Positions 1 through 64,000 of a stretch of DNA of 64,000 bases are shown in pieces. The notes under the pieces were generated by a model, which saw only the letters and a program-made list of their open reading frames with translations, ran no database searches and had not been told where the DNA came from. Where the stretch lies: assembly GCA_007693455.1 (NCBI GenBank), contig REDP01000167.1, positions 16,799 through 80,798 on the forward strand, in the 5' to 3' direction. Numbering within the stretch: the stretch's first letter is position 1; every line of letters starts with the position of its first letter. The position numbers were made by a program, and so were the translations under genes. The DNA comes from Planctomycetota bacterium. Its GTDB lineage: Bacteria; Planctomycetota; UBA11346.

Positions 1-1
1 T

Positions 2-904
2 CGTCGCTATCCCGTCAAGCGGGCGGCCTTGTTGCAGATGCTGTGGTTGGTGCAAAGTGAATTTGCTTGGATACCGCGCGTGGCAATAAAATGGGCGGCG
101 CGCCAGTGTGAAGTCTCACCAGTGCACGCCTTTAGTGTGGTGGAATTTTATACCATGTACCGCCAAGTGCCATGGGGCCGCTATACCTTTCGCGTCTGCC
201 ATAATATGGCCTGCCATATTCAGGGGGCAGAGGAGCTGATCGCTCATCTTGAACGGCGTCTGTCCATTCGCGCTGGTGAAACAACGCCAGACGGACTCTT
301 CTCCATTGAGCGGGTTGAGTGTATTGCTGCCTGTGGCAATGGTCCGGCAGTGCAGATTAACGATGATTTCCTCTTTGGTCCCGATGGTTTAAATCAGTTG
401 CAAGAAGGCTGGCATCCAACCCCAGAGATTATGGATGATTGGATTGAGCGTTTACGCGCCGAAGCCGAAGCCAATCCCCAGGCGCCACGTAATGACGAGC
501 TCGGGGGAATTATCCTTGCCAGTCCAGGCCATCCTGGTGCTGAAGGCGCCCAGGCCCAGGTTCAGCAAACAGGCTACGCCAAGCCCCCGCCGCCCTTGAA
601 GGTTGCGGCAAAAGCAGGCGAAGAGAATGGAACCGTTACCATTACTTGGTTGGCTGCGCCCGAGTGCAGCGATACGCTCTGCGAGTACTCTGATGATAAC
701 GGCGCTTCGTGGAGTCAGTGTGGTAATGTTGTTCCCGCTTCGGTGCCAGGACCGCCCGGACCAAAAAACTGTAGCCTCACTCATTCCTCGGCTCCGGCCC
801 TTGGGCTGACCCGTCAGTATCGTGTGTGGTCGGTTCTGCCCGATGATCAGCGCCGGGTATCGGCGGTTGTGGAATACCGTATCAGTGAGGAGGGCGCATC
901 ATGA
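2..904 (+). CDS. nuoE: NADH-quinone oxidoreductase subunit E (24-kDa [2Fe-2S] subunit), 5'-truncated by the window edge, with a non-canonical C-terminal extension of about 140 aa
   Basis: The frame is open from nt 2 (..RYPVKRAALLQMLWLVQ..), so listed ORF 29..904 is only the in-window part. NuoE core with Cys ligands (RVCHNMACH, ECIAACGNGPAV). The stop overlaps the nuoF start (ATGA at 901-904). First gene of a nuoE-N run. Confidence 0.9.
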   Translation, partial: RRYPVKRAALLQMLWLVQSEFAWIPRVAIKWAARQCEVSPVHAFSVVEFYTMYRQVPWGRYTFRVCHNMACHIQGAEELIAHLERRLSIRAGETTPDGLFSIERVECIAACGNGPAVQINDDFLFGPDGLNQLQEGWHPTPEIMDDWIERLRAEAEANPQAPRNDELGGIILASPGHPGAEGAQAQVQQTGYAKPPPPLKVAAKAGEENGTVTITWLAAPECSDTLCEYSDDNGASWSQCGNVVPASVPGPPGPKNCSLTHSSAPALGLTRQYRVWSVLPDDQRRVSAVVEYRISEEGAS

Positions 905-2223
905 TCACCCAATGGAAGGGGCAGGATCTCCCCCGTGTTTTGAGTGGGCGCTTTGATCTTGATGACGGTCATACTCTCGCGGTTGCGCAAAAAGATGGGG
1001 CTTATGCAACCTTAGGACCAAAGCTATTTGATCAAAGTCAATTTGAATTGATCGAAATGGTGATGGATTCGGGTTTACGTGGACGTGGTGGAGCAGGTTT
1101 TCCCACAGGGATGAAATGGCGTTTTGTGCCGCGTTCCAGTGGTAAGCCAGTCTACTTGGTTATCAATGCCGACGAAAGCGAACCTGGCACCTTTAAAGAC
1201 CGCCTGATTCTTGAACGCGACCCGCATCTTCTTATCGAAGGCATGATCATTGCAGGGTATGCCCTGGGAGTGCGTACCGCTTATATTTATGTACGTGGAG
1301 AGATGCTGCCGCAGATTGCCCGCCTTAATGCCGCTTTGCGCGAATGCTACGATGCTGGTTTATTGGGCGAGAATATTCAGGGCTCTGGCTTTAGTATGGA
1401 TATTTACGTGCACCGAGGTGCTGGCGCGTATATTTGTGGAGAAGAGACGGCCCTGCTCAATAGCCTCGAGGGCTATAAAGGTCAGCCTCGCTTAAAACCC
1501 CCGTTCCCTGCGGTATCGGGTGCTTTTGCGGCACCAACCGCGGTCAATAACGTGGAAACGATTGCCGCGTTGCCGTGGATTCTAAATCATGGAGCACAGG
1601 CCTATCGACAATGGGGAACGGATCGTTCGCCAGGAAGTAAATTATTCTCTATTAGCGGTGATGTAGCCAAGCCTGGCGTCTACGAGATACCCTTGGGTAT
1701 GCCCATGCTGGAGTTCTTTGATCTCGCTGGGGGCATGGTTGGCGATCTCCTGGGATGTATCCCAGGTGGTTCATCGGCGCCAGTGCTCAATGCCGAGGAA
1801 TGCGACAAAGCAACGATGGATTACGAGGGTCTCCAGGCGGTGGGCTCAATGCTGGGATCAGGGGCGGTTATGCCTTTCAATACGCAGCGAGATCCGGTAC
1901 AAATCCTCAATTGTTTGACCCGTTTTTACGCCCATGAAAGTTGTGGGCAGTGCACGCCTTGTCGTGAAGGTACTGGCTACGCGGCACGCGTTCTTAAACA
2001 ACTGGCTGCGGGCAAGGGGCGAGGGGAAGAGATTGATCTCGCCTACGACCTCGCGGACAACTTCGAGTGGACAACCATTTGCCCCTTAGCGACGGCTGAC
2101 GCCTGGCCGATTAAATCTTTTATTAGCAAGTTTCGAGATCATTTCGAACGCGCCCTGCAACACACCCCCGAACAGCGTCAGGAAGGTTTGTTAACCGCAT
2201 CCTTCCCTGGCGCGTTCATGTGA
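901..2223 (+). CDS. nuoF: NADH-quinone oxidoreductase subunit F (51-kDa, FMN/NADH-binding)
   Basis: Motifs GRGGAGFPTGMKW (FMN/NADH site) and ESCGQCTPCREG (4Fe-4S). ATGA overlap with nuoE. Confidence 0.96.
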   Translation: MITQWKGQDLPRVLSGRFDLDDGHTLAVAQKDGAYATLGPKLFDQSQFELIEMVMDSGLRGRGGAGFPTGMKWRFVPRSSGKPVYLVINADESEPGTFKDRLILERDPHLLIEGMIIAGYALGVRTAYIYVRGEMLPQIARLNAALRECYDAGLLGENIQGSGFSMDIYVHRGAGAYICGEETALLNSLEGYKGQPRLKPPFPAVSGAFAAPTAVNNVETIAALPWILNHGAQAYRQWGTDRSPGSKLFSISGDVAKPGVYEIPLGMPMLEFFDLAGGMVGDLLGCIPGGSSAPVLNAEECDKATMDYEGLQAVGSMLGSGAVMPFNTQRDPVQILNCLTRFYAHESCGQCTPCREGTGYAARVLKQLAAGKGRGEEIDLAYDLADNFEWTTICPLATADAWPIKSFISKFRDHFERALQHTPEQRQEGLLTASFPGAFM

Positions 2224-2233
2224 AGGTTTGAGC

Positions 2234-3868
2234 ATGTCTGACGACACTATCACCATCAATATTGACGGCGTTGATCGCCAAGTGGACAAAAATCAGCAAT
2301 TAATCCAAGCGCTGGCCCAAGCTGGCGTGGAGACGCCGCATTTTTGCTACCACGAGGATTTGGGCGTGGCGGGAAACTGCCGCATCTGCCTGGTTGAGGT
2401 GGATGGCCCGCGCGGTCCTGCACTGATGATTAGCTGCCATTTGCGCCCCATGCCAGGAATGGTTGTACGCACCGAAGCCACTTCCGAAAAAGTGGTGAAG
2501 GCGCGTAAGGGCGTCATGGAATTCCTTCTGGTAAATCATCCCCTGGATTGCCCTATCTGCGATAAGGCTGGTGAATGTACTCTGCAAGAGCATTATATGA
2601 CCAGCGGCCGTCATGACAGCCGGGTGACCGAAGACATTGGCAAAGCTTATAAAGGTGGTCCTGAGCATCGATTCACTGACACCAAAGGGGTAGAACGCGG
2701 CGGCAAGCATATCGATCTTGGCCCTACCGTGGTGTTGGATCAGGAGCGCTGTATTTTATGTGATCGCTGCACCCGCTTTATGCGAGATGTGGCAGGTGAC
2801 GAACAGCTCTACATTGCGGGCCGCGGTGATCATGCCTACATCACTACCTTTCCTGGCGAGCCCTTGGACCATGCTTATGACCTCAATGTTACCGACATCT
2901 GTCCCGTGGGGGCTCTGACCGGCAAGCATTTTCGCTTTCAGCAGCGGGTGTGGTTTCTGCAAAAAACCAACTCCATCGCTCCTGATGACAGTCTTGGCGC
3001 CAATATCACCATAGAGCACCATCGTGGGAAGGTCTGGCGTTTGATGCCGCGGCGCAATCCCCATGTCAATAAGAGCTGGATTCACAACGATACACGTCTC
3101 TTGTACCGCCAATTGGATGATAACCGCTTGATCCAAGGCGAGCATCGTGGTGCTCCTTGCACCTTGTCGGAATCAATGGTCGCTGCTGGCCAAGTGCTAC
3201 GCACTGCAGGCAAGATTGCGGTGGTAGCCAGTGGACATCTAAGCTGTGAAGACAATGCCGCATTATTGGCCTTGGCGGAATCGTTTGGTGATCGCGCTGA
3301 TATGTATAGCGGATCATGGTTGCCCGTAGGTGAGGGCGATGGTATCGCGCGCTCTGGTGACCCCGTAGCCAACCGTAAGGCCTTGGCTATGATGGGGCTG
3401 ACTGAAAACCTTGATCAACTCCCCGAGCGCGCAGGCGACTACGACTGCTTGTTGGTTATGGGTCATGATCTTTGGGCGGCAGATCCCCAGCGAGCTGCTG
3501 CTTTGGAACAGATCACCCATCGCATCGTTCTTGATTCTTGGCGCACCGCAACCGCGCGGCAAGCAAGCATCGTGGTTCCCATTCGTTGCTGGGCAGAGAT
3601 CCGCGGCACTATGATCAATTGTCATGGTCGGATTCAAATGCTGAACCCTTGTCCAGTCTGTGCCGATGATGCCCTGGAGCCTGCCTGGCAGGTACTCGAC
3701 CGAATTAGCGGTCAGGCCTGTGAGAAGCCCTTGGGTCTCGCGAGCCAAACCCAGGCTTGGAAACTGGTGCAGCAGCGCATACCCGCCTTGGATGGCTTAG
3801 CCTATCGTCATATCGGGCCGCTGGGTGCGGTTGTCGAATCATCCCCCGTTGAGGAGGCTCAGGTATGA
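2234..3868 (+). CDS. nuoG: NADH-quinone oxidoreductase subunit G (short, about 545-aa form)
   Basis: 2Fe-2S motif CYHEDLGVAGNCRICLVEV; 4Fe-4S motifs HPLDCPICDKAGECTLQ and CILCDRCTRF. The listed ORF starts at TTG 2228. ATG 2234 lies 7 nt after GAAGG and is preferred. Confidence 0.92.
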   Translation: MSDDTITINIDGVDRQVDKNQQLIQALAQAGVETPHFCYHEDLGVAGNCRICLVEVDGPRGPALMISCHLRPMPGMVVRTEATSEKVVKARKGVMEFLLVNHPLDCPICDKAGECTLQEHYMTSGRHDSRVTEDIGKAYKGGPEHRFTDTKGVERGGKHIDLGPTVVLDQERCILCDRCTRFMRDVAGDEQLYIAGRGDHAYITTFPGEPLDHAYDLNVTDICPVGALTGKHFRFQQRVWFLQKTNSIAPDDSLGANITIEHHRGKVWRLMPRRNPHVNKSWIHNDTRLLYRQLDDNRLIQGEHRGAPCTLSESMVAAGQVLRTAGKIAVVASGHLSCEDNAALLALAESFGDRADMYSGSWLPVGEGDGIARSGDPVANRKALAMMGLTENLDQLPERAGDYDCLLVMGHDLWAADPQRAAALEQITHRIVLDSWRTATARQASIVVPIRCWAEIRGTMINCHGRIQMLNPCPVCADDALEPAWQVLDRISGQACEKPLGLASQTQAWKLVQQRIPALDGLAYRHIGPLGAVVESSPVEEAQV

Positions 3869-5208
3869 GTGGTATGGAGATGATCCTCTCCTTTGCCAAA
3901 ATCCTCTTGGTATTCATTCCTTTGGGATTGATTCCAGTGATGATTTTCCTTGAGCGTAAGGGGGCTGCCGTAATCCAAGATCGGGTGGGTCCGAATCGCG
4001 CCGGTATTCGCATTTTTGGCGTAGAGATCCGCGGCTTTGGCATGGTGCATAATTTTAGCGATGTGGTAAAGCTCATCTTTAAAGAAGATTTTATCCCGGC
4101 CCATGCCCACAAAGCTTTCTATGTATTTGCTCCGATGATCCCGGTGATGGTGGCGGTGATGACTCCCGCCCTCATTCCCTGGTTTGGGCCCATGGCCTCG
4201 ATTACCGGCTCAAGTCTCAATGGCGCGGTGCTCGACTTTAATGTGGGACTACTGTTCTTATTCGCCATGTCGGCCTTATCGGTGTATGGCATCGTTATTG
4301 GTAGTTGGGCAAGTAATAGCAAGTATTCGCTCCTGGGAGGCATGCGCTCTTCGGCCATGATGATCTCCTATGAGGTGAGCATGGGCTTGTCTATTTTAGG
4401 CCTGATCTTGATCATTGGCAGTTTTAATATGACCCAGATTGTCGAATGGCAGTCCAATTATACCTGGGGAATTGTCGTCCAGCCAGTCGCTTTCTTCCTC
4501 TTCCTGGCAGCCATGTTTGCCGAGACAGGGCGGACCCCATTTGATGTGGCAGAAGGTGAATCGGAGATTGTTGGTGGCTTCCATACCGAGTTCTCGTCGA
4601 TCAAATTTGCCCTCTATTTCATGGGCGAGTATGCGCACGTGGTGATAGCCTCGGCCCTTATGGCGACCCTCTTTTTTGGCGGATACGACCTCCTGCCCAT
4701 CCCTGGTTTTGGTGGCAACTTTATTGCCGATAACCTGGGCTATGTCCTGGCGGTGGTATTGGTCGGCAAGGTGGCTATTTTCTGGGGCTTGGCGGCACTC
4801 ATTAGTCGTCAGCGCCGCCGCTATCGTACCCTGAAAGCAAGTGATGCTGACGGCAAAGAGCGGGAATACTCGCTCATGCGCTTTGTTGTATTCTCGTTGG
4901 GAGTGGTCTGTCTTCTGGGCGCAGTGCTTGCGGCCTGGTTGATCGGACGGCCAGAGCGTGCCTTGACCGCAGAAGGATCTTTTGTCCATGCCGATTGGGT
5001 CGGAGTGCTGACCGCCTTCGTGCAAATCGGCGTGGTCTTAGCCAAGACCTTATTCTTCTGCTGGCTCTTTGTTTGGGTGCGCTGGACCGTGCCTCGCTTG
5101 CGCTACGACCAAATTATGGATTTGGGTTGGAAGGTGCTACTCAATGTGGCATTAATAAACCTCTTAGTCACCGCAGTTATCGTGATGTTGATCAAGGAGG
5201 GCCTGTGA
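3865..5208 (+). CDS. nuoH: NADH-quinone oxidoreductase subunit H, enlarged (447 aa) by an insertion before the last conserved helix
   Basis: NuoH signatures ERKGAAVIQDRVGPNRAG and WVRWTVPRLRYDQIMDLGWK. GAGGAGG lies 7 nt upstream of ATG 3865. ATGA overlap with the nuoG stop. Confidence 0.95.
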   Translation: MSGMEMILSFAKILLVFIPLGLIPVMIFLERKGAAVIQDRVGPNRAGIRIFGVEIRGFGMVHNFSDVVKLIFKEDFIPAHAHKAFYVFAPMIPVMVAVMTPALIPWFGPMASITGSSLNGAVLDFNVGLLFLFAMSALSVYGIVIGSWASNSKYSLLGGMRSSAMMISYEVSMGLSILGLILIIGSFNMTQIVEWQSNYTWGIVVQPVAFFLFLAAMFAETGRTPFDVAEGESEIVGGFHTEFSSIKFALYFMGEYAHVVIASALMATLFFGGYDLLPIPGFGGNFIADNLGYVLAVVLVGKVAIFWGLAALISRQRRRYRTLKASDADGKEREYSLMRFVVFSLGVVCLLGAVLAAWLIGRPERALTAEGSFVHADWVGVLTAFVQIGVVLAKTLFFCWLFVWVRWTVPRLRYDQIMDLGWKVLLNVALINLLVTAVIVMLIKEGL

Positions 5209-5209
5209 C

Positions 5210-5785
5210 ATGGCAATAGTCATTCCAAGACCACAATTGAGTTTTGCTGAGAAACTCTACTTCGTGGAAATTTTCAAAGGCCTTGCCCTTACCATCGGTC
5301 ACGCTTTCCGGACTCTGACCAAGGTGGACACCCTGGAGACCTTGGACTATCCCGAAGTGCAGCCAGACCTTCCCCAAGACTATCGTTCGCGACATCGTTT
5401 GATGCAGCGACCGGATGGAAGTCCGCGCTGCGTAGCCTGCTTTATGTGTTCAACGGCTTGCCCTGCACGCTGCATTGAAATTGTTGCTGAGGAAAGTGAT
5501 AATGCCCATGTAGAGAAGCGGCCGAAGGTATTCGACATTGACTTGCTGCTGTGTATTTACTGCGGTTTGTGTGTGGAGGCCTGTCCATGTGATGCCATAC
5601 GCATGGATACCAAGCAGGCGATATTGGTCGAAGATGCCCGTGAGAAATTTATTATCGATAAGGACAGCCTCCTCGACTGGAAGCCCAGTGATTATCCTGA
5701 CCACGATGAAATTTCTCAGCAGGCACCAGGCGGCCTCAAACATGCCGCAGCCTTAGCTGCCTTCCAGTCAGGCGATCAGCACTGA
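5210..5785 (+). CDS. nuoI: NADH-quinone oxidoreductase subunit I (2x[4Fe-4S] ferredoxin-type)
   Basis: Two CxxCxxCxxxCP motifs (CVACFMCSTACPARC, CIYCGLCVEACPCDA). Starts 1 nt after the nuoH stop. Confidence 0.95.
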   Translation: MAIVIPRPQLSFAEKLYFVEIFKGLALTIGHAFRTLTKVDTLETLDYPEVQPDLPQDYRSRHRLMQRPDGSPRCVACFMCSTACPARCIEIVAEESDNAHVEKRPKVFDIDLLLCIYCGLCVEACPCDAIRMDTKQAILVEDAREKFIIDKDSLLDWKPSDYPDHDEISQQAPGGLKHAAALAAFQSGDQH

Positions 5786-5859
5786 CGTCCTGTTATTCTC
5801 ATTGATCTTCTTTGGATCAAACATCCACCCCCACTTTTCCCCGCTTGGTACGCGCACCT

Positions 5860-6420
5860 ATGGATCTCGCAAACATCTATTTTAGCGTCTTTGCTCTGAT
5901 CGCCATTGGCTGTGCCATTGGTGTTCTCCTGGCACGTCATCCCATTGGCGGGGCAATCAATCTGATTGGTCTGATGCTGGCTCTTGCTGGCATTTTCGGC
6001 ATTCTTGCCGGACCCTTTAACGGCACCATTCAAATCCTCGTCTATGCAGGCGCGATCATGATGTTGTTGGTGTTCGTCATTATGGTGCTCAATAGTGCCC
6101 GTGATGATGCAGTTCCGCCGGTAAGTCTGCCTAGTCTCTTCGGCTTGAGTGTGCCAATTGTCTTTGTCTCCATGGTGCTGTTGGTGCTCAGCCAAACCAG
6201 CCTGGGCGATGGCACTCCTGGCACCCGCGGCACGGTGGAAATCCTTGCTGAGCGGATGTTTGATTTTTCCCAGGATGGGGGAGCCTTTCACATCCTCTTC
6301 TTGATTGTAAGTCTAGTGTTATTAGTGGCTTTGGTGGGTGCGGTGCTCTTGGCCAAGCGTGATCTCAGCGATACCCGACAGCCAGAAGCGATTCCCCATG
6401 GGGAGGATAGTCATGGGTGA
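5860..6420 (+). CDS. nuoJ: NADH-quinone oxidoreductase subunit J
   Basis: Hydrophobic NuoJ-like protein (MDLANIYFSVFALIAIG.., ILVYAGAIMMLLVFVIM) at the J position of the operon. Listed ORF 5812 begins at a TTG; ATG 5860 gives the canonical N-terminus. Confidence 0.85.
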   Translation: MDLANIYFSVFALIAIGCAIGVLLARHPIGGAINLIGLMLALAGIFGILAGPFNGTIQILVYAGAIMMLLVFVIMVLNSARDDAVPPVSLPSLFGLSVPIVFVSMVLLVLSQTSLGDGTPGTRGTVEILAERMFDFSQDGGAFHILFLIVSLVLLVALVGAVLLAKRDLSDTRQPEAIPHGEDSHG

Positions 6421-6733
6421 GATTGACCCGGTCTTGGTGCAATCCTTGGCGGCGATCATTTTCGCCATCGGCATTGCCGTGGTGGTGACGCGACGCAATC
6501 TTTTCTTCTTATTAATGGGCGTTGAGCTCATGCTGAATGCTGTGAATTTGAGTTTCATTGGTTTTTCCCGCACCTTCAGTGAGCACGTGGCATCAGTGGA
6601 TGGCCAAATTGTGCCTCTGTTCATTATCGCCTTGGCGGCAGCTGAAGCCTGTATCGGACTGGCCATGGTTATGATGCTGGTTCGGGGACGCCACACCCTT
6701 GATGCCGACGCCTACGCGTCGATGAAGGAGTAA
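6413..6733 (+). CDS. nuoK: NADH-quinone oxidoreductase subunit K
   Basis: 106-aa three-helix protein (..LMGVELMLNAVNLSFIGF..AAAEACIGLA..). GGAGG precedes ATG 6413. 8-nt overlap with the nuoJ end. The listed start 6338 lies inside nuoJ. Confidence 0.9.
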   Translation: MGEIDPVLVQSLAAIIFAIGIAVVVTRRNLFFLLMGVELMLNAVNLSFIGFSRTFSEHVASVDGQIVPLFIIALAAAEACIGLAMVMMLVRGRHTLDADAYASMKE

Positions 6734-6735
6734 CC

Positions 6736-8718
6736 GTGCCGGCACAGTTTCTCTGGCTTATTCCCTGTCTGCCCTTACTGGGTTTTATTGCCAATGGTTT
6801 GATTGCCCTTCTCTCCGCTTCGTCTGAGCGAGGCCCCGAACGCAAGATTGTTGCTGCAATTGCTGTGGGCATGCCAGCCCTGGCTAGCATCGTATGCGTA
6901 TACGCTACAGCGGTGCTGCTGCGCGGCGATCTTCCCATGATTCCACAATTTGCCCAATGGACCTGGTTTTCGGGGGCAAATTGGGAAATCACCATGGGCT
7001 TCCATTTTGATTACTTGACTGCTTTTATGCTCAGTTTCGTGCTGGGTGTGGGCACCTTGATCCATCTCTATGCGGTGGGATATATGGCCCATGATAGGGG
7101 TTTTGCCCGCTTCTTCGCCTACTTTAACCTTTTCCTGTTCTTTATGGTGGTGCTAGTAATGGCTGACAACGCCATTCTTACCTTCTTGGGTTGGGAGGGG
7201 GTTGGTCTCTGTTCGTACCTACTGATTGGTTTCTGGCATAAAGACCACGCCAACAATAACGCTGCTCGCAAGGCATTTATTATCAACCGCGTTGGCGATC
7301 TTGGCTTACTCCTGGGGCTCTTAGCAGTGGTGCTCCTGCAAGTGAATACCACTGGTAGCTGGGATCTCAGCTGGACCGGTATTGCCGCTTGGGCACAGAA
7401 TCACGCGACTGACCCAGGGGTGGTGGGAAGTGGTTTGTTGTTGGCAGCGGTACTGCTGATCTTCCTCGGTTGCGCCGGTAAAAGCGCCCAGATTCCCCTT
7501 TTTACCTGGCTGCCCGATGCTATGGCAGGCCCGACACCCGTATCGGCACTGATTCATGCGGCAACCATGGTGACTGCCGGTATTTATCTGTGCGCTCGCT
7601 TTGCCGACGTTATTGTCCTTTCGCCTTTGGCGATGACCATAATCGTGACCATAGCCATCGCCACGGCCCTCTACGCCGCCATTCTCGCTCTGGTGCAGTG
7701 GGACATTAAAAAGATTCTTGCCTACTCTACTGTTTCGCAGCTGGGTTTTATGTTTATGGCAGTGGGCGTTGGGGCATTTGATGTGGCTCTGTTCCATGTC
7801 TTTACCCATGCGTTTTTTAAGGCAGCGCTCTTTCTGGGCGCGGGGTCGATTATTCATGCCTTACATCATGAGCAGGATATTCGCCGCATGGGTGGCTTGG
7901 CCAAGGCTATGCCCGGAACCTACTCGCCCATGTTTTTTGCCTGGTATGCGATTATTGGCTTACCCTTGGGTGCTGGCTTTATGTCCAAGGAACTGATTCT
8001 TGATCGCTTGGTGCTGGTTCCTGGATACGGGCCTGTGTTATGGGCTTTAGCCCTGATTGCGGCCTTCCTGACGGCGGTGTATATGACCCGCATGATGTAC
8101 TATGTATTTTGGAGTCCATCGCGCCGCCAGCATGAGCCCGAACCCTTGCCGATGACCATGCTTGCACCTCCTGCTATCTTAGGTTTTGCCTCTTTGGTGG
8201 TGGGTGGCGTATGGTTTGCCCTTATGCCAGGCGCCGATTTCCTGGCTCGCTGGCTGGAGCCCGTGGTTGCCCCTGCGCAGGAGGTTTTGGCGCAGCGGGT
8301 ATGGGGAGGCGAGATGCCCTATAATAAACTCAAGGCTATTCTCTTAGCGATTGTTGGTGTCGGAGTCATTATTGTGGGTGCCGTGTGGGCGCGCTCGCGC
8401 TTCCGTTTAGCGCCCTGTGATCCGCAGGCCGAGGGACTTAGTGCCACAGGTATGCGTCTTACCCATGCCTTTGATCGGCTGTACGATACGAGTTTGGTTC
8501 GCCCCACGATGGCTTTAGCCCGTGGCATTTCTCGCAGTTTCGAGCTGGTGATCCTGCCTGGAGTCAACCAGTGGATCGCGCGAACAGTGCACATTACGGG
8601 CGTAGGCTACCAGCGCGTACAACGCCCACGCATGCGTAGTGGGCTCATCCTCTCCCTCTTTGGAGTTGTCATTATTATGCTCATTGTGGTATGGGATATT
8701 CTTGGGAGGGCTTCGTGA
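6736..8718 (+). CDS. nuoL: NADH-quinone oxidoreductase subunit L (antiporter-like)
   Basis: Motif WLPDAMAGPTPVSALIHAATMVTAG. GTG start 5 nt after GAAGGAG. Confidence 0.95.
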   Translation: MPAQFLWLIPCLPLLGFIANGLIALLSASSERGPERKIVAAIAVGMPALASIVCVYATAVLLRGDLPMIPQFAQWTWFSGANWEITMGFHFDYLTAFMLSFVLGVGTLIHLYAVGYMAHDRGFARFFAYFNLFLFFMVVLVMADNAILTFLGWEGVGLCSYLLIGFWHKDHANNNAARKAFIINRVGDLGLLLGLLAVVLLQVNTTGSWDLSWTGIAAWAQNHATDPGVVGSGLLLAAVLLIFLGCAGKSAQIPLFTWLPDAMAGPTPVSALIHAATMVTAGIYLCARFADVIVLSPLAMTIIVTIAIATALYAAILALVQWDIKKILAYSTVSQLGFMFMAVGVGAFDVALFHVFTHAFFKAALFLGAGSIIHALHHEQDIRRMGGLAKAMPGTYSPMFFAWYAIIGLPLGAGFMSKELILDRLVLVPGYGPVLWALALIAAFLTAVYMTRMMYYVFWSPSRRQHEPEPLPMTMLAPPAILGFASLVVGGVWFALMPGADFLARWLEPVVAPAQEVLAQRVWGGEMPYNKLKAILLAIVGVGVIIVGAVWARSRFRLAPCDPQAEGLSATGMRLTHAFDRLYDTSLVRPTMALARGISRSFELVILPGVNQWIARTVHITGVGYQRVQRPRMRSGLILSLFGVVIIMLIVVWDILGRAS

Positions 8719-10277
8719 TGTTGCATGCGCTCCTTATTGCGCCGTTTGCTGCGGCGCTAATTACCGCCTTTATCAGTAGTAACGATGCCGATTCGAGCGC
8801 CCAACGCTGGGGAATTTTTGCTTCGCTGGTAATTGCGGCTTTGGCTGTGCTCACCTTGGGAAGTGGCTCAGAGGTCGTCAGTAGCTCGGTGATTCCCTGG
8901 TTTACTTTATGGGGCGGGGAGGGAGTGGTAACCTGGTCATTGCAGGCTGATGCTATTTCCACCTGGCTGGTATATCTTGCTGTATTTGTGTTGCCAGTAG
9001 TGCTGCTTGCAGGTACAGCCTGGGCGAGTGAGCATTTCCGCGATGTAGTTATTGGCTTGTTTGTTATGCAGGGGGCTATCTTGGGCTGCTTTTTGGCGGC
9101 CGATTTGGTGGTCTTTTATATTTTCTTCGAAGCGATGTTGCTTCCCGTCTTGATCTTGGTGGCTCGCTATGGCGACTCCGATCGTCGTGGTGCGGCACTG
9201 CAGTTTTTTCTGACTACGATGCTCGCTTCGGTGGGTATGTTGGTGGCGATTTGGTATATGGGCCTCACTTTTGGTACGACTCGTATACCCGAACTTGTGG
9301 CGGCATTCCGTGATCATCCCGATGCCGCTTCATTACAGCAGGCTGCGGCATGGTGCGCGGCGGCCTTCTTAATCGCCTTTGCCGTGAAGTTGCCCATGGT
9401 TCCATTTCACTCCTGGCAGGCCCGCATTTACGCATCAGCCCCTGCTATGCTCAGTGCAATGCTTGCTGGGGTGATGGCAAAGGTGGGGTTATATGGCTTT
9501 ATTCGCCTGGTGTGGCCCATTTTCCCCGAACAAGTGGCCATGTGGACCCCGATGTTATTGAGCTTTGCGGTGGTGGGGGTGCTGTGGGGCGCCTTGCTGG
9601 CCTTGGTGCAAACGGATCTCAAACGCCTTCTGGCCTATGCGAGTCTCGGGCATCTCTCGTTAATTTTGGTGGGCCTTCTCATGCGCGAAGAGGCGGCATT
9701 TGCTGGGGTTGTGGTGCAAATGGTGGCCCATGGCTTATCGGTGACGGCATTATTCCTGGTGGTTGGTGCATTGGAGTTCCGCCGTGGCAGTCGTTCCCTG
9801 GAAGATTTTGGCGCCGTTGCCCAGCGTGCGCCGGTATTGGCAGTTTTACTGATCGGATCGATGCTGACTGCTGTGGCCATGCCTGGTACGGCGAGTTTCG
9901 CGGGTGAATTTTTGATACTGCTGGGGGTGGCCCTTTCTCAACATGGTTCATTGCTTCTGGTTGGGATAGTCGGCCTATCGTTAATTCTTACAGCTGCCTA
10001 TTTATTGCGGATGGTGAAGGCCGTGGCCTATGGACCACACGGCCCAGCCCTGGGCGAGGCCAAAGCCAGCGAAACGGTGGCCATTGGGGCCTTGCTGCTT
10101 GCCTCGGTAGTCTTGGGTCTAGTGCCACGAGTCATTACCGAAACAACCGCTGCTCGTTCAGCGGGCATTATAGACCCTCGGCCCGAGTCGGCGGCATATC
10201 AGCGGGATGCTGAACCAGCTCCCAGCCAGCGGGATATTTCCCTTGTCCGCGGCCCTATCCGAGATGGAGACCAGTAA
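8718..10277 (+). CDS. nuoM: NADH-quinone oxidoreductase subunit M (antiporter-like)
   Basis: NuoM/Mrp-type core (FHSWQARIYASAPAMLSAMLAGVMAKVGLYG). TGATG stop/start overlap with nuoL after GGGAGGG. The listed start 8691 lies inside nuoL. Confidence 0.93.
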   Translation: MLHALLIAPFAAALITAFISSNDADSSAQRWGIFASLVIAALAVLTLGSGSEVVSSSVIPWFTLWGGEGVVTWSLQADAISTWLVYLAVFVLPVVLLAGTAWASEHFRDVVIGLFVMQGAILGCFLAADLVVFYIFFEAMLLPVLILVARYGDSDRRGAALQFFLTTMLASVGMLVAIWYMGLTFGTTRIPELVAAFRDHPDAASLQQAAAWCAAAFLIAFAVKLPMVPFHSWQARIYASAPAMLSAMLAGVMAKVGLYGFIRLVWPIFPEQVAMWTPMLLSFAVVGVLWGALLALVQTDLKRLLAYASLGHLSLILVGLLMREEAAFAGVVVQMVAHGLSVTALFLVVGALEFRRGSRSLEDFGAVAQRAPVLAVLLIGSMLTAVAMPGTASFAGEFLILLGVALSQHGSLLLVGIVGLSLILTAAYLLRMVKAVAYGPHGPALGEAKASETVAIGALLLASVVLGLVPRVITETTAARSAGIIDPRPESAAYQRDAEPAPSQRDISLVRGPIRDGDQ

Positions 10278-10278
10278 T

Positions 10279-11769
10279 ATGGGTGTCGAGTTGTTTACGG
10301 TGCTTTCGCCAGTGATGCTGGTGGCGGCAGGTGCACTAATCTGCATTGCTGCTGAGGCATTTTTACGGGTATCCGCCAAGCACACCCTATTACCATGGAT
10401 CGCGGCTATTACCCTTCTCGCCGCCGCCGCAGCATTGATTCCTGGCTTAACCACCCAGGTCCAATCGGTAGCGGGTATTTTGGTAATTGAGAGCACGCGG
10501 GCTTGGTTGCAATTGGCGGTATTGCTGTCGGCATTGTGCGGATTAGCAGCTTTGCAGCACGGCCTGCGGCGCAGTGAGGCCCCTAGTGGTGAAGGCTATG
10601 CGCTGATGCTTCTGTGTACCATTGGCGTCATGATTATGGTCCAGTCCTCGGGTTATTTAGCCCTGTATATTGGTCTGGAATTGGCAAGCCTTGCTACCTA
10701 TGCCCTCATTGGCATTCATCGCCATCGTCTCGAATCCGGTGAAGCACTGTTTAAGTATCTGATTATGGGGGCAGTTTTTTCGGCAATCCTTGCCTATGGA
10801 ATGGCCCTTACCTACGGTGCTACTGGCAGTATCGCATATGGATATGCACCTCTAGAGGGCCGCGAACATCTCTTCTTGCTGGGTCAGACCTTAGTAATTC
10901 TGGGCCTACTCTTTAAGGTTGGCGCAGTGCCGGTACACACCTGGGCCCCGGATGCCTATACTGGTTCAAGTATTGGCGTGGCTGGATTTATGGCAGCGAC
11001 GATGAAGGTTGGTGCCTTTGTCGCTCTTGCAGCGGTTTGGCTGAATGCTTTAGCAGTGCTTGGTGAAGGGGCTTATCGTGGCCCATTATCACTGGGACTT
11101 ACCATTCCCATGGGCCCTGAATTGCGCGAAGCTATTGGCTTCCTGCCGCTTATCTTGCTCACCGTGGCATTGTTGAGCCTGCTGCTTGGTAACTTTGCTG
11201 CCCTGGGACAGCGCTGTCTGCGTCGTTTAATGGCGTATAGTGGCATTGCCCATGCTGGGTATTTGATTTTGGGGCTGGCCCTTCCCACCGCAGTCATGGG
11301 GGTGTATGAGTTATGGGCAGTGTGGTATTATGTAATCGCCTACGGCATTGCGGCATCTGGCTTGATGTTGGCGGCCGCAGTTATGGCCGCAGAGGGGGAC
11401 GGGGATGATCTTCATCAATTGGCTGGCGGTGCGCGTCGTCATCCGTTTGCTGGCATTGTTGCCACCCTTATGCTTGCGAGCTTGGCGGGTTTGCCACCCA
11501 CGGCAGGTTTTCTAGGAAAATTCTTTATTCTCTCTGATCTTGTTGCCAAGGGTGAGATTATCCTCGCGGTGATAGCGATGCTGCTAGCCGTTGTCGGCGC
11601 AGTATATTATCTGCGTCTTATTGTGGTGCTCTGGTCGGCGAGTGATGCATCGGCCCATCCGCGTCCCGCGGCCAGAATATGCCCCCTGGGAGTGCTCGCC
11701 TTAACCATTGTCACCGTCGCCTTAGTTCTCTTTATGATCTTCCCATCTGTTATTGGTGCGGCGGCATAG
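10279..11769 (+). CDS. nuoN: NADH-quinone oxidoreductase subunit N (antiporter-like)
   Basis: Motif VPVHTWAPDAYTGSSIGVAGFMAATMKVGAF. ATG 10279 lies directly after the nuoM stop with GGAGA upstream. ATG 10264 is an alternative start. Confidence 0.92.
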   Translation: MGVELFTVLSPVMLVAAGALICIAAEAFLRVSAKHTLLPWIAAITLLAAAAALIPGLTTQVQSVAGILVIESTRAWLQLAVLLSALCGLAALQHGLRRSEAPSGEGYALMLLCTIGVMIMVQSSGYLALYIGLELASLATYALIGIHRHRLESGEALFKYLIMGAVFSAILAYGMALTYGATGSIAYGYAPLEGREHLFLLGQTLVILGLLFKVGAVPVHTWAPDAYTGSSIGVAGFMAATMKVGAFVALAAVWLNALAVLGEGAYRGPLSLGLTIPMGPELREAIGFLPLILLTVALLSLLLGNFAALGQRCLRRLMAYSGIAHAGYLILGLALPTAVMGVYELWAVWYYVIAYGIAASGLMLAAAVMAAEGDGDDLHQLAGGARRHPFAGIVATLMLASLAGLPPTAGFLGKFFILSDLVAKGEIILAVIAMLLAVVGAVYYLRLIVVLWSASDASAHPRPAARICPLGVLALTIVTVALVLFMIFPSVIGAAA

Positions 11770-11778
11770 GGTATTCTT

Positions 11779-12183
11779 ATGGCGCGTACATTCCGCTTGG
11801 ATCTTCGCGTACGGTACGCTGAAACTGATGGCATGGGCGTTGTGCATCATGCATCATACGTGCCATGGCTGGAAGAAGCCCGTATTGATGCCTTGGCGCA
11901 ATTGGGCTATCGCTATGCCGAACTGGAGCGTAATGGTATATTAATGCCAGTGGTGGCCCTGGATGTGCGCTATCGTCGCAGTATGCGCTTTGACGATGTG
12001 GTGCGTTTGTTGACCCAGTGTACCGTTAAGGGACCCAGCAGACTATCGTTTACCAGCGAATTGTATTGCGGAGAAGACCTCTGTGCCAATGGCCATGTGG
12101 TGGTGGCGGCTGTCGATCCTCGGGGCAGGCCGCAGCGCATTCCAGCCGATATTATTGCGGCAATAAGCGTTGCCGCTGCGTAG
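11779..12183 (+). CDS. Acyl-CoA thioesterase, 4HBT/YbgC-like hotdog fold
   Basis: N-terminal signature RVRYAETDGMGVVHHASYVPWLEEAR typical of the 4-hydroxybenzoyl-CoA thioesterase family. 134 aa. Confidence 0.85.
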   Translation: MARTFRLDLRVRYAETDGMGVVHHASYVPWLEEARIDALAQLGYRYAELERNGILMPVVALDVRYRRSMRFDDVVRLLTQCTVKGPSRLSFTSELYCGEDLCANGHVVVAAVDPRGRPQRIPADIIAAISVAAA

Positions 12184-12215
12184 GGAGTGCTCTTGGAGCC
12201 TGGTGAGTGACCATG

Positions 12216-12350
12216 CTGGGCGGTGCAAAGATCGCCCCCGCCGGTCCCCAGATAGGCCCACAAAAAACGCTTTGAATGGGTTTCATTGCGCTAAAGGCTT
12301 GCCTCGCGAAGCGGGCATTCCTCCGCCATGGCGAGCTTTAAGTCGCTCTG
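12216..12350 (+). mobile_element. MITE-like element, copy A (divergent subfamily)
   Basis: Aligns along its length to the other copies (CTGGGCGGTGCAAAG ... CGCGAAGCGGGCATTCC ... GCGAGCTTTAAGTCGCTCTG). Flanked by AGTGACCATG / GTTGACCATG (8/10). Intergenic between the thioesterase and dnaG. Confidence 0.7.
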
Positions 12351-12451
12351 GTTGACCATGTCGGACAGAGATTGCAGTGGCGCAGAAGCCTGTATACATG
12401 CAGAAGTATACTGTTCCACCGCAGCGAACGCCGTAGACTGAAGAGGGAACA

Positions 12452-14287
12452 ATGGCCGACATTATTGGAGAGGATCAGGTTCGCCGCATCAAGGAGGCGG
12501 TAGATTTAGTCGAGGTGATGGGTGACTACGCCCCACCGCAGCGGGCTGGACGATTATTTAAACTCTGTTGTCCTTTTCATCAGGAGCGCACACCCAGCTG
12601 TTACATTTATCCCGACCAGCAGACCTACCACTGTTTTGGTTGTGGCGCGCATGGTGATGTGATCACCCTGGTGCGTGAGCAGGAAGGTTTGAGTTTTACG
12701 GACGCGGTGGAATTCCTCGCTCGCCGTGCCGGCATTCAGGTCACCTATGAGCAGCGACGCCAGCGTTCAGCCCAGGCTCGTTCCCAGCGCGAAGGATTAC
12801 TTGCCCTGATGACCTGGAGCCATCAGTGGCTCCAGCGGCAGCTTTGGCACGGGGAGGCGGCGCAGGAGGCCCGAGACTACCTAGGGGCTCGCGGCATTGA
12901 CCGAGCAATCGGCGAGCGTTTTGGTCTTGGTTGGGCTCCAGGCCGCGGTTTGTTGTGTCAGGCGGCGCGTCAGGAGGGCTTTTCCCCTGAGCAGTTGATC
13001 AGCTGTAATCTTGCAGTGGATCGTGAAGGGCGTCTCCAGGATCGCTTTTATGGGCGCGTCATGTTTCCCATAGCAGATCGTTTTGGGCAAACCCTGGCTT
13101 ATAGCGGTCGCATACTACCCGAAGCTGAACGCCGCGCCAAGGAAGCCGGACGTGGGGTAGGGAAATATATTAATAGTTCTGATACTCCCCTGTACCATAA
13201 AAGTGAGGTGGTGTGGAATCTGCACCAAGCACGATCCGCGGCTCGTAAGGTCGGGCGCATTGTGGTTATGGAGGGGCCTACCGATGTCATTGCTGCCGCG
13301 GCAGCAGGCATTGACTACTGTGTGGCGGTATTGGGTACGGCCCTCACTCCCCAGCATGCGAAACAGTTAGCCAATGTGCTTGGTGGCGATGGTCATGTCA
13401 CCATGCTTTTCGATGGTGATAGAGCGGGTCAGGATAATGCCCTGAAGGCTGTGGCGACCTGTCTTCAGCAAGGGGTTCCTTGTCGCGTGGCGCAAATGCA
13501 AGCCGGTCTGGACCCAGCCGAACTCCTCGCTAGCGAAGGTTCTGCCGCTTTGCAGGCAATCCTCAGCAACGATCGCAGTGACATTGATCACCTCCTGCGC
13601 GGCCATGCGCCAATTCCCCATGGCATGGATCCACGAGCGCGGCTAGAGGCTCTCGATCGCTGTCTTGAGGTACTGCGGCCCATTGCTGATGAAGATCTCC
13701 GACGCGAATATGTGGAAGTGGTTTCCGAATGGTTTACCATGGACCCGCAGCGCTTGCAGCGCCGCTTGCGCGACGGTTCCTTAGCTGCATCTGCAGAGGA
13801 TTCCCAAACAGAGCGCTCAGCAAAAGGCCGGGCTGATGGTCCTGCATTGCGGCAGGAGGACGAAGTGCTGCATTTACTGGTGCGCTATCCTGATCTTCGC
13901 CCATTAGCTTTCGATGATCTCGGGTTGGAGCCTAGTACCGTATCAGAGCCATGGCGGATAGTGGTGGATATTCTTTTGGAGACGCCGTCAATGCGTCCTG
14001 ATGATCTCCTTAATTGTACTGCCATACGGGATCATCAGCAGCTCAATCAAGCCGTACATCGGTGGCTGCGCGATGACCACGGCCGCGGTGGTGTGGCCCT
14101 CGATGAGCCGCAGCAGCGCTTACGCGAGAATGTATCAGCGCTCCTGGAACGTCTGGATGAGGAACGAATCAGTCTCTTGCAGGCCTCCATGCAGCAGGCT
14201 TCACGGGATGGTGACCAGCAAACAGCCATGGCGCTCTTTGCCGAAATTCGTGCCCTACGGGCGGCCCGCAAGCATAGCGACCCATGA
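12452..14287 (+). CDS. dnaG: DNA primase
   Basis: CHC2 zinc finger CPFHQERTPSCYIYPDQQTYHCFGCGAHGD. TOPRIM motifs VVMEGPTDVIAA and DGDRAGQ. Confidence 0.96.
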   Translation: MADIIGEDQVRRIKEAVDLVEVMGDYAPPQRAGRLFKLCCPFHQERTPSCYIYPDQQTYHCFGCGAHGDVITLVREQEGLSFTDAVEFLARRAGIQVTYEQRRQRSAQARSQREGLLALMTWSHQWLQRQLWHGEAAQEARDYLGARGIDRAIGERFGLGWAPGRGLLCQAARQEGFSPEQLISCNLAVDREGRLQDRFYGRVMFPIADRFGQTLAYSGRILPEAERRAKEAGRGVGKYINSSDTPLYHKSEVVWNLHQARSAARKVGRIVVMEGPTDVIAAAAAGIDYCVAVLGTALTPQHAKQLANVLGGDGHVTMLFDGDRAGQDNALKAVATCLQQGVPCRVAQMQAGLDPAELLASEGSAALQAILSNDRSDIDHLLRGHAPIPHGMDPRARLEALDRCLEVLRPIADEDLRREYVEVVSEWFTMDPQRLQRRLRDGSLAASAEDSQTERSAKGRADGPALRQEDEVLHLLVRYPDLRPLAFDDLGLEPSTVSEPWRIVVDILLETPSMRPDDLLNCTAIRDHQQLNQAVHRWLRDDHGRGGVALDEPQQRLRENVSALLERLDEERISLLQASMQQASRDGDQQTAMALFAEIRALRAARKHSDP

Positions 14288-14460
14288 ACGTCACGGGATA
14301 AAGCAGATGTATGGTTGGTAAACCGTCCCGAGCGGAGCAAAGCTGGTCGCGCGTACCCGAAATGGGGTGATGGTAAAGTGAGGAATATGCCCAGTTAGGT
14401 GCGCGTGTTCCATTTGGCGGCGGATTTGCCGCCGTTCCCCTAGGAAGTCCTTTTGCCTAC

Positions 14461-14487
14461 TTGCGCCAGCAGTCCCAGCCATATAAT
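14461..14487 (+). promoter_or_regulatory. Candidate sigma-70-type promoter upstream of rpoD (TTGCGC-N15-TATAAT)
   Basis: TTGCGC at 14461-14466 and TATAAT at 14482-14487. The 15-nt spacer is suboptimal. About 70 nt upstream of the rpoD ATG. Confidence 0.3.
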
Positions 14488-14500
14488 TATAGGCGTACTG

Positions 14501-14533
14501 AGAACCGTTGGGTGCGGCGCGCCCAGCGGTTCT
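14501..14533 (+). promoter_or_regulatory. Stable stem-loop in the rpoD leader
   Basis: AGAACCGTTGGG (14501-14512) pairs with CCCAGCGGTTCT (14522-14533): 12 bp including one G-U. 9-nt loop, followed by TTCGTCT and then the AAGGAG SD. Confidence 0.4.
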
Positions 14534-14557
14534 TTCGTCTCAAGGAGTCCTCCAAAC

Positions 14558-16243
14558 ATGGCCAAATCAGTAGCTGCCCCCGAAGCCCCTAGCAAAGGGG
14601 ACGGTGAAACCTTTACCCTATCCGAAGTTGTAAACTTGCTGGTCAAGGCTTCCAAAGGCAAAGGTATGGTGACCTATGATCACCTCAATGCTATTCTTCC
14701 CGATGCTGCATCGGACCCCGAGCAGTTGGATCAGATCCTCGAGCAGCTGGAAGCTCGCAGTATTGAGCTCGTTGAGGAAGTGTCCCAAGACACCATTGAC
14801 GAGACAGTAAGTGACGACGAGGAGGAAGGCCCTTCCATCTATGAGGATGTCAACCCGCTGGCCGCAGAAGCTGAATACGCAGAGAAGATTGACGACCCCG
14901 TTCGCATGTACTTGTCGCAAATGGGTGAGATACCACTGCTTACCCGCGACCAAGAAATTGAACTCGCCCGGCGTATCGAAATATACCGTGACGGCTTCCG
15001 TCGTAAGGTCATGGCAATGCCCGAAGCTATTCGCCGAGGTATAGCGTGGGTTGAAGAGCAAAAAGAGATCAAAGAACTTCAAGAAAAGAATGCCAAAAGC
15101 CATGGTTCATCACCCTCGCGTGATGACTACCTTGATCGTGCTGAATCACACCTGCGCAGCTTGTATGCCTTGGTTGAACATGTTACCGACCTGACCGCCA
15201 AGCTGATCGAAGGATCGGCCACCCTGCGTGACCGACAACTCTACCGCAATCGGCTCAATCGTGGATATCGCCTTCTCGAAGAAATGGAGCTGGATGCCAA
15301 AACGGTGATCGAAGTCAAAGACGATATGCTCGATATTCGCCGTCGGATTTTACGTACACGACGTGAAATTTCTCAGGCCTCGCGGCGTAGTGGTGGAGAT
15401 GCGGCCAATAAGCAAGAGCAGCTGGATCAGCTCGCTCATCATATTGGCGAATCCTTAGATCAATTTGTCGACCGCTATAGCGCTGTTTCACGTCGCTTTT
15501 ACCTCTACGAGGACGCCAAACAGCGTCTCTCCATGGGCAACCTTCGCTTAGTCGTATCTATTGCCAAAAAATATCGCAATCGCGGTCTTTCTTTCCTGGA
15601 TCTGATTCAGGAAGGCAATGCTGGCTTGATGAAGGCGGTAGAGAAGTACGAGTACAAGCGCGGCTATAAGTTCTCCACCTATGCTACCTGGTGGATTCGC
15701 CAAGGTATAACCCGGGCCATAGCCGATCAGGCGCGAACCATCCGCATACCCGTGCACATGATCGAGACCATGGGTAAGCTGCGTAAGATACAAAAAGACA
15801 TCTTGCAGGATACTGGTCGTGAAGCCACCATTGAAGAAGTGGCGCAGCGAGCAAATATCTCGGTCACCGAATGCAAACGTATTATTAAAGTGTCCAAGCA
15901 TCCCATCTCCTTGGATCGCCCCATTGGAGATTCTGATGACTGCTATTTTGGCGACTTCCTTGAAGATAAATCGGTAGAAAACCCTGCCAATATTTCTAGT
16001 AATGAGATGCTTAAGGAAAAGATTACCGAAGTTCTGGATAGTCTTACTGACCGTGAGCGCGAAATTATTTGCCTCCGCTATGGCATTGGTGATGGCTACA
16101 CCTACACCTTAGAAGAGGTTGGTCGGCGCTTTAATGTTACTCGTGAACGGGTGCGTCAAATTGAAGCGAAGGCCATTAAAAAGCTTCAGCACCCCATTCG
16201 CTCGCGTAAGCTTGAGGGTTTTATCGATACTAAGACTTATTAA
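14558..16243 (+). CDS. rpoD: Primary RNA polymerase sigma factor
   Basis: Region 2 YKFSTYATWWIRQGITRAIADQARTIRIPVHM; region 4.2 TLEEVGRRFNVTRERVRQIEAKAIKKL. ATG 14558 is preceded by AAGGAG. The listed start 14453 adds an implausible Cys/Pro-rich extension. Confidence 0.95.
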   Translation: MAKSVAAPEAPSKGDGETFTLSEVVNLLVKASKGKGMVTYDHLNAILPDAASDPEQLDQILEQLEARSIELVEEVSQDTIDETVSDDEEEGPSIYEDVNPLAAEAEYAEKIDDPVRMYLSQMGEIPLLTRDQEIELARRIEIYRDGFRRKVMAMPEAIRRGIAWVEEQKEIKELQEKNAKSHGSSPSRDDYLDRAESHLRSLYALVEHVTDLTAKLIEGSATLRDRQLYRNRLNRGYRLLEEMELDAKTVIEVKDDMLDIRRRILRTRREISQASRRSGGDAANKQEQLDQLAHHIGESLDQFVDRYSAVSRRFYLYEDAKQRLSMGNLRLVVSIAKKYRNRGLSFLDLIQEGNAGLMKAVEKYEYKRGYKFSTYATWWIRQGITRAIADQARTIRIPVHMIETMGKLRKIQKDILQDTGREATIEEVAQRANISVTECKRIIKVSKHPISLDRPIGDSDDCYFGDFLEDKSVENPANISSNEMLKEKITEVLDSLTDREREIICLRYGIGDGYTYTLEEVGRRFNVTRERVRQIEAKAIKKLQHPIRSRKLEGFIDTKTY

Positions 16244-16270
16244 TTGCATAAGGTTGCGAATACGGTCATT

Positions 16271-16308
16271 GTCACCACGATGGATTTTTCCATCGTGGTG
16301 ACGTTTTA
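16271..16308 (+). terminator. Rho-independent terminator after rpoD
   Basis: Perfect 13-bp stem GTCACCACGATGG / CCATCGTGGTGAC with a 6-nt loop, followed by GTTTTA. Confidence 0.8.
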
Positions 16309-16326
16309 TAGGGCAAGGAGTCATTT

Positions 16327-17409
16327 ATGGTGCAAAAAAACGATGGCATGAACTACGCTCCCAAAAGTGCGTGTGCGCAAAAGGTTGTGCAGCCTGGGGA
16401 GTTTTGCTTTGCAGCATTAGCGTTGGATCACGGGCATATCTATGGGCAATGCAACGGTCTCACCGAGGCAGGCGGTGAGCTTGTGGCGGTGTATGATCCT
16501 GATCCAGAGAAAGTAGCGGCCTTCGTAAAGCAATTTCCGCAGGCGCGAGTGGCGTCAAGTGAATCCGAAATCCTCGAAGATGAACGCATTCACATGGTGG
16601 CAGCAGCCGCTATCCCTAATCAGCGCGGCCCTTTGGGCTGCAAGGTTTTACGTCACGGCAAGCACTACTTCACTGACAAGTGTCCATTTACCACCCTTGA
16701 TCAGCTCGAAGAGGCCCGTGCCGTGGTCGCCGAAACAGGCAAAAAATATGCGGTGTATTTTAGTGAACGCCTGCATGTGGAATCTGCCATGCATGCTGGC
16801 GATCTTATTGCTCAAGATGTGATTGGCCGCCCTATTCAAGTGATAGGACTCGGGCCGCATCGTCTGAACGCTCCTTCGCGTCCAGAGTGGTTTTTTAAGC
16901 ACGAGCAGTACGGCGGCATCCTCTGTGATATTGGTAGTCATCAGATAGAGCAATTTCTTTTTTATACGGGCAATACTCAAGCCAGCGTGCAATCAGCCAA
17001 GGTGGGAAACTTTAACAATCCCGAGTACCCAGAACTTGAGGACTTTGGCGATGTCTGCGTCATTGGTGGCAATGGCGCTACTGGATATCATCGCGTCGAC
17101 TGGTTTACCCCCGATGGTTTGCGTACCTGGGGGGACGGACGGACGATAATTATGGGCACCAGGGGCTATATTGAACTGCGTAAGTACCTTGATGTCGGCG
17201 TCAGTTCGCAAGGTGACTGGGTGATAGTAGTGAATGAACATGGTGAACAGCGCTATAATGTAGCTGGTAAGGTGGGGTATCCATTTTTTGGCCAATTGAT
17301 TCGCGACTGTCTGGATGGAACTGAACTGGCTATGACCCAGGACCATGCCTTTAAGGCCGCTGAATTATGTCTCATTGCCCAACGAGATGCTGTATATCTC
17401 CATCGTTGA
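16327..17409 (+). CDS. Gfo/Idh/MocA-family oxidoreductase
   Basis: About 360 aa, with an N-terminal dinucleotide-binding-like segment and a C-terminal alpha/beta domain typical of the family by eye. AAGGAG lies 6 nt upstream of the ATG. Confidence 0.7.
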   Translation: MVQKNDGMNYAPKSACAQKVVQPGEFCFAALALDHGHIYGQCNGLTEAGGELVAVYDPDPEKVAAFVKQFPQARVASSESEILEDERIHMVAAAAIPNQRGPLGCKVLRHGKHYFTDKCPFTTLDQLEEARAVVAETGKKYAVYFSERLHVESAMHAGDLIAQDVIGRPIQVIGLGPHRLNAPSRPEWFFKHEQYGGILCDIGSHQIEQFLFYTGNTQASVQSAKVGNFNNPEYPELEDFGDVCVIGGNGATGYHRVDWFTPDGLRTWGDGRTIIMGTRGYIELRKYLDVGVSSQGDWVIVVNEHGEQRYNVAGKVGYPFFGQLIRDCLDGTELAMTQDHAFKAAELCLIAQRDAVYLHR

Positions 17410-17532
17410 TACGCTTTCTCACACAGAGGGTGTGTATTCTCGTGATTGTAGCTTGGGAATCCTCCGGTCCCCAGTGTAGTAATGACAGGTGTGGATATTT
17501 CCATCCAAAGTATGGTGGCCTACTTCATAGTT

Positions 17533-17674
17533 CAGGGCGGCTCAAAGCTTGTCCCCGGGATCGCCGATCTCCTGATCGGCCTGCGAAAACGCCCTGAATA
17601 GGGCGCTTTTTGCGCCAAAAGCATACACCGCGAAGCGGGAATTCCTTACCCAAGGTGAGCATTGAGCCGCCCTG
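17533..17674 (+). mobile_element. MITE-like element, copy B
   Basis: CAGGGCGGCTCAAAGCT ... AGCATTGAGCCGCCCTG termini. 10-bp flanks CTTCATAGTT / CTTCATGGTT (9/10). Internal hairpins are conserved. Confidence 0.9.
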
Positions 17675-17695
17675 CTTCATGGTTGAGACTAACAC

Positions 17696-17724
17696 TTGTT
17701 TTAGGCCATCTTAGATGATATAAT
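17696..17724 (+). promoter_or_regulatory. Candidate sigma-70-type promoter for the RIC-like gene (TTGTTT-N17-TATAAT)
   Basis: TTGTTT at 17696-17701, 17-nt spacer, TATAAT at 17719-17724, in a locally AT-rich stretch about 95 nt upstream of the GTG start. Confidence 0.35.
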
Positions 17725-17819
17725 ATTTCATCAAAAAGATGTTGGTCGTAAACCCTGGTGTATCCCATTTTCGGCTCAGACGCTAGATGTTTCCCATAGC
17801 TGACTGAAAGGATGCGCGC

Positions 17820-18596
17820 GTGTCATTCGTGCCCTTTGATTTTAATCAACAGCAACACCTTGACGCTTTCCTGCAGCGCTACCCTGCATTCAGTGGCTAT
17901 TGTCAATCCGCTAATATTGACTGTTCGCACTCTTTTTTATCCCAAACTATCGCCCAATGCTGCGAACGTGCGCAGGCGTCAGCCGTGGAGGTGCTTGCAT
18001 CCTTCGCCATGGATTATCCCGAAGAACGGCAGGCGGATGATCGTGATTGGACAGAGGCGACGCTTGATGAGCTGGTGGCCAATTTGATTGAAGGTCACCA
18101 TGATTACGTACGGGTCCAGCTGGGGCGAATGCAGGTACTTCTCGATTGTATTGTCGCCAAGGCGCCTCATTGCAACGAACGCTTGGATCGAGCGCGCGCT
18201 GCCTTAACTTTTTTGAGTCAACGTTGGCACAGTCATATGGACATGGAGGAACGTGATTTTTTCCCCGTGTGCTTACGCCTTGAAGCGAGCCGCGATTTGG
18301 TGGCTCCCGAAGAATTAGATGCGCTCATTCGAGCGCTGCACCGCACCAGCCATGATCATCGCGATATTAATATGTATGCTGACCGCTTTGAGCAGGCTAT
18401 TGACGTGGCGAAAGATGATATCCCCCCCGACCTTGTTCCCATGGTTTGCGCTCTGGAACAGGCTCTGCAGGATTTTATTGACGATGCCCGACTTCATTCG
18501 GCTAAGGAAGATGATATCCTCATTCCAGCGGTGCTTTTTGCCCATGACGTACGCCGTTCCGATAATGAAAGCGGCCGCTTCTCCCGCATACAATGA
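17820..18596 (+). CDS. Iron-sulfur cluster repair di-iron protein (RIC/YtfE/ScdA-like; ScdA_N-like plus hemerythrin-type HHE domain)
   Basis: Pattern of His/Glu ligand motifs matching YtfE: LIEGHHDYV, WHSHMDMEERDFFP, HRTSHDHRD, LHSAKEDDILIP. The N-terminal domain lacks the usual CCGG motif. GTG start 7 nt after GAAAGGA. Confidence 0.75.
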   Translation: MSFVPFDFNQQQHLDAFLQRYPAFSGYCQSANIDCSHSFLSQTIAQCCERAQASAVEVLASFAMDYPEERQADDRDWTEATLDELVANLIEGHHDYVRVQLGRMQVLLDCIVAKAPHCNERLDRARAALTFLSQRWHSHMDMEERDFFPVCLRLEASRDLVAPEELDALIRALHRTSHDHRDINMYADRFEQAIDVAKDDIPPDLVPMVCALEQALQDFIDDARLHSAKEDDILIPAVLFAHDVRRSDNESGRFSRIQ

Positions 18597-18673
18597 GGTT
18601 CCACAAGGCTGATGCGCGGTCATCGTGTCTCTGGAGGTACTGATACAGCCTCAAGGGAAGGCCCTCCTGTTCT

Positions 18674-18814
18674 CAGGGCGACGCAATGCTTGTCCCTGCG
18701 AGCGCTGATTCCTGATCGGCCGGCAAAAACGACCTGAATAGGGCGCTTTTTGCGTTAAAAGCATGCACCGCGAAGCGGAAATTCCTTACCCAAGGTGAGC
18801 TTTGCGACGCCCTG
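18674..18814 (+). mobile_element. MITE-like element, copy C
   Basis: CAGGGCGACGCAATGCT ... AGCTTTGCGACGCCCTG termini. 10-bp flanks CTCCTGTTCT / CTCTTGTTCT (9/10). Confidence 0.9.
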
Positions 18815-18868
18815 CTCTTGTTCTTGGATGCACCGTTGCCTCCAGTCTAAAACTTGCATACTACCATT

Positions 18869-20848
18869 ATGTTTGAACTGGTCTTCCTCAGTGGTGTTCG
18901 TGCTGGAGCTGTCGTTCACATAAACGCTGATATGACCGCTGGTAGATCCCCCGATTGTGATATTGAGGTACCAGATCCCAATGCCTCACGGCTCCACTTT
19001 CGCCTGCTTTGGGATGGGGCTTCCCTCACTGCAGTCGATAATGGGTCCTCAAACGGAACGTTTGTCAATGAGTCGCGTATTGAGAGTTATAAACTCAGCC
19101 ATGGTGACGTTATTCGCCTTGGCGAAACGCGAATCCGCACCCAACGCCGCCAGCGTAAGGCTGGCCGATTGCGTGATTCAACCTCGTCATCGGTGTTTGG
19201 TTTTCGCGACCAAGATAACGATGACGCCGTTGCTAGCGCTCTCTCGTTATCACTGGTTGATGCAACCTTTGGCGGTGATGGGTCGGTAGAAAATCTAACC
19301 GCGCGCCTTGAAGCCATGATTTGGGTTTCGGAAACAATGGCTACGGCCACTGACACCGATACTCTTTTCCATCCTATTATCGAGGCGCTTTTTAGGGTGT
19401 TCCCACAAGCAGAGCGCGGCTTCTTGCTGCTGGGCGATGCCGTTGATGTACTTGAGCCCCAAGCCATGCGTACCCGTAAATCTGGTGCCACGGAGGGCCT
19501 TACTGTTTCCGCGAGCCTCTGCCGTGCAGCGTTGGAGCGCCGAGCTGTGGTGGTGTATGTTGAGGACGAGAATGCCGATTTTGATCAAGGCATGTCCTTG
19601 GTCGATCTGCGGATTCGTTCAGCCATGGCAGTCCCCCTTATGGTGAAGGACGAAATCCTCGGGGTGACCATCATTGATACCCAGGATCGTTCCCAGCCCT
19701 TTAATGAAAATGATATGGGCTTGGCCGCGGCAGTCTGCCGTCAGGGTGCTGTTGCCTTGAAGAATGCGTTGTTGCTCAACGAAGTTGAACGGGAGGTAAA
19801 GACGCGCTCCAATCTCATGCGTTTCTTGCCCAAACAGGTGGTAGACCAGGCAGTGGCCGGAGAGCTTGACCTAGCATTGGGTGGAAGTACGTGTCGTGGG
19901 ACAGTTTTCTTCTGCGATATTATTGGCTTTACCGCACTCTCTGAGAGTCTCCATCCACAAGCAGTGGTGGGAATGATTAATGATCTCTTCAATGCTATCT
20001 GCCCGATTATCGAACAAGAAGAGGGTGCCATCGATAAATTTATGGGTGATGCAATAATGGCCTTATGGGGCGTGCCTTTTGGCGCTGAAAAGTCTAGTTT
20101 GCAGGCCATTACCACGGGTATTCTCATCCAAAGTGCCTTGGTGCCCTTTAATCATGAGCGACCCACATGGCGGCCCAAAATTCATATGGGCGTTGGTATG
20201 AGCTGGGGATCTATGGTTGCCGGTAATGTGGGAAGTATTGATCGCTTAGAGTATACGGTGCTTGGCAATACCGTGAATACAGCCTCACGTATTCAGCAGT
20301 TGTCTTGTGCTGATCAGGTTCTGATTAGCGCCGACCTTTATGAGCGCCATAAGCCTCATATCCATGCCATAAAACTGCCGGAAGTGCAGGTGAAAAATAA
20401 AGAGCATCCTGTCGCAGTATACAGCGTTCGCGGCGTGCTCTCTACCCATGGTGAACTATTGCTGCATATCCCCGTAGAAGTAGGGGGGGCTCATGCTGCG
20501 TGCTTGATTCGAGGCATTGACGAAACCACTTTTGTATGTTTGCATGAGGAGTCAGTCAATCTTGGTGGCAATACCATTGAGACAGCTATGATTGAACTGC
20601 CAGGGGTTAATTTGGGAGCATTTGAAGTAGAAGCGCTTTTGCCGCGACAAGATGGAGATGGCGGTTTACGGCGAAGCCTTATTCGTTTCGCTGACCCAAG
20701 CTTGGCTGGGATATTGAGCCCTGAGTTGACCTATTCACCCTTGCAATGGCCTGAAATGGTTCGCGCTCCTGCTACCTACAGTCTTGCCCCAAAGAGCTCT
20801 GTGCGCGCAAAGACTGAAATTGATCTTGACGAGTCGGCTACGCCTTGA
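18869..20848 (+). CDS. FHA-GAF-class III adenylate/guanylate cyclase with an uncharacterised C-terminal domain of about 130 aa
   Basis: FHA (GRSPDCDIEVPDPNASRLHFRL..NGSSNGTFVN); GAF-like middle; cyclase core (VFFCDIIGFTALSE, DKFMGDAIMALWG, GNTVNTASRIQ). The listed ORF begins at TTG 18854; ATG 18869 (MFELVFLSG) is preferred. Confidence 0.88.
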   Translation: MFELVFLSGVRAGAVVHINADMTAGRSPDCDIEVPDPNASRLHFRLLWDGASLTAVDNGSSNGTFVNESRIESYKLSHGDVIRLGETRIRTQRRQRKAGRLRDSTSSSVFGFRDQDNDDAVASALSLSLVDATFGGDGSVENLTARLEAMIWVSETMATATDTDTLFHPIIEALFRVFPQAERGFLLLGDAVDVLEPQAMRTRKSGATEGLTVSASLCRAALERRAVVVYVEDENADFDQGMSLVDLRIRSAMAVPLMVKDEILGVTIIDTQDRSQPFNENDMGLAAAVCRQGAVALKNALLLNEVEREVKTRSNLMRFLPKQVVDQAVAGELDLALGGSTCRGTVFFCDIIGFTALSESLHPQAVVGMINDLFNAICPIIEQEEGAIDKFMGDAIMALWGVPFGAEKSSLQAITTGILIQSALVPFNHERPTWRPKIHMGVGMSWGSMVAGNVGSIDRLEYTVLGNTVNTASRIQQLSCADQVLISADLYERHKPHIHAIKLPEVQVKNKEHPVAVYSVRGVLSTHGELLLHIPVEVGGAHAACLIRGIDETTFVCLHEESVNLGGNTIETAMIELPGVNLGAFEVEALLPRQDGDGGLRRSLIRFADPSLAGILSPELTYSPLQWPEMVRAPATYSLAPKSSVRAKTEIDLDESATP

Positions 20849-21976
20849 ATGCACCTCTATATCCATATTCCATACTGTCAGTCTAAATGCCCGTATTGTG
20901 ATTTTAATTCTATAGCCGGTCGTGAAGACGAATTTGAGCGTTATGTGTCGGCGCTCCTGCGTGAATTGTCGCGATTGCCGCAAGGGCCTTATCGCACCCT
21001 GTTTATGGGCGGGGGGACGCCCAGCATACTCCCGCCACGATTGCTTGAACGCCTCTGCCGTGGTATTGCTGAGCACTGTGATCTAGCCCCCGACTATGAA
21101 TGGAGCATGGAGGCGAACCCAGGTTCGGTTGATCGTCAACGCTTTGCGATTGCTGCCGATCACGGGGTGAACCGAGTGAGTATTGGCGTGCAATCGGTCC
21201 ATCAGCATCATCTCGCCTTTCTCGGCCGTGGTCATACGGTTGAGGAGGCTGATCAAGCAGTGGCGGCGGCGCAAACATGTTTTCAGCGAGTGAGTTGTGA
21301 CCTCATGGTGGGCTTACCCCAGCAAACCATGGGCGAGTTGAGTCTGGAGCTTGATTGGTATCGACGGCACGGGCTTCGCCACGCTTCGGTCTACCATCTG
21401 GCTTTTGAGCCTGGTACGGAGTTTCATGCCAAATATCGCCGCGGTGACTTGTCTCCCATCGCCGATGATATTTCCCAGGCGATGCTGCATCAGGTTGACA
21501 AAACTCTTCAAGAGCATGGTCTTGAGGCCTATGAGACCAGTAATTATGCGGTTCCAGGTGAAGAGTGTCAGCACAATCTGGCTTATTGGCAGCAGCGCTC
21601 CTATTGGGCAGTGGGGGCAGGTGCGGTGAGTACTATTGATACCCTTCGTTGTACCCGCGAACGACATCCTGGGCGCTATATTGCCGCTATCGAATCGGGT
21701 GGGGATGCCGTATGGAGCACAGAGCAGCTGGGACCCAAGGAGCTTCTGGCGGAATGCTGGATGCTGGGGCTGCGTCTTCGCCAAGGCGTTTCGCAGCAGC
21801 GCTTGCGCTCTTATGGTGATGATCCCCAACGCTATCAGCAGCGCCTTTCGGAACTCTGTGCCATGGGGTATGTCACGTGCCACGGCGATGCGATTTGTCT
21901 CACTCCATCGGGACGCCCTCTGCAGGACGCCATTACCATTGCCCTTATGCCAGAAGACGATTTCCAGCCGTCTTGA
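20849..21976 (+). CDS. hemW: Radical SAM heme chaperone HemW / oxygen-independent coproporphyrinogen oxidase-like
   Basis: YIHIPYCQSKCPYCDFNS radical-SAM motif at the extreme N-terminus. About 375 aa, HemN-like C-terminal domain. Starts directly after the cyclase stop. Confidence 0.9.
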   Translation: MHLYIHIPYCQSKCPYCDFNSIAGREDEFERYVSALLRELSRLPQGPYRTLFMGGGTPSILPPRLLERLCRGIAEHCDLAPDYEWSMEANPGSVDRQRFAIAADHGVNRVSIGVQSVHQHHLAFLGRGHTVEEADQAVAAAQTCFQRVSCDLMVGLPQQTMGELSLELDWYRRHGLRHASVYHLAFEPGTEFHAKYRRGDLSPIADDISQAMLHQVDKTLQEHGLEAYETSNYAVPGEECQHNLAYWQQRSYWAVGAGAVSTIDTLRCTRERHPGRYIAAIESGGDAVWSTEQLGPKELLAECWMLGLRLRQGVSQQRLRSYGDDPQRYQQRLSELCAMGYVTCHGDAICLTPSGRPLQDAITIALMPEDDFQPS

Positions 21977-22349
21977 GCCACTCCAGTAAGCTGGGATTGA
22001 TGCCCCGTGCATTATTATGTTTGCGCACCATGTCATAGCCACCCTGAGCTACTATTGCCTGTGATCCATAGCTAGCGGTTGAGTAACCAAGTATTATAAG
22101 GTTTGCATCAATCTTTTCGGTGATCGTGGCGGTAACCAGATCACCGCGCTCATTGCCAATATAAAAATCCATGAGAATACATAGGGGGAATGCGTCCTGC
22201 GATGTGTGCGTGAGTGCGCTAAGTAAGCCAGTACTGGTGTAAAATCCCTGGAATGACGCTCCCCACTCATGTACTGTTGCATGGCTCACGTCGTGCCAAT
22301 GTTGGGTGTCATCGAGAAGCCATATGCTGGGTGGTCGGGGAGGCGACAA
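21945..22349 (-). CDS. Hypothetical protein (orphan, AT-richer than its surroundings)
   Basis: It is the only long ORF filling the 410-bp hemW-mlaE gap. Candidate TTG start 6 nt after AAGGGA (the listed ATG 22397 would overlap mlaE). No recognisable family motif. Confidence 0.4.
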   Translation of the reverse strand: MSPPRPPSIWLLDDTQHWHDVSHATVHEWGASFQGFYTSTGLLSALTHTSQDAFPLCILMDFYIGNERGDLVTATITEKIDANLIILGYSTASYGSQAIVAQGGYDMVRKHNNARGINPSLLEWLKTAGNRLLA

Positions 22350-22387
22350 AGGATTTCCCTTAGCGAGTGTGTGGGTACAACAGGTGT

Positions 22388-23191
22388 ATGAAAACATCTA
22401 ATATGGTTGCAGCCAGTGGTCGCTCAACCATCAATTTCATACGTATTGTAGGTGATGTGACGCTGCTGTTTCTCCAGGTGATGCGAGCGCTGTGGCAACA
22501 TCCGCAACGGCGGCGGACCTTAGTCATACAAATGTACCGCATTGGCTTTCAGAGCCTCCCAGTGGTGGTGCTTACTGGTTTAGCAATAGGTATGGTGTTG
22601 GGAGTTCAGTTATTGGTGACCCTGAAATCTCTAGGGGCTGAGTCAACGACTGGAGCAATGGTGAACTTTGCCCTTTTTAGTCAGCTTGGCCCCACGCTCA
22701 CTGGGCTCATGTTGGCGGGACGAGTGGGATCCAGTATTGCCGCTGAGCTGGGGACAATGAAAGTTACCGAACAAATTGATGCCTTGCGCACCATGGGCAC
22801 AGATCCTATTGCCTATTTAGTGGTGCCACGTTTTTTGGCCTGTGTGGCCCTGCTGCCCTTTTTGACGGCGATTGCCTGCGCGGCAGGAGTATTCGGTGCG
22901 GCATGGTTGCTCATTAGTATTTACGGAGTTCCTGCCGCCAGTTACTGGGAACGGGCGATTGAGTTTAATAGTTGGTGGGAGATTATTACTGGACTGGCCA
23001 AAACCGCGGTATTTGGAGCCATTATAGCACTCGTGGCCTGTCGAGCCGGACTCTCCACTGCAGGCGGGGCAACGGGTGTGGGCCAGGCATGTACGCAGGG
23101 AGTGGTCACTGCGAGTATTAGCATCCTTATCGCCAACTTTATCATGACGCTCTTGATTCAGGTGATGCAGACCTGGATCTTCCCTGTATAA
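22388..23191 (+). CDS. mlaE: MlaE-family ABC transporter permease (phospholipid/toluene-tolerance type)
   Basis: About 265-aa polytopic protein with MlaE-like segments (GPTLTGLMLAGRVGSSIAAELGTMKVTEQIDALRTMG). ATG 22388 preferred over GTG 22367. Confidence 0.85.
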   Translation: MKTSNMVAASGRSTINFIRIVGDVTLLFLQVMRALWQHPQRRRTLVIQMYRIGFQSLPVVVLTGLAIGMVLGVQLLVTLKSLGAESTTGAMVNFALFSQLGPTLTGLMLAGRVGSSIAAELGTMKVTEQIDALRTMGTDPIAYLVVPRFLACVALLPFLTAIACAAGVFGAAWLLISIYGVPAASYWERAIEFNSWWEIITGLAKTAVFGAIIALVACRAGLSTAGGATGVGQACTQGVVTASISILIANFIMTLLIQVMQTWIFPV

Positions 23192-23306
23192 AACAGGCCT
23201 CATGAATCGCCTTTGCAACACATGCGCCCTATGTGGTGATCGCTTCTTGATTACCAGGATCGCCCGCATAAGGTAGCGCTTTTACAACTCCCCGCAGGAA
23301 TAAACT

Positions 23307-23696
23307 ATGGCCGCCGTTCTCATTGTTGAAGACAATTTGGTGAATCAGAAACTGATGCAGGCCATCGTCAGTGGAGCTGGATACACGACCCATGTCGTGG
23401 CCAATGGACGACTGGCTGTTGAGTTCCTTGCCGACCATACAGTCGATTTGGTATTTATGGACCTCATGATGCCGGTGATGGATGGCTTTGAGGCCTCGCG
23501 TCGAATTCGCCAAGAACTCGGTCTGCGTAATCTGCCGATTATCGCAGTAACCGCCAATACCTTGGTGGGGAGTCGAGAGCGAGCATTGGAATCAGGTTGC
23601 GATGATTATATCGCCAAACCCTATACCAAGCAGCAGCTACTTGGCACCCTCAACCAATGGATTCGCGGCTCTTCCGATCAGTTTCACCCCGTCTGA
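23307..23696 (+). CDS. Stand-alone response-regulator receiver domain (CheY-like)
   Basis: LIVEDN...DLVFMDLMMPVMDG...IIAVTAN...DDYIAKP contains all canonical receiver residues. Confidence 0.9.
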   Translation: MAAVLIVEDNLVNQKLMQAIVSGAGYTTHVVANGRLAVEFLADHTVDLVFMDLMMPVMDGFEASRRIRQELGLRNLPIIAVTANTLVGSRERALESGCDDYIAKPYTKQQLLGTLNQWIRGSSDQFHPV

Positions 23697-24823
23697 GGGC
23701 GCTCACTGTGCGCTAAAAGCTCGATAAGCTGCTCAATTTCCGTATCCTCAGTAAGATGACTCAAGCTGATGCGGATGGCATTGAGGGCTTGGTTGTTCGG
23801 CACTCCCATGGCTTGCAGGACATGACTGGGCTCATGTGTGCCCGAAGCGCATGATGAACCGGGTGAACATGCTATCCGAGTAAGTCGGCGCAGCCATTGC
23901 TGGGGTGCCTGAGGTCCGCCGAGAAGAAAAATACCAGGAGCCCGATGGCTGAGATGACCAAACTGCTGAATCCATGGTGCGCGGTCCTGTAGGCCGTGGC
24001 TGAAGGCGTGGGTCAACTGCTGGAGACGTTCAAGACGTTGTCTACCTTCGCAGATTTGGAGCTGCGCCGCGCGACCAAAGCCAGCAATTTGGGCAACTGC
24101 CTCCGTGCCACTGCGCCGACCGCGTTCTTGGCCACCGCCATCAATTAACGCAGGCAGTCCTAGGCCGCGCCGCATATACACCGCGCCACAGCCTTGTGGC
24201 CCATAGCATTTGTGGGCAGAGCAGGCTGCAAAGTCCACTCCCCATTCATGGAGGCGCAGGCTGGAATGGCGGACAAGGGCCTGGGTGATGTCGCTCATCA
24301 ACAGTGTACCGGCCCTATGGCAGCGCTGCGCCAGGTCTGCCAGATCATGAGTCACGCCTGTTTGATTATTCACCATCATCACCGCAACCAGCGAGCTTGG
24401 CTGCTTCAAGGCCTCTTGGAGGTCATCCACATCAATCAGACCATGGCGATCAATGGTTAACCAGTGTACGCGAATACCCGCCTGTTCACAAGCGCGCGCC
24501 GCAGCCATGACCGCTGGATGCTCACTGCGCGCGACAATCAGTTGTTGCTGGGGGTGGGCGCTCGCCACTCCCTTAATGATCATATTGCAGGATTCTGTCG
24601 CCCCAGAGGTGAACGTGAGCTCATCATCTCGGCAGCCAAGCAGAGTGCTCAGGGAACCGCGGGCATGCTCCAGGTGATCTGCAGCCCTTCGTCCTTGGGG
24701 ATACTGTCGACTCGAGGGATTGCCCCACCCCTGTTCGTACACCGCCATCATAGTGGCGATCACACGCGGGTCGCAGGGGGTCGTGGCGGCGTAGTCGGCG
24801 TATATGCTTGCCGTTTGCGACAT
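23684..24823 (-). CDS. Cysteine desulfurase (class V aminotransferase, NifS/IscS-like)
   Basis: IYADYAATTP N-terminus, PLP-lysine motif SAHKCYGPQG, C-terminal active-site Cys region SPGSSCASG. ATG 24823 (MSQTASIYADY) preferred over the listed 24880. Confidence 0.9.
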   Translation of the reverse strand: MSQTASIYADYAATTPCDPRVIATMMAVYEQGWGNPSSRQYPQGRRAADHLEHARGSLSTLLGCRDDELTFTSGATESCNMIIKGVASAHPQQQLIVARSEHPAVMAAARACEQAGIRVHWLTIDRHGLIDVDDLQEALKQPSSLVAVMMVNNQTGVTHDLADLAQRCHRAGTLLMSDITQALVRHSSLRLHEWGVDFAACSAHKCYGPQGCGAVYMRRGLGLPALIDGGGQERGRRSGTEAVAQIAGFGRAAQLQICEGRQRLERLQQLTHAFSHGLQDRAPWIQQFGHLSHRAPGIFLLGGPQAPQQWLRRLTRIACSPGSSCASGTHEPSHVLQAMGVPNNQALNAIRISLSHLTEDTEIEQLIELLAHSERPQTG

Positions 24824-24916
24824 GGCAGGCCCTTTTAATGATAACGCCCTTTGAAAATAGCCCTCATTACACCAGGGCATCAGGCGGCCCCACAGCCCTA
24901 GCGTGATGCTGTGTGC

Positions 24917-25888
24917 TTAGCCAATGGAGAGCATGCGTTCTATGGGTAGTCGGGCTCGCTCAACAACCTCAGGGGCAAGGTGAATGGCTGGCTTCTGGTG
25001 CTCAAGGCAAAGCCAAAGTTTTTCCAGGGTATTACGCTTCATGTGTGGACATTCATTGCACGATGTGCAGCTACCTGCTTGCGAACGTATTCCAGGAGCC
25101 TCCAAAAAAGTGGCTTGAGGGGCCGCTTGGCGCATCTGATGGATAATTCCAGGTTCGGTAACCACGATGAAGGTACCATGGGGGTCGCCCTGGCGTACTG
25201 CATCCAGCAGTGCTTTGGTGCTGCCTACCACATGCGCGTGTTGACGGATATGACGTGGGCATTCTGGGTGTACCAATACCTGGGCTTGACGATGTTCGGC
25301 GATCAGATCCATGAGGCGTTGTTCGCTAAAGACCTCATGTACTTCGCACGAGCCCTGCCACAGGAGCATATTCTCGCGGCCCGTTTGCTCACGTACCCAG
25401 TCACCCAAGTACTGATCAGGAGCAAACAATATGGGCTGCTCCGGAGGAATGGAGTTGACCACCTGTACGGCATTGGAGGAGGTTACGCAGTAATCTGAAA
25501 CGGCTTTCACAGCCGCCGTACTATTGACATAGGTTACCACGGTGTGATCAGGATGAGCCTCAACAAAGGCGCGGAATTCAGCTGCCGGGGCCGACGTTGC
25601 CAGCGAACACCCAGCTTCCAAATCGGGAAGCAAGACCGTCTTATGGGGGGATAGGATCTTGGCTGTTTCAGCCATAAAATGCACCCCACAGAAGACAATG
25701 GTATCTGCATCGGTTTCTGCGGCCTGGCGGGCCAGCTGTAAGCTGTCGCCGATGTAATCGGCCATGTCCTGAATTTCGGGTAGCTGATAATAATGGGCTA
25801 GGATTACAGCATTATGCTGACGCTTGAGATCTTCAATGGCCTGGGCTAAATGGGTTGGTCGAGAGACCGTTGGGCGTAACAGAACCAC
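24917..25888 (-). CDS. nadA: Quinolinate synthase
   Basis: NAVILAHYYQ, GVHFMAETAKIL and CTSCNECPHMK motifs. AAGGAG lies 6 nt upstream of GTG 25888 and gives a canonical protein of about 323 aa. The listed 512-aa ORF adds 189 non-homologous codons. Confidence 0.9.
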   Translation of the reverse strand: MVLLRPTVSRPTHLAQAIEDLKRQHNAVILAHYYQLPEIQDMADYIGDSLQLARQAAETDADTIVFCGVHFMAETAKILSPHKTVLLPDLEAGCSLATSAPAAEFRAFVEAHPDHTVVTYVNSTAAVKAVSDYCVTSSNAVQVVNSIPPEQPILFAPDQYLGDWVREQTGRENMLLWQGSCEVHEVFSEQRLMDLIAEHRQAQVLVHPECPRHIRQHAHVVGSTKALLDAVRQGDPHGTFIVVTEPGIIHQMRQAAPQATFLEAPGIRSQAGSCTSCNECPHMKRNTLEKLWLCLEHQKPAIHLAPEVVERARLPIERMLSIG

Positions 25889-25980
25889 GAGCCGCTCCTT
25901 TGCGGATATTGTCACCGTGCGTAGGGTTCGAGAACTTCGCTCTGCCAATGATACGCACTGCGCACCGTGGCGTGGGATCT

Positions 25981-26000
25981 TTCGTGCGCATTCGTGCGCA
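25981..26000. repeat. Perfect 10-bp tandem direct repeat TTCGTGCGCA x2 in the nadA upstream region
   Basis: Read directly from the sequence. Each unit carries the palindrome TGCGCA, and a third TGCGCA lies at 25959-25964. Confidence 0.8.
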
Positions 26001-26076
26001 ATGCACAGCGCAGTGTTGTTTCCGCCATGCGCTAGGGGATACAAGGACGCGCAGTATGGAATACGGTTGGCTGATG

Positions 26077-26098
26077 CAAGGTGAGCTTTGAGCGCAGG
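26077..26098 (+). repeat. Possible relic of the MITE right arm
   Basis: CAAGGTGAGCTTTG matches the right arm of copies C and F exactly over 14 nt and then degenerates. There is no matching left arm. Confidence 0.35.
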
Positions 26099-26191
26099 CT
26101 TGTGTTTGACATCGCGAGCCATAGGGTTTATTTTGACATAACCGATGTACGCTGCGTACCTCAGCCTCTCGATTACTGGAGCCCATGGATT

Positions 26192-26740
26192 ATGCTTGGC
26201 GACGACATGCTGATTCTTTTTGCGGTGATGAGCGCCATCATTGTGGCGCTGCTCATCATCTCCCTGGTGTGCGTGAGTGGCAGCGCTTTGCTGCGACGAC
26301 TCGGCTTGAGTCACGAGCCGCTTTTCTCTGACATTTTCGCTCCACCGCAGGTTATTCCGCAGAAGCCGGTCAATCGGCAACTGGCCCAGGAGCGCGGTGA
26401 TGCTCGGCGAGCTCTCCAGGAGCGCTATGATCGCCTCGCCCTTTGCCATCAGCAATGGAGTCAGGGGGTAGAAGCGTGCTGGACTTTGGCTGCAGCGGGC
26501 CGCAATACCGAAGCCTTCGAGGGACGCTTACAGCAGCTGGCAGATGATATCGCTGCCGTTTTGCCCAAGCTCTCTGAGTCCAACGATCCATCCAAACGGA
26601 TCGCCCAGCGGGCAGACGGCCTTTGCGAAGATATCAGTCAGGCTCTGCAGTCATTGCCTACCCCGCGACGCAATTACCTCTTGTTACTGCTCCTGATCGT
26701 TCTCCTGCTGCTCATTGGCCTGACCGTGGTGGCACTGTGA
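26192..26740 (+). CDS. Hypothetical bitopic membrane protein (N- and C-terminal TM helices, helical middle)
   Basis: Hydrophobic segments LILFAVMSAIIVALLIISLV and LLLLLLIVLLLLIGLTVVAL. The stop overlaps the radC ATG (TGATG). The upstream part of listed ORF 26081 starts inside a repeat relic. Confidence 0.55.
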   Translation: MLGDDMLILFAVMSAIIVALLIISLVCVSGSALLRRLGLSHEPLFSDIFAPPQVIPQKPVNRQLAQERGDARRALQERYDRLALCHQQWSQGVEACWTLAAAGRNTEAFEGRLQQLADDIAAVLPKLSESNDPSKRIAQRADGLCEDISQALQSLPTPRRNYLLLLLLIVLLLLIGLTVVAL

Positions 26741-27720
26741 TGCATGTGTGCTTAGCTCCCACCCTGGCCGTTGATGATGCCACGCGAGCCTTTTTACAGG
26801 CGGCTGTTGACCTTGACTGCCCACAGGCTGAAGTGCTGAGTAAGCACGGCATACGCCGTTGGGATGCGGATCGTCTATTAACTCGCCTCAAAAGCAGCGG
26901 TGAAATCAGTGAAACAGGCTGGGTGGAAGAGGCTCGACAGGCCTACCAAAGCTTGCTCCAGCGATGCCATTCCCCCGATTCGCGTGGTACCGCACAGCAG
27001 AGCCCTGCCCAGGAGGCCCATACCCCCCGCAAGCCTTCGCCCTTTCCTCAGGGTGAGGGTCCGCGCGAGAAGGCGTGGCAACTGGGGATTGATGCCCTCA
27101 GCGATCGCGAACTCTTGGCCTTGATTTTGCGCACTGGCACCAGTTCCATGGATGTTATGGCATTAGCTGATGCCCTACTGGATCAGTATGATGGTTTGGT
27201 TGGCCTTGCGGGAAGTGATGTGCTTGCACTTGCCAATGGCCATGGCCTGGGACAGGCCAAAAGCGCCGAAATTGCTGCCGTTTTTGAGCTAGGGCGGCGC
27301 CTGTTGCGTTCAGCACGCCGGCAACGGCCGCGACTTCATACCCCAGAAGCGGTTTTTGATGTGATCGGTGCCGATCTTATGGCGCTCGCCCACGAAGAGT
27401 TTCTCTGCCTTGCATTGGATGTGCGATCGCGATTAATCGGTGAGCCGCGACGCCTGAGTAAAGGCGACATTGATGGAACTGAGGCTGGTCCCCGTCTTTT
27501 CTATCGCCACGCCTTATGTAGTGGTGCCGCCAGTGCCATTGCCGTGCATAATCACCCTACTGGCGATCCCAGTCCTTCCGCTGCAGATTTGGCCGTAACC
27601 CGTCGTTTGCTGAGTGCTGGACGTACCCTAGATTGCCCCCTGGTCGATCATGTGATTATTGGCGATGGGGGACGCTTTATCTCTCTCCGCCGTGATTACC
27701 CGCATCTCTTTGCTGAGTAA
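26740..27720 (+). CDS. radC: RadC-family JAB/MPN domain protein with an N-terminal extension
   Basis: HhH-like LSDRELLALILRTG and JAMM motif HNHPTGDPSPSAAD. ATG 26740 overlaps the upstream stop. Confidence 0.88.
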   Translation: MHVCLAPTLAVDDATRAFLQAAVDLDCPQAEVLSKHGIRRWDADRLLTRLKSSGEISETGWVEEARQAYQSLLQRCHSPDSRGTAQQSPAQEAHTPRKPSPFPQGEGPREKAWQLGIDALSDRELLALILRTGTSSMDVMALADALLDQYDGLVGLAGSDVLALANGHGLGQAKSAEIAAVFELGRRLLRSARRQRPRLHTPEAVFDVIGADLMALAHEEFLCLALDVRSRLIGEPRRLSKGDIDGTEAGPRLFYRHALCSGAASAIAVHNHPTGDPSPSAADLAVTRRLLSAGRTLDCPLVDHVIIGDGGRFISLRRDYPHLFAE

Positions 27721-27830
27721 CATGATAGGTAATATATCCGGCAAATTCTGATGGGCCCGATGAATCCTGCTCTTGCGCTGTCGAGCGGCGATCTAACCTA
27801 CCACGAATTTTGCACCTTGGAGCTTGTCGG

Positions 27831-30800
27831 ATGCCACAACGTACGGATATCTCGTCCATTCTCATTATCGGTTCTGGTCCCATTGTCATAGGTCAAGCGT
27901 GCGAATTTGACTATAGTGGCACTCAGGCCTGCAAAGCCCTCCGCGAAGAAGGCTACCGAGTGGTGCTGGTCAACTCCAACCCAGCCACCATTATGACCGA
28001 CCCAGAGATGGCAGATGCCACCTATGTCGAACCCATAACTCCCGAAGCCGTGGCAAAGATTATCGAAAAGGAACGGCCCGACGCCATTCTTCCCACCCTC
28101 GGCGGGCAAACGGCCCTCAATACGGCGCTATCGTTACATGAAGATGGCACCCTCGATCGCCTCGGCGTAGAGATGATAGGGGCCAAGGCAGAAGTTATTC
28201 GTCGCGCTGAAAATCGCGAAGAGTTTTCCCAAACCATACGCTCCATCGGTCTGTCGCAGTCACGCTCGCGCATTGTCAATTCTTGGGAAGATGCCCTCGA
28301 AGCGAAAAAAGACATCGGTTTACCCTGCATGGTTCGTCCCTCCTTTACCATGGGGGGGTCTGGCGGCGGCTTCTGTAATACCGAAGAAGAGTTTGCCACC
28401 ATTGTCCAACGTGGCCTTGCCTTATCGCGAATCCACGAGGTTTCCATTGAGGAGAGCCTGTTGGGCTGGAAAGAGTTCGAACTCGAAGTCATGCGCGACT
28501 GCGGCGATAATGTGGTAATCGTGTGTGGTATAGAAAATCTTGATCCCATGGGGGTGCATACGGGCGACTCGATTACCGTGGCGCCAACGCAAACCCTCAG
28601 TGATCGCGAATATCAGCGCATGCGTGATGCCTCATTGGCCATTATCCGTGCCGTAGGCGTCGAAACAGGTGGTTCCAACATTCAGTTTGCCATCAACCCC
28701 AGTGATGGCCGTATGGCAGTCATCGAAATGAACCCGCGAGTATCGCGTTCTTCCGCTCTGGCGTCCAAAGCCACGGGCTTTCCTATTGCAAAGTTTGCTG
28801 CCAAATTGGCGGTTGGGTATCGTCTGGATGAATTGCTCAATGACATAACCAAGAAGACGCCTGCCTGCTTTGAGCCCTCCATTGACTACGTTGTCACCAA
28901 AATCCCTCGCTTTGCCTTTGAAAAATTCCCCGAGGCCGATGATCGCTTGGGCTATCAGATGAAATCGGTTGGCGAGGTCATGGCGATTGGCCGTACCTTC
29001 AAGGAAAGTCTCCAAAAAGCCCTTCGCGGCATGGAAATTGGCTGTGTTGGTTTGGGGCCTAATGATGCTGATGATCATGGCCGCACTATGGATCGAAAGA
29101 TCCTCGAAACCGCTCTTCGCGAACCACGTACGGGGCGCATCTTTGCCCTCCGCCATGCCCTACAAAATGGTATGAGTGTAGATGAGGTCCATGCCCACAG
29201 TGCCATTGATCCCTGGTTTATTCATCACCTTCAAGCCCTGGTAGAGCATGAGGAGCATTTACGGGCTGTCTCCTTCAACGATATTGATGAAGAGGCCCTG
29301 CGTGCTGCCAAACGTGATGGATTCTCGGATGCCCAATTGGCCTACATTTGGGGGGTCAGTGAGCAGGCAGTGCGCCTACGTCGCTGGCATCATGCCATCC
29401 ATCCAGTCTATAAATTAGTGGACACGTGCGCTGCTGAATTTGAAGCGGCAACGCCTTATTATTATTCGACCTACGAAGATGAATGCGAGGCACGGCCCAC
29501 CGAAAATCGTAAGATTATGATTTTGGGAGGGGGGCCCAATCGCATCGGTCAGGGCATCGAGTTCGATTATTGCTGCTGTCATGCCGCGTTCGCTTTGCGT
29601 GAAGCTGGCTTTGAGACAATTATGGTGAACTCTAATCCTGAGACAGTCTCAACCGATTATGACACTTCAGATCATCTGTTTTTTGAACCCTTAACCGTAG
29701 AAGATGTTCTCGAAATCAACCGTGTTATGCAGCCCGAAGGGGTTATTGTTCAGTTTGGCGGACAGACACCCCTCAATCTTAGTCAAGAATTGGAAACCAG
29801 CGGCGTTCCGATTATTGGCACTTTGCCCTCTGACATTGAGCGCGCTGGCGACCGAGGACTGTTTAAAGCCACTTTGGAAGAACTCGACCTTCTCCAGCCG
29901 GATAATGGTATTGCGCGCTCCTATGAAGAAGCCTTGGTGGTTGCCGATCGCATTGGCTACCCCGTTGTGGTGCGGCCAAGCTTTGTCTTGGGTGGCCGCG
30001 CTATGGAAATCGTCTATACACGCAAAGACCTTGAACGTTATATGAAGCACGCGGTAGAGGCGTCACCTGATGCCCCCGTCTTGGTGGATAAGTTCTTAGA
30101 AAATGCCACTGAAATTGATGTTGATGCCCTGTGTGATGCCGAGCAAGTGGTGATTGGCGGTATGCTTGAGCATATCGAAGAAGCGGGCATCCACTCCGGC
30201 GATAGTGCTTGTGTGATTCCGAGTTTCTCGTTATCCGAGCGCCTCTTGGATCGCATGCGCGATATTACCCAGGCCTTGGGTAAGGCATTTAATGTGCGCG
30301 GCTTAATGAACGTGCAGTTTGCCGTGCGCCATGAAGAGGTCTACCTCATTGAAGTCAATCCACGAGCATCGCGAACGGTGCCATTTATTTCTAAGGCGAC
30401 GGGTCTCCCTCTTGCCAAAATTGCGGCATTGGTGCAAGCGGGTTTTACGCTTTCGGAGCTGGGTATTGTCGATAATCCTGAGCCGAGTCATTTCTCGGTG
30501 AAAGAATCGGTGATGCCCTTCAATAAGTTTCCTGGGGTTGATACCATTCTTGGCCCCGAGATGCGTTCCACCGGCGAAGTGATGGGGATTGCCCCATCGT
30601 TCTGCGAGGCTTTCTTTAAGGCTGCCATGGGGGCGGGGAATATTTTGCCACCCACGGGCAAAGTCTTTATCAGTGTCCGCGATAATGATAAACGGGGGCT
30701 GATCCCCTTGGCCTGGGAAATTGCTGACCTCGGCTATGAAATTATCTCCACTCGAGGTACCGGACGCGTGCTTGAGCGTAATGGCATCGCCGTGACCACT

Positions 30801-31106
30801 CTGGCCAAAGTCCAAGATGCGCGCGTTTCAGGAGCGCCAAGCCTTCTCGACTATCTCGATGAGGTGGCTTTTGTTATCAATACCCCCAATCATCGTGGGG
30901 CTCGCAGTGATGAAGGGAAAATCCGCTCATCCTGTGCCGTACGTGGGGTCCCCTGTTTCACCACGCTTGCCGGAGCCAGCGCACTGGTTGGCGCCTTGCG
31001 TGAACGACGTAATCATACCTGGGATGTGCGACCGCTACAGTCTCTCCTTAAAGATGGTGGAATTTGGCGCAGTCCGGTTACTCGCACGGCAGGCCCCGTG
31101 GCCTGA
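27831..31106 (+). CDS. carB: Carbamoyl-phosphate synthase large subunit
   Basis: [31 protein letters not shown]-terminus, duplicated ATP-grasp halves, MGS-like C-terminus. About 1090 aa. Confidence 0.97.
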
Positions 31107-31180
31107 GTCGCAGCCCAGCTCTAGAAGATATGGATTCATTGGCAGCACGCTCACGGACCCAGGCGCGTGTAATAGATGGT

Positions 31181-31323
31181 CAGGGCAGTGTAAAGCCTGC
31201 CCCCCGAGACTGCCCATATCCAGATCGGCCCGCAAAGACGCCCTCAACAGGGCGTCTTTCGCCCAAGCCATATCCCCCGCAAAGCGAGCATTCCTTCCCC
31301 ATGGCAAACTTTGCGCCACCCTG
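31181..31323 (+). mobile_element. MITE-like element, copy D (divergent subfamily)
   Basis: CAGGGCAGTGTAAAGC ... AACTTTGCGCCACCCTG termini. Perfect 9-bp central hairpin AGACGCCCT/AGGGCGTCT. Flanks only loosely similar (AATAGATGGT / AACATGGATG). Confidence 0.75.
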
Positions 31324-31357
31324 AACATGGATGGTCACGAGCCTGGAATCGATGGCT

Positions 31358-32938
31358 TTAGGTGGTCAGAAAAGCCGCCCAGAGTATGCCCAGGAAGCCG
31401 ATACTGGCAATGATCACTACTGGGATATAGGGCATGTGCCCATCGCGTTCCATCGCCTTGCCAAAAAGGAAGAATACGAGGGGGTGAATGAGGAAGGGCA
31501 TGGAGAAGATAAATGGTATCAAGAGGGCTGCTTGATCACCAAACATACCGCCCTGAGTTGCCGCAAACAGTCCAAAGTGAGACAGGCCCGATGATACTGC
31601 CATAGCCGCAAAGTTGAGCGGCATGCCTCCCAAATGGAGGAGTAGAAAGCCGCCAAAGAGGGCGGTGATCTGCCAGCCAAAGGAAAACTGCATTAGGGCT
31701 GCAACTTCGCGACTGTCGTCGCCATACGAATGCGCCATGCGTTTGAGTGACCACAGGGTTAAGAGCATGCCACAAGCCAGTAATATCAAGGTTGGCCAGA
31801 GGCTGAGATACCCTTGGGTAGCACTCATGGCAAGTATGGAAAAGACGAATATGTGGCCAAAGAAGGGCACATTGATCATAATCGGAGCTCGACGGGCGGC
31901 GATCCCGCCCATATCTCCCGCGGTACACGCGCCAGTGAGACCTGAATGGGAAAGCGAGCCTGCCATACCAGGAGCAAGATTGCGGGCGTGATTGGTTTTG
32001 CCGAGAATCATCAGCAAGGCAATGCCGCCAAACATCCAAAACATTTGTCCAAAAAAGCCATAGGCTAAGACGGCATTCATGCCGCTAATGGTAAAGGCCT
32101 CGCTGATGCGCGATCCACCGATCATAAAGTTTGCAGCCAATACCACAGGCAAGCCAGCAAACAGGAGGGCGCGAATGGTGGGCCCATAGCGCCAGCGATA
32201 ACAGCATGCGCCAAGACCGGCGGCAATGATCATGGCGAAAAAAATCTGTGGGAGGGCAATCATGGGTTTTACCCATTGGGCGCAGTGATGCGATAGGGCC
32301 AAAATGCCGATTACGGCCATGATTTCTACCACGCCCATCTGAAAATAGCGTCGCTTGTCAGAAATTTGCGCCTTGTGGTCGATAAGTATAATAGCGATAA
32401 CTAAGCCCATATAGGCAATCAAAGGGTAAGTATACCCCAGATCACCAATGCTTGCCCCTATAAGGTGACGAGCCAATGCCTCTATGCCAAGGAGAAGGAA
32501 AAACGAGCGTAGGACGAAAATTAAATGGGTGCGCCCAGTGCCGAGAATGGTTTCCTCTGTATTCAAAACCACCGTATCATCGGGAGGAAGGGTGATTTTC
32601 CCAAAAATTTTGCGCAGTTCTTGGCCGCCTACAAAAAAGGACACTATGAGAGCAACGATGGTAGCTCGAGCCACCAGATCAATAAGCGGGAATTCGCTTA
32701 AACCCGGGCTTGATACACCCGTTTCCCGCATGATAAAACCCATGCCCAAGCCAAAGATAACAATGATAAGAATGGGCGAATAGCGGGTCCCCGCAACGAC
32801 GGTACGAGCTACCAAAACCATGGGGATAAGCAGAAACAGGGATAAGAGGAACTGATTAAGCACCAGTATCCCGGCTCCCTGATGTACCAAAGATCCATCC
32901 ACGCCAAAGCCCTCCTCACCAATGGGAAACCCTACCAT
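31358..32938 (-). CDS. Polytopic integral membrane protein, probable transporter of unrecognised family
   Basis: 526-aa ORF, hydrophobic throughout with a dozen or more TM-like segments by eye. Follows the methyltransferase on the same strand. Confidence 0.6.
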   Translation of the reverse strand: MVGFPIGEEGFGVDGSLVHQGAGILVLNQFLLSLFLLIPMVLVARTVVAGTRYSPILIIVIFGLGMGFIMRETGVSSPGLSEFPLIDLVARATIVALIVSFFVGGQELRKIFGKITLPPDDTVVLNTEETILGTGRTHLIFVLRSFFLLLGIEALARHLIGASIGDLGYTYPLIAYMGLVIAIILIDHKAQISDKRRYFQMGVVEIMAVIGILALSHHCAQWVKPMIALPQIFFAMIIAAGLGACCYRWRYGPTIRALLFAGLPVVLAANFMIGGSRISEAFTISGMNAVLAYGFFGQMFWMFGGIALLMILGKTNHARNLAPGMAGSLSHSGLTGACTAGDMGGIAARRAPIMINVPFFGHIFVFSILAMSATQGYLSLWPTLILLACGMLLTLWSLKRMAHSYGDDSREVAALMQFSFGWQITALFGGFLLLHLGGMPLNFAAMAVSSGLSHFGLFAATQGGMFGDQAALLIPFIFSMPFLIHPLVFFLFGKAMERDGHMPYIPVVIIASIGFLGILWAAFLTT

Positions 32939-32957
32939 GCTTGCTCAATACTTGTGG

Positions 32958-33740
32958 TCAAATACTGGAGGCAAAACCTTTGGCATGTTTCCGCATGCAC
33001 AGTAGAGGATAACGGTCCAGGAGGCAAGAACGCTCCTCGCCGGTGTAGGTGAAACCCTGGTGGGTGAATGCCTGACGTACGGGATCGGTGGTAAGGGTAC
33101 TTCGCGCGTCAACGCTAGCCCAAGCACCATCCTGGAGCACGCGCGCACATTCGGTGGCAATTCGGTTGATATCTGCAGGGGTAAAATGGTGGGCTAGAGC
33201 CCCGCAGCACGTAACCCAGTCGACACTCGCATTGGCTATGGGTTGTCCTGTTTCATCGACAAAGGGCTCGAGGATGCTGGCCTGCTGAAAATGCAGTGTA
33301 GTGGGCAGCGCGCTCTGGTATTGCGGTAGTTGCTGACGTGCTCGATGTACCAGTTTGTGCGCATATTCTAGGCCAATGACCTGAGACCCTGGAGGGAGAT
33401 GGTAGGCAAGGGCGCGCGAAGAAGCGCCATCCCCACAGGCCAGATCAAGGACACGCAGGGGCCGCGCTAACGCACGCCCATGTAAGCAACGGGGGATCAC
33501 CTGCCAGTTGGCCCATGCTTGCCGTGCATTAATGCCGCGAAATATTCCCGGTGACATGGCACTGTAGGCTGCGAGGGCATCGCTGTTGTGGTTACTGCGA
33601 AAGCGTTGCCCGAGACGCCTGGCTCGGCGTTCGGCCAACCATTGGCGCAGCGCAACCAATACGGGGCCCCCAGGTGGTCCGCCATAACGAGCGCCACGAT
33701 AGCGCGGTAAAGAGCCAATGTGCCACCTGCGATGGCTCAT
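32958..33740 (-). CDS. Class I SAM-dependent methyltransferase
   Basis: SAM motif VLDLACGDGASS and a downstream acidic loop. ATG 33740 lies 1 nt after the glnS stop. The listed start 33863 lies inside glnS. Confidence 0.8.
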   Translation of the reverse strand: MSHRRWHIGSLPRYRGARYGGPPGGPVLVALRQWLAERRARRLGQRFRSNHNSDALAAYSAMSPGIFRGINARQAWANWQVIPRCLHGRALARPLRVLDLACGDGASSRALAYHLPPGSQVIGLEYAHKLVHRARQQLPQYQSALPTTLHFQQASILEPFVDETGQPIANASVDWVTCCGALAHHFTPADINRIATECARVLQDGAWASVDARSTLTTDPVRQAFTHQGFTYTGEERSCLLDRYPLLCMRKHAKGFASSI

Positions 33741-33741
33741 T

Positions 33742-35442
33742 TCACGATGCGCCTTTGGCCTTTGCCCAAGCGTCGCGTAAAGTGGCGGTACGATTGAACA
33801 CGGGACGATCCGCACGGTGATCATGGTCGGGGCAGAAGTAGCCCAGACGTTCGAATTGCACATGGGCTCCCACTGGCCATTCAGTTAAAAAGGCGGGGAT
33901 TTTAGCATCGGTAATGACCGTGCACGAATCGACATCAATATTGGTGGTCCAATCCTCGCCCTCATCAACCGCCAGGGGGTTTTCGGCAGTAAAGAGGTGG
34001 GTGTAAAGCCGCACCTCGGCATTTCGGGCACTCGCCGCATCCACCCAATGAATGGTTGCCTTGACCTTGCGACCATCGGTTGGAGCCCCACCATGCAAGG
34101 TGGCTTCATCTATACTGCAACGCAGGCGTTCGATGCCCCCATTGGCATCGCGCACAATCTCATCGCAGCGAAGATAACCAAGGCCGCGCAGGCGCACTTC
34201 ACCGCCAGGTCGCAGGCGAAAGAATTTTTTCGGTGGATCTTCCATGAAATCATCTTGGTCAATGTAGAGCAGTCGCCCGGCAGGTAGCTGGCGGGTACCT
34301 GCATCGGGGTCTTCCGGATTGATCGGTACGTGAGCGCTCTCTTTACGATCATCGTCCCAATGCGTGATTTCCACCAAGAGGGGACGTAAGACTGCCATTG
34401 CCCGTGGGGCCACGCGGTTGAGTTCTTGGCGAATATGATATTCCAATAAGGCCCACTCATTGGTGGTGTCAACTTTGGTGTAGCCGACTTCACGGCAGAA
34501 AGTGGTAATGGCTGCTGGCGGTACGCCGCGGCGACGCAGGCCGCACAAGGTGGGCATCCGTGGATCATCCCAGCCCTTAACGAGACCGCGCTGCACCAGT
34601 TCCATGAGCTTGCGCTTGCTCATCACCGTATGCGAAAGATTGAGACGGTTAAACTCATACTGATGCGGCCGCGGATCAAGTTCCAGTTGTTCGAGATACC
34701 AATCATAGAGGGGGCGATGGGTGGCGAATTCGAGGGTGCAGAGACTATGGGTCACCCCTTCAATGGCGTCTTCGAGACCATGAGCCCAGTCATAGAGGGG
34801 GTAGATTTTCCAGGTATCACCGGTGCGATGATGCCGATCAAACTGAATGCGGTACATCAGTGGGTCGCGTAGAAGCATATTGGCATGTGCCATATCAATT
34901 TTAGCTCGGAGTACACGGCTGCCAGGCGCGCATTGGCCATCGCGCATGGAGCGGAAGAGTTCCAGGTTTTCCTCGGGGCTGCGGTCCCGCCAGGGTGAGT
35001 TCACTCCTGGACTGGTCACGGTGCCCCGATTGCGACGAATGGTTTCACCGTCTTGATCATCGACGTAAGCCAGACCCTTGCTAATCAACGCTTCTGCCCA
35101 CGCATACATCTGAGGGAAATAATCCGAGGCATAGCGTACTTCAATATGCTCGCGGCCAGTGAGCCATTGCACATCGCGAATAATGGCATCAACATATTCC
35201 ACATCTTCTTTGCTGGGATTGGTGTCATCAAAGCGCAGACGACAGAGACCGTCGAATTCATCGGCAATGCCAAAATCCAAGGCAATCGCCTTGGCATGGC
35301 CAATATGCAAATAACCATTGGGCTCAGGAGGAAAGCGGGTTACCACTGGTGGCTGCACCCGGCCCTGGGTGAGATCATCGGCGACGATCTGGCGAATAAA
35401 GTCGCGCGGCGGTTCTGTTGCTGGATGAGCGTGGTCGGCCAT
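33742..35442 (-). CDS. glnS: Glutamine--tRNA ligase
   Basis: HIGH motif PNGYLHIGHAKA, KMSKS variant VMSKRKL, GlnRS-type C-terminal beta-barrels. 566 aa. Confidence 0.96.
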   Translation of the reverse strand: MADHAHPATEPPRDFIRQIVADDLTQGRVQPPVVTRFPPEPNGYLHIGHAKAIALDFGIADEFDGLCRLRFDDTNPSKEDVEYVDAIIRDVQWLTGREHIEVRYASDYFPQMYAWAEALISKGLAYVDDQDGETIRRNRGTVTSPGVNSPWRDRSPEENLELFRSMRDGQCAPGSRVLRAKIDMAHANMLLRDPLMYRIQFDRHHRTGDTWKIYPLYDWAHGLEDAIEGVTHSLCTLEFATHRPLYDWYLEQLELDPRPHQYEFNRLNLSHTVMSKRKLMELVQRGLVKGWDDPRMPTLCGLRRRGVPPAAITTFCREVGYTKVDTTNEWALLEYHIRQELNRVAPRAMAVLRPLLVEITHWDDDRKESAHVPINPEDPDAGTRQLPAGRLLYIDQDDFMEDPPKKFFRLRPGGEVRLRGLGYLRCDEIVRDANGGIERLRCSIDEATLHGGAPTDGRKVKATIHWVDAASARNAEVRLYTHLFTAENPLAVDEGEDWTTNIDVDSCTVITDAKIPAFLTEWPVGAHVQFERLGYFCPDHDHRADRPVFNRTATLRDAWAKAKGAS

Positions 35443-35610
35443 GTGGTATATCCTCCGAGCGCGACACGTTAGCGCCGGAATGAATCATTGAAGGGCTTTT
35501 GTCGGGGCGGCTTCAAAGCGACGTCAAGCTTGTTAAGAATGTGGGGTAGGTATTTCAGAACCAAGGAAATACGTATGTTGCCATATCATCGTTGCTGACA
35601 TAGTGCGGCG

Positions 35611-37611
35611 ATGCCGAGAGGTTTTGGCGGTGGTGGACGCCATCAAGAACACGATCCAGCCGAATTGGCACGGATCAATAAACTTCGCAGTAGTCGTCAG
35701 CGTTTTCGCTACTTCCAAGCACAATGGCGTAAGCCGCGAAGTTCCCAGAACGATGCCGCTGAGTCACCTGCGTCAGCGGGACGAAGTCATTGGCGTCGTG
35801 GTCTAGAGTGGCTGCGACCGCTACGACGCGGCATTATACTCGTTTTTGTTCTAGGCTTCTTCTATACGCTCCTTGATGCAGGCTGGCCTATTCTTATTGG
35901 CTGGATGATCAATGTGGTAGAAGGAGCAGGGGATCAGGTTCCCATCTTGGGTGAAACCTCTGCCCGTCACATGCTTACCGTTATTGGCCTAGTGGCCCTA
36001 GCAACTGTTATTGCTTCCCGTGCCATAGGTTTGCTGCGGGGCGTCATTCTCCATCAGCTCTCCTTGCGTGTGGCCCATCACATCCGCAGCTCCCTCTACG
36101 ACAAGCTCATTCACCTGCCTCTGGCGCGCCTCAATGAGCTCAAGAGTGGCGGCATTGTCGCCCGCCTCTCTAGCGATGTGGATCATACCGCCAATTTGCT
36201 GCAGCAGGCAGTCGTTTCGCCCCTCTCGGCAATTATGCGCCTCCTGGTGGTGGTGAGTATCCTTTTGTTCTATTCATGGCAGTTGACGGTAATTAGCCTG
36301 GGTTTATTGATCGTTTTAGCTTTGATCCACCATCGTGCGGTTGGTCGAATACGGCCTATTTATCGCAGCAGCAGCCGCGATCGCGCATTCATCGACGGGA
36401 GAGTGGCTGAAACTTTTGGTGGCATTCGCGTGGTGCGCAGCTTTGTCCGCGAGACCCGCGAACGTCTCGATTATGGCCTGGGGCATCATACGGTGCTGCG
36501 CAAGCAAATCTGGGCACGATTGCTCCTCAATCTCTATCACTCCTTTTGGGACCTCCTCCTACCAGGGGTTCATCTTACGATTATTTGGGTAGGGGGTCTG
36601 TATGTGCTCGACGGCTCTCTGACCATTGGTGCTATCGTTACCATTCAAGTGCTCTCCTTTCAGGTCATGACTCCAGTGATGCAAATCATTCAGGCCATGA
36701 ACGAGACTCAGCGGGGTATGGCGGCTCTGGACCGAGTGAGTGAGGTACTGGACATGGAAGAGGAACTCCCCGATAGGTCGTCTGCGCAGGAAGCCCCTCG
36801 TCAGGTGACCGAGTTGGCTCTACGCGGTCTTGCCTTTCGTTACCCCCAACGGCGAACTCATCGCGATGATGTAACCCACAATCCTATGGGTGAGCCACAC
36901 CAAGAGCCAGAACAGCATGATCAGTGGGTCCTGCGTGACATTTCCCTGACGATTCCTGGGGGTACGGTGACCGCTTTGGTCGGTGCAAGTGGTGCTGGAA
37001 AAAGTACCTTAGTGGATCTGATTACGCGCATGATGGATCCCCAAGAAGGCTGTATTATGCTCAATGGGATGGATATTCGCGACCTGCGTTTGCGATCCTA
37101 TCGCAGTCTCCTTGGAGTGGTGTCTCAAGAAATATTTCTTTTTGACGGCACCGTGCGTGACAATATTTCGTATGGCAACCGTGATGCCAGTGATGCTGCT
37201 GTGGAACAAGCCGCTCGCCAGGCTAATGCCTGGGAATTCATCGGCGCGTTACCCGATGGCTTGGACACCTTTATTGGCGAGCGCGGGGTAAAGATGAGTG
37301 GCGGACAGCGCCAGCGCATTGCTATCGCCCGTGCAATTCTTGCCGATCCAGCCATACTGATTCTTGATGAGGCCACCAGCAATCTTGACAGCGAAAACGA
37401 ACAGTTGATCCAGGAGAGCCTCAGTCACCTCATGCTGCATCGCACAACGATCGTGGTCGCCCATCGCCTAGCAACCATACGAAACGCCGATCAGATTGTC
37501 GTTTTGGCGCAGGGTGCCATTGCTGCCATGGGCACACATCAAGAGTTGCTGCAACAGGGGCCCGGACACCCTTATTATGACATGGTACAACGTCAAGAGC
37601 TTCTCAGCTAA
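35611..37611 (+). CDS. ABC exporter, fused permease/ATPase (MsbA/ABCB-like)
   Basis: Six-helix TMD followed by Walker A GASGAGKST, signature SGGQRQR and Walker B ILILDEATS. Confidence 0.92.
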   Translation: MPRGFGGGGRHQEHDPAELARINKLRSSRQRFRYFQAQWRKPRSSQNDAAESPASAGRSHWRRGLEWLRPLRRGIILVFVLGFFYTLLDAGWPILIGWMINVVEGAGDQVPILGETSARHMLTVIGLVALATVIASRAIGLLRGVILHQLSLRVAHHIRSSLYDKLIHLPLARLNELKSGGIVARLSSDVDHTANLLQQAVVSPLSAIMRLLVVVSILLFYSWQLTVISLGLLIVLALIHHRAVGRIRPIYRSSSRDRAFIDGRVAETFGGIRVVRSFVRETRERLDYGLGHHTVLRKQIWARLLLNLYHSFWDLLLPGVHLTIIWVGGLYVLDGSLTIGAIVTIQVLSFQVMTPVMQIIQAMNETQRGMAALDRVSEVLDMEEELPDRSSAQEAPRQVTELALRGLAFRYPQRRTHRDDVTHNPMGEPHQEPEQHDQWVLRDISLTIPGGTVTALVGASGAGKSTLVDLITRMMDPQEGCIMLNGMDIRDLRLRSYRSLLGVVSQEIFLFDGTVRDNISYGNRDASDAAVEQAARQANAWEFIGALPDGLDTFIGERGVKMSGGQRQRIAIARAILADPAILILDEATSNLDSENEQLIQESLSHLMLHRTTIVVAHRLATIRNADQIVVLAQGAIAAMGTHQELLQQGPGHPYYDMVQRQELLS

Positions 37612-37615
37612 GGGC

Positions 37616-37758
37616 CAGGGCGGCGCAAAGCTTGTCCCCGGGATGGCCGATCTCCTGATGAGCCTGCAAAAACGTCCTGAATAGGGAGCTTTTTGCACTA
37701 AAAGCATACTCGCGCGAAGCGGGCTTTCTTTGCCCAAGGTGAGTTTTGAGCGGCCCTG
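37616..37758 (+). mobile_element. MITE-like element, copy E
   Basis: CAGGGCGGCGCAAAGCT left end. 10-bp flanks AGCTAAGGGC / GGCTAAGGGC (9/10). The left flank contains the ABC exporter stop codon TAA. Confidence 0.9.
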
Positions 37759-37932
37759 GGCTAAGGGCTTGGAGACTGTAATTGGAGCCCATATAGGTGC
37801 ATTAGAAATTGTTGCGGTGCGGGACAGCAATGGCAAAGCAGAACCTTGCTGCTATCCCAGGGCACGTTTTGGGACGCCCCTGGCTGCTGTCCCATGGGGC
37901 TCGGGCTATTCAAGGGATTCATGCACGCAGCA

Positions 37933-38646
37933 CTAGGTGTCCAAGGTTTTGGCGCTAATGCCACCATGACGAACGGTCGTTCCCTTAACCAAGAAGATCA
38001 CGTCTTTAGCGATATTGGTCGCCAGATCGCCAATGCGCTCGAGATTTCTGGCAACCGTAATCATACTCACGCCAGCGCTAATCACATCGCCACCTTTACT
38101 CATAGCCTCCTGCACATCAGCAAATACTTTGTCGCAGTTGGCATCAACGGCATCATCGGCCTGACGCACACTGGCAGCAAGTTCAGCATCATTGCGTACA
38201 GTGGCATCCAACGCGCTTTTCACCATGGCTAACACCTGATCAGCCATGTGGTTGAGTGTAGGTTCGGCACTCAAGCTGGCATGGGCACATATCGCTTCGG
38301 CACAGCGGGCGATACTTTTGGCGTGATCTCCCATGCGCTCAAGCTCTTTATTCACTTTGAGCACGGTTATAATGAGGCGAAGGTCCTGGGCTACCGGCTG
38401 GTAGAGGGCGAGAATGCGATGGCACTCATGATCAATATCATTCTCATAGGCATCAATCTTGCGATCACCATTGATGACCGTGGTAACCAAATCAAGACGC
38501 CGATCAGTAATGGCACTAATCGCCAGGCGGGTGGCCTGTTCGACTAGGGCACCCATGGTGAGGAGTTCTTTGCGGATGTGGTCAAGTTCAGAGAAGAATT
38601 GGCTGGTCACCTGTGGCTCCTTGCTGCCGAGTGCGTGATGCATCAT
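37933..38646 (-). CDS. phoU: Phosphate signalling complex protein PhoU
   Basis: Duplicated PhoU repeats with ELERMGDHAKSIA and NLERIGDLATNIAKD. Confidence 0.93.
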   Translation of the reverse strand: MMHHALGSKEPQVTSQFFSELDHIRKELLTMGALVEQATRLAISAITDRRLDLVTTVINGDRKIDAYENDIDHECHRILALYQPVAQDLRLIITVLKVNKELERMGDHAKSIARCAEAICAHASLSAEPTLNHMADQVLAMVKSALDATVRNDAELAASVRQADDAVDANCDKVFADVQEAMSKGGDVISAGVSMITVARNLERIGDLATNIAKDVIFLVKGTTVRHGGISAKTLDT

Positions 38647-38932
38647 GCTATGAGGCTGCAGCCTGGGACGTATGTAAATCTTCGGTTAAGAATTCGCTGC
38701 CCCCAATGTCGCCGTGGGACTACTTCTCTTCGTGGGGTAAGGCTGAGGCAAGCCATCTCATCCTTCTACAATTGATCACCGAGGGAGCTGGCAGCGTTTC
38801 AGGGCTTGCCAGCGCGACATAAGCCTCATATTGCTCCGCTCCTGCGCCAGAGGGTTGGGCCCTCCGTGGTGCTGGACTCCCCTTTTGCGACTCATGACAC
38901 CGCTCGCGGCGGTGCAACCTTCGGAGTGTTTC

Positions 38933-41023
38933 ATGGCCAAGATCCCCATTAAGAAGATGCGTAACTTTGGCATCATCGCCCATATCGACTCAGGTAAAAC
39001 CACGGTGAGCGAGCGGGTGCTCTACTTCACTGGCAAAAGTCATAAGATTGGCGAGGTGCATGAAGGTGCCGCCACCATGGACTGGATGAAGGAAGAGCAG
39101 GAACGCGGAATTACCATTACCGCAGCTGCCACTAGTGTGCAATGGCGCGATTACTTTCTTAACCTCATTGATACTCCAGGACACGTGGATTTCACCGCCG
39201 AGGTAGAGCGCTCCTGTCGGGTGCTTGATGGCGCTGTGGTGGTATTCTGTTCGGTAGGTGGGGTGCAAGCCCAGTCAGAAACGGTGTGGCGCCAAGCCGA
39301 TAAGTATAAGGTTCCACGCTTGGTGTTCGTCAACAAGATGGACCGTACTGGTGCCGACTACTTTAGCGTTGTTGATCAAATTCGCGAGCGCCTCCAAGGC
39401 ACTCCAGTGCCGATCGTTTACCCTGTGGGTGCTGGTGATGATCTCAAGGGCCTCATTGATTTGGTGCACGGCCGTTATGTAACCTTTGAAGGTAAAAACG
39501 GTGAAGAGCAGGTTGAACACCCCATTCCAGCCGAAGAAGAAGAAGAGTTTCAGCGCCTGCGCACCGAAATGATTGAGGCTATCGCCCAAGAAGACGAAAC
39601 CCTCATGGAGAAGTACCTGGAAACCGGTGATCTCACGGTTGATGAAATCAAGGCTGGTATCAAATACGGTGTTGAACACTACCTCTTTCAGCCGGTGCTG
39701 ACCGGTTCGGCGCTCAAAAACATTGGTGTCCAGTTAATGCTGGATGCGGTGGTGGACTATCTGCCCGATCCTGAGTCGGTGCATAATATGAATCAGTTTG
39801 CTATGGACGACATCACTCTGGAAAACCCCATTCCAACCAAGCCCGACCCCGAGGCGCCATTGCGTGCTTTGGTCTTTAAGGTTATGACCACGCCCCATGG
39901 TGAGTTGAGCTTTATTCGCGTATACCAAGGCAGCCTCAAGACGGGCGATCAGGTCTTCTGCCCCAACCAGCAGAAAAAAGAACGCGCTTCTCGCCTGGTT
40001 AAGTTACACGCAATGAACCAAACAGCCGTTGATGAAGTCAGCGCTGGTGACATTTGTGCGGTTGTCGGCTTAAAATTTGCCGCTACCGGCGAAACCCTCG
40101 CACCAGAAAGCAATCAAGCTATTCTGGAAGGCATTACCTTCGCCGAGCCAGTAATCTCCATGGCGATCGAGCCCAGCTCCAACGCCGACAAAGAGAAGCT
40201 GGCAAATGCCTTGGCCAAAGTGGAGCGTGAAGATCCGACCTTTAAGCGTTGGATTGATCCCGAAACGGGGCAGCTGATTATCGCTGGTATGGGTGAGCTG
40301 CACTTGGAAGTGCTGCAACATCGTTTGCTTGATGACTTCAAGGTGGAAGCCGTTGTCGGTAAACCACGGGTAAGCTATCGCGAAAGCATTAGCAAAGAAT
40401 TGCAAGTACGTGGAAAACACGTCAAGCAGACTGGTGGTTCAGGCCAATATGGTGACTGCGTATTGATTGTTCGGCCTATGACTCCTGAAGAAGTTGTGGC
40501 TACGGGCAAAGATTTTATCTTTACCTCCACCATTAAGGGCGGGGTTATTCCCAAGGAATACTTCCCTGCTATCCAGGCTGGCGTGAAGCAAGAACTTGAT
40601 CGTGGCTTTGCTGCTGGTTATCCAGTCATTAACGTGCATGTTACCGTTATTGACGGCAGCACCCACGAAGTGGACTCATCCGAAATGGCTTTCCGTGCTG
40701 CGGGAGCCCTGGCAATGCGTAATGCCTTCCCAGACCTTGGCGTACAAGTACTCGAGCCCTGGATGAAGGTAGAGGCGGAAACCCCTGACGAGTTCACTGG
40801 TCCTGTCATTGGCAGCTTGAACTCCAAGCGCGCTATGATCACCGATACCATTGCTCGTGCTGGTGTGACCATTGTCCGTGGTGAAGTGCCGCTATCGGAG
40901 ATGTTTGGCTATACCACGGAGTTACGTAGTCTCTCCCAAGGCCGTGCCAACTTCTCCATGGAACCTGGCGAGTATAAGCCTGTTCCTAATAGTATGCTGG
41001 AGAAGATCGCCAAGAAGGCCTGA
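38933..41023 (+). CDS. fusA: Elongation factor G (stand-alone copy, not in an rpsL-rpsG-fusA-tuf context)
   Basis: G motifs AHIDSGKTT, DTPGHVDF, NKMD. 696 aa. ATG 38933 lies 6 nt after GGAG. The listed start 38831 adds a non-homologous leader. Confidence 0.93.
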   Translation: MAKIPIKKMRNFGIIAHIDSGKTTVSERVLYFTGKSHKIGEVHEGAATMDWMKEEQERGITITAAATSVQWRDYFLNLIDTPGHVDFTAEVERSCRVLDGAVVVFCSVGGVQAQSETVWRQADKYKVPRLVFVNKMDRTGADYFSVVDQIRERLQGTPVPIVYPVGAGDDLKGLIDLVHGRYVTFEGKNGEEQVEHPIPAEEEEEFQRLRTEMIEAIAQEDETLMEKYLETGDLTVDEIKAGIKYGVEHYLFQPVLTGSALKNIGVQLMLDAVVDYLPDPESVHNMNQFAMDDITLENPIPTKPDPEAPLRALVFKVMTTPHGELSFIRVYQGSLKTGDQVFCPNQQKKERASRLVKLHAMNQTAVDEVSAGDICAVVGLKFAATGETLAPESNQAILEGITFAEPVISMAIEPSSNADKEKLANALAKVEREDPTFKRWIDPETGQLIIAGMGELHLEVLQHRLLDDFKVEAVVGKPRVSYRESISKELQVRGKHVKQTGGSGQYGDCVLIVRPMTPEEVVATGKDFIFTSTIKGGVIPKEYFPAIQAGVKQELDRGFAAGYPVINVHVTVIDGSTHEVDSSEMAFRAAGALAMRNAFPDLGVQVLEPWMKVEAETPDEFTGPVIGSLNSKRAMITDTIARAGVTIVRGEVPLSEMFGYTTELRSLSQGRANFSMEPGEYKPVPNSMLEKIAKKA

Positions 41024-41065
41024 CCTTCGGCTCGTAATCACGCGTGCTAAGACGGTGCAATGACC

Positions 41066-41104
41066 AAGGCCGCCTGGAGATACTCCAGGCGGCCTTGTGT
41101 TTTT
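41066..41104 (+). terminator. Rho-independent terminator after fusA
   Basis: Perfect 13-bp stem AAGGCCGCCTGGA / TCCAGGCGGCCTT with a 5-nt loop, followed by GTGTTTTT. Confidence 0.85.
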
Positions 41105-41134
41105 ACGGTGTACCGAGTGGGCTGTGTATTCCAC

Positions 41135-41278
41135 CAGGGCGGCGCAAAGCTTGCCCCCGGGATCGCTGACCTCCTGATCGGCCTGCAAAAATGACCTGAA
41201 CTAGGGTCATTTTTGCGCTAAAAAGCATGCACCGCGAAGCGGGAATTCCTTACCCAAGGTGAGCTTTGCGCCGCCCTG
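41135..41278 (+). mobile_element. MITE-like element, copy F (best-preserved exemplar)
   Basis: Perfect 17-nt TIR CAGGGCGGCGCAAAGCT / AGCTTTGCGCCGCCCTG. Perfect 10-bp target-site duplication TGTATTCCAC (41125-41134 and 41279-41288). Confidence 0.95.
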
Positions 41279-41371
41279 TGTATTCCACTGGAAATCGTTG
41301 CGATCGACATTATGATCCGATATGATGAGTTGTGAGAATTCCGTTACATCACAGTTAGTGCAGTGGTACCC

Positions 41372-42532
41372 ATGCACGTTCTCATAGTTTCCGACGATGA
41401 GAACTGGATTGAAGACTTTGATGCACTGCTCACGCATCACGGCTATCGCACCACAGCAATGAGTGTGCAGGATATGACTGGACAGGATGATCGTCATCGC
41501 TGGCAGACTCTCGTTTTCGATGGCAATACGGGTTCGCCTGGGCAAATAGCATTGCGTCGTCACGGCGGCTGGCGAGGAGATGCAAAGATACCCGCAGTAG
41601 TCAGTATAGCACTAGACTCACAGCAACGCCAAGGGTGGCTTGAAGCTGGCGCAGATGCCTTTTTGCCTCATGTTATTGATGCTCCCAGTGTACTGGTGAC
41701 ATTGGCGCGTTGTCAGGAAATGGTCACTTTATATCAGCAAAGCGAAGCAACGACCCAGCGCCTCCGTATTCTTCGCTCGCAGCTACAAGAAAATCTTTAT
41801 TCAGCATCTCTCGTGCAGCGAGACCTCTTACCCGACCCGCAATTTTCTTTTCCTGGATTATCCATCGCATGGTTTATTGAATCATGTGAAGACTTAGGCG
41901 GCGATTTAGTCTCATTACTGCCCCTTGATGAACATCGTTTGGCCTTTGCTGTTATTGATGTGGCAGGACACGGCGCCAAGGCAGCGATTTTGGGGGTGCA
42001 AATATCGCGACGTTTTCGCTCGAGTGCCTCACCATGGGATTCAGGCATCAACCCCGATATTCTCAGCGTACCGCAGCGCCTTGCCGAACTCTTTAATCAT
42101 GAATTCCCCATGGACTATCGCAGTCTGCAATTTTTTACCATGTGTTATGGGGTTATAGATGCACGTACTGGCATATGCCAGTATGTTGGCTGTGGCCATC
42201 CCGCCCCATTGTTGGTGGGGCAACAGGGAAGCGTGCGAGAGCTACCCTCCTTGGGCCACCCCATAGGCATTCTGCCACACACCACGGCCGTGTTTCAGCA
42301 ACAAGAAGTCCAGTTGCAGCCAGGTGAAAGTCTGGTGTTCTATAGTGATGGCTTGTCAGAAGCCCTTAATGCTCAGGGTGATATTCTTGATGTGGAAGGT
42401 ATTAGCGCAGCGTTACGCACTGCCTCCCCTGATGCTCGCAGCCAAATTGCAGCCCTGCAAGAGGCGGCGCGCACATGGCGTGAGTGTAATGCCGTAAGTG
42501 ATGATAGCACCGCACTGGTAATCTCACGCTAA
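41372..42532 (+). CDS. Receiver-domain protein fused to a PP2C/SpoIIE-type serine phosphatase (RsbU-like)
   Basis: N-terminal CheY-like fold (HVLIVSDDE, LVFDG); the conserved Lys position reads LPH, so it may be atypical. C-terminal SpoIIE motifs GGDLVSLLPL and AVIDVAGHGAKAA. Confidence 0.85.
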   Translation: MHVLIVSDDENWIEDFDALLTHHGYRTTAMSVQDMTGQDDRHRWQTLVFDGNTGSPGQIALRRHGGWRGDAKIPAVVSIALDSQQRQGWLEAGADAFLPHVIDAPSVLVTLARCQEMVTLYQQSEATTQRLRILRSQLQENLYSASLVQRDLLPDPQFSFPGLSIAWFIESCEDLGGDLVSLLPLDEHRLAFAVIDVAGHGAKAAILGVQISRRFRSSASPWDSGINPDILSVPQRLAELFNHEFPMDYRSLQFFTMCYGVIDARTGICQYVGCGHPAPLLVGQQGSVRELPSLGHPIGILPHTTAVFQQQEVQLQPGESLVFYSDGLSEALNAQGDILDVEGISAALRTASPDARSQIAALQEAARTWRECNAVSDDSTALVISR

Positions 42533-43036
42533 AGGCGAATCCTGCTTTAAACTGCGTTGGAAATAGACCGTGTCGATATTGCGGTCGAATTTTCGACCAC
42601 TGCGTTGTATGGTTCCACAGTAGCAGAAGCCCAGACGCTGATGCAGGCGTTGGGATGCTGGGTTGGGGGCGGCAATAACCGCCACAGCCTCATGAAACTG
42701 GCGCAGGCAGGCATGTTCAAGGAGCGCTTGGTAGAGCATGGATCCCCAACCCTTACCGTGGACATGGAGATCAAGATAGATACTGGTTTCAACCACATGG
42801 TCATAGGCGGCGCGGTTGCGAAAACGACCGTAAGAGGCAAAGCCTACAGGAGTATCATCGCTGCAGAGCACTAAGAAACCGTGATCGCGCTGTATATCGT
42901 GGATGCGCGCAGTCATGTCCTCACGGTTAAGGGGAGTGACATCAAACGTATGACAACTGTGCAAGACATAGTAATTATAGATGTCACACAGAGCGCTGCT
43001 GTCTGCATCCACTGCATCACGAATCAATGCTGTCAT
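42524..43036 (-). CDS. GNAT N-acetyltransferase (phosphinothricin/MnaT-like)
   Basis: About 170 aa with PAT-family features (IYNYYV..., HGKGWGSMLYQALL, NPASQRLHQRLGF). The start ATG overlaps the SulP stop (ATGA). Confidence 0.85.
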   Translation of the reverse strand: MTALIRDAVDADSSALCDIYNYYVLHSCHTFDVTPLNREDMTARIHDIQRDHGFLVLCSDDTPVGFASYGRFRNRAAYDHVVETSIYLDLHVHGKGWGSMLYQALLEHACLRQFHEAVAVIAAPNPASQRLHQRLGFCYCGTIQRSGRKFDRNIDTVYFQRSLKQDSPLA

Positions 43037-44811
43037 AGGGGGCCCGCGTAGACTCGTAGGGGGCAAGCCTCGAAATGCTGCAAGTCGAGATATTCATGGG
43101 CAGCGTTAATCGCTTGATCCTCATCGGCAATCAAGCGCTGCGATCCGTAAGTATCAACCCATCCCCCATTATACAGAGCATCACGGAGGTTTTTCTTTGC
43201 GCCACAGATAAACAGCGGAATACCCTGATCATGCAAGCGTTCACTTATCTGACGAAGGCTTTCTTCCCCTGAGGCATCAATGGAGTTGATACCGTTGGCA
43301 AAAAGGATGACCACTTTGAGTGATGGCTGATCTGAGAGGGCATGACTAATGGAATCCTCAAAGTGACTGGTATTGGCAAAATACAAACGGCCATCCATAC
43401 GTAAGGCTAGAATATAGGGCGAGGTGGGAAGCTTATTCACCTGGGCATCTTTGAGTGTGCCATCGGGGTGCCGTGCGAGAATAGCGATATGCGGACGCAC
43501 GGTGCGGGCAAGATAGAGCACCATAGCCAAAGCAACGCCAGTCAAAATACCAATTTCTAAATGTGGGGCCGCTGCCAGAGTTACCACAAAGGTCACCACA
43601 GCAACCAGAGCATCGGAGGGAGAAACTCGCCAGGCATGGCGCACCGGAGCTATTTTAATCAGGGATGCCACAGCCATAAAAATCACTGCCGCCAGCACTG
43701 CTTCGGGAATATGCCACAGGAGCGGGGTGAAAAACAGCAGGGTTGCCGCCACCATGATAGCCGCCACGACCGAAGAAAAGCCCGTACGGGCTCCATTGCT
43801 AAAGTTGACTGCCGAACGTGAGTAGCTCCCAGAACATGGGTAGCTTTGGGAGAATGCGCCGGCAATATTGGCTAATCCTTGTCCTATAAGCTCTTGATTG
43901 GCGTCTATGCGTTGGCGACTACTGAGTGCCATGGCCTTGGCGATGGCGACTGCCTCGACAAAGCCGACCAGGGCAATAACTAGCAACGGACCCCATAGAC
44001 TCAGCAGAATATGCCAGTCAAAGCTTGGCATGGCCACATTCGGCAAGCCATCGGGAACGGCTCCTACCACGCGGCCGGTGCTCTCGCCGTCACTCAGGCG
44101 TGCGGTGGCAGAATGCTGATCAAAGTCAATGAGCCAGGAAGCTATGGTGGCCACTGCCACGGCGATCAAGACCGCAGGCAGACGTGGTGCCCAGCGACGC
44201 AAGGCAATCATAATCAGTAGTGCGGACAAGCCCATGGCGATTGCTGGCATATACGCCTGGGAGAGCGCCGTACTTATGGTGCGCCATACGACAACAAGAT
44301 GCAGGCCACTTTTATCAACATCAACGCCAAGGAATTTATCCAATTGCGATGTGGCAATAATGAGCGCTGCAGCATTGGTAAGGCCGAGAAGTACAGGATG
44401 TGAAAGAAAATTGATGATAACCCCGAGTTTGAGCAGGCCCATGCTCAACTGAATGATTCCCGAGGCTAGCGCCAGCATGATCGCTACAGGAATAATGTCG
44501 ATACCTTGAGCCGCTAACGGAGCCAAGGCAGCGCCCGTTAACAGGGAAACCATCGCTACCGGCCCCGTAGACAGCTGCCGAGACGAGCCCCATAAGCATG
44601 CCACAAGGGGCGGAAGCAAGGCAGCGTAGAGTCCGTAATAAGGGGGGAGTCCTGCCAGCTGAGCGTAGGCCATGGATTGTGGGATCAGAACCAACGCCAC
44701 GGTAATTCCCGCCAATACATCGGCTCGCACTACGGCAGTATCGCGCAGTTCGCCAACCCAAAACAGGAAGGGAAAAAGGCGATACAGCAACGGTGGGCGG
44801 GATTGGAACAC
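43033..44811 (-). CDS. SulP-family anion permease with a C-terminal STAS domain
   Basis: N-terminal SulP signature (IPQSMAYAQLAGLPPYYGLYAALLPPLV), polytopic core, STAS-like tail. GTG start. Confidence 0.92.
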   Translation of the reverse strand: MFQSRPPLLYRLFPFLFWVGELRDTAVVRADVLAGITVALVLIPQSMAYAQLAGLPPYYGLYAALLPPLVACLWGSSRQLSTGPVAMVSLLTGAALAPLAAQGIDIIPVAIMLALASGIIQLSMGLLKLGVIINFLSHPVLLGLTNAAALIIATSQLDKFLGVDVDKSGLHLVVVWRTISTALSQAYMPAIAMGLSALLIMIALRRWAPRLPAVLIAVAVATIASWLIDFDQHSATARLSDGESTGRVVGAVPDGLPNVAMPSFDWHILLSLWGPLLVIALVGFVEAVAIAKAMALSSRQRIDANQELIGQGLANIAGAFSQSYPCSGSYSRSAVNFSNGARTGFSSVVAAIMVAATLLFFTPLLWHIPEAVLAAVIFMAVASLIKIAPVRHAWRVSPSDALVAVVTFVVTLAAAPHLEIGILTGVALAMVLYLARTVRPHIAILARHPDGTLKDAQVNKLPTSPYILALRMDGRLYFANTSHFEDSISHALSDQPSLKVVILFANGINSIDASGEESLRQISERLHDQGIPLFICGAKKNLRDALYNGGWVDTYGSQRLIADEDQAINAAHEYLDLQHFEACPLRVYAGPL

Positions 44812-44906
44812 TGGGGGCGATGGTCCTTACAATACGCGGACGTTTACACGAGTCTTCATTCTTATTCTTTCTCAGGCTGCTGCAACGAGTAGCCCAGTCA
44901 TCCTTG

Positions 44907-45045
44907 TAGGACAGCTCAAAGCTTGTCCCTGGCATCGCCAATTTCCAGATCGGCCAGTAAAAAGCATCCTAGATGAGAATCTTTGCACTAAAAGCATGCC
45001 CCGCGAAGCGGGCCTTCCTACCTCAATGGCACGCTTTTACACCCA
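44907..45045 (+). mobile_element. MITE-like element, copy G (degenerate)
   Basis: ACAGCTCAAAGCTTGTCCCTGGCATCGCC and AAAAGCATGCCCCGCGAAGCGGGCCTTCC align to the family. Termini are eroded and no clear TSD is seen. Lies in the SulP/ppc divergent intergenic region. Confidence 0.55.
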
Positions 45046-45166
45046 AAGCATGGCCCTCCATCTCGGCGGGCTTCATCGATGGCAAGGTTTGCGTTCCCTG
45101 GCTATCTCTCGTGAAGCTTGCGTGAGCACCATTAGCCCCACCATCTCGGCCCACATGGGAGAATAC

Positions 45167-47836
45167 ATGACCACGCAAGGCAGCCTGCTTTCGGATCGTC
45201 AATTGTTAATGCGCTCACTCTTGTTTGTGGTGCGTCGCTACGCCCATCCAGGCTTACTGCGACGCTTACGCCGTATGCTGCGATTAGCCTTCCGTCGTCG
45301 TGATGGCGATTCCACCGCACAAGAAGAATTGGAGCAGATACTTGATGGCCTGGATGACCGTCTTTTAGAGGAGGTCATGCGGGCGCTGCAAATCCTTCTC
45401 GACTTGGCATCGGTGATCGAAGACCGCCAGCGTGTGCGCGTGCTTCGACAACGGCAAATGACAGGTGGCGGCGGGGAGACATTACAGGATGCGGTAGAGC
45501 GTTTGCAGCGGGATGGCCTTGATGGAGCTACTATTTCCAGTCTCCTGGCCCGCATTCGCGTTGAGCCAGTGTTTACTGCTCACCCCACCGAAGCAAAGCG
45601 CCGTACGGTTCGCGAAGCTCTCAGTCGATTGCGAGGCGATCTCGCACAATTGGACCGAAGCGACCTGTTGACCCAGGAAGAAGACGATTTGCGTCTTCGT
45701 ATTCGCCAAGATCTCGCCTGCTTATGGGAAACTGACACATTACATCCTAAGCGTCCGACACCGCACCAAGAAGTTCGCCGCAGTTTGCATTTATTAGATG
45801 CTTTATGGACTTCAGTGCCCCAATTACTGCGGCGTATCGAAGCCATTGGCGGCCATGCAGTGGGGAATATGCTTCGATTTGGTACCTGGATTGGCGGTGA
45901 CCGTGACGGCAATCCTTATGTTACTGCCGAGGTCACGCAGGGGGCCTTGTTATCCTTGCGTAATGCTGTGCTGGAGCGGCATATAAAAGAATGTCGCCGT
46001 GCCGCTTCCTTATTGAGCATGTCCCGGCGACTGCATCCCATGGGTGCGGCCTTAGAACGCGCCGTACTGGAGGCCGAAGAGCGCTGGGGCGATCGTCTCC
46101 TTGAAGCCCTCAAAGAAAAGCATCCCGATGAGACCTATCGCCGTTGGCTAACGGTGATTCGTATGCGCTTACAAGCGAGTATCTGTGCCAGCATGGCTGA
46201 CCATCCCGATCCAGCAGCCTATACCCATGCCAATGAATTGGCTCAAGATTTACTATTAATTAGCGATAGTTTACGTGCCAACGGACATCGTGATTTAGCT
46301 GACAGCCTGCTCGCATCCTGGCAGTACCGTTTGCAAGTCTTTGGCTTTCATGGTGCTCGCCTGGATCTTCGCGAGGATTCTCGGGTGGTCCTGGAAACGG
46401 TTGCTGCTTGCTGCCGTGCCTCGGGCTTCTGTGACAATATTGAGGCGCTTGATGATGATGCCCTGCGCGATGTGCTCTGCGGTGAACTCCCCCCAACCAT
46501 TGCTGATGGTGCAATAGATGGTGTGGCTGGAGACTTGTTGACCGTCTTCCGCTTGCGTCAACGTGCCGCCAGCCGTTTTGGTGGTGAATGTTTGGGCTGC
46601 TGTATTGTGAGCATGACCCATCGCGCTGAAGACATTCTCGCCTTTGCCTTTCTTGAACGCTACGCCGCGGCATGTGAAGGAGTACCGCATCAAGCCTCCC
46701 CCATGGTTCCCCTGTTTGAAACTATTGATGATCTCCAGCGAGCTTCAGAGATCCTTGATCGCCTCTTGGTGCAGGAGCGTTACCGCGAACACCTCAAGCA
46801 ATCGGGTGGTGATCAAGTGTGTATGGTGGGCTATTCAGATAGCACCAAAGATGGAGGCTACCTCACTGCAAACTGGGCGTTATTTAGTGGGCAAGAGGCA
46901 CTAGCGGCTTGTGCTGCGCGCCACAGTGTTCCCTTAACGGTATTCCATGGACGCGGTGGTGCCCTGGGGCGGGGCGGTGGGCCTGCTGCACGCGGCATTT
47001 TATCCCTCCCCAGTGGTGCGGTTCAGGGGCGCTTACGCCTCACTGAACAGGGGGAAGTGCTCGCCGAGCGCTACGATGATCCCGCCATTGCCGCCCGTCA
47101 TCTGGAGCAGTTGATATGGGGTACGCTGCTGGTAACAGCATCTGATCATCAGCGGCCCCAGCAAGAATGGCGGGACATTATGGAGACGGTGAGTGCCGAG
47201 GCGTATGGGTGCTGGCGCGAATTGGTTGACGATCCCTACTTCATGCACTGGTTTGCTGAGTGCACTCCCATTAGTATTATTGAGAATTTGGCCATTGGTT
47301 CGCGTCCAGCGCGACGTCGGGAACGACGAAGTCTCGCTGATTTACGAGCGATTCCCTTTACCTTTGCCTGGACCCAATCGCGGCAGATGCTCACCGCCTT
47401 TTATGGCTTGGGGCAAGCCTTGTCACAGCAGGTTGAAAAGCATCTTCCCTTGCTTCAAGAAATGTATGGGCAGTGGCCATTCTTCCGCGCAGTCATTGAT
47501 AATGCTGAACTCGCTTTAGCGAAATGTGACATGCAATTGGGCGATGATTACGCTCGTTTGGCTCGGGATGCCGCAGCGGGGCAGCAATTGGCGGCACGAG
47601 TGCGCCACGAACACGCCCAGGCAGTCGCTGCAGTGTTGGCGATTAAGCAGGTGCCACAATTATTGCATGAAACTCCATGGCTCGCGGAAAGCATTGCCGC
47701 CCGTTCACCCTTTATCGACATTCTAAACCTCGCTCAGATGCGGCTGATGCAGCGCGCCGCACAGCAGGATGCCCCCATGCCCTTACTGCGGTTGTCGGTG
47801 CAAAGTATTGCCGCCGGAATGCGGACAACGGGGTGA
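45167..47836 (+). CDS. ppc: Phosphoenolpyruvate carboxylase
   Basis: VFTAHPTE, GYSDSTKDGG, FHGRGGALGRGGGP, C-terminal MRTTG. ATG 45167 after GGGAGA gives about 889 aa. The listed start 44672 runs through MITE copy G. Confidence 0.95.
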   Translation: MTTQGSLLSDRQLLMRSLLFVVRRYAHPGLLRRLRRMLRLAFRRRDGDSTAQEELEQILDGLDDRLLEEVMRALQILLDLASVIEDRQRVRVLRQRQMTGGGGETLQDAVERLQRDGLDGATISSLLARIRVEPVFTAHPTEAKRRTVREALSRLRGDLAQLDRSDLLTQEEDDLRLRIRQDLACLWETDTLHPKRPTPHQEVRRSLHLLDALWTSVPQLLRRIEAIGGHAVGNMLRFGTWIGGDRDGNPYVTAEVTQGALLSLRNAVLERHIKECRRAASLLSMSRRLHPMGAALERAVLEAEERWGDRLLEALKEKHPDETYRRWLTVIRMRLQASICASMADHPDPAAYTHANELAQDLLLISDSLRANGHRDLADSLLASWQYRLQVFGFHGARLDLREDSRVVLETVAACCRASGFCDNIEALDDDALRDVLCGELPPTIADGAIDGVAGDLLTVFRLRQRAASRFGGECLGCCIVSMTHRAEDILAFAFLERYAAACEGVPHQASPMVPLFETIDDLQRASEILDRLLVQERYREHLKQSGGDQVCMVGYSDSTKDGGYLTANWALFSGQEALAACAARHSVPLTVFHGRGGALGRGGGPAARGILSLPSGAVQGRLRLTEQGEVLAERYDDPAIAARHLEQLIWGTLLVTASDHQRPQQEWRDIMETVSAEAYGCWRELVDDPYFMHWFAECTPISIIENLAIGSRPARRRERRSLADLRAIPFTFAWTQSRQMLTAFYGLGQALSQQVEKHLPLLQEMYGQWPFFRAVIDNAELALAKCDMQLGDDYARLARDAAAGQQLAARVRHEHAQAVAAVLAIKQVPQLLHETPWLAESIAARSPFIDILNLAQMRLMQRAAQQDAPMPLLRLSVQSIAAGMRTTG

Positions 47837-50118
47837 AGGTGTTTCCTGCTCCGCAGCCAACCGCCTATGGTTGGCATTTGCGGTGTTTATTGCGCGCCAT
47901 TGACGAGCATGCGGGGCATCTGCTGAGTCCTCGCGAGCGCTTATTGATAGCCGCTCAGGAAGTTGTGCCGCTTGACACCTTGGATCACTTGGCGCGACTG
48001 GTATCCCGTCGTCACGTGGATACCTGGATAGAGGGTATTCTTGGTGATGACGCTGTCCTATTGCAACGTATGGGATGGTGCGTGGGAGATGCCACTGGTC
48101 GTATTCGTGCTACGACCCATGCGCGACGACTGTGGTCTCTGGCGCAGGCGTTGGCGGATCCAATCACGGGAGCTGATGCCAGTCGAGCCGTTACCTGTGG
48201 GCTTGATGGGCGAGCGCTTGCGGACACTCCCTGGGCACGCTGTATTGCTGGTATACATCCAGGCTGTGCAACCATTCCCTGGGCCAAGCGAACTGATCTT
48301 GATGAGTGGATACATGCACGTCAGGAGCGCAGTCTCCCCATAGACGAATCGGCGTGGATGCGCGCATTGTCGCATGTCGCAGGTGTGACCGAGCAGGCGA
48401 CACCACTGCTTGGTTATCAGTGTCATGCGAGCTATCAGTGGGCTCGTCGTCTGCAGGAATGTACCGAGCATCTTCCCTATGACCCCCGACGCTACAGTGC
48501 CGCGATTCGCGCCCTTCGTACCGCCCCTGCAGCCCCATCATTGGCTCGTTGGCAGGCTGATAGTTTGTACCGTATCAATACGCTGCCGGGTTGGCGTCGA
48601 CACATTGCCTCGCAGGTTGCAGCCTGGGGAATTTGGCGCAGTGGCGAACGCCAGCGATGGCATTTGCGCGCCATCGGCCAGCGCCGTGCGCAAGCCCAGC
48701 CGGATGTTCCCGTGCGGTATCTTGACGCATGGATTGACCATGATGCCGCAGGTATGGTCGTAGCCGATGGTGAACGGGTAGAAATGCATGCCCTACGGCA
48801 ACTACGCCATGAGGGTTGGCAGGGCATCCACGCCGAAGGCGGATTCTGGCTTGGTTTAACTGCGCAATTAGCCCATGAGGTCCTTCTGGCCCCCGTAGCG
48901 GGAGTATGGGTGGCACCTTGGCAATCCTTACCCCTCGATTGGGGACGCTGGGGATTTAGTGCGCGTCGCCGTGGGCGTATTGATGATCTTATGCGCCAAC
49001 TCATGCACGATGCATCGGGTTTATGGCTGCGTGCGCATCAAGCCACCGCCAGTCAGCAGTATCCAGGCTGGCCCAGCTTTCCTGATCCCACGGCTGCCCA
49101 GAAGGTTATGGAAAGTATTCCACCCCTCATTCTCGCCCGCATTGTGCGGCGGATTTTAGATAATCCCCGTGAAGCATCCGGGCTTCCCGATCTTTTATGC
49201 TGGCGCGGTGATGCTGTGGCCTTGTGGGAGGTTAAGAGTCCAGGCGATGCCCTTTCCGACCAGCAGCGCAGTTGGCTTTCATGGTGTAGTCAAGAGGGCT
49301 TGGCGGCAGGGGTGATTCGGGTGCGTGCCCGCTCCCATCAACAAATGAGTTTGCTCCAGCAGGTGCAAACACCACCACCGTCGGCATCACCATCGCCCAA
49401 AGCGACTGCCCCAGCCAGGCGACGCACCCGCACCCGCCGCAGGCACGCCCGCTTTCCCCAGTTACACATCCTTGATCACCGGGGTCGACAATGGTCGGTC
49501 GTAGCCCAGGCACTGGTGCCAGGGTGTCCAGATCTACGCTGGTCCCAGCAAGCCCACGCGCCCGTGCAGGCATGGAGTGGGAGCCTCGGCCTTGGTGCTA
49601 TGGACGGCTGGCAGCGACCCGTAGAACAGGTGCAGATGCTGTCGGTGAGTGCCCTGCGCTGGGATGGTATTCAGGACTATGCACCGCGAAGGTGGATTCC
49701 GCTTCCTCAATCCATGGCCTTGCCCCTGCTTATCAGTCACGAAGCCGATCCAGAAGGGGGGTTACACATGGTGGCCACGGTTCTGTGGCGCCAAGCTGGA
49801 TGGTTGGTAGAGGCGGATGCCTGTCATAATGAGCCCGTCGTAGTACCGGCCGAAAGTCTGCGATACTTCGGTGAGAGCGAGTGTGCTGATTGGACGGCCC
49901 ACCCCAATGCGCCACCACCCAGGCCATGGGTTCAGGCCGAAGTGTGGGGATGCCGAGACGAGTTGCGACAGCAACTCGACTTAGTGCAGGGCTACCCCCA
50001 CGCCCTCACCCATGGAGAAGAGCACATCCATATCTGCGTGGCGACCGGCAGTGCGGTGCTATGGACTTGTGATCACCATCGCATTCTTCAGGCCGAGCTG
50101 CCGTGGCACCAAGAGTAG
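47833..50118 (+). CDS. FAN1-like VRR-NUC nuclease with a Trp/His-rich C-terminal extension of about 260 aa and unknown fold
   Basis: VRR-NUC core GLPDLLCWRGDAVALWEVKSPGDALSDQQRSWLSW. The N-terminal region resembles bacterial FAN1 helical/SAP-like modules. GTG 47833 overlaps the ppc stop (GTGA); GTG 47839 is an alternative. Confidence 0.75.
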   Translation: MKVFPAPQPTAYGWHLRCLLRAIDEHAGHLLSPRERLLIAAQEVVPLDTLDHLARLVSRRHVDTWIEGILGDDAVLLQRMGWCVGDATGRIRATTHARRLWSLAQALADPITGADASRAVTCGLDGRALADTPWARCIAGIHPGCATIPWAKRTDLDEWIHARQERSLPIDESAWMRALSHVAGVTEQATPLLGYQCHASYQWARRLQECTEHLPYDPRRYSAAIRALRTAPAAPSLARWQADSLYRINTLPGWRRHIASQVAAWGIWRSGERQRWHLRAIGQRRAQAQPDVPVRYLDAWIDHDAAGMVVADGERVEMHALRQLRHEGWQGIHAEGGFWLGLTAQLAHEVLLAPVAGVWVAPWQSLPLDWGRWGFSARRRGRIDDLMRQLMHDASGLWLRAHQATASQQYPGWPSFPDPTAAQKVMESIPPLILARIVRRILDNPREASGLPDLLCWRGDAVALWEVKSPGDALSDQQRSWLSWCSQEGLAAGVIRVRARSHQQMSLLQQVQTPPPSASPSPKATAPARRRTRTRRRHARFPQLHILDHRGRQWSVVAQALVPGCPDLRWSQQAHAPVQAWSGSLGLGAMDGWQRPVEQVQMLSVSALRWDGIQDYAPRRWIPLPQSMALPLLISHEADPEGGLHMVATVLWRQAGWLVEADACHNEPVVVPAESLRYFGESECADWTAHPNAPPPRPWVQAEVWGCRDELRQQLDLVQGYPHALTHGEEHIHICVATGSAVLWTCDHHRILQAELPWHQE

Positions 50119-50154
50119 CCGAGAGAATAATCCATGGTGATCAACGCCTGGTCT

Positions 50155-50258
50155 CAGGCAGCGGTAAGGAGAGGATCGACCCGCGAGGTTTTTTTGTGCT
50201 ATAAGGATGCCCCATCAAGCGGGCACCCTTCGCCCATGGCAAGCTATGGGTCGCCTTG
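50155..50258 (+). repeat. Probable internally deleted, degenerate MITE copy (H)
   Basis: The right half CAAGCGGGCACCCTTCGCCCATGGCAAGCTATGGGTCGCCTTG resembles copy A (CGAAGCGGGCATTCCTCCGCCATGGCGAGCTTTAAGTCGCTCTG). The left half is only loosely similar. No TSD. Confidence 0.35.
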
Positions 50259-50336
50259 GGCGAGGGTCTAAATCACTGGTTGCACTTACAACGATACTCC
50301 TAACCTTCCGCACCTTCGTAGGGGTAGTTGAGTCGT

Positions 50337-51257
50337 ATGCGTATTTTCTCTGGCAACTCTAATCGTCCGCTTGCCAATGCCATAACCCAGGCATTGGATA
50401 CGCGCTTGGGCGAAATGACCTGTGCTCGCTTCCCCGATGGGGAAGTGAAAGTGCAGATCCATGAGGATGTGCGAGGGGATGATGTTTTCGTAGTGCAATC
50501 TACCACCTCTAATGACTTCCTTATGGAGTTATTGGTCATCGCTGATGCCCTGCGCCGTGCTTCGGCCCAACGTATCACGGCGGTGGTGCCGTATTTTGGC
50601 TATGCCCGTCAGGACCGTAAGCATTCGGGGCGGGTGCCCATTACGGCCAAACTGGTGGCAAATCTCATGGTAACCTCGGGAATTGATCGCTTACTCACAG
50701 TTGATCTCCACGCTATGCAAATTCAGGGCTTCTTTGATATCCCCGTAGACCATCTTGGCTCGCTCGCGGTGCAGCTTGATTATCTTAAAGGCCTGGACTT
50801 CACCTCTCCAGTGGTGCTCTCGCCCGATACGGGATCAATCAAACTCGCTGATGTTATGGCCAAGCGCCTTGGTGCTGGTTTAGCTATTATCGACAAGCGA
50901 CGCGTTGGTGATGCCCAAACCGAAGTCGCCAATGTGATTGGTGAAATTAAGGGGCATGATGTTGTGGTGGTGGACGATATGATCACCACCGCAGGTAGCA
51001 TGACCAATGCCATCCGTATTGCCAAGGAGATGGGGGCGCGGCGGGTTGTCCCGGTTACCACCCATGCTGTGCTCTGCGGCGATGCCTATGAACGCTTGGC
51101 GGGATCGGATATGGACCATTTGGTTGTCAGCGATACCATCCCGCTGCGCCGTCGCTTTGCCGATCTTCCCATATCGGTGCTTTCTGTCGCTGGCATGCTT
51201 GGTGAAGCCATGCGGCGTATTCACACGAATCAATCGGTGAGCTCTCTTTTTGTCTAA
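50337..51257 (+). CDS. prs: Ribose-phosphate pyrophosphokinase
   Basis: MRIFSGNSN N-terminus, DLHAMQIQGFF, PRPP loop VVVVDDMITTAGS. The listed start 50328 is a TTG 3 codons upstream. Confidence 0.95.
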   Translation: MRIFSGNSNRPLANAITQALDTRLGEMTCARFPDGEVKVQIHEDVRGDDVFVVQSTTSNDFLMELLVIADALRRASAQRITAVVPYFGYARQDRKHSGRVPITAKLVANLMVTSGIDRLLTVDLHAMQIQGFFDIPVDHLGSLAVQLDYLKGLDFTSPVVLSPDTGSIKLADVMAKRLGAGLAIIDKRRVGDAQTEVANVIGEIKGHDVVVVDDMITTAGSMTNAIRIAKEMGARRVVPVTTHAVLCGDAYERLAGSDMDHLVVSDTIPLRRRFADLPISVLSVAGMLGEAMRRIHTNQSVSSLFV

Positions 51258-51342
51258 CTTTTACTCGTATAGTGTCTTTCCTGTCTTTTAACCCTCGATG
51301 CCATATTCTTGGCATTACCGTCGTTTTCTCGTGGAGTGTCCC

Positions 51343-51921
51343 ATGTCCAGTTCCATTACTGCTACTAAGCGCACTGAATTTGGTCGTCGCGCTAACGCCG
51401 CCTTCCGCAAAGCGGGTCAAATCCCCGCGGTGATCATGCGTTCTGGCCAAGAGTCGGAGCACATTCTGCTCAATACCGTTGAGGCAGATCACCTCCTGCA
51501 ATCCAAAACCCATACCTGTACCATAACGGTGGATAGCCAAGAGCGCATGGTGCTTATTCGCGACGCTGATCGCAACTGCCTCAATGACAGCTTGGTCCAT
51601 ATTGACTTTTTAGAAGTCCATCCCGACAAGGATGTCGTGGTGGAGGTTCCCCTGCGTCCGATCACCTTGAATTGTCCTGGCATCAAGGCGGGTGGTCTGC
51701 TGGAACAAATGGTGCGTAAGATCAAGATTCGCTGCCCCGTTCAGCAAATTCCGGAGGCCTTGAATGCTGATCTTCAGGGCGTTGGCATTGATGAGACGGT
51801 ATACGCCAGCGACCTTACGCTGCCCGAAAACGTTACCTTACTCACTCCAGGACGCACTGCCCTGATGAGTGTGCTCAAGACCCGTGCGATGAAAAAGGCG
51901 GAAGCTGCCGCAGGCAAGTAA
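51343..51921 (+). CDS. rplY: 50S ribosomal protein L25 / general stress protein Ctc
   Basis: L25/Ctc N-terminal domain (RTEFGRRANAAFRKAGQIPAVI) plus the Ctc-type C-terminal domain. ATG 51343 lies 6 nt after TGGAG. Confidence 0.88.
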   Translation: MSSSITATKRTEFGRRANAAFRKAGQIPAVIMRSGQESEHILLNTVEADHLLQSKTHTCTITVDSQERMVLIRDADRNCLNDSLVHIDFLEVHPDKDVVVEVPLRPITLNCPGIKAGGLLEQMVRKIKIRCPVQQIPEALNADLQGVGIDETVYASDLTLPENVTLLTPGRTALMSVLKTRAMKKAEAAAGK

Positions 51922-51953
51922 TCAATCCCTGATTACTTGTGTGGAAGAGCCCC

Positions 51954-51997
51954 AGGCCGTTCACCTCTTGCAAAGAGGGGAACGGCCTTTTGCTTTG
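51954..51997 (+). terminator. Rho-independent terminator after rplY
   Basis: 15-bp stem AGGCCGTTCACCTCT / AGAGGGGAACGGCCT (one mismatch) with a 5-nt loop, followed by TTTTGCTTTG. Confidence 0.8.
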
Positions 51998-52065
51998 CCT
52001 ACGGATAGCCCGAGAGCTGGCGACGTTTGGCTTGTCACGTACACCAGCCCATGCCAAGAGCGCGC

Positions 52066-54831
52066 TCATTGCATGGGCAATGGTTCCACGCTGAGCTCTT
52101 GCGGCTGCACAAAGCGCGCCCACAGGTGCTGACCATGGCGGTCGACAAAACTTATGGCGCCCTGATCTCCACAGGCAGTGAAGGATACTTCAGACACTGG
52201 GCCCAATTGTTCCAGGCTATAATAACGCCAGTCACGTCGCAGGCAGAGGCAGTGGGCATAGCCATCCACCCCGCGATAGACGACGTAGTGTCGGCCAAGC
52301 ACATAGCCGCCGTTGGGTGGTGCACTGGCTGCTGGGGCGTTTCCTGCCGCAAGTGTGAGGTCGTGGTGACGCCATTGCTGCCCCTCGTAGATGAACTCAT
52401 GAATATGGCCGTCTTGTCCAAGATAGAGAATGTGCTCATGGTCAGCTGGAGCATAGCCAACGGGATCACTTACCGCAGGAGGGGCCTGCAGGCGCTCGCT
52501 TAATGGCGCATGATACCATATGCCATGAAGTTCCAGCAGTTCATGAATGCTGCCTTGGTGGTCGCGCCAAGCAATATGTCGGGAGTTTTCCAGGGCCCAA
52601 TGCCAGGCACAAGCTGGCCCGACTGCTGCTGGTGGATGCCCCAGGTGACGGTGCATATTCATCACCTCTGTAGCATCATCGTCCAAGGAGCGCAGAAACA
52701 CTTCACCATTGGGATCCGTTAGGACAAGGAATAGGGGCGTATTTCCTGAAGCACGACTGATCACCGGCGTACCAAGCACTGGACCGACATCATGGGTGGG
52801 GCCATCAATGCGACCATTTTTATCCAATGGCGCATAAAAACCGCATCCTGCTTGGGTATTCCAGGCAATCCAACCATGATCTCCTCGGCTAATAATGAGG
52901 GGATCAGTGGCGAGATCTTGAGGATGGGGGAAGTCTTTATTGCGACCAATTTTTACCCAGCGATCTCCAACAGTACGAGCTGCCTTGAGACGATTTTTTC
53001 CATCACGCCAAGCGCTAAACCACATTCCAGGCTTACGCGGAGCCAGCGTTCCTGCAATATCCTCGTATGGCGCCCCATCACCAGCAGTGATGACAGCGGT
53101 AATGCGCTGCAGCTTTTCGTGAAGGGCATCGGTATCAGGGGCTTCTTGCCCTGATGATGGATCTTGGTGTGGAGCAGTGTGTGGAGCAGTGTGTGGGCGA
53201 GTGGTTGCAATCTGTCGCTGGAGCTGCTCAATACGTTGTTGGAGTTGCTGAATCTCTGGTTCGCGATCGACCGTGGCAGCAGCGGGGGCGCGAGAAATTT
53301 GCGCCTCTAATTCAATAATCCGCTGCTTTTCTGTTCGTTGTTCGGCGGCAGCCTCGTCACGTTCTGCTTCTAGGCTATATTTCTCCTGTTTGACCTTTTG
53401 CATATCTGCTCGTAAGGCATCGCGTTCCTGGGTAAGCTGCTCAATCCGATCATCGTTTTGTGAGCCCGCGGCAGCGAGAGCTAAATCAAGGTCCTTGCGA
53501 TATTGGGCAATTTGCCTCCGTAGGCTGGCAATGGTTCCTTTGCTAATTTGCACGTCCTCGCGAGCCCGGTCGCGTTCGGTAAGGGCCTCCTGCAGGGCAC
53601 GTTGATCCACCTGCATCGCTTCGGCATCATCGGGAGACCGCTGCAGGCGCTCCTGGAGATTGCCAATGGTGGTCTCATGCTCGGTAATCGTACGATGAGA
53701 CTGCAAGAGTTGCTGCTCTACATCACGATTGGCTGCGCGCAGATCGGCGAGTTCCGCCTGCAGTTCGGCGAGTTCATGGCCGGAGTGCTGGGTAGCTGCA
53801 GGGGCACCGCCTGACAAATGGGCGTGGGCAAGCTGTTGCTGCAGATCCTCAATTTGCTGCTGCATGTCATCCATCAGATCCTCATGCACGCGAATCCAAA
53901 TCATCGCCTCAAGTCGTTCGCGGTCTGCAGCTAAAGCCCCTTCTGCGCCTTCGCTCACCACGGGTACCAGTTCAACTAATTGCTCATGCATGGAGCCAAG
54001 GTCGCTTCCCAGGTGCTCGGCAATTTCTGCCGCGGCTCGCTGATCGGCAAAAAAGCGGTCTTCTTGATGCTCGGCGCCCATATTTTCGCCATCATCATCC
54101 ACGTCTTTAGGCTGGTGGCGCCCATTATAGAAGCGTTGGTCGATGGCAAATAAGGCCGTAACCACTTCCGCACTGGCAACCAACTGCCGCCCCAAATTGC
54201 GGCGTAGCTGATTATGTTCTTGCGATACGTTCGCGGCCTTTTCTTTTGCTGCTGCCAACTCTTGGCGCAGGGCTTGCATGGCTTCACTGCCACCGCTTAA
54301 TTCCTTGCTGGCAAGATCGGCATCAAGGTCTGCAATTTGCTCCTGAAGATGGTTATTTTCAATGTGTGAATCTTCAAGTGACTGTTCGAGTTCACTGCAA
54401 CGGCGTTGGCTTGCCTGCAGTTGCCCCGCAAGTTCGCTGATTTTTTGCGCATCTGCGGCGCGGTTATTTGCTTCCGCCTGGCGTTCAGACATAATCGAAG
54501 ACAGCTCTTGCCGCGTATTGGCCAAGAGGCGATCGGCCTCTTCACTGTCAATGGTGGTGCTGCTGCTAATAACCCTGCGCAGCGCTTCTTGAATCCAGCG
54601 CTTGAGATTGCGCTCGCTTAAGGTTTTGAGATTTTTGGTTTTTCCGCGCTTGGCCAACTCCTCAAGAGAAGTGCGTTGGGTCATCGATGCCAACTGGTCA
54701 TCTATCTCTTGGGTGGATCGCGCCGCTTCAACACGGCGCTCTTCAACCACACGCTGCTGGGAGGTGGGTTGTGAGTCCGTATCAAGAGGAGCCTCGTCCT
54801 CATCAAAGCGTAATTCATCACTCTCGGGCAT
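52066..54831 (-). CDS. Giant coiled-coil protein CC1: conserved N-terminal module, about 500 aa of coiled coil, C-terminal beta-propeller-like repeat domain
   Basis: AAGGAG lies 5 nt upstream of ATG 54831. Long heptad-rich Q/E/L/A/R sequence. The C-terminal 320 aa carry six similar blade-like motifs. The N-terminus is paralogous to CC2. Confidence 0.8.
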   Translation of the reverse strand: MPESDELRFDEDEAPLDTDSQPTSQQRVVEERRVEAARSTQEIDDQLASMTQRTSLEELAKRGKTKNLKTLSERNLKRWIQEALRRVISSSTTIDSEEADRLLANTRQELSSIMSERQAEANNRAADAQKISELAGQLQASQRRCSELEQSLEDSHIENNHLQEQIADLDADLASKELSGGSEAMQALRQELAAAKEKAANVSQEHNQLRRNLGRQLVASAEVVTALFAIDQRFYNGRHQPKDVDDDGENMGAEHQEDRFFADQRAAAEIAEHLGSDLGSMHEQLVELVPVVSEGAEGALAADRERLEAMIWIRVHEDLMDDMQQQIEDLQQQLAHAHLSGGAPAATQHSGHELAELQAELADLRAANRDVEQQLLQSHRTITEHETTIGNLQERLQRSPDDAEAMQVDQRALQEALTERDRAREDVQISKGTIASLRRQIAQYRKDLDLALAAAGSQNDDRIEQLTQERDALRADMQKVKQEKYSLEAERDEAAAEQRTEKQRIIELEAQISRAPAAATVDREPEIQQLQQRIEQLQRQIATTRPHTAPHTAPHQDPSSGQEAPDTDALHEKLQRITAVITAGDGAPYEDIAGTLAPRKPGMWFSAWRDGKNRLKAARTVGDRWVKIGRNKDFPHPQDLATDPLIISRGDHGWIAWNTQAGCGFYAPLDKNGRIDGPTHDVGPVLGTPVISRASGNTPLFLVLTDPNGEVFLRSLDDDATEVMNMHRHLGHPPAAVGPACAWHWALENSRHIAWRDHQGSIHELLELHGIWYHAPLSERLQAPPAVSDPVGYAPADHEHILYLGQDGHIHEFIYEGQQWRHHDLTLAAGNAPAASAPPNGGYVLGRHYVVYRGVDGYAHCLCLRRDWRYYSLEQLGPVSEVSFTACGDQGAISFVDRHGQHLWARFVQPQELSVEPLPMQ
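53167..53202. repeat. 12-nt tandem repeat (2 perfect units plus 1 imperfect) inside CC1, encoding PHTAPHTAPH on the minus strand
   Basis: GTGTGGAGCAGT at 53167-53178 and at 53179-53190, then GTGTGGGCGAGT. Confidence 0.85.
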
Positions 54832-55023
54832 GGTTGCTCCTTTTTGCCGTAGCCTGGCAGGGGGTCTATAGATTACCATGCATACTCAGTATCTTATGCC
54901 CAGGTGCAACCCGAGATTGTGTAAAGACTGAGACAACGAGTTACTCACCCTTGTGCTTGTCCGTGAGGGGAATGGCCATGGCTTTTTATGACTCCTGTGC
55001 ACCCTCTACGTCAGCCGAGGTCA

Positions 55024-55842
55024 ATGACGAGCATGCGCGTAGATTTCCATATCCATACGAATTTGAGTGATGGAGCCTTAGACCCCGAGGCGGTCCTGGA
55101 GTTGATCGCCGAGCGCAAGCTCAAGGCCTGGGCGATAACCGATCACGATCTCACCGAAGCTTCACAACGCTACGAGGATATACCTGGCGCGGTGTCGGGC
55201 TGCGAGGTAACCACCTGGGCGGAGGGTCGCGAAGTGCATGTGGTAGCACTTGGCACCCGACTTAATGATACTCCGTGGCAAGAGGTGTTGTGTGCCATCC
55301 GTCATGCGCGTGAGGAGTACCTTGTTCGTTTATGTCAGTGGCTACGCCAACAACATGGAATCGACGTGCCTGATGGGGCGGGTCGCAAGCAGAGCAGTCG
55401 AATAAGCTCACGGGCCCATTTAGCGGCCTATCTACATCAGCACCATGTGGTTCGCAGCGTTGGTGAAGCCTTCCAACGTTATCTTGGTGATGCCCATATA
55501 CGCCACCTTGCGCCGCCAAATTACCCACCCTTAGAACAAGCAGTGGCCCACATTCAAGCAGCAGGGGGGGTGGCAATACTCGCCCATCCTGCCCATTATC
55601 GGGATTATGGTATGGTTGAACGACTCTTACATAGTTCACCACTGGATGGCCTGGAGGTGCGCCATCCTGGCTGCGATAGCCAGTGGCGTAGCTTTCTTGA
55701 ACACCAGGCTCAAAGCCGCGGCTTATTGATGAGCTGTGGTTCGGATTTTCACTACCCAGGGCCACGCCGCATTGGCGAACATCGTCTTGATGGCGTCCGT
55801 TTAGCCCCGCTCCTTGAGCGTCTCAACGTCTCTCATCGTTAG
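55024..55842 (+). CDS. PHP-domain metal-dependent phosphoesterase (TrpH/YciV-like)
   Basis: VDFHIHTNLSDG, ITDHD and later His/Asp ligands (AHPAHY, GSDFH). ATG 55024 or 55033. Confidence 0.88.
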   Translation: MTSMRVDFHIHTNLSDGALDPEAVLELIAERKLKAWAITDHDLTEASQRYEDIPGAVSGCEVTTWAEGREVHVVALGTRLNDTPWQEVLCAIRHAREEYLVRLCQWLRQQHGIDVPDGAGRKQSSRISSRAHLAAYLHQHHVVRSVGEAFQRYLGDAHIRHLAPPNYPPLEQAVAHIQAAGGVAILAHPAHYRDYGMVERLLHSSPLDGLEVRHPGCDSQWRSFLEHQAQSRGLLMSCGSDFHYPGPRRIGEHRLDGVRLAPLLERLNVSHR

Positions 55843-55931
55843 AGCCTTGGGTCCGTATACCATTACTTTTCGTTAACCCATCATGTATTCATAACAATCA
55901 ATTGGGTTGCAGGCACGTCCATCACCTTGAT

Positions 55932-55952
55932 GCTGAAAGCTGAAAGCTGAAA
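55932..55952. repeat. Heptamer GCTGAAA x3 in the PHP/rlmN convergent intergenic region
   Basis: Read directly from the sequence. Enclosed by the 6-bp inverted repeat CACCTT (55923-55928) / AAGGTG (55951-55956), followed by TTTTA. Confidence 0.8.
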
Positions 55953-55958
55953 GGTGTT

Positions 55959-56984
55959 TTATACTGCTGTTTCGGCCTTTTTACGCAATACCAGTTGTCC
56001 ACAGGCCGCATCAATATCAGCACCGCGTTGCCCGCGTACGGTGGCGTGTCCTCCTGCCTCTCGCACCAGGGCGGTAAAACGCTCCACCTGATCCCAAGAG
56101 GGACGCTGATGGGGCGTTTGCAAAACCGGATTATAGGGGATCAGATTAATATGCGCCCCGTATCGTCGGGCCAGGCGACCTAGGTCATGGGCATGGTGAT
56201 CGCGCATATTGGCGTCTGCCAACAGTACGTATTCAAAGGTCATGCGCCGTCCAACGCGCTGGGAATAGGCGTCGAGAGCCTGTAAAAGGGCGGCGATATT
56301 CCAACGGCGATTTAACGGCACCAGCCGTGAGCGACTTTCGTCATCAGGCGCATGTAAGCTGAGTGCCAAGGTGACTTGCGGCTCGTCGTCAGCCAGTTGT
56401 CGAATCTTTTCCGCAACTCCCGAAGTAGATACGGTAATGCGTCGACGACTCAAGCCCAGTCCTTGGGGATGACCGAGCAAGCGTATTGCCGCTAATACAT
56501 TGCTGTAGTTAAAGAGCGGTTCACCTGATCCCATAAAGACGACATGGGTTACCGGCCGCCGCTGATGGTGATACAGTACCTGATAGACAATCTCACCAAC
56601 CTGTAAATCACGCTCTACCCCAGTCAGTCCCGAAGCACAGAAGGTGCATCCCACCGCACAGCCAACCTGTGATGACACGCAGATGGTATGACGCGTACGG
56701 GTGGGAATAGAGACGCTCTCCACGCGTTTGCCATCGGCTAGGGAAAAGAGCGTCTTTACTGTGCCATCACTGCTTTCCTGATTGGTGACCACCTCAGCAG
56801 GGCAGAGGCGGTGGGCTTGATCAAGGGATGCACGCAGTTCCTTGGGAAGTGGACTGATATCGCCAAAGCACTGCGGTACATGATGCTGCAACATGGTGAA
56901 AATCTGTTCACCACGAAAGGCGGGAAGCCCGCGTTTGGTCGCCCACAGGCGCAGCTGCTGACTATCACTGCCATAAAAGTCCAT
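55959..56984 (-). CDS. rlmN: 23S rRNA/tRNA adenine-C2 methyltransferase, radical SAM
   Basis: CVSSQVGCAVGCTFCASG radical-SAM cluster motif, C-terminal DIDAACGQL with the second catalytic Cys. 341 aa. Confidence 0.95.
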   Translation of the reverse strand: MDFYGSDSQQLRLWATKRGLPAFRGEQIFTMLQHHVPQCFGDISPLPKELRASLDQAHRLCPAEVVTNQESSDGTVKTLFSLADGKRVESVSIPTRTRHTICVSSQVGCAVGCTFCASGLTGVERDLQVGEIVYQVLYHHQRRPVTHVVFMGSGEPLFNYSNVLAAIRLLGHPQGLGLSRRRITVSTSGVAEKIRQLADDEPQVTLALSLHAPDDESRSRLVPLNRRWNIAALLQALDAYSQRVGRRMTFEYVLLADANMRDHHAHDLGRLARRYGAHINLIPYNPVLQTPHQRPSWDQVERFTALVREAGGHATVRGQRGADIDAACGQLVLRKKAETAV

Positions 56985-57213
56985 ATGCGTATGCTGGGGA
57001 CTGGTGGCGTATTACCAGCCGCATCCTGATCGCAACAATACTTTCGCTTGCCATCACTGGCAATGGGTTCAAAGCTGTCGCGGGCAATCCTCTGTGTCAC
57101 ATATCGACAAAGCCCCGGCAGACTGGCGCTAGGATGTTGGCAGAGAGCACCATCATTTGCAGCAAAGCACTTGTGTGATCCTTTGGTGATCCGAGAGAAG
57201 GAGTTGATTCCTC

Positions 57214-60200
57214 ATGGCACAGCAACGTACCAGCCATACCAAACGCCAACATGTTGAATACCAAGAAGACATCCCTGATATTGATCAGGGCTTAAACGAC
57301 CTCACGAAGGAAACAACGGTCCGCGACCTCATGCGCCGCGGGCAGCATAAAAAGCTGCGAACCATTCGCGAGCGCGATCTCAAGGAATGGATCGCTACGG
57401 CTCTGCGTCGGGTCATGGTGACCCATGAGGACACCTTCACCGACGAGCAAAAGCAAGAAATGGTGGCGAAGGTGCAGGAGGAAATGCAGCAGCGCATTAA
57501 AGCCCTGCAGGAACAAGCCAAAGCCGCCGAAGCTGGTGCCCAGGAGTGGCGCAGTCAATATCAGCAAGCAGTGAGCGAAGCGGGCGAAAACCAGCAATTA
57601 CACGATGTACTGGCCAATCTCCAAGCCAAATATGAGAACGCCCAAGCCGAACGTGAAGATGCGGTGGCCCGCCTTCTCGACATGGAAGATGATTTCAACG
57701 AAAATAAATCTATGTTGGCGACCACCATAGCGGAAAAAGAACGTCTCCAGACCACCAACCGCGAACTCTTTATGCGCTCGAGTCAAGTGATCGAGCCAAT
57801 TCTAGCCATTGATAACGAATACTATCAGGGCAGCCATCAGGAAGATACGCCTGGTGACAACGAAGATGATAGCTCTTTCTTCCGTGACTTTGAAGTGAGT
57901 ACGCATGTCTTGGAAAGCCTGCAAGGGGATCTGGCCAAGGGTACCGCTTTGACTCCCGCTGGGGCAGCAACCACAGACGGAGAAATGGCCGAACCTACTC
58001 CCGTTCAATTCCAAGAAGAGCATCTCCTCACCCTCTATGAAGCCAGCGACCAGGCTTTGGCGAAACTCAGTGGAATGCTGGATGTGGAAACCACCGAAGA
58101 GCTTGAAGAGCACATTGGTGATGGCCAAACGCATATAGAGAATGAACCAATCGCCAAGTTGCATCACAAAATTATCATGCTGGGTAAGGGCATTGGCCTG
58201 CAGCGTGATCGCCTGCAGCACCTGGAAGAAGAAAATGCCTCCTTACGTAGTCAGCAGGAAGCAGCCTCTGGCAATGAGACATCACAAGCCGCAGCCCGAC
58301 ACATTGCCGAGACCTTAGCCGCTGCCGCGATTCCTTTTCACCGTGAGACTGACGCCCAGACAGTGGACGCCGAACTACAACAAAGGGCTGCCGCACTGGA
58401 GGAAACCCTTGCCGAAGATGGTGAAGACGCAGCCGCCCTACAAGAACGCGCCGACGCTGTTATTGCAACGATAGTAGCAGAGCGTCAGCGCATGGAATCA
58501 AGCCTGCAAGATCAGCTCCGTCGCGCCGCCGCGGCGGAAGACGCCTTGCGTAAACTTGCGGGGGCAGCAGCAGCAGCAGTATGTGCCGAGGGCGAAGAAG
58601 ACGACTCCGCCCTGGGTACCGCCACGGAAAACCTGCGTAAAGACCTCGATACCCCTGCCGATCTTGTCCCTGGCGGCAATGAACAATTGCTTGCCGACAT
58701 TAGTGTTGATGGCGCACAAGTTATTGCTCAACTGCGTGAAGAACGGGATGCCGCCCGAGGACAAGCGGCTGCGGCGCGTGCCAGTGAGCGCGTCCTTGCC
58801 CAACGCCTCTTAGAGCTTGCTGTCGACTCCGATGATGATGCTGTCCTCGGGGTTGCCTCGCAGTTACGCCAAGCCATGGACAATGATCCTGAAGCCTCGG
58901 TTGCCGACCACATCGCGGCCACTTCTCAGGCCCTGGCCGAACATGGCACAGGTGTAGCTGAATCGCAGGGAGCCAGTGCTGCCGAACTGGAAGAAGTACA
59001 GCAACGCCTTGCCGCCGCTGAACAGGCCGCTGAAGAGCATCAAGGCACGGTGAAGGAATTGCGTGAGCGCAACGAATCACTGCAAGAACAATTAGATCAA
59101 CGCGACAGTGAGTTAGCCGAATTGGAAACGCGTCTGGCCGATGATGAGGATCAACTGGCTGCTGTGCGCGAAGAACTCGCGGCCGCCAAGGACCACGTCA
59201 CTGCCTTACAGGCAGGGCAAGAGGGTGTTGCGCAAGCACTCTCACAGGCCGCCAAGGAACATCACCAGGCCCTGGCCGACCTGGAGCAAGACGGCGAAGA
59301 GGACGATGCTTTGGCACATGCCGCCGAAGAGGTGCATGAGCTTGTCTCCGCCCCTGGCGAACACGATACGGACCAAGTCCTCAATGCCACCCGTGGGGTG
59401 ATCTCCCGCCTTCGCGTAGCCAATGATGCCTTGGCGCAACGACTGCGCCGTAAAGAGCAAGAGTTGGGTGAAGTGCGTCGTAGCACGGAGAGTAAAGCCG
59501 AAAGTTTGGATGAACTTAAAAAAGCTTTGGCTCATGCCGAAGCAGAGCGCGAACAAAGCAAGCACGATGCCACAGCCCTGCAAGAAGAGGTGGCAACCCT
59601 CAATCAGCGCATCGATGCGGCCGCCGAAGAAGCGTTCGAAAAGGATGAGGCGTTGGATCAATTACGTGCGGCGGCAAAAGATGCCGAAGAGCGTTTGGCC
59701 GAGCAGAAACACACGGTAGAGACGCTCAATCAACGTATAGAAGCCGCTGCCGAAGATCTGCTGAGCAAGGAAGAAGAAATCGAACAACTGCGCGCAGCCA
59801 ACCAAGAAGCTGCCGCACAAGCGGATGAATTGGCGCAACTGCAAAAACAGCGGGACGAGTTAGCTGATTCATTGCAATCTGCCGAAGAGGCTCGTGAAAA
59901 GGCGCAATCTGATCTTGCGCAGACGCAAGCAGCGCTCTCTGAGAAAGAGGCAGAGCTTGAGCAACTGCGCACCTCCATCAAAGACGCCGAAGAGCGCCTT
60001 GCCGAGCATGAACACACCTCGCAGACGCTCAATCAACGCATTGACGCTGCCGCCGAAGATCTGCTGAGCAAAGAAGAAGAAATCGAACAATTACGCGCGG
60101 CCAACCAAGAAGCTGCCGCACAGGCTGATGAATTGGCACAGCTCAAGGAACAACTCAGTGACAAAGAATCGGCGCTGAATACCACGCAAGAGGAACGAGA

Positions 60201-61638
60201 CAGCGCACGCACCGATTTAGATAAGGCCCAAGAGGCACTTACTGCCAAGGAAACTGAGTGCGTAGAACATGAACAAACGATCGCCAAACTACAACCACTT
60301 GAGCAGCGTTGTGAGGAGTTGCAGCAGCAAGTAGCTGAAGCGCAAGAGAATAAAAGCGCCCAAGACGAAGAAAATGAAGCCCTGCGCATGCGCGTGGATG
60401 CAATGGAGGGTGAGTGTGCTGAATTGCGCAACGAGCGTGACCAACTCCGGCAGTCGGTTAGCGAGCTTGAAGAACAACTCAAAGGGGCTCAAGCCAACGG
60501 TCAGCAGGTCGAAGAACTCCAGCACAGCTTAGGAGATTCACAAGAGCGTTTGCAGCAACTTGAGGCAGCGTTGGCTGAACGGCAAACGGCCTTAGAGCAT
60601 AGCCAACAAGAACTCAGTGAGCGTGACTCTACTTTGGCGCAAGCCCAAGAGAACTTGGCGGAAAAAGAGGCTGCCTTGGCCCAGGCCCAGAGCCAAGCGC
60701 ATGCCGCTGAGGAGGATAAACAGTCACTCCAAGAAAAACTGCAGGCCCGCGATCAAGAATTGGCCGAGGTTGAGGGGCAGCTCAAAGAGCAAGAACAGCG
60801 TCTCAATGAACTCGAAGCGGTAAAAGCCGAATTGGCAGAAACCCAGCAAGAACGGGCTGCGGTTCAGGAACGCCTCCAGGAACTTGAGCAACTCCTTGCT
60901 GACCGTGATGAACACATTACGGGGAAAGAGGCAGAGTTGACTCAAGCCCATGAACGCGAGCAGCTGTTGAAGGATCAGCTGGAGGCTCTCCAGGCTGAAC
61001 TGGATCACCTGCGGCGCTCGCTGCGCAACGCTGAAGCACGCATTAGCGAGCTTGAAGCCCGGGAGCAGCAATTGGAAGCAGACTTTGAGAAGGACCTTGC
61101 TGATGTACGACAGCAACTCAATGATGAGGAAGCCGCTCACGCAGCCGTACGTCAACGCCTGGATTCCTACGAGGAAGATCATGTGGAAATTCTCGCAACC
61201 CTGCGTGGTCGCCTGAAGGATGCTGAATCGGCCCGTGGACGCCTGGAACAACAGATAGAGGAACAGGGCGCAGAGCTTGCCAGTGTGCGACAAAGTCAGG
61301 AATACGATGCCAATCGTCTGCAGCGTCTCGATGAGGAGCTCGCTGCCCTGCAATTAGAACGCGATGAACTTCGTCAACAGCTCAAAGCAGTCGAACAACA
61401 TCTCGAAGAAGAGCGCAATACACGGCAGGGCTGGGAAGCCCGCAAGGAGCGTTTGCAACAGGATCACCAAGAGCAGATCCAAGGATTGCGTGAACGCCTG
61501 CAGAAGGCTCGCGATGACCTCCATGCCCTGCAATCAGAGACCCGTCATCTCCGCGAGGATAATGTCGGTTTACGCTCACGCCTTCGCACCCTTGAAGCCA
61601 ACGATGGAGATGATCAGAGCAACCCAGACATGAACTGA
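57214..61638 (+). CDS. Giant coiled-coil protein CC2 (1474 aa), N-terminal module paralogous to CC1, internally repetitive
   Basis: GAAGGAG upstream of ATG 57214. Nearly the whole length is E/Q/A/L/R-rich heptad-like sequence. Shares two conserved N-terminal blocks with CC1. Confidence 0.85.
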   Translation: MAQQRTSHTKRQHVEYQEDIPDIDQGLNDLTKETTVRDLMRRGQHKKLRTIRERDLKEWIATALRRVMVTHEDTFTDEQKQEMVAKVQEEMQQRIKALQEQAKAAEAGAQEWRSQYQQAVSEAGENQQLHDVLANLQAKYENAQAEREDAVARLLDMEDDFNENKSMLATTIAEKERLQTTNRELFMRSSQVIEPILAIDNEYYQGSHQEDTPGDNEDDSSFFRDFEVSTHVLESLQGDLAKGTALTPAGAATTDGEMAEPTPVQFQEEHLLTLYEASDQALAKLSGMLDVETTEELEEHIGDGQTHIENEPIAKLHHKIIMLGKGIGLQRDRLQHLEEENASLRSQQEAASGNETSQAAARHIAETLAAAAIPFHRETDAQTVDAELQQRAAALEETLAEDGEDAAALQERADAVIATIVAERQRMESSLQDQLRRAAAAEDALRKLAGAAAAAVCAEGEEDDSALGTATENLRKDLDTPADLVPGGNEQLLADISVDGAQVIAQLREERDAARGQAAAARASERVLAQRLLELAVDSDDDAVLGVASQLRQAMDNDPEASVADHIAATSQALAEHGTGVAESQGASAAELEEVQQRLAAAEQAAEEHQGTVKELRERNESLQEQLDQRDSELAELETRLADDEDQLAAVREELAAAKDHVTALQAGQEGVAQALSQAAKEHHQALADLEQDGEEDDALAHAAEEVHELVSAPGEHDTDQVLNATRGVISRLRVANDALAQRLRRKEQELGEVRRSTESKAESLDELKKALAHAEAEREQSKHDATALQEEVATLNQRIDAAAEEAFEKDEALDQLRAAAKDAEERLAEQKHTVETLNQRIEAAAEDLLSKEEEIEQLRAANQEAAAQADELAQLQKQRDELADSLQSAEEAREKAQSDLAQTQAALSEKEAELEQLRTSIKDAEERLAEHEHTSQTLNQRIDAAAEDLLSKEEEIEQLRAANQEAAAQADELAQLKEQLSDKESALNTTQEERDSARTDLDKAQEALTAKETECVEHEQTIAKLQPLEQRCEELQQQVAEAQENKSAQDEENEALRMRVDAMEGECAELRNERDQLRQSVSELEEQLKGAQANGQQVEELQHSLGDSQERLQQLEAALAERQTALEHSQQELSERDSTLAQAQENLAEKEAALAQAQSQAHAAEEDKQSLQEKLQARDQELAEVEGQLKEQEQRLNELEAVKAELAETQQERAAVQERLQELEQLLADRDEHITGKEAELTQAHEREQLLKDQLEALQAELDHLRRSLRNAEARISELEAREQQLEADFEKDLADVRQQLNDEEAAHAAVRQRLDSYEEDHVEILATLRGRLKDAESARGRLEQQIEEQGAELASVRQSQEYDANRLQRLDEELAALQLERDELRQQLKAVEQHLEEERNTRQGWEARKERLQQDHQEQIQGLRERLQKARDDLHALQSETRHLREDNVGLRSRLRTLEANDGDDQSNPDMN
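59677..60150 (+). repeat. Intragenic tandem duplication with an exact 303-nt (101-codon) period in CC2
   Basis: 59677-59846 aligns without gaps to 59980-60149 (KDAEERLAE..TLNQRI.AAAEDLLSKEEEIEQLRAANQEAAAQADELAQL). Most differences are at third codon positions by eye. Confidence 0.9.
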
Positions 61639-61736
61639 TCTTCGACGAGTCCGTGTGCGCATTTTTAGTTGCCAGCACCTCCTCATTGGTGGACCTGTGT
61701 CACATCACGGCATACTCATTCGCAAGGAGGGATGCA

Positions 61737-62777
61737 ATGCGATTCAATGTGAATGCAGGGGTGCGCTCATGGGTTTGTGCTTTTACTCTGGTGCTCATCT
61801 GTGCAGGCAATGCCCTCGCCGAGTCCCAGGCGCAATCGGAAGTTGCCCTTGATGATGTGGTGGAGCGTGGTCTTGCCGCCCTCGTACGTGTGCAAGCCAA
61901 TGATGGCAGTTTTGGTGATAGCGCCGGCATCACCGCACTTGGCGGCATGGCATTGTTAGCAGGGGGGCATACGCCTACCAGTGGCCGCTATCGGGACGCT
62001 AGTGCTGCGGCTTTGCGCTACGTATTGCAAGCCCAAGATGAGATGACGGGCTACCTGGGCCATGGCATGGGAAACATGTATTCGCATGGTTTTGCAACGT
62101 TGTATCTGGCAGAATGCTATGGCATGTCCCCCGATCCACGTGTGCGCCGTGCGCTCGCCGCCGCCCTGGAGCTCACCTTCCGTTCGCAAAATGATGAGGG
62201 AGGATGGCGCTATCAACCGGCGCCTGTGGATGCTGATATATCCGTTACGATTACCCAAATAATGGCCATCCGTGCGGCCTACAATTTGGGCATTGGTGGA
62301 GAACAAGCGCAACGGGTAAGTGCTCGTGCCATATCTTATGTGCGCTCCCTGGCCACCCCGCAAGGAACCTTTCTCTACCGCCATGGCTCGGGGAGCTGGG
62401 GCACCCAGGGAACCCAAGGCGTACCACGCGCAGCGGCAGGAGCCATGAGCCTTATTGGAGCAGGGATTAACGATCTTGATGATCCCGTACTGGGGCCAGC
62501 AATGAACTTCCTGCGCACCCACGTTGGCGATCATTTGCGTGAAGAGGGAAACTGGTTCTGGTATGGGCAGTATTATGCCGCTCAGGCCATGTTCCACAGT
62601 CCTGATCGCGATGATTGGCGTATGTATTGGGATATGGTTGTCCCAACACTGGCGGCATTTCAAAGCGAGGATGGCATCTGGAATCGCCCCCGCGACCATG
62701 GCTCGGTGTATGGTACCGCCATGGCCCTTATTATCCTACAAATACCCAATAATTATTTACCCATTTTTCAGCGCTGA
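61737..62777 (+). CDS. Secreted prenyltransferase/squalene-cyclase-repeat (alpha/alpha-toroid) protein
   Basis: AAGGAGG lies 6 nt upstream of ATG 61737. Signal peptide MRFNVNAGVRSWVCAFTLVLICAGNALA. Repeated Q-x-x-D/E-G-x-W/F motifs (QANDGSFG, QNDEGGWRY, QSEDGIWN). Confidence 0.8.
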   Translation: MRFNVNAGVRSWVCAFTLVLICAGNALAESQAQSEVALDDVVERGLAALVRVQANDGSFGDSAGITALGGMALLAGGHTPTSGRYRDASAAALRYVLQAQDEMTGYLGHGMGNMYSHGFATLYLAECYGMSPDPRVRRALAAALELTFRSQNDEGGWRYQPAPVDADISVTITQIMAIRAAYNLGIGGEQAQRVSARAISYVRSLATPQGTFLYRHGSGSWGTQGTQGVPRAAAGAMSLIGAGINDLDDPVLGPAMNFLRTHVGDHLREEGNWFWYGQYYAAQAMFHSPDRDDWRMYWDMVVPTLAAFQSEDGIWNRPRDHGSVYGTAMALIILQIPNNYLPIFQR

Positions 62778-62817
62778 CCGCAACCATGGTGCATGTGTCG
62801 CTGCACCGGAAGCCCAT

Positions 62818-64000
62818 ATGAAAACCCTCACCACCGCACCCTGCTCTATATTTCTTTCTGTGTTGATCTGCGTTTGTGTCGCGCCATGGCATACAGCAGG
62901 ATCACAGGAACGTCTCGACCCAGCAGCCGCGACATCGGTCATCACGGCCATGGAGCCGGAAACCCTAGAATTACTGAAGGAAGCCACCGTCTTCGTACAT
63001 GTGGCCTGGCAGTCCTATTTCGATACCAAGGATGCACCAGTGCGTAAGCAGGCCAGCGGCAGCGGTTTTGTGGTCGATGCCCAACGAGGCTTGGTCGTAA
63101 CCAATTGGCATGTGGTCGATGGCTACCAGGAAACCGAACGGGGCCAATATCCGCTCCGCCGCAGTCAGCTGGAAATTCTGTTACATTCGGGGACGCCGCA
63201 CCAACGTGCCTATCCGGGCACCCTAGTGGCTGCTGATCCAGTAAATGATCTGGCAGTGATTCACATCGACAGTGATGATCTACGAGCATTGCCCCTGGGG
63301 CATAGTGAACGTATCCTTGAAACCCAACCCATATGGATTGCTGGGTTCCCCTTCGGCTCGTTGTTTTCGGTGCTGCAACGGGGCCCTGCCATGAGCATCA
63401 ATCGCGGACACATCAGCAGTCTGCGTCATGATGACCGGCATCATCTACGCCATATCCAATTTGACGCCGCGACCAATCGGGGCAATTCTGGTGGCCCCCT
63501 TATGGGCGATGATGGCCTAGTGTATGGCATCACCAATATGGCCCTGGGTACTTCACGGGTTAATTTTGCCGTACCCGTGGCGGCACTCCATACGCTCTTG
63601 GCAACTATTCCAGACCATTTCGACGGTAAGTCTGCGCGCATTACGGTACGCAGCAATCCTGTGCCGGCAGCGGTGCGTATTGGCTTGGACACGGTAATCA
63701 CCACCCCTTGGACAGGAGAGCTCCCCGCCCAGTGGCAACGAATGAGTGTCGCCACTGATGGCTATTGGTATGCCAGTGATCCCCGTCGCGCAGATCACGA
63801 AGAGGAATGGGATCTTCGCCTCACCCCCCAATCAACCACCAATTTGCGCATCCGCGAGCGCGTCCATCCCGAGCCCAGTCAGCCAGATCAAGACCATGGA
63901 GACGCCCTATGGCAGGAAGATTTTTCAGATCCCATGGTAATCACCGAATGGGAGCAGGAAACCGGCGGCAGTGAACATGCACGGACCTGGTATGTGGACG
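62818..64000 (+). CDS. Secreted trypsin-like (S1, DegP/HtrA-type fold) serine protease with a C-terminal extension; 3' end runs off the window
   Basis: Not in the ORF track because it has no stop in the window. My own translation from ATG 62818 gives MKTLTTAPCSIFLSVLICVCVA.. (signal-like) and the catalytic triad contexts TNWHVV (His), NDLAVIHI (Asp) and GNSGGPL (Ser). Confidence 0.85.
   Translation, partial: MKTLTTAPCSIFLSVLICVCVAPWHTAGSQERLDPAAATSVITAMEPETLELLKEATVFVHVAWQSYFDTKDAPVRKQASGSGFVVDAQRGLVVTNWHVVDGYQETERGQYPLRRSQLEILLHSGTPHQRAYPGTLVAADPVNDLAVIHIDSDDLRALPLGHSERILETQPIWIAGFPFGSLFSVLQRGPAMSINRGHISSLRHDDRHHLRHIQFDAATNRGNSGGPLMGDDGLVYGITNMALGTSRVNFAVPVAALHTLLATIPDHFDGKSARITVRSNPVPAAVRIGLDTVITTPWTGELPAQWQRMSVATDGYWYASDPRRADHEEEWDLRLTPQSTTNLRIRERVHPEPSQPDQDHGDALWQEDFSDPMVITEWEQETGGSEHARTWYVD

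Follow-up and report, generated by a model that had tools for sequence, protein, structure and literature searches.

The window, by which we mean the whole 64-kb stretch of DNA analyzed here, encodes DnaG, CarB, EF-G, an FHA-GAF adenylate cyclase and a SpoIIE-type phosphatase. Dispersed among its genes is a repeat of about 142 bp, present as seven full copies (135-144 bp) and one partial copy. A preliminary description of this DNA had listed the seven full copies, and blastn and nhmmer recovered each of them (E = 1e-32 to 1e-44). The eighth, a half copy at 50187-50257, was absent from that earlier list. All eight copies read on the + strand. The copies and their target-site duplications (TSDs) are:

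12216-12350, + strand: copy A, 135 bp, with a small internal deletion, upstream of dnaG (nhmmer E = 4e-33)
12206-12215 and 12351-12360: TSD of copy A, matching at 8 of 10 positions
17533-17674, + strand: copy B, 142 bp (nhmmer E = 3e-44)
17523-17532 and 17675-17684: TSD of copy B, CTTCAT(A/G)GTT, matching at 9 of 10 positions
18674-18814, + strand: copy C, 141 bp (nhmmer E = 9e-42)
18664-18673 and 18815-18824: TSD of copy C, matching at 9 of 10 positions
31181-31323, + strand: copy D, 143 bp, an old, diverged copy flanked by carB and the convergent gene 31358-32938 (nhmmer E = 1e-32); its TSD is recognizable only with an offset
37616-37758, + strand: copy E, 143 bp (nhmmer E = 6e-42)
37606-37615 and 37759-37768: TSD of copy E, matching at 9 of 10 positions
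41135-41278, + strand: copy F, 144 bp, with perfect 17-nt terminal inverted repeats (TIRs) and a perfect 10-bp TSD
44907-45045, + strand: copy G, 139 bp, another old, diverged copy, located in a divergent promoter region (nhmmer E = 8e-34); no TSD is left (0 of 10 positions match)
50187-50257, + strand: eighth copy, reduced to the right half (nhmmer E = 8e-9, covering model positions 71-141)

Every copy occupies a gap between long ORFs and no reading frame stays open across the set, both as first described. Copy G falls inside the 5' extension of a mechanically called ORF that overlaps a divergent gene, and in-frame starts are available just past the element. Copy E sits between an ABC-transporter gene (35611-37611) and phoU; the TAA stop of the transporter gene is inside the left TSD, and the duplication keeps the ORF intact. 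MITE repeats yield spurious small ORFs, and their recognition improves annotation. The claim that the window lacks a transposase also held, as none was detected by tblastn; E. coli YhhI and a planctomycete ISAs1 transposase, used as tblastn queries, had no match in the window or the fetched loci. No other dispersed repeats were found in the window. Two independent Logan contigs (run SRR7901804) align to the window at 100% identity, with their breaks falling in copies E and F (contig L001 terminates within copy E), so that the repeats must be real and multicopy in the SRR7901804 sample. These two contig ends also illustrate how MITE repeats break short-read MAG assemblies.

Copy F appears to be the youngest in the window. 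The perfect 17-nt TIRs and perfect 10-bp duplication claimed for it are exact, the order at 41125-41288 being TGTATTCCAC, CAGGGCGGCGCAAAGCT ... AGCTTTGCGCCGCCCTG, TGTATTCCAC. Its parts are:

41125-41134: left TSD, TGTATTCCAC, identical to 41279-41288
41135-41151, + strand: left TIR, CAGGGCGGCGCAAAGCT, 0 mismatches, identical to the right inverted repeat (IRR) of an ISAs1-family IS on Logan contig L182
41165-41182, + strand: left-arm hairpin, consensus GCCGATC-TCCT-GATCGGC, with 2-3 GATC sites (MFE structure)
41185-41216, + strand: central hairpin, GCAAAAA...stem...TTTTTGC, terminator-like in both directions (RNA folds)
41232-41242, + strand: right-arm mini-hairpin, CCGC-GAA-GCGG, with a GCGAAGC core (invariant alignment columns)
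41262-41278, - strand: right TIR, reverse complement of the left TIR, 0 mismatches; with the next base it matches the L182 IRR at 18/18 positions
41279-41288: right TSD, TGTATTCCAC, identical to 41125-41134

The 17-mer TIR occurs 11 times in the window at three mismatches or fewer, against 0.42 occurrences expected from shuffles. When the copies are aligned with their flanks, similarity extends precisely to the tips of the TIRs, beyond which each copy has its own repeated 10 nt. The 9-of-10 flank matches reported for copies B, C and E were confirmed. We extended the comparison to 28 elements with both ends from the window, the Planctomycetota MAG GEM2.Bin49 and the MAG CAZTGE01, comprising the seven window copies, 15 complete GEM2.Bin49 copies of 142 bp, a 266-bp composite with a nested insertion, two minis of 67-68 bp and three CAZTGE01 elements of 163 bp. 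Of the 28, 13 have identical flanking 10-mers and 23 have flanks that match at eight or more positions, three of the remaining five reach 10/10 after a 1-nt boundary shift, and the TSD sequence is different at every locus. Control pairs, which set the left flank of one element against the right flanks of others, match at a mean of 2.66 of 10 positions, and just one of the 756 pairs reaches the highest value, 8. Farther out, the following 10 nt match at no more than five positions in any element, indicating that the duplication is exactly 10 bp. The repeat thus combines the small size (below about 600 bp), dispersed copies, TIRs, locus-specific TSDs and lack of coding capacity that characterize a MITE. 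The most diverged window copies are D, G and A (57-76% identity to the others), and D and G are the oldest.

The copy F sequence folds at -79.9 kcal/mol on the + strand (z = -9.2) and at -78.4 kcal/mol on the - strand (z = -6.8). Besides a terminal stem, the fold has three hairpins: a left one rich in GATC, a central one between A5 and T5 runs, and the right-arm mini-hairpin. In a consensus structure for 23 copies, projected by hand as RNAalifold gave an implausible consensus owing to gaps, 89.5% of cells pair across copies, against 33-47% in slid controls; the values are 89.6% for the terminal helix and 93% for the left-arm hairpin. The mini-hairpin core GC..AAGC is invariant in 23/23 copies, and 20 copies have G as the first loop base, two have A and one has C. 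Two subfamilies are apparent among the aligned copies. The young window copies belong to subfamily 1; the minis of 67-68 bp, which have perfect TSDs, derive from subfamily 2 by internal deletion. Compensatory changes occur at TIR position 10 (G-C/T-A) and the central stem (T-A/C-G between subfamilies), and as subfamily-level events, few in number, they are modest evidence for the structure. A search of the whole window against Rfam gave no matches at the gathering threshold; at E <= 1 nothing fell inside the element, and the only matches were on the EF-G terminator outside it.

The gene adjoining copy F is 100% identical to TVR13492.1 (EA401_06785, Planctomycetota bacterium). We scanned 185,579 species genomes with a 19-mer of the TIR. 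Among the matches listed were many hits in two MAGs and scattered single hits that we read as chance; a separate scan of viral contigs gave two hits, also assumed to be chance. GEM2.Bin49 (REDX01) has at least 25 contigs with the 19-mer, and its loci contain at least 16 further MITE copies. CAZTGE01, a MAG labelled Brocadiaceae, has three such contigs among the matches listed. The MITE is present in at least three planctomycete genomes. These belong to different organisms; the GC content rises from 54.3% (window) through 60.1% (GEM2.Bin49) to about 70% (CAZTGE01), and orthologous proteins of the window and GEM2.Bin49 share 64-76% identity. Between MITE copies of the window and of GEM2.Bin49, identity reaches 94%, a value seen for copy B and one GEM2.Bin49 copy, and the window copies differ from the GEM2.Bin49 consensus no more than from one another. 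Set against the protein identities, the 94% argues for horizontal spread or for a master copy under tight conservation, rather than neutral vertical inheritance. Cross-lineage copy identity can serve as a marker of horizontal exchange among uncultured planctomycetes.

Orthologous stretches common to the window and GEM2.Bin49 have no insertion on either side. The next relative of the SpoIIE-type gene beside copy F is only 44% identical, too distant for an empty-site search; an empty copy F site is predicted to carry a single 10-mer, with ...GGGCTGTGTATTCCAC joined straight to TGGAAATCG... Plasmid and phage collections searched by blastn gave no match. In JGI metagenomes, an internal 23-mer of the candidate IS end had 0 hits, and the TIR 19-mer had 91 single hits; none of these has a partner TIR or TSD, so we consider all of them chance.

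The MITE terminus in GEM2.Bin49 also heads a second, different repeat, located at seven contig ends. The break points are the same in every case, in keeping with a high-copy repeat. An inward reading frame at this end stops (TAA) 20 nt from the tip, matching the geometry of ISAs1 right ends, in which the stop is 19-28 nt from the end. Using a 22-residue peptide from this frame as bait, we retrieved a PF01609 protein (P0037) from Logan contig L182 (SRR12522838), which carries a complete 1,891-bp IS at 182-2072. The preliminary description had proposed a search for a full-length IS with the same TIRs, and this element, from related data, answers to it. The IRR of the L182 element, CAGGGCGGCGCAAAGCTCGG, is identical to the MITE TIR (17/17), and its IRL, CAGGGCCACTCAAAGCT, matches at 14/17 positions. 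Agreement with the IRR extends to 18/18 at the right end of copy F and to 19/19 at the right end of a GEM2.Bin49 copy. The IS end in GEM2.Bin49 is 93% identical to L182 over 86 nt, and the L182-type IS and the MITE thus co-occur in this genome. MITE and IS resemble each other only over the terminal 17-19 nt, and their interiors are unrelated. No full-length IS was found among TIR pairs spaced 0.3-4 kb apart in the fetched loci.

The L182 element has two overlapping frames that meet at GAA AAA AAG, a canonical A_AAA_AAG -1 slippery heptamer in the 0 frame. The predicted -1 shift would produce a 592-aa transposase, which scores 220 bits on the full NCBIfam model NF033564 transpos_ISAs1 (cut-off 70). 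The protein combines an N-terminal DruA/DUF4338 domain with DDE_Tnp_1_assoc (PF13808), which we take to be an ISAs1-specific domain, and DDE_Tnp_1 (PF01609). Given the frameshift, the L182 copy could be either regulated or inactive. Another run yielded a second complete copy (L183), alike in layout and ends. In L185 there is a sister IS (77% aa identity, 64% GC) whose IRR, CAGGGCGACTCAAAGCT, is identical at 17/17 positions to the right TIR of the 163-bp MITE in the ~70% GC MAG. The IRRs of L182 and L185 each match a different MITE, and IS and MITE ends therefore co-vary across lineages. This is the strongest indirect evidence that transposases of the L182 and L185 type move these MITEs. TVR17651.1, a protein from a Planctomycetota MAG, is 97% identical to ORF1 of L182, whose product has 458 aa, and the accession of TVR17651.1 is about 4,000 numbers from TVR13492.1 of the window. 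This is the one hint of an L182-type IS in the window's own genome.

ISAs1 elements have inverted repeats of 14-22 bp that start with CAGGG, and 10-bp direct repeats (DRs) (PMC11946415); ISArsp11, for example, has the inverted repeat CAGGGCTGATGCAAAGTCG and a 10-bp DR (PMC6305408). Annotated plasmid copies show the same pattern. The inverted repeats of ISAs1 from Aeromonas salmonicida are CAGGGCGGGATCGCAC.../CAGGGCGGGAGCACAC..., the ISAs1-family elements of Tistrella, Rhodococcus and Azotobacter also start with CAGGG, and perfect 10-bp TSDs accompany the CAGGG ends in all four plasmid-borne members. The first 8 nt of the MITE end equal those of the inverted repeat of ISAs1 itself (CAGGGCGG). 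The CAGGG terminus, inverted-repeat length and 10-bp duplication are common to the MITE and the family (ISAs1, ISEc1/H-repeat, ISArsp11, ISPmar4), whereas the window elements are only ~142 bp and encode nothing. With CAGGG termini, 10-bp repeats and an IS that has the same ends and an ISAs1-family transposase, the repeat has the hallmarks of an ISAs1 derivative. ISAs1-family members are 1,200-1,500 bp long in the ISfinder range, have DRs of 8-10 bp, typically 10, and are usually described with a single ORF. The partner IS is longer (1,891 bp), carries the extra N-terminal DruA/DUF4338 domain and has a two-ORF layout with a -1 frameshift.

We conclude, with a probability of about 0.88, that the repeat is a MITE moved in trans by an ISAs1-family transposase. 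The TIRs, locus-specific TSDs, dispersal, lack of coding capacity and absence of a window transposase support the original proposal of a non-autonomous MITE mobilized in trans. The accompanying pointer to IS4-like elements is replaced by ISAs1, on account of the CAGGG ends, the 10-bp DR and the IS with identical terminal 17-19 nt. The DDE transposase of an ISAs1-family IS would recognize the 17-19-bp terminal repeat CAGGGCGGCGCAAAGCT(C/T), which is inverted at both MITE ends, both of these resembling the right end of the IS. Insertion would proceed via a 10-bp staggered cut, the repair of which would leave a 10-bp duplication different at each locus. The non-coding interior, unrelated to the IS, is predicted to form one long hairpin containing three conserved smaller ones, of which one has the appearance of a bidirectional intrinsic terminator. 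Trans-mobilization itself, current activity and the presence of an ISAs1-family IS in the window's own genome are inferred, as would be any effect on neighboring genes.

Derivation from another DDE family is improbable. Candidates would be IS4 subgroups (IS231, ISH8, IS4Sa) or IS5/IS903, with duplications of 9-12 bp. A 10-bp TSD is within the range of some IS4 subgroups in ISfinder tables and PF01609 is common to ISAs1 and IS4 transposases, but the MITE termini are CAGGG and not the CT/CA(T) ends of IS4 groups, and the IS with the identical terminus has PF13808 and scores 220 bits against the ISAs1 equivalog. The combination of CAGGG and 10 bp in four genuine ISAs1 members further argues against IS4. 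The chance that the copies are REP/BIME-like structured intergenic repeats, spread by recombination or a RAYT-type enzyme, is close to nil. REPs are 20-40-bp palindromes without target duplications that are mobilized by RAYT tyrosine transposases. The window copies resemble REP/BIME repeats in being intergenic, high-copy and locally dense, with strong secondary structure, but REP/BIME repeats are not built of TIR-delimited units, whereas those of the window are 142 bp long with TIRs and 10-bp TSDs. Locus-specific duplications of exactly 10 bp, found in 23/28 elements, exclude explanations of the REP/BIME type, and the ends match an IS and are kept, together with TSDs, in the size variants. The TSD statistics thus bear out the separation from REP/BIME that had been drawn from the window alone.

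The shared orientation of the window copies could have a cause beyond transposition by an ISAs1-family transposase. It is possible, though unlikely, that copies are kept or oriented as mobile bidirectional terminators or mRNA-end structures and are partly domesticated, which would be compatible with the main reading. The central hairpin is conserved with its A- and T-runs and shows the compensatory T-A to C-G change between subfamilies, a consensus terminator scan flags this hairpin in copy B, and several copies are 4-125 bp past stop codons. All eight window copies are on the + strand, and 10 of 11 copies in tandem-gene contexts parallel the flanking genes (two-sided binomial p ~0.01), a count that relies on crude ORF-based gene calls and a small sample. 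However, the terminator-like hairpin and the TIRs are symmetric and so do not account for the orientation bias. The covariation is weak support because the subfamily split amounts to few events, and copy F is 37 bp past the strong native EF-G terminator, where a second terminator would be redundant. Orientation set by replication through strand-biased insertion, and not by transcription, is considerably less probable. It would account for the + strand of all eight window copies in convergent and divergent contexts alike, GC skew is positive over the whole window, and the two copies of L009 are co-oriented though local genes differ. Against it, orientation and local GC skew stand at 9:10 in GEM2.Bin49 loci and L029 carries two copies in opposite orientation. 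We know of no strand requirement for DDE transposition with TIRs.

A MITE mobilized by a DDE IS is of a thoroughly known kind, and the window family is a new member. Classical IS-tied MITEs include Correia/NEMIS, RUP with IS630-Spn1, Nezha, R0/R2 of P. fluorescens and the Tn3-derived TIMEs (PMC3184786). They likewise have IS-shared termini, an unrelated structured interior, size variants, intergenic locations and a possible influence on transcript ends (PMC3184786), but differ in parent family and in their TSDs, which are TA, 2 bp or 5 bp compared with 10 bp here. An enterobacterial ERIC-like repeat was considered and ruled out by the gene content (FHA-GAF cyclase, SpoIIE) and protein matches, which pointed to a Planctomycetota MAG. 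The ABC-transporter/PhoU context and 54% GC had also brought up Chunjie of Geobacter, which was ruled out by size, TIR, DR and composition. As far as its published description goes (Chen et al. 2008, in later summaries), Chunjie (Geobacter uraniireducens Rf4, a deltaproteobacterium), the one well-known MITE beside genes of these two kinds, is 178-235 bp long and A+T-rich, with 21-bp TIRs and 9-bp DRs (PMC3184786, PMC10969869). It is also described as an intergenic MITE with TIRs, direct repeats and a very stable fold, and it inserts beside ABC-transporter and PhoU genes without disruption, a placement similar to that of copy E. By the same description it is set apart, on each feature measured, from the window element, which is ~142 bp and G+C-rich, has 17-bp TIRs and 10-bp DRs and resides in Planctomycetota.

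MITEs are the least catalogued of bacterial mobile elements. The family had been called previously unrecognized, and this is consistent with the lack of a match in Rfam, plasmids, phages, JGI metagenomes and full-text literature, while leaving novelty unproven. In full-text literature, the combinations ISAs1 and MITE, and Planctomycetes and MITE, led to no description of such an element. As far as we found, this is the first MITE tied to ISAs1 and the first in Planctomycetota. Its value is for annotation and ISAs1 biology, and it will be no surprise to the specialist. To our knowledge, the chemistry of ISAs1 transposition is essentially unstudied, and a 142-bp high-copy substrate with sharp ends, exact 10-bp duplications and a candidate transposase offers a ready system for it. 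We speculate on a fuller scenario, itself rather doubtful, in which the first ISAs1-tied MITE was lately exchanged between planctomycetes and is kept parallel to transcription as a source of mobile bidirectional terminators or transcript-end structures, and in which its partner transposase tends to insert beside resident ends. The lineages concerned have ~70% protein identity and MITE copies up to 94% identical, and the partner has a DruA/GNAT-like N-terminal domain and -1 frameshift control.

The IS that is the candidate partner of the MITE belongs to the ISAs1 family, has a transposase with a DruA/DUF4338 domain at its N-terminal end, and occurs on the following contigs:

L182, 182-2072: candidate partner IS, slippery site at 1492-1498
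L183, 1-1891: candidate partner IS, A-run from 1309
L184: candidate partner IS

The DruA/DUF4338 domain has been termed GNAT-like (PMC10853773). The transposase is encoded in two frames, and the break between them falls on a canonical A_AAA_AAG -1 heptamer. Of the 120 homologues listed, most have the length of ORF1 only (410-480 aa) and only ~6 are fused forms of 590-636 aa, which suggests a programmed frameshift that has been conserved. To our knowledge, this split-frame, DruA-bearing layout differs from how the ISAs1 family is usually described.

MITE copies in the window and in GEM2.Bin49, another Planctomycetota MAG, share up to 94% identity in their alignment (A2), whereas orthologous proteins of the two genomes are only 64-76% identical and their GC contents lie 6 points apart. 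This disparity implies that the MITE or its IS was transferred horizontally or, alternatively, that the master was strongly conserved.

Related and shortened elements were found at these loci:

L003, 1605-1767: 163-bp MITE, ~70% GC MAG labelled Brocadiaceae
L010, 4853-5015: 163-bp MITE, same MAG
L055, 1758-1920: 163-bp MITE, same MAG
L036, 928-995: mini-MITE, perfect TSDs
L067, 6374-6440: mini-MITE, perfect TSDs

The ends of the 163-bp MITE (CAGGGCGGCTCAAAGCTCGC / CAGGGCGACTCAAAGCTCGC) are related to those of the 142-bp MITE, and its 10-bp TSDs are perfect. Its right TIR has the same sequence as the IRR that bounds the sister IS on L185. The mini-MITEs (67-68 bp) derive from subfamily 2, one of the two groups in A2, by an internal deletion that left scarcely more than the two ends.

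Some copies adjoin or contain other elements:

L060, 2-264: tandem MITE pair
L063, 2-197: tandem MITE pair
L039, 5538-5766: tandem MITE pair
L065, 2971-3083: nested inverted-repeat element (~113 bp) within the MITE copy at 2856-3121

In the tandem pairs the same 10-bp TSD stands between the copies and after the second copy, suggesting either insertion beside resident ends or unequal crossover at the TSDs. The L060 copies are ~97% alike across their shared stretch (manual count), of the second L063 copy only a fragment of 44 nt is present, at the end of the contig, and in L039 a young copy of subfamily 1 directly adjoins the tip of what remains of an old subfamily-2 copy. The nested element, which differs from the host MITE and has the TIR CAATGGCGGGAAGCTAAGG and its own 10-bp duplication (ATCGCCGATC), is a second MITE-like family of GEM2.Bin49; it is absent from the 64-kb window.

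Other features of the window:

41065-41097: strong intrinsic terminator with a T-run and a 15-bp stem that includes 11 G-C pairs
59677-59840 and 59980-60143: 164-bp direct repeat, 85% identical, in a 1,474-aa ORF (57214-61638)

Copy E landed on the stop codon of an ABC-transporter gene (35611-37611): the TAA falls within the left TSD (37606-37615), and the duplication kept the end of the reading frame. Copy F inserted 37 bp downstream of the terminator, which is 3' of the EF-G gene; Rfam sRNA matches were weak, sub-threshold and confined to this terminator hairpin. The direct repeat has the appearance of a protein domain repeat; it has no relation to the MITE.

Within the MITE, two to three GATC sites occur in 20 nt of the left-arm hairpin region (window 41163-41182 and equivalent A2 columns). 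We speculate that they could serve methylation or SeqA-type control, by analogy with IS10 and IS50. The right arm carries a GCGAAGC motif (window 41234-41240) with an invariant core, a motif known to form a DNA mini-hairpin of unusual stability.

MITE orientation did not correlate with GC skew in the GEM2.Bin49 loci. All eight window copies lie on the + strand, and copies between co-directional genes, in the window and the other loci together, point with transcription in 10 of 11 cases.

Follow-up and report, generated by a model that had tools for sequence, protein, structure and literature searches.

A basic N-terminal head domain shared by two giant coiled-coil proteins of an uncultured Planctomycetota bacterium

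We analysed a 64-kb stretch of a Planctomycetota contig (hereafter the window), in which two genes encoding very long coiled-coil proteins are found 2.4 kb apart. The CC1 gene (52066..54831, minus strand) encodes 921 residues and the CC2 gene (57214..61638, plus strand) encodes 1474 residues. Between them are a PHP-domain gene outside the family described here (54988..55842, plus strand; Pfam PHP, 30.5 bits) and a gene for a radical-SAM RlmN-like protein (55959..56984, minus strand; Pfam Radical_SAM), both of which we treat as context. Because of the orientations of these two genes, CC1 is divergent from the PHP gene and rlmN is divergent from CC2. CC1 and CC2 are separate transcription units. 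The initial annotation of the locus had described the same coordinates, strands and intervening genes, and both reading frames are present as described. The full open reading frame of CC1 spans 52066..54879 (minus strand). The annotated start at 54831 is preceded, at a spacing of 6 nt, by the Shine-Dalgarno sequence AAGGAG and agrees with the start of the orthologue P0004; the orthologues P0005-P0007 and the reading frames at loci L003 and L005 further support the CC1 gene. CC2 likewise has an AAGGAG sequence upstream and is matched by 53 CC2-like representatives.

A module of about 250 residues is common to the N-termini of CC1 and CC2, in agreement with what had been noticed by eye. BLASTP gave a single collinear N-terminal alignment (264 columns, 27% identity), which stays significant with compositional adjustment (E = 1e-14). 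In Smith-Waterman comparisons against 1000 shuffles, the z-scores were 18.7 for the first conserved block (block 1), 11.3 for the second (block 2) and 20.9 for the whole module, while coil against coil reached only 4.0. Blocks 1 and 2 are also kept in relatives from other genomes, and thus the similarity is attributable neither to chance nor to composition. The C-terminal parts of the two proteins are unrelated, as the BLASTP alignment is confined to the N-termini. The two proteins had been called paralogs. They are indeed related, but anciently so: each is a member of its own conserved subfamily, and identity in block 1 is only 33%, which indicates no recent duplication.

Block 1 lies in a head domain at 54457..54711 (minus strand) in CC1, corresponding to residues ~41-125, and at 57268..57528 (plus strand) in CC2, corresponding to residues ~19-105; block 1 as initially delimited covered 54568-54666 and 57319-57417, respectively. 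This head aligns without gaps across the three clades of the family, and hhalign comparisons between independent clade alignments gave P = 1e-19 to 1e-21 over 87-89 ungapped columns. The head provides the most basic 30-residue window of CC1 (+8), the net charge of the whole protein being -54, and the CC2 head has a net charge of +7 in a protein of -173. Heads of +7 to +9 are found in proteins with net charges of -54 to -232, and several head columns are 56-96% lysine or arginine. In CC2, an antiparallel helical hairpin is predicted at 57442..57954 (plus strand), with helices at residues 77-122 and 127-204 and a turn at AGEN, and it ends in block 2 (57787-57888) and a helix at residues 224-246. 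The AlphaFold2 (AF2) model of the CC2 N-terminal module, built from a 34-sequence alignment, has a pLDDT of 78 overall, 85-95 over the hairpin region and only 61-78 in the head itself (pTM 0.51). By homology with this model, the corresponding region of CC1 (54007..54456, minus strand) would also form a helical hairpin; it includes block 2 at 54043-54165, where AIDQRFYNGRHQ is followed by acidic residues and then FFAD. Block 2 has invariant D, H and F/Y residues across the relatives. The acidic stretch that had been placed after block 2 does exist, but sits within the block, between HQ and FF.

The N-terminal module had been thought to lie outside SMC, DivIVA, PopZ, bactofilin and other named families, and our database and structure searches bear this out for Pfam, NCBIfam, PADLOC and the PDB. 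No Pfam or NCBIfam family scored above its threshold, no PDB sequence matched significantly, and Foldseek with the module's model returned nothing at E<1, its weaker matches being hairpins of a generic kind, such as Vipp1/PspA, the LSD1 tower or the SerRS arm. The best PDB profile match of block 1 was the WHEP domain of HisRS (E = 0.016), which we judged to be a similarity of helical composition. Searches of Pfam and NCBIfam with CC1, CC2 and ten relatives found no DivIVA, PopZ, bactofilin or KfrA at E<=0.1. With the same proteins, matches to the arms of SMC, Rad50, JetC and LmuB in Pfam, NCBIfam and PADLOC were all sub-threshold, and a defence or SMC reading was rejected because the ATPase head is absent. 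CC1 and CC2 contain no Walker A motif, transmembrane segment or signal peptide, and judging from their sequences they look non-enzymatic and cytoplasmic.

Beyond the module, CC1 has a coiled-coil stalk (53332..53994, minus strand; residues ~280-500) with heptad periodicity and sub-threshold SMC-arm matches. The 3.5-residue periodicity is strong and proline is nearly absent over residues ~280-450, and the stalk would be about 30-33 nm long if it were a continuous coiled coil. A proline-rich linker (53062..53319, minus strand) containing TRPHTAPHTAPHQDP follows, as seen in the composition profile and in the C-terminal model, which begins with low pLDDT values. The C-terminus itself (52069..53061, minus strand), initially described as propeller-like, is predicted by AF2 to be a seven-bladed β-propeller with 28 strands in seven groups of four (pLDDT 88, pTM 0.87). 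The top 22 Foldseek matches are all PLL/PHL lectins (TM 0.68-0.72), the best being Photorhabdus PLL5, PLL2 and PHL (E = 3e-11, TM 0.72, 10-12% identity), and the domain has no Pfam match. A profile of the propeller family matches the fucose-binding lectin 6htn over two blades (E = 8e-4), and the invariant propeller residues are confined to blades 4-6.

In CC2, an irregular, acidic and alanine-rich region with glycine and proline breaks and weak 3.5-residue periodicity (57961..58980, plus strand; residues ~250-589) is followed by a long heptad-periodic rod (58981..61593, plus strand; residues ~590-1460), which would measure about 129 nm as a coiled coil. The strong heptad periodicity and near absence of proline extend from residue 560 or 590 to 1460. 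The 1200 residues of uninterrupted coiled coil initially assigned to CC2 are thus reduced to a rod of only ~870-900 residues, since residues 200-560 are irregular and contain glycine and proline. Within the rod there is an internal direct duplication (59638..60152, plus strand), comprising two 212-nt copies 303 nt apart that are 78% identical. A conserved C-terminal motif, LREDNVGLRSRLRTLEA, is encoded at 61549..61599 (plus strand), and motifs of this GL(R/K)A(R/K)L(R/K)xL type occur in the last ~45 residues of 25 of the 29 long CC2-like representatives.

We then investigated the distribution of the module. Word-indexed protein searches returned only three fragmentary relatives, and a further one with a profile restricted to block 1 returned none, so that an exhaustive HMMER search was needed. 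This search identified 115 representative clusters at E<=1e-3 (76 at E<=1e-10), in all but two of which the module is N-terminal. The named members among these ~113 clusters all come from metagenome-assembled genomes of Planctomycetota, to which the family appears to be specific; a plasmid search with the block-1 head found no match. All members come from uncultured organisms, and consequently none offers an experimental handle. A neighbor-joining tree splits the family into three clades: CC2-like proteins of 1000-1950 residues whose C-termini keep a motif of the GLRARLRRL type, CC1-like proteins with a coiled-coil stalk and a seven-bladed propeller, and small proteins of 200-400 residues. Identity among the clades is only 20-35%, and the surface-type basic residues of the head are nonetheless strongly conserved. 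The data did not support co-evolution between the heads of CC1 and CC2 inside a single genome; the CC2 of the window is only slightly closer to the CC1-like heads than are other CC2-like heads.

The genetic linkage of CC1-like and CC2-like genes recurs in a distant planctomycete (GCA_016745075.1), where 3 kb separate the CC1-like P0058 from the CC2-like P0046 and the intervening genes are of the Hpt, ABC and FtsX types. Loci L009 and L002 have the same pair arrangement as the window, with the PHP gene in the same position and an RlmN-like gene kept beside the CC2 orthologue. Adjacency was seen in only two of the six independent CC1-like lineages, the other four having no CC2-like neighbor, and none of the 16 metagenome loci of one CC2-like subgroup has a CC1-like neighbor. 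The remaining neighborhoods are variable and of housekeeping character, and there are no secretion genes near CC1 or CC2. We also observed that CC2-like genes of the P0029 type follow a peroxiredoxin gene in all 16 loci, which gives no functional hint, and that an AI-2E transporter gene adjoins CC1-like genes in two loci. A protein consisting of the N-terminal module alone (P0098) is encoded directly after dnaX at a single locus.

The small clade is found in a different context. In three of the four readable loci (L031, L033 and L012), only 34-43 nt separate the small-clade genes P0105, P0091 and P0096 from downstream genes for an actin homolog of the Pfam family Volactin, which score 274-289 bits against a cut-off of 35 bits. 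Neither the window of 64 kb nor any of ~25 CC1-like or CC2-like loci contains a volactin-like reading frame. Small-clade proteins have a conserved C-terminal motif of their own, and their C-terminus ends in LKKLKGG, which may resemble the amphipathic membrane-targeting helices of the MinD type. The tail motif weakly resembles one in unrelated haloarchaeal membrane proteins that are encoded upstream of volactin (hhalign P = 9e-4), so that actin binding may reside in this tail and not in the shared head. The similarity between the CC2 C-terminal motif and the small-clade tail is not significant (P = 0.018). A plasmid search with the volactin-like gene matched only haloarchaeal replicons. The study that introduced the name volactin, done in Haloferax, found that it forms dynamic filaments whose tips contact the membrane, and stated that no binding factors were known (PMC10869688). 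Saltatorellin, the actin of Saltatorellota, was considered and set aside, as it is MamK-like and apparently belongs to a family other than volactin (10.1101/817700).

Taken together, the shared head and the small relative encoded upstream of volactin-type actin genes suggest that CC1 and CC2 are probably intracellular scaffolds or tethers. We tentatively favor, at somewhat less than even chances, a mechanism in which both are cytoplasmic coiled-coil proteins docked through the common basic head. The head of ~90 residues around block 1 is small, helical, conserved and strongly basic, in contrast to the very acidic remainder of the proteins, and in the two large subfamilies the predicted hairpin would bring block 2 back towards it. 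It may thus serve as a common docking or dimerization module that places all members on one partner in the cell, which would probably have a polyanionic surface, for instance DNA, an acidic membrane or a filament. Since genes of the small subfamily, whose products carry this head as well, immediately precede volactin-type actin genes, the partner could plausibly be part of an actin-like cytoskeleton. From such an anchor, presumably as dimeric coiled coils, CC2 would project a rod of at least 130 nm ending in the conserved basic-leucine motif and CC1 a stalk of ~30 nm carrying the lectin-like seven-bladed propeller, so that both would serve as scaffolds or tethers and not as enzymes. The dedicated structural or scaffolding system that had been proposed for the pair is still plausible, with indirect support from the operon-like association of the small clade with volactin-type actin genes.

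The cell biology of planctomycetes is molecularly obscure, with budding or FtsZ-independent division, a complex endomembrane system and a condensed nucleoid; most Planctomycetota divide without FtsZ. We know of no cytoskeletal scaffold defined as specific to this phylum. The lineage-specific head domain defined here, with ~113 clusters and three architectures outside the database families, marks giant coiled-coil proteins and, in the small relative, an operon partner of a volactin-type actin. It offers the head as a candidate localization module, the propeller as a candidate ligand binder and the C-terminal motifs as candidate interaction peptides, and the sequence of the small-clade tail suggests a candidate volactin-binding motif. 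More speculatively, and with little probability in our estimate, some uncultured Planctomycetota may have a volactin-type cytoskeleton whose adaptor and giant accessory proteins share the head. CC1 and CC2 would then be structural parts of this cytoskeleton, connecting its filaments, or the site at which these are anchored, with the envelope, the nucleoid or cargo, and the small-clade tail would be a conserved volactin-binding peptide shared with the haloarchaeal membrane partners. If this cytoskeletal reading were true, neither bacteria nor archaea would have an earlier defined set of proteins associated with a volactin-family actin.

Alternatively, the head might bind DNA, which we consider rather unlikely. 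As in ParR of the ParMRC systems, the small-clade protein would then bind a centromere through a dimeric N-terminal DNA-binding part and actin through its C-terminal tail, acting as an adaptor, and CC1 and CC2 would employ this DNA-binding head again as tethers or organizers anchored to the nucleoid. The conserved basic patch in very acidic proteins fits this idea, as do the operon-like association of the small clade with an actin homolog and its separate conserved tail. The predicted order around block 1 is a basic stretch without structure (KLKVI), then a helix, a Ser/Thr loop and a second helix that continues into the coil, and in our own reading this pattern may be compatible with a ribbon-helix-helix fold whose strand would form only in the dimer. 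Many bacteria encode the nucleoid protein YbaB right after dnaX, the very position of P0098, although this adjacency was seen at one locus only, and no ribbon-helix-helix, helix-turn-helix or KfrA-type family was found in Pfam, NCBIfam or PDB profile searches, with the WHEP domain of HisRS, a helix-turn-helix, as the best PDB profile match. It is less probable still that the head itself binds volactin-type filaments, making CC1 and CC2 giant actin-associated cross-linkers, rulers or cargo adaptors whose propeller or C-terminal motif would engage cargo or membrane. The head is the sole element common to CC1, CC2 and the volactin-adjacent small clade, and if the small-clade terminus were MinD-like, as we presume, filament binding would fall to the head at the other end. 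Bacteria are known to have networks built of coiled-coil and actin-like proteins, as in Desulfovibrio magnetosomes (PMC12748827). Against this, the weak haloarchaeal match points to the tail instead, and the window and the ~25 CC1-like and CC2-like loci have no volactin gene.

The variable gene contexts, the separate transcription units, the unrelated C-terminal parts and the separation of the pair in most lineages could also mean that the module is a mere folding or oligomerization cap. In that case the clades would be functionally unrelated, and CC1 and CC2 would lie close together only as the remnant of an old tandem duplication, uncoupled from function. We doubt this explanation, because the basic surface-type residues of the head are conserved despite the low identity among the clades, because the invariant residues of block 2 are kept, and because chance is unlikely to have made the genes adjacent in two distant lineages, each with its own set of genes in between (we estimate ~12 kb of several Mb). 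The propeller folds nearest to that of CC1 are sugar-binding lectins (PLL/PHL, AAL and BP39L), and the weak match to 6htn goes in the same direction, which raises the idea of CC1 as an exported, adhesin-like surface lectin on a coiled-coil stalk, with CC2 as a surface fiber. This is highly improbable, as the proteins have no signal peptide, lipobox or transmembrane segment, the conserved domain occupies the extreme N-terminus, secretion genes are missing from the vicinity, and the invariant residues, which lie in blades 4-6 only, would not make up seven repeated sugar sites.

The scaffold reading places CC1 and CC2 as a new domain family within a known kind, the coiled-coil-rich scaffold proteins. 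Like crescentin, Streptomyces FilP/Scy, Helicobacter Ccrp and the cyanobacterial coiled-coil-rich proteins (CCRPs), they have a heptad rod with a non-coil head and tail, are cytoplasmic as far as can be judged and lack a nucleotide-binding domain. CCRP genes sometimes occur side by side in twos and their products act together; a pair from Anabaena forms heteropolymers (bioRxiv 10.1101/553073). However, CCRP is an architectural class and not a family: CC1 and CC2 have no sequence homology to the named CCRPs, their PDB profile matches being generic coils, the module of basic head, hairpin and block 2 is new, and none of these proteins has the CC1 propeller. The small-clade gene resembles those of ParR-type adaptors (ParMRC, AlfAB and MamJ/MamK) in lying beside an actin homolog, and its product is adaptor-like, with two conserved ends joined by a coil. 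Its actin belongs to the volactin family, characterized in a haloarchaeon, and the gene order is adaptor and then actin. These ParR-like features are limited to the small clade, since CC1 and CC2 have no adjacent actin gene in the window or in their loci.

The CC1 propeller has the same size as the PLL/PHL lectins (PDB 8q83, 6rg2 and 5mxg, among others), with seven four-stranded blades, and its blade motif (G-x-I-x-E ... W-Y) resembles the blades of fucose lectins. Unlike these lectins, it is fused to a coiled-coil protein of ~590 residues, is only 10-12% identical to them and is conserved mainly in blades 4-6. The coiled-coil composition of both proteins is similar to that of SMC, Rad50 and MukB, and the short predicted antiparallel hairpin (residues 77-204 in CC2) recalls the SMC arms, but CC1 and CC2 have neither an ABC ATPase head with its Walker A motif nor an apparent hinge. 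The NCBIfam SMC/Rad50 models match along the arms only, with at most 110 bits against cut-offs of 567-1087 bits; the 110 bits belong to the CC2 rod, for which the cut-off is 567 bits. The label 'chromosome segregation ATPase' carried by relatives in some sources is a coiled-coil artefact.

The N-termini of the two coiled-coil proteins CC1 (window 52066-54831, minus strand, 921 aa) and CC2 (57214-61638, plus strand, 1474 aa) are collinear over 264 columns with 27% identity (BLASTP with compositional adjustment, E=1e-14). In 1000-fold shuffling, the z-scores were 18.7 for block 1 (the ~90-aa N-terminal head), 11.3 for block 2 and 20.9 for the whole module of about 250 aa, while a coil-versus-coil control on the same two proteins reached only 4.0. 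The similarity is therefore real rather than compositional, and the two shared N-terminal blocks proposed in the initial annotation are genuine. Within block 1, CC1 and CC2 are 33% identical. The CC1 ORF extends from 52066 to 54879 when read from its first ATG, but the previously chosen start at 54831 is favoured because AAGGAG lies 6 nt upstream and the orthologue P0004 begins at the equivalent residue. CC2 is also preceded by AAGGAG. Between them, Pfam identifies a PHP-domain gene (54988-55842, plus strand) and a radical-SAM RlmN-like gene (55959-56984, minus strand). The window is ordinary chromosome, with nuo genes, dnaG, rpoD, carB, fusA, prs and the genes for PEP carboxylase, a VRR-NUC protein and L25, and CC1 and CC2 are its only head-bearing ORFs.

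The module had been described as belonging to no named family, and this holds: in Pfam, NCBIfam and PADLOC, the only matches were to coiled-coil arms of SMC-like proteins and stayed below threshold. Among 5.8 billion proteins, word-indexed searching returned only three fragments, because the assemblies with the nearest public relatives of CC1 and CC2 (L001 and L002; ENA ERZ28548099 and ERZ28548061) are long-read assemblies full of frameshifts. In these assemblies, the CC1 orthologue exists as two fragments (265 and 642 aa) and the CC2 orthologue as many. An exhaustive HMMER search with the module profile against 1.84 billion cluster representatives found 115 proteins at E<=1e-3, 76 of them at E<=1e-10. 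The match begins within the first ~120 residues in all but two, which are coiled-coil noise. The relatives are named 'hypothetical', 'coiled-coil domain-containing' or 'chromosome segregation ATPase' in their sources. The last name is a coiled-coil artefact. CC1 and CC2 have no Walker A motif, no TM segment and no signal peptide. All organism labels are Planctomycetota or Planctomycetes MAGs, and no named cultured species occurs among the family members. MAGs with CC1-like or CC2-like genes include REDX01, DASPLE01, GCA_016745075.1 and GCA_965188435.1.

By neighbour joining, the ~90-aa block-1 sequences fall into three clades. The CC2-like clade (53 representatives; 1000-1950 aa at full length) has block 1 from residue ~5-20 and a block 2 reading GVLGLDxxYYGGRHQ..NP..(acidic)..FYHDFxVGAxVI. 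In the CC1-like clade (36 representatives), 40-120 aa precede block 1, block 2 is usually present, and a coiled coil leads to a beta-rich domain at the C-terminus; one subgroup (P0011, P0012, P0019 and L005 type) lacks block 2. The small clade (16 representatives, 200-400 aa) consists of block 1 and a short coil. The independently aligned clades match one another by hhalign over 87-89 ungapped columns (P=6e-19, 3e-19 and 2e-21), indicating that CC1 and CC2 are ancient paralogues of different subfamilies. A new and apparently planctomycete-specific head domain underlies three architectures. As a protein type, long coiled-coil scaffolds are known from bacteria. No description of the module of head, hairpin and block 2, of a coil joined to a PLL-type propeller, or of a bacterial volactin linked to a member of this family was found in the searched libraries or literature.

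The block 1 consensus is D-I-x-x-x-L-x-x-L-x-x-x-T-T-x-x-E-L-x-R-x-G-x-x-K-K-L-K-V-I-S-E-R-x-L-x-x-W-I, followed by a helix into the coil. It is the most basic 30-residue segment of otherwise very acidic proteins: its charge is +8 in CC1, +7 in CC2 and +9 in the CC2-like P0046, against whole-protein net charges of -54, -173 and -232, respectively. Several columns are 56-96% Lys/Arg. Residues 1-272 of CC2 were modelled by AF2 from a 34-sequence alignment (pLDDT 78, pTM 0.51). In the model, the helices at 21-30 and 36-41 are short, residues 42-52 are basic and unstructured, and a third helix spans 53-71. Two long helices (77-122 and 127-204) follow, with a conserved AGEN turn between them; block 2 lies at the end of the second, and a helix at 224-246 comes next. 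Confidence is higher for the long helices and block 2 (pLDDT 85-95) than for the head (61-78). We infer from this model that the long helices would form an antiparallel hairpin bringing block 2 back to the head. Foldseek found nothing significant for the modelled module, with hairpin-type folds only at E>1. The best match of block 1 in a PDB profile search was the WHEP helix-turn-helix of HisRS (E=0.016).

Behind this module, the two proteins have different bodies. CC1 continues with a coil of ~220 aa (~33 nm), has a Pro-rich linker and ends in a domain that had been called propeller-like. AF2 bears this out with a seven-bladed propeller model (pLDDT 88, pTM 0.87). Among PDB structures, Foldseek ranks Photorhabdus PLL/PHL lectins in the first 22 places (E as low as 3e-11, TM 0.68-0.72, 9-12% identity to the CC1 propeller); fungal fucose lectins rank after them. 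By sequence, the family profile matched a bacterial fucose-binding lectin at E=8e-4, and the invariant residues are concentrated in blades 4-6. A propeller of lectin-like predicted fold is an established feature of CC1. For CC2, the initial annotation had proposed about 1200 aa of uninterrupted coiled coil. The long coiled coil stands, but not its uninterrupted extent: residues ~200-560 are irregular and acidic, and the strongly heptad-periodic rod, nearly without Pro and Gly and about 129 nm long, covers residues ~560/590-1460. The rod contains a direct duplication of a ~101-codon unit (window 59638-60152) with 212-nt cores 303 nt apart and 78% identical; a further, incomplete copy lies at 59596-59672. 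Internal duplication appears to be how the rod grows, in keeping with the length spread of 1000-1950 aa in the CC2-like subfamily. Of 29 long CC2-like members, 25 carry a conserved motif, (E/D)(E/N)x(V/I/A)GL(R/K)A(R/K)L(R/K)xL(T/S), close to the C-terminus; in CC2 it occupies aa 1446-1462. The long rod and the conserved motif of the tail are established features of CC2.

The CC2-rlmN-PHP-CC1-L25-prs order is kept in a close relative (L009) and partly in L002. In the distant planctomycete GCA_016745075.1, 3 kb separates a CC1-like gene (P0058) from a co-directional CC2-like gene (P0046), whose heads are only 41% and 36% identical to those of CC1 and CC2, respectively. This proximity is unlikely to be due to chance, because it recurs in two lineages with different genes in between. 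On the other hand, no CC2-like gene was found within reach in four other CC1-like loci (L001, L003, L005 and L011), and none of the 16 metagenome loci of one CC2-like subgroup (P0029-type) has a CC1-like gene. The proximity of CC1-like and CC2-like genes is thus recurrent, though not obligatory. In the distant genome (L006:3639-14671), an Hpt protein and an ABC-ATPase/FtsX-permease pair are encoded between the two genes on the opposite strand, and an Hpt-HATPase_c kinase gene lies directly upstream of P0058. In all 16 P0029-type loci (L008/L027, L015-L030), the CC2-like gene directly follows a co-directional peroxiredoxin (AhpC-TSA/1-Cys Prx) gene, which is probably clade synteny. An AI-2E family transporter gene adjoins the CC1-like gene in two divergent loci (L001:12853-14241 and L011:8834-9949).

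Some downstream sequence is readable for four small-clade members (P0105, P0091, P0096 and P0098). Volactin-type genes follow P0105 (L031:8001-8684) at a distance of 43 nt (one gene, 8728-9768) and P0091 (L033:8001-9197; locus span 8001-11635) at 37 nt (a tandem pair of paralogues); behind P0096 (L012; locus span 224-1193), the start of such a gene lies at 34 nt. The small clade is thus linked in an operon-like manner to volactin-type actin genes. The fourth protein, P0098 (L032:8001-8906, 301 aa), amounts to the N module alone: block 1, the hairpin and an element resembling block 2. Its gene starts 36 nt behind dnaX, with nrdR next in line; in many bacteria this slot is occupied by ybaB. The volactin-adjacent proteins have 227-398 aa and a block-1 head and come from Planctomycetota MAGs. 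Where complete, the downstream proteins score 274-289 bits against Pfam PF25216 Volactin (cut-off 35), and over their full length they share 38% identity with haloarchaeal homologues. Haloferax volcanii volactin, an actin homologue, forms dynamic cytoplasmic filaments with tips touching the membrane, and its binding factors were stated as unknown in that study (PMC10869688). No description of bacterial volactin-family actins with a dedicated upstream partner was found in the searched literature.

Small-clade proteins have a strongly conserved C-terminal motif, LF...ESN(L/I)..V.V....G.GI..NLE(R/K)LKKL(K/R)GG. On three haloarchaeal replicons, a conserved 4-TM protein is encoded directly upstream of the volactin homologue (L034:2809-3708, L035:1483-2406 and L036:1420-2328). 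Its acidic cytoplasmic tail carries VD..V.GL(R/K)GL(R/K)GGE and ends in GLLxxxRSLF. The 4-TM protein is a candidate for the membrane anchor and binding peptide of volactin filament tips. The two motifs match weakly, with hhalign P=9e-4 and, on three sequences, hmmsearch E-values from 3e-6 to 0.02. If the match is real, the small-clade tail would be the volactin-binding peptide, which would leave the shared head to anchor the adaptor at its opposite end. Neither the 64-kb window nor any fetched CC1-like or CC2-like locus contained a volactin-like ORF.

As to function, we infer that CC1 and CC2 may be cytoplasmic coiled-coil tethers or scaffolds, which their common basic head would dock onto one shared partner; we give this reading slightly less than an even chance. 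DNA (by a ParR-like logic), the actin-like filament itself and an acidic membrane would each be compatible with the basic patch as the partner of the head. The definition of the family is solid, and it offers a testable cytoskeletal lead in a phylum with obscure cell biology, within the limit that all members come from uncultured organisms.

Two further genes of the window were also observed. Directly downstream of CC2 (61653-62777) lies an ORF of 374 aa whose N-terminal segment is hydrophobic and for which Pfam gave nothing at E<=1e-4. It contains repeated motifs (DGSFG, DEGGWRY and EDGIW) that may resemble the repeats of terpene cyclases or prenyltransferases, and frameshifted copies of this ORF occur at the same place behind the CC2 orthologue in L002. 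An 813-aa protein (47677-50118) has a VRR-NUC nuclease domain in its centre (49.6 bits) and long flanks without assignment. Its true start is probably later, because the ORF shares 160 nt with the end of the PEP carboxylase ORF. The same gene order around the VRR-NUC protein is repeated in L009.
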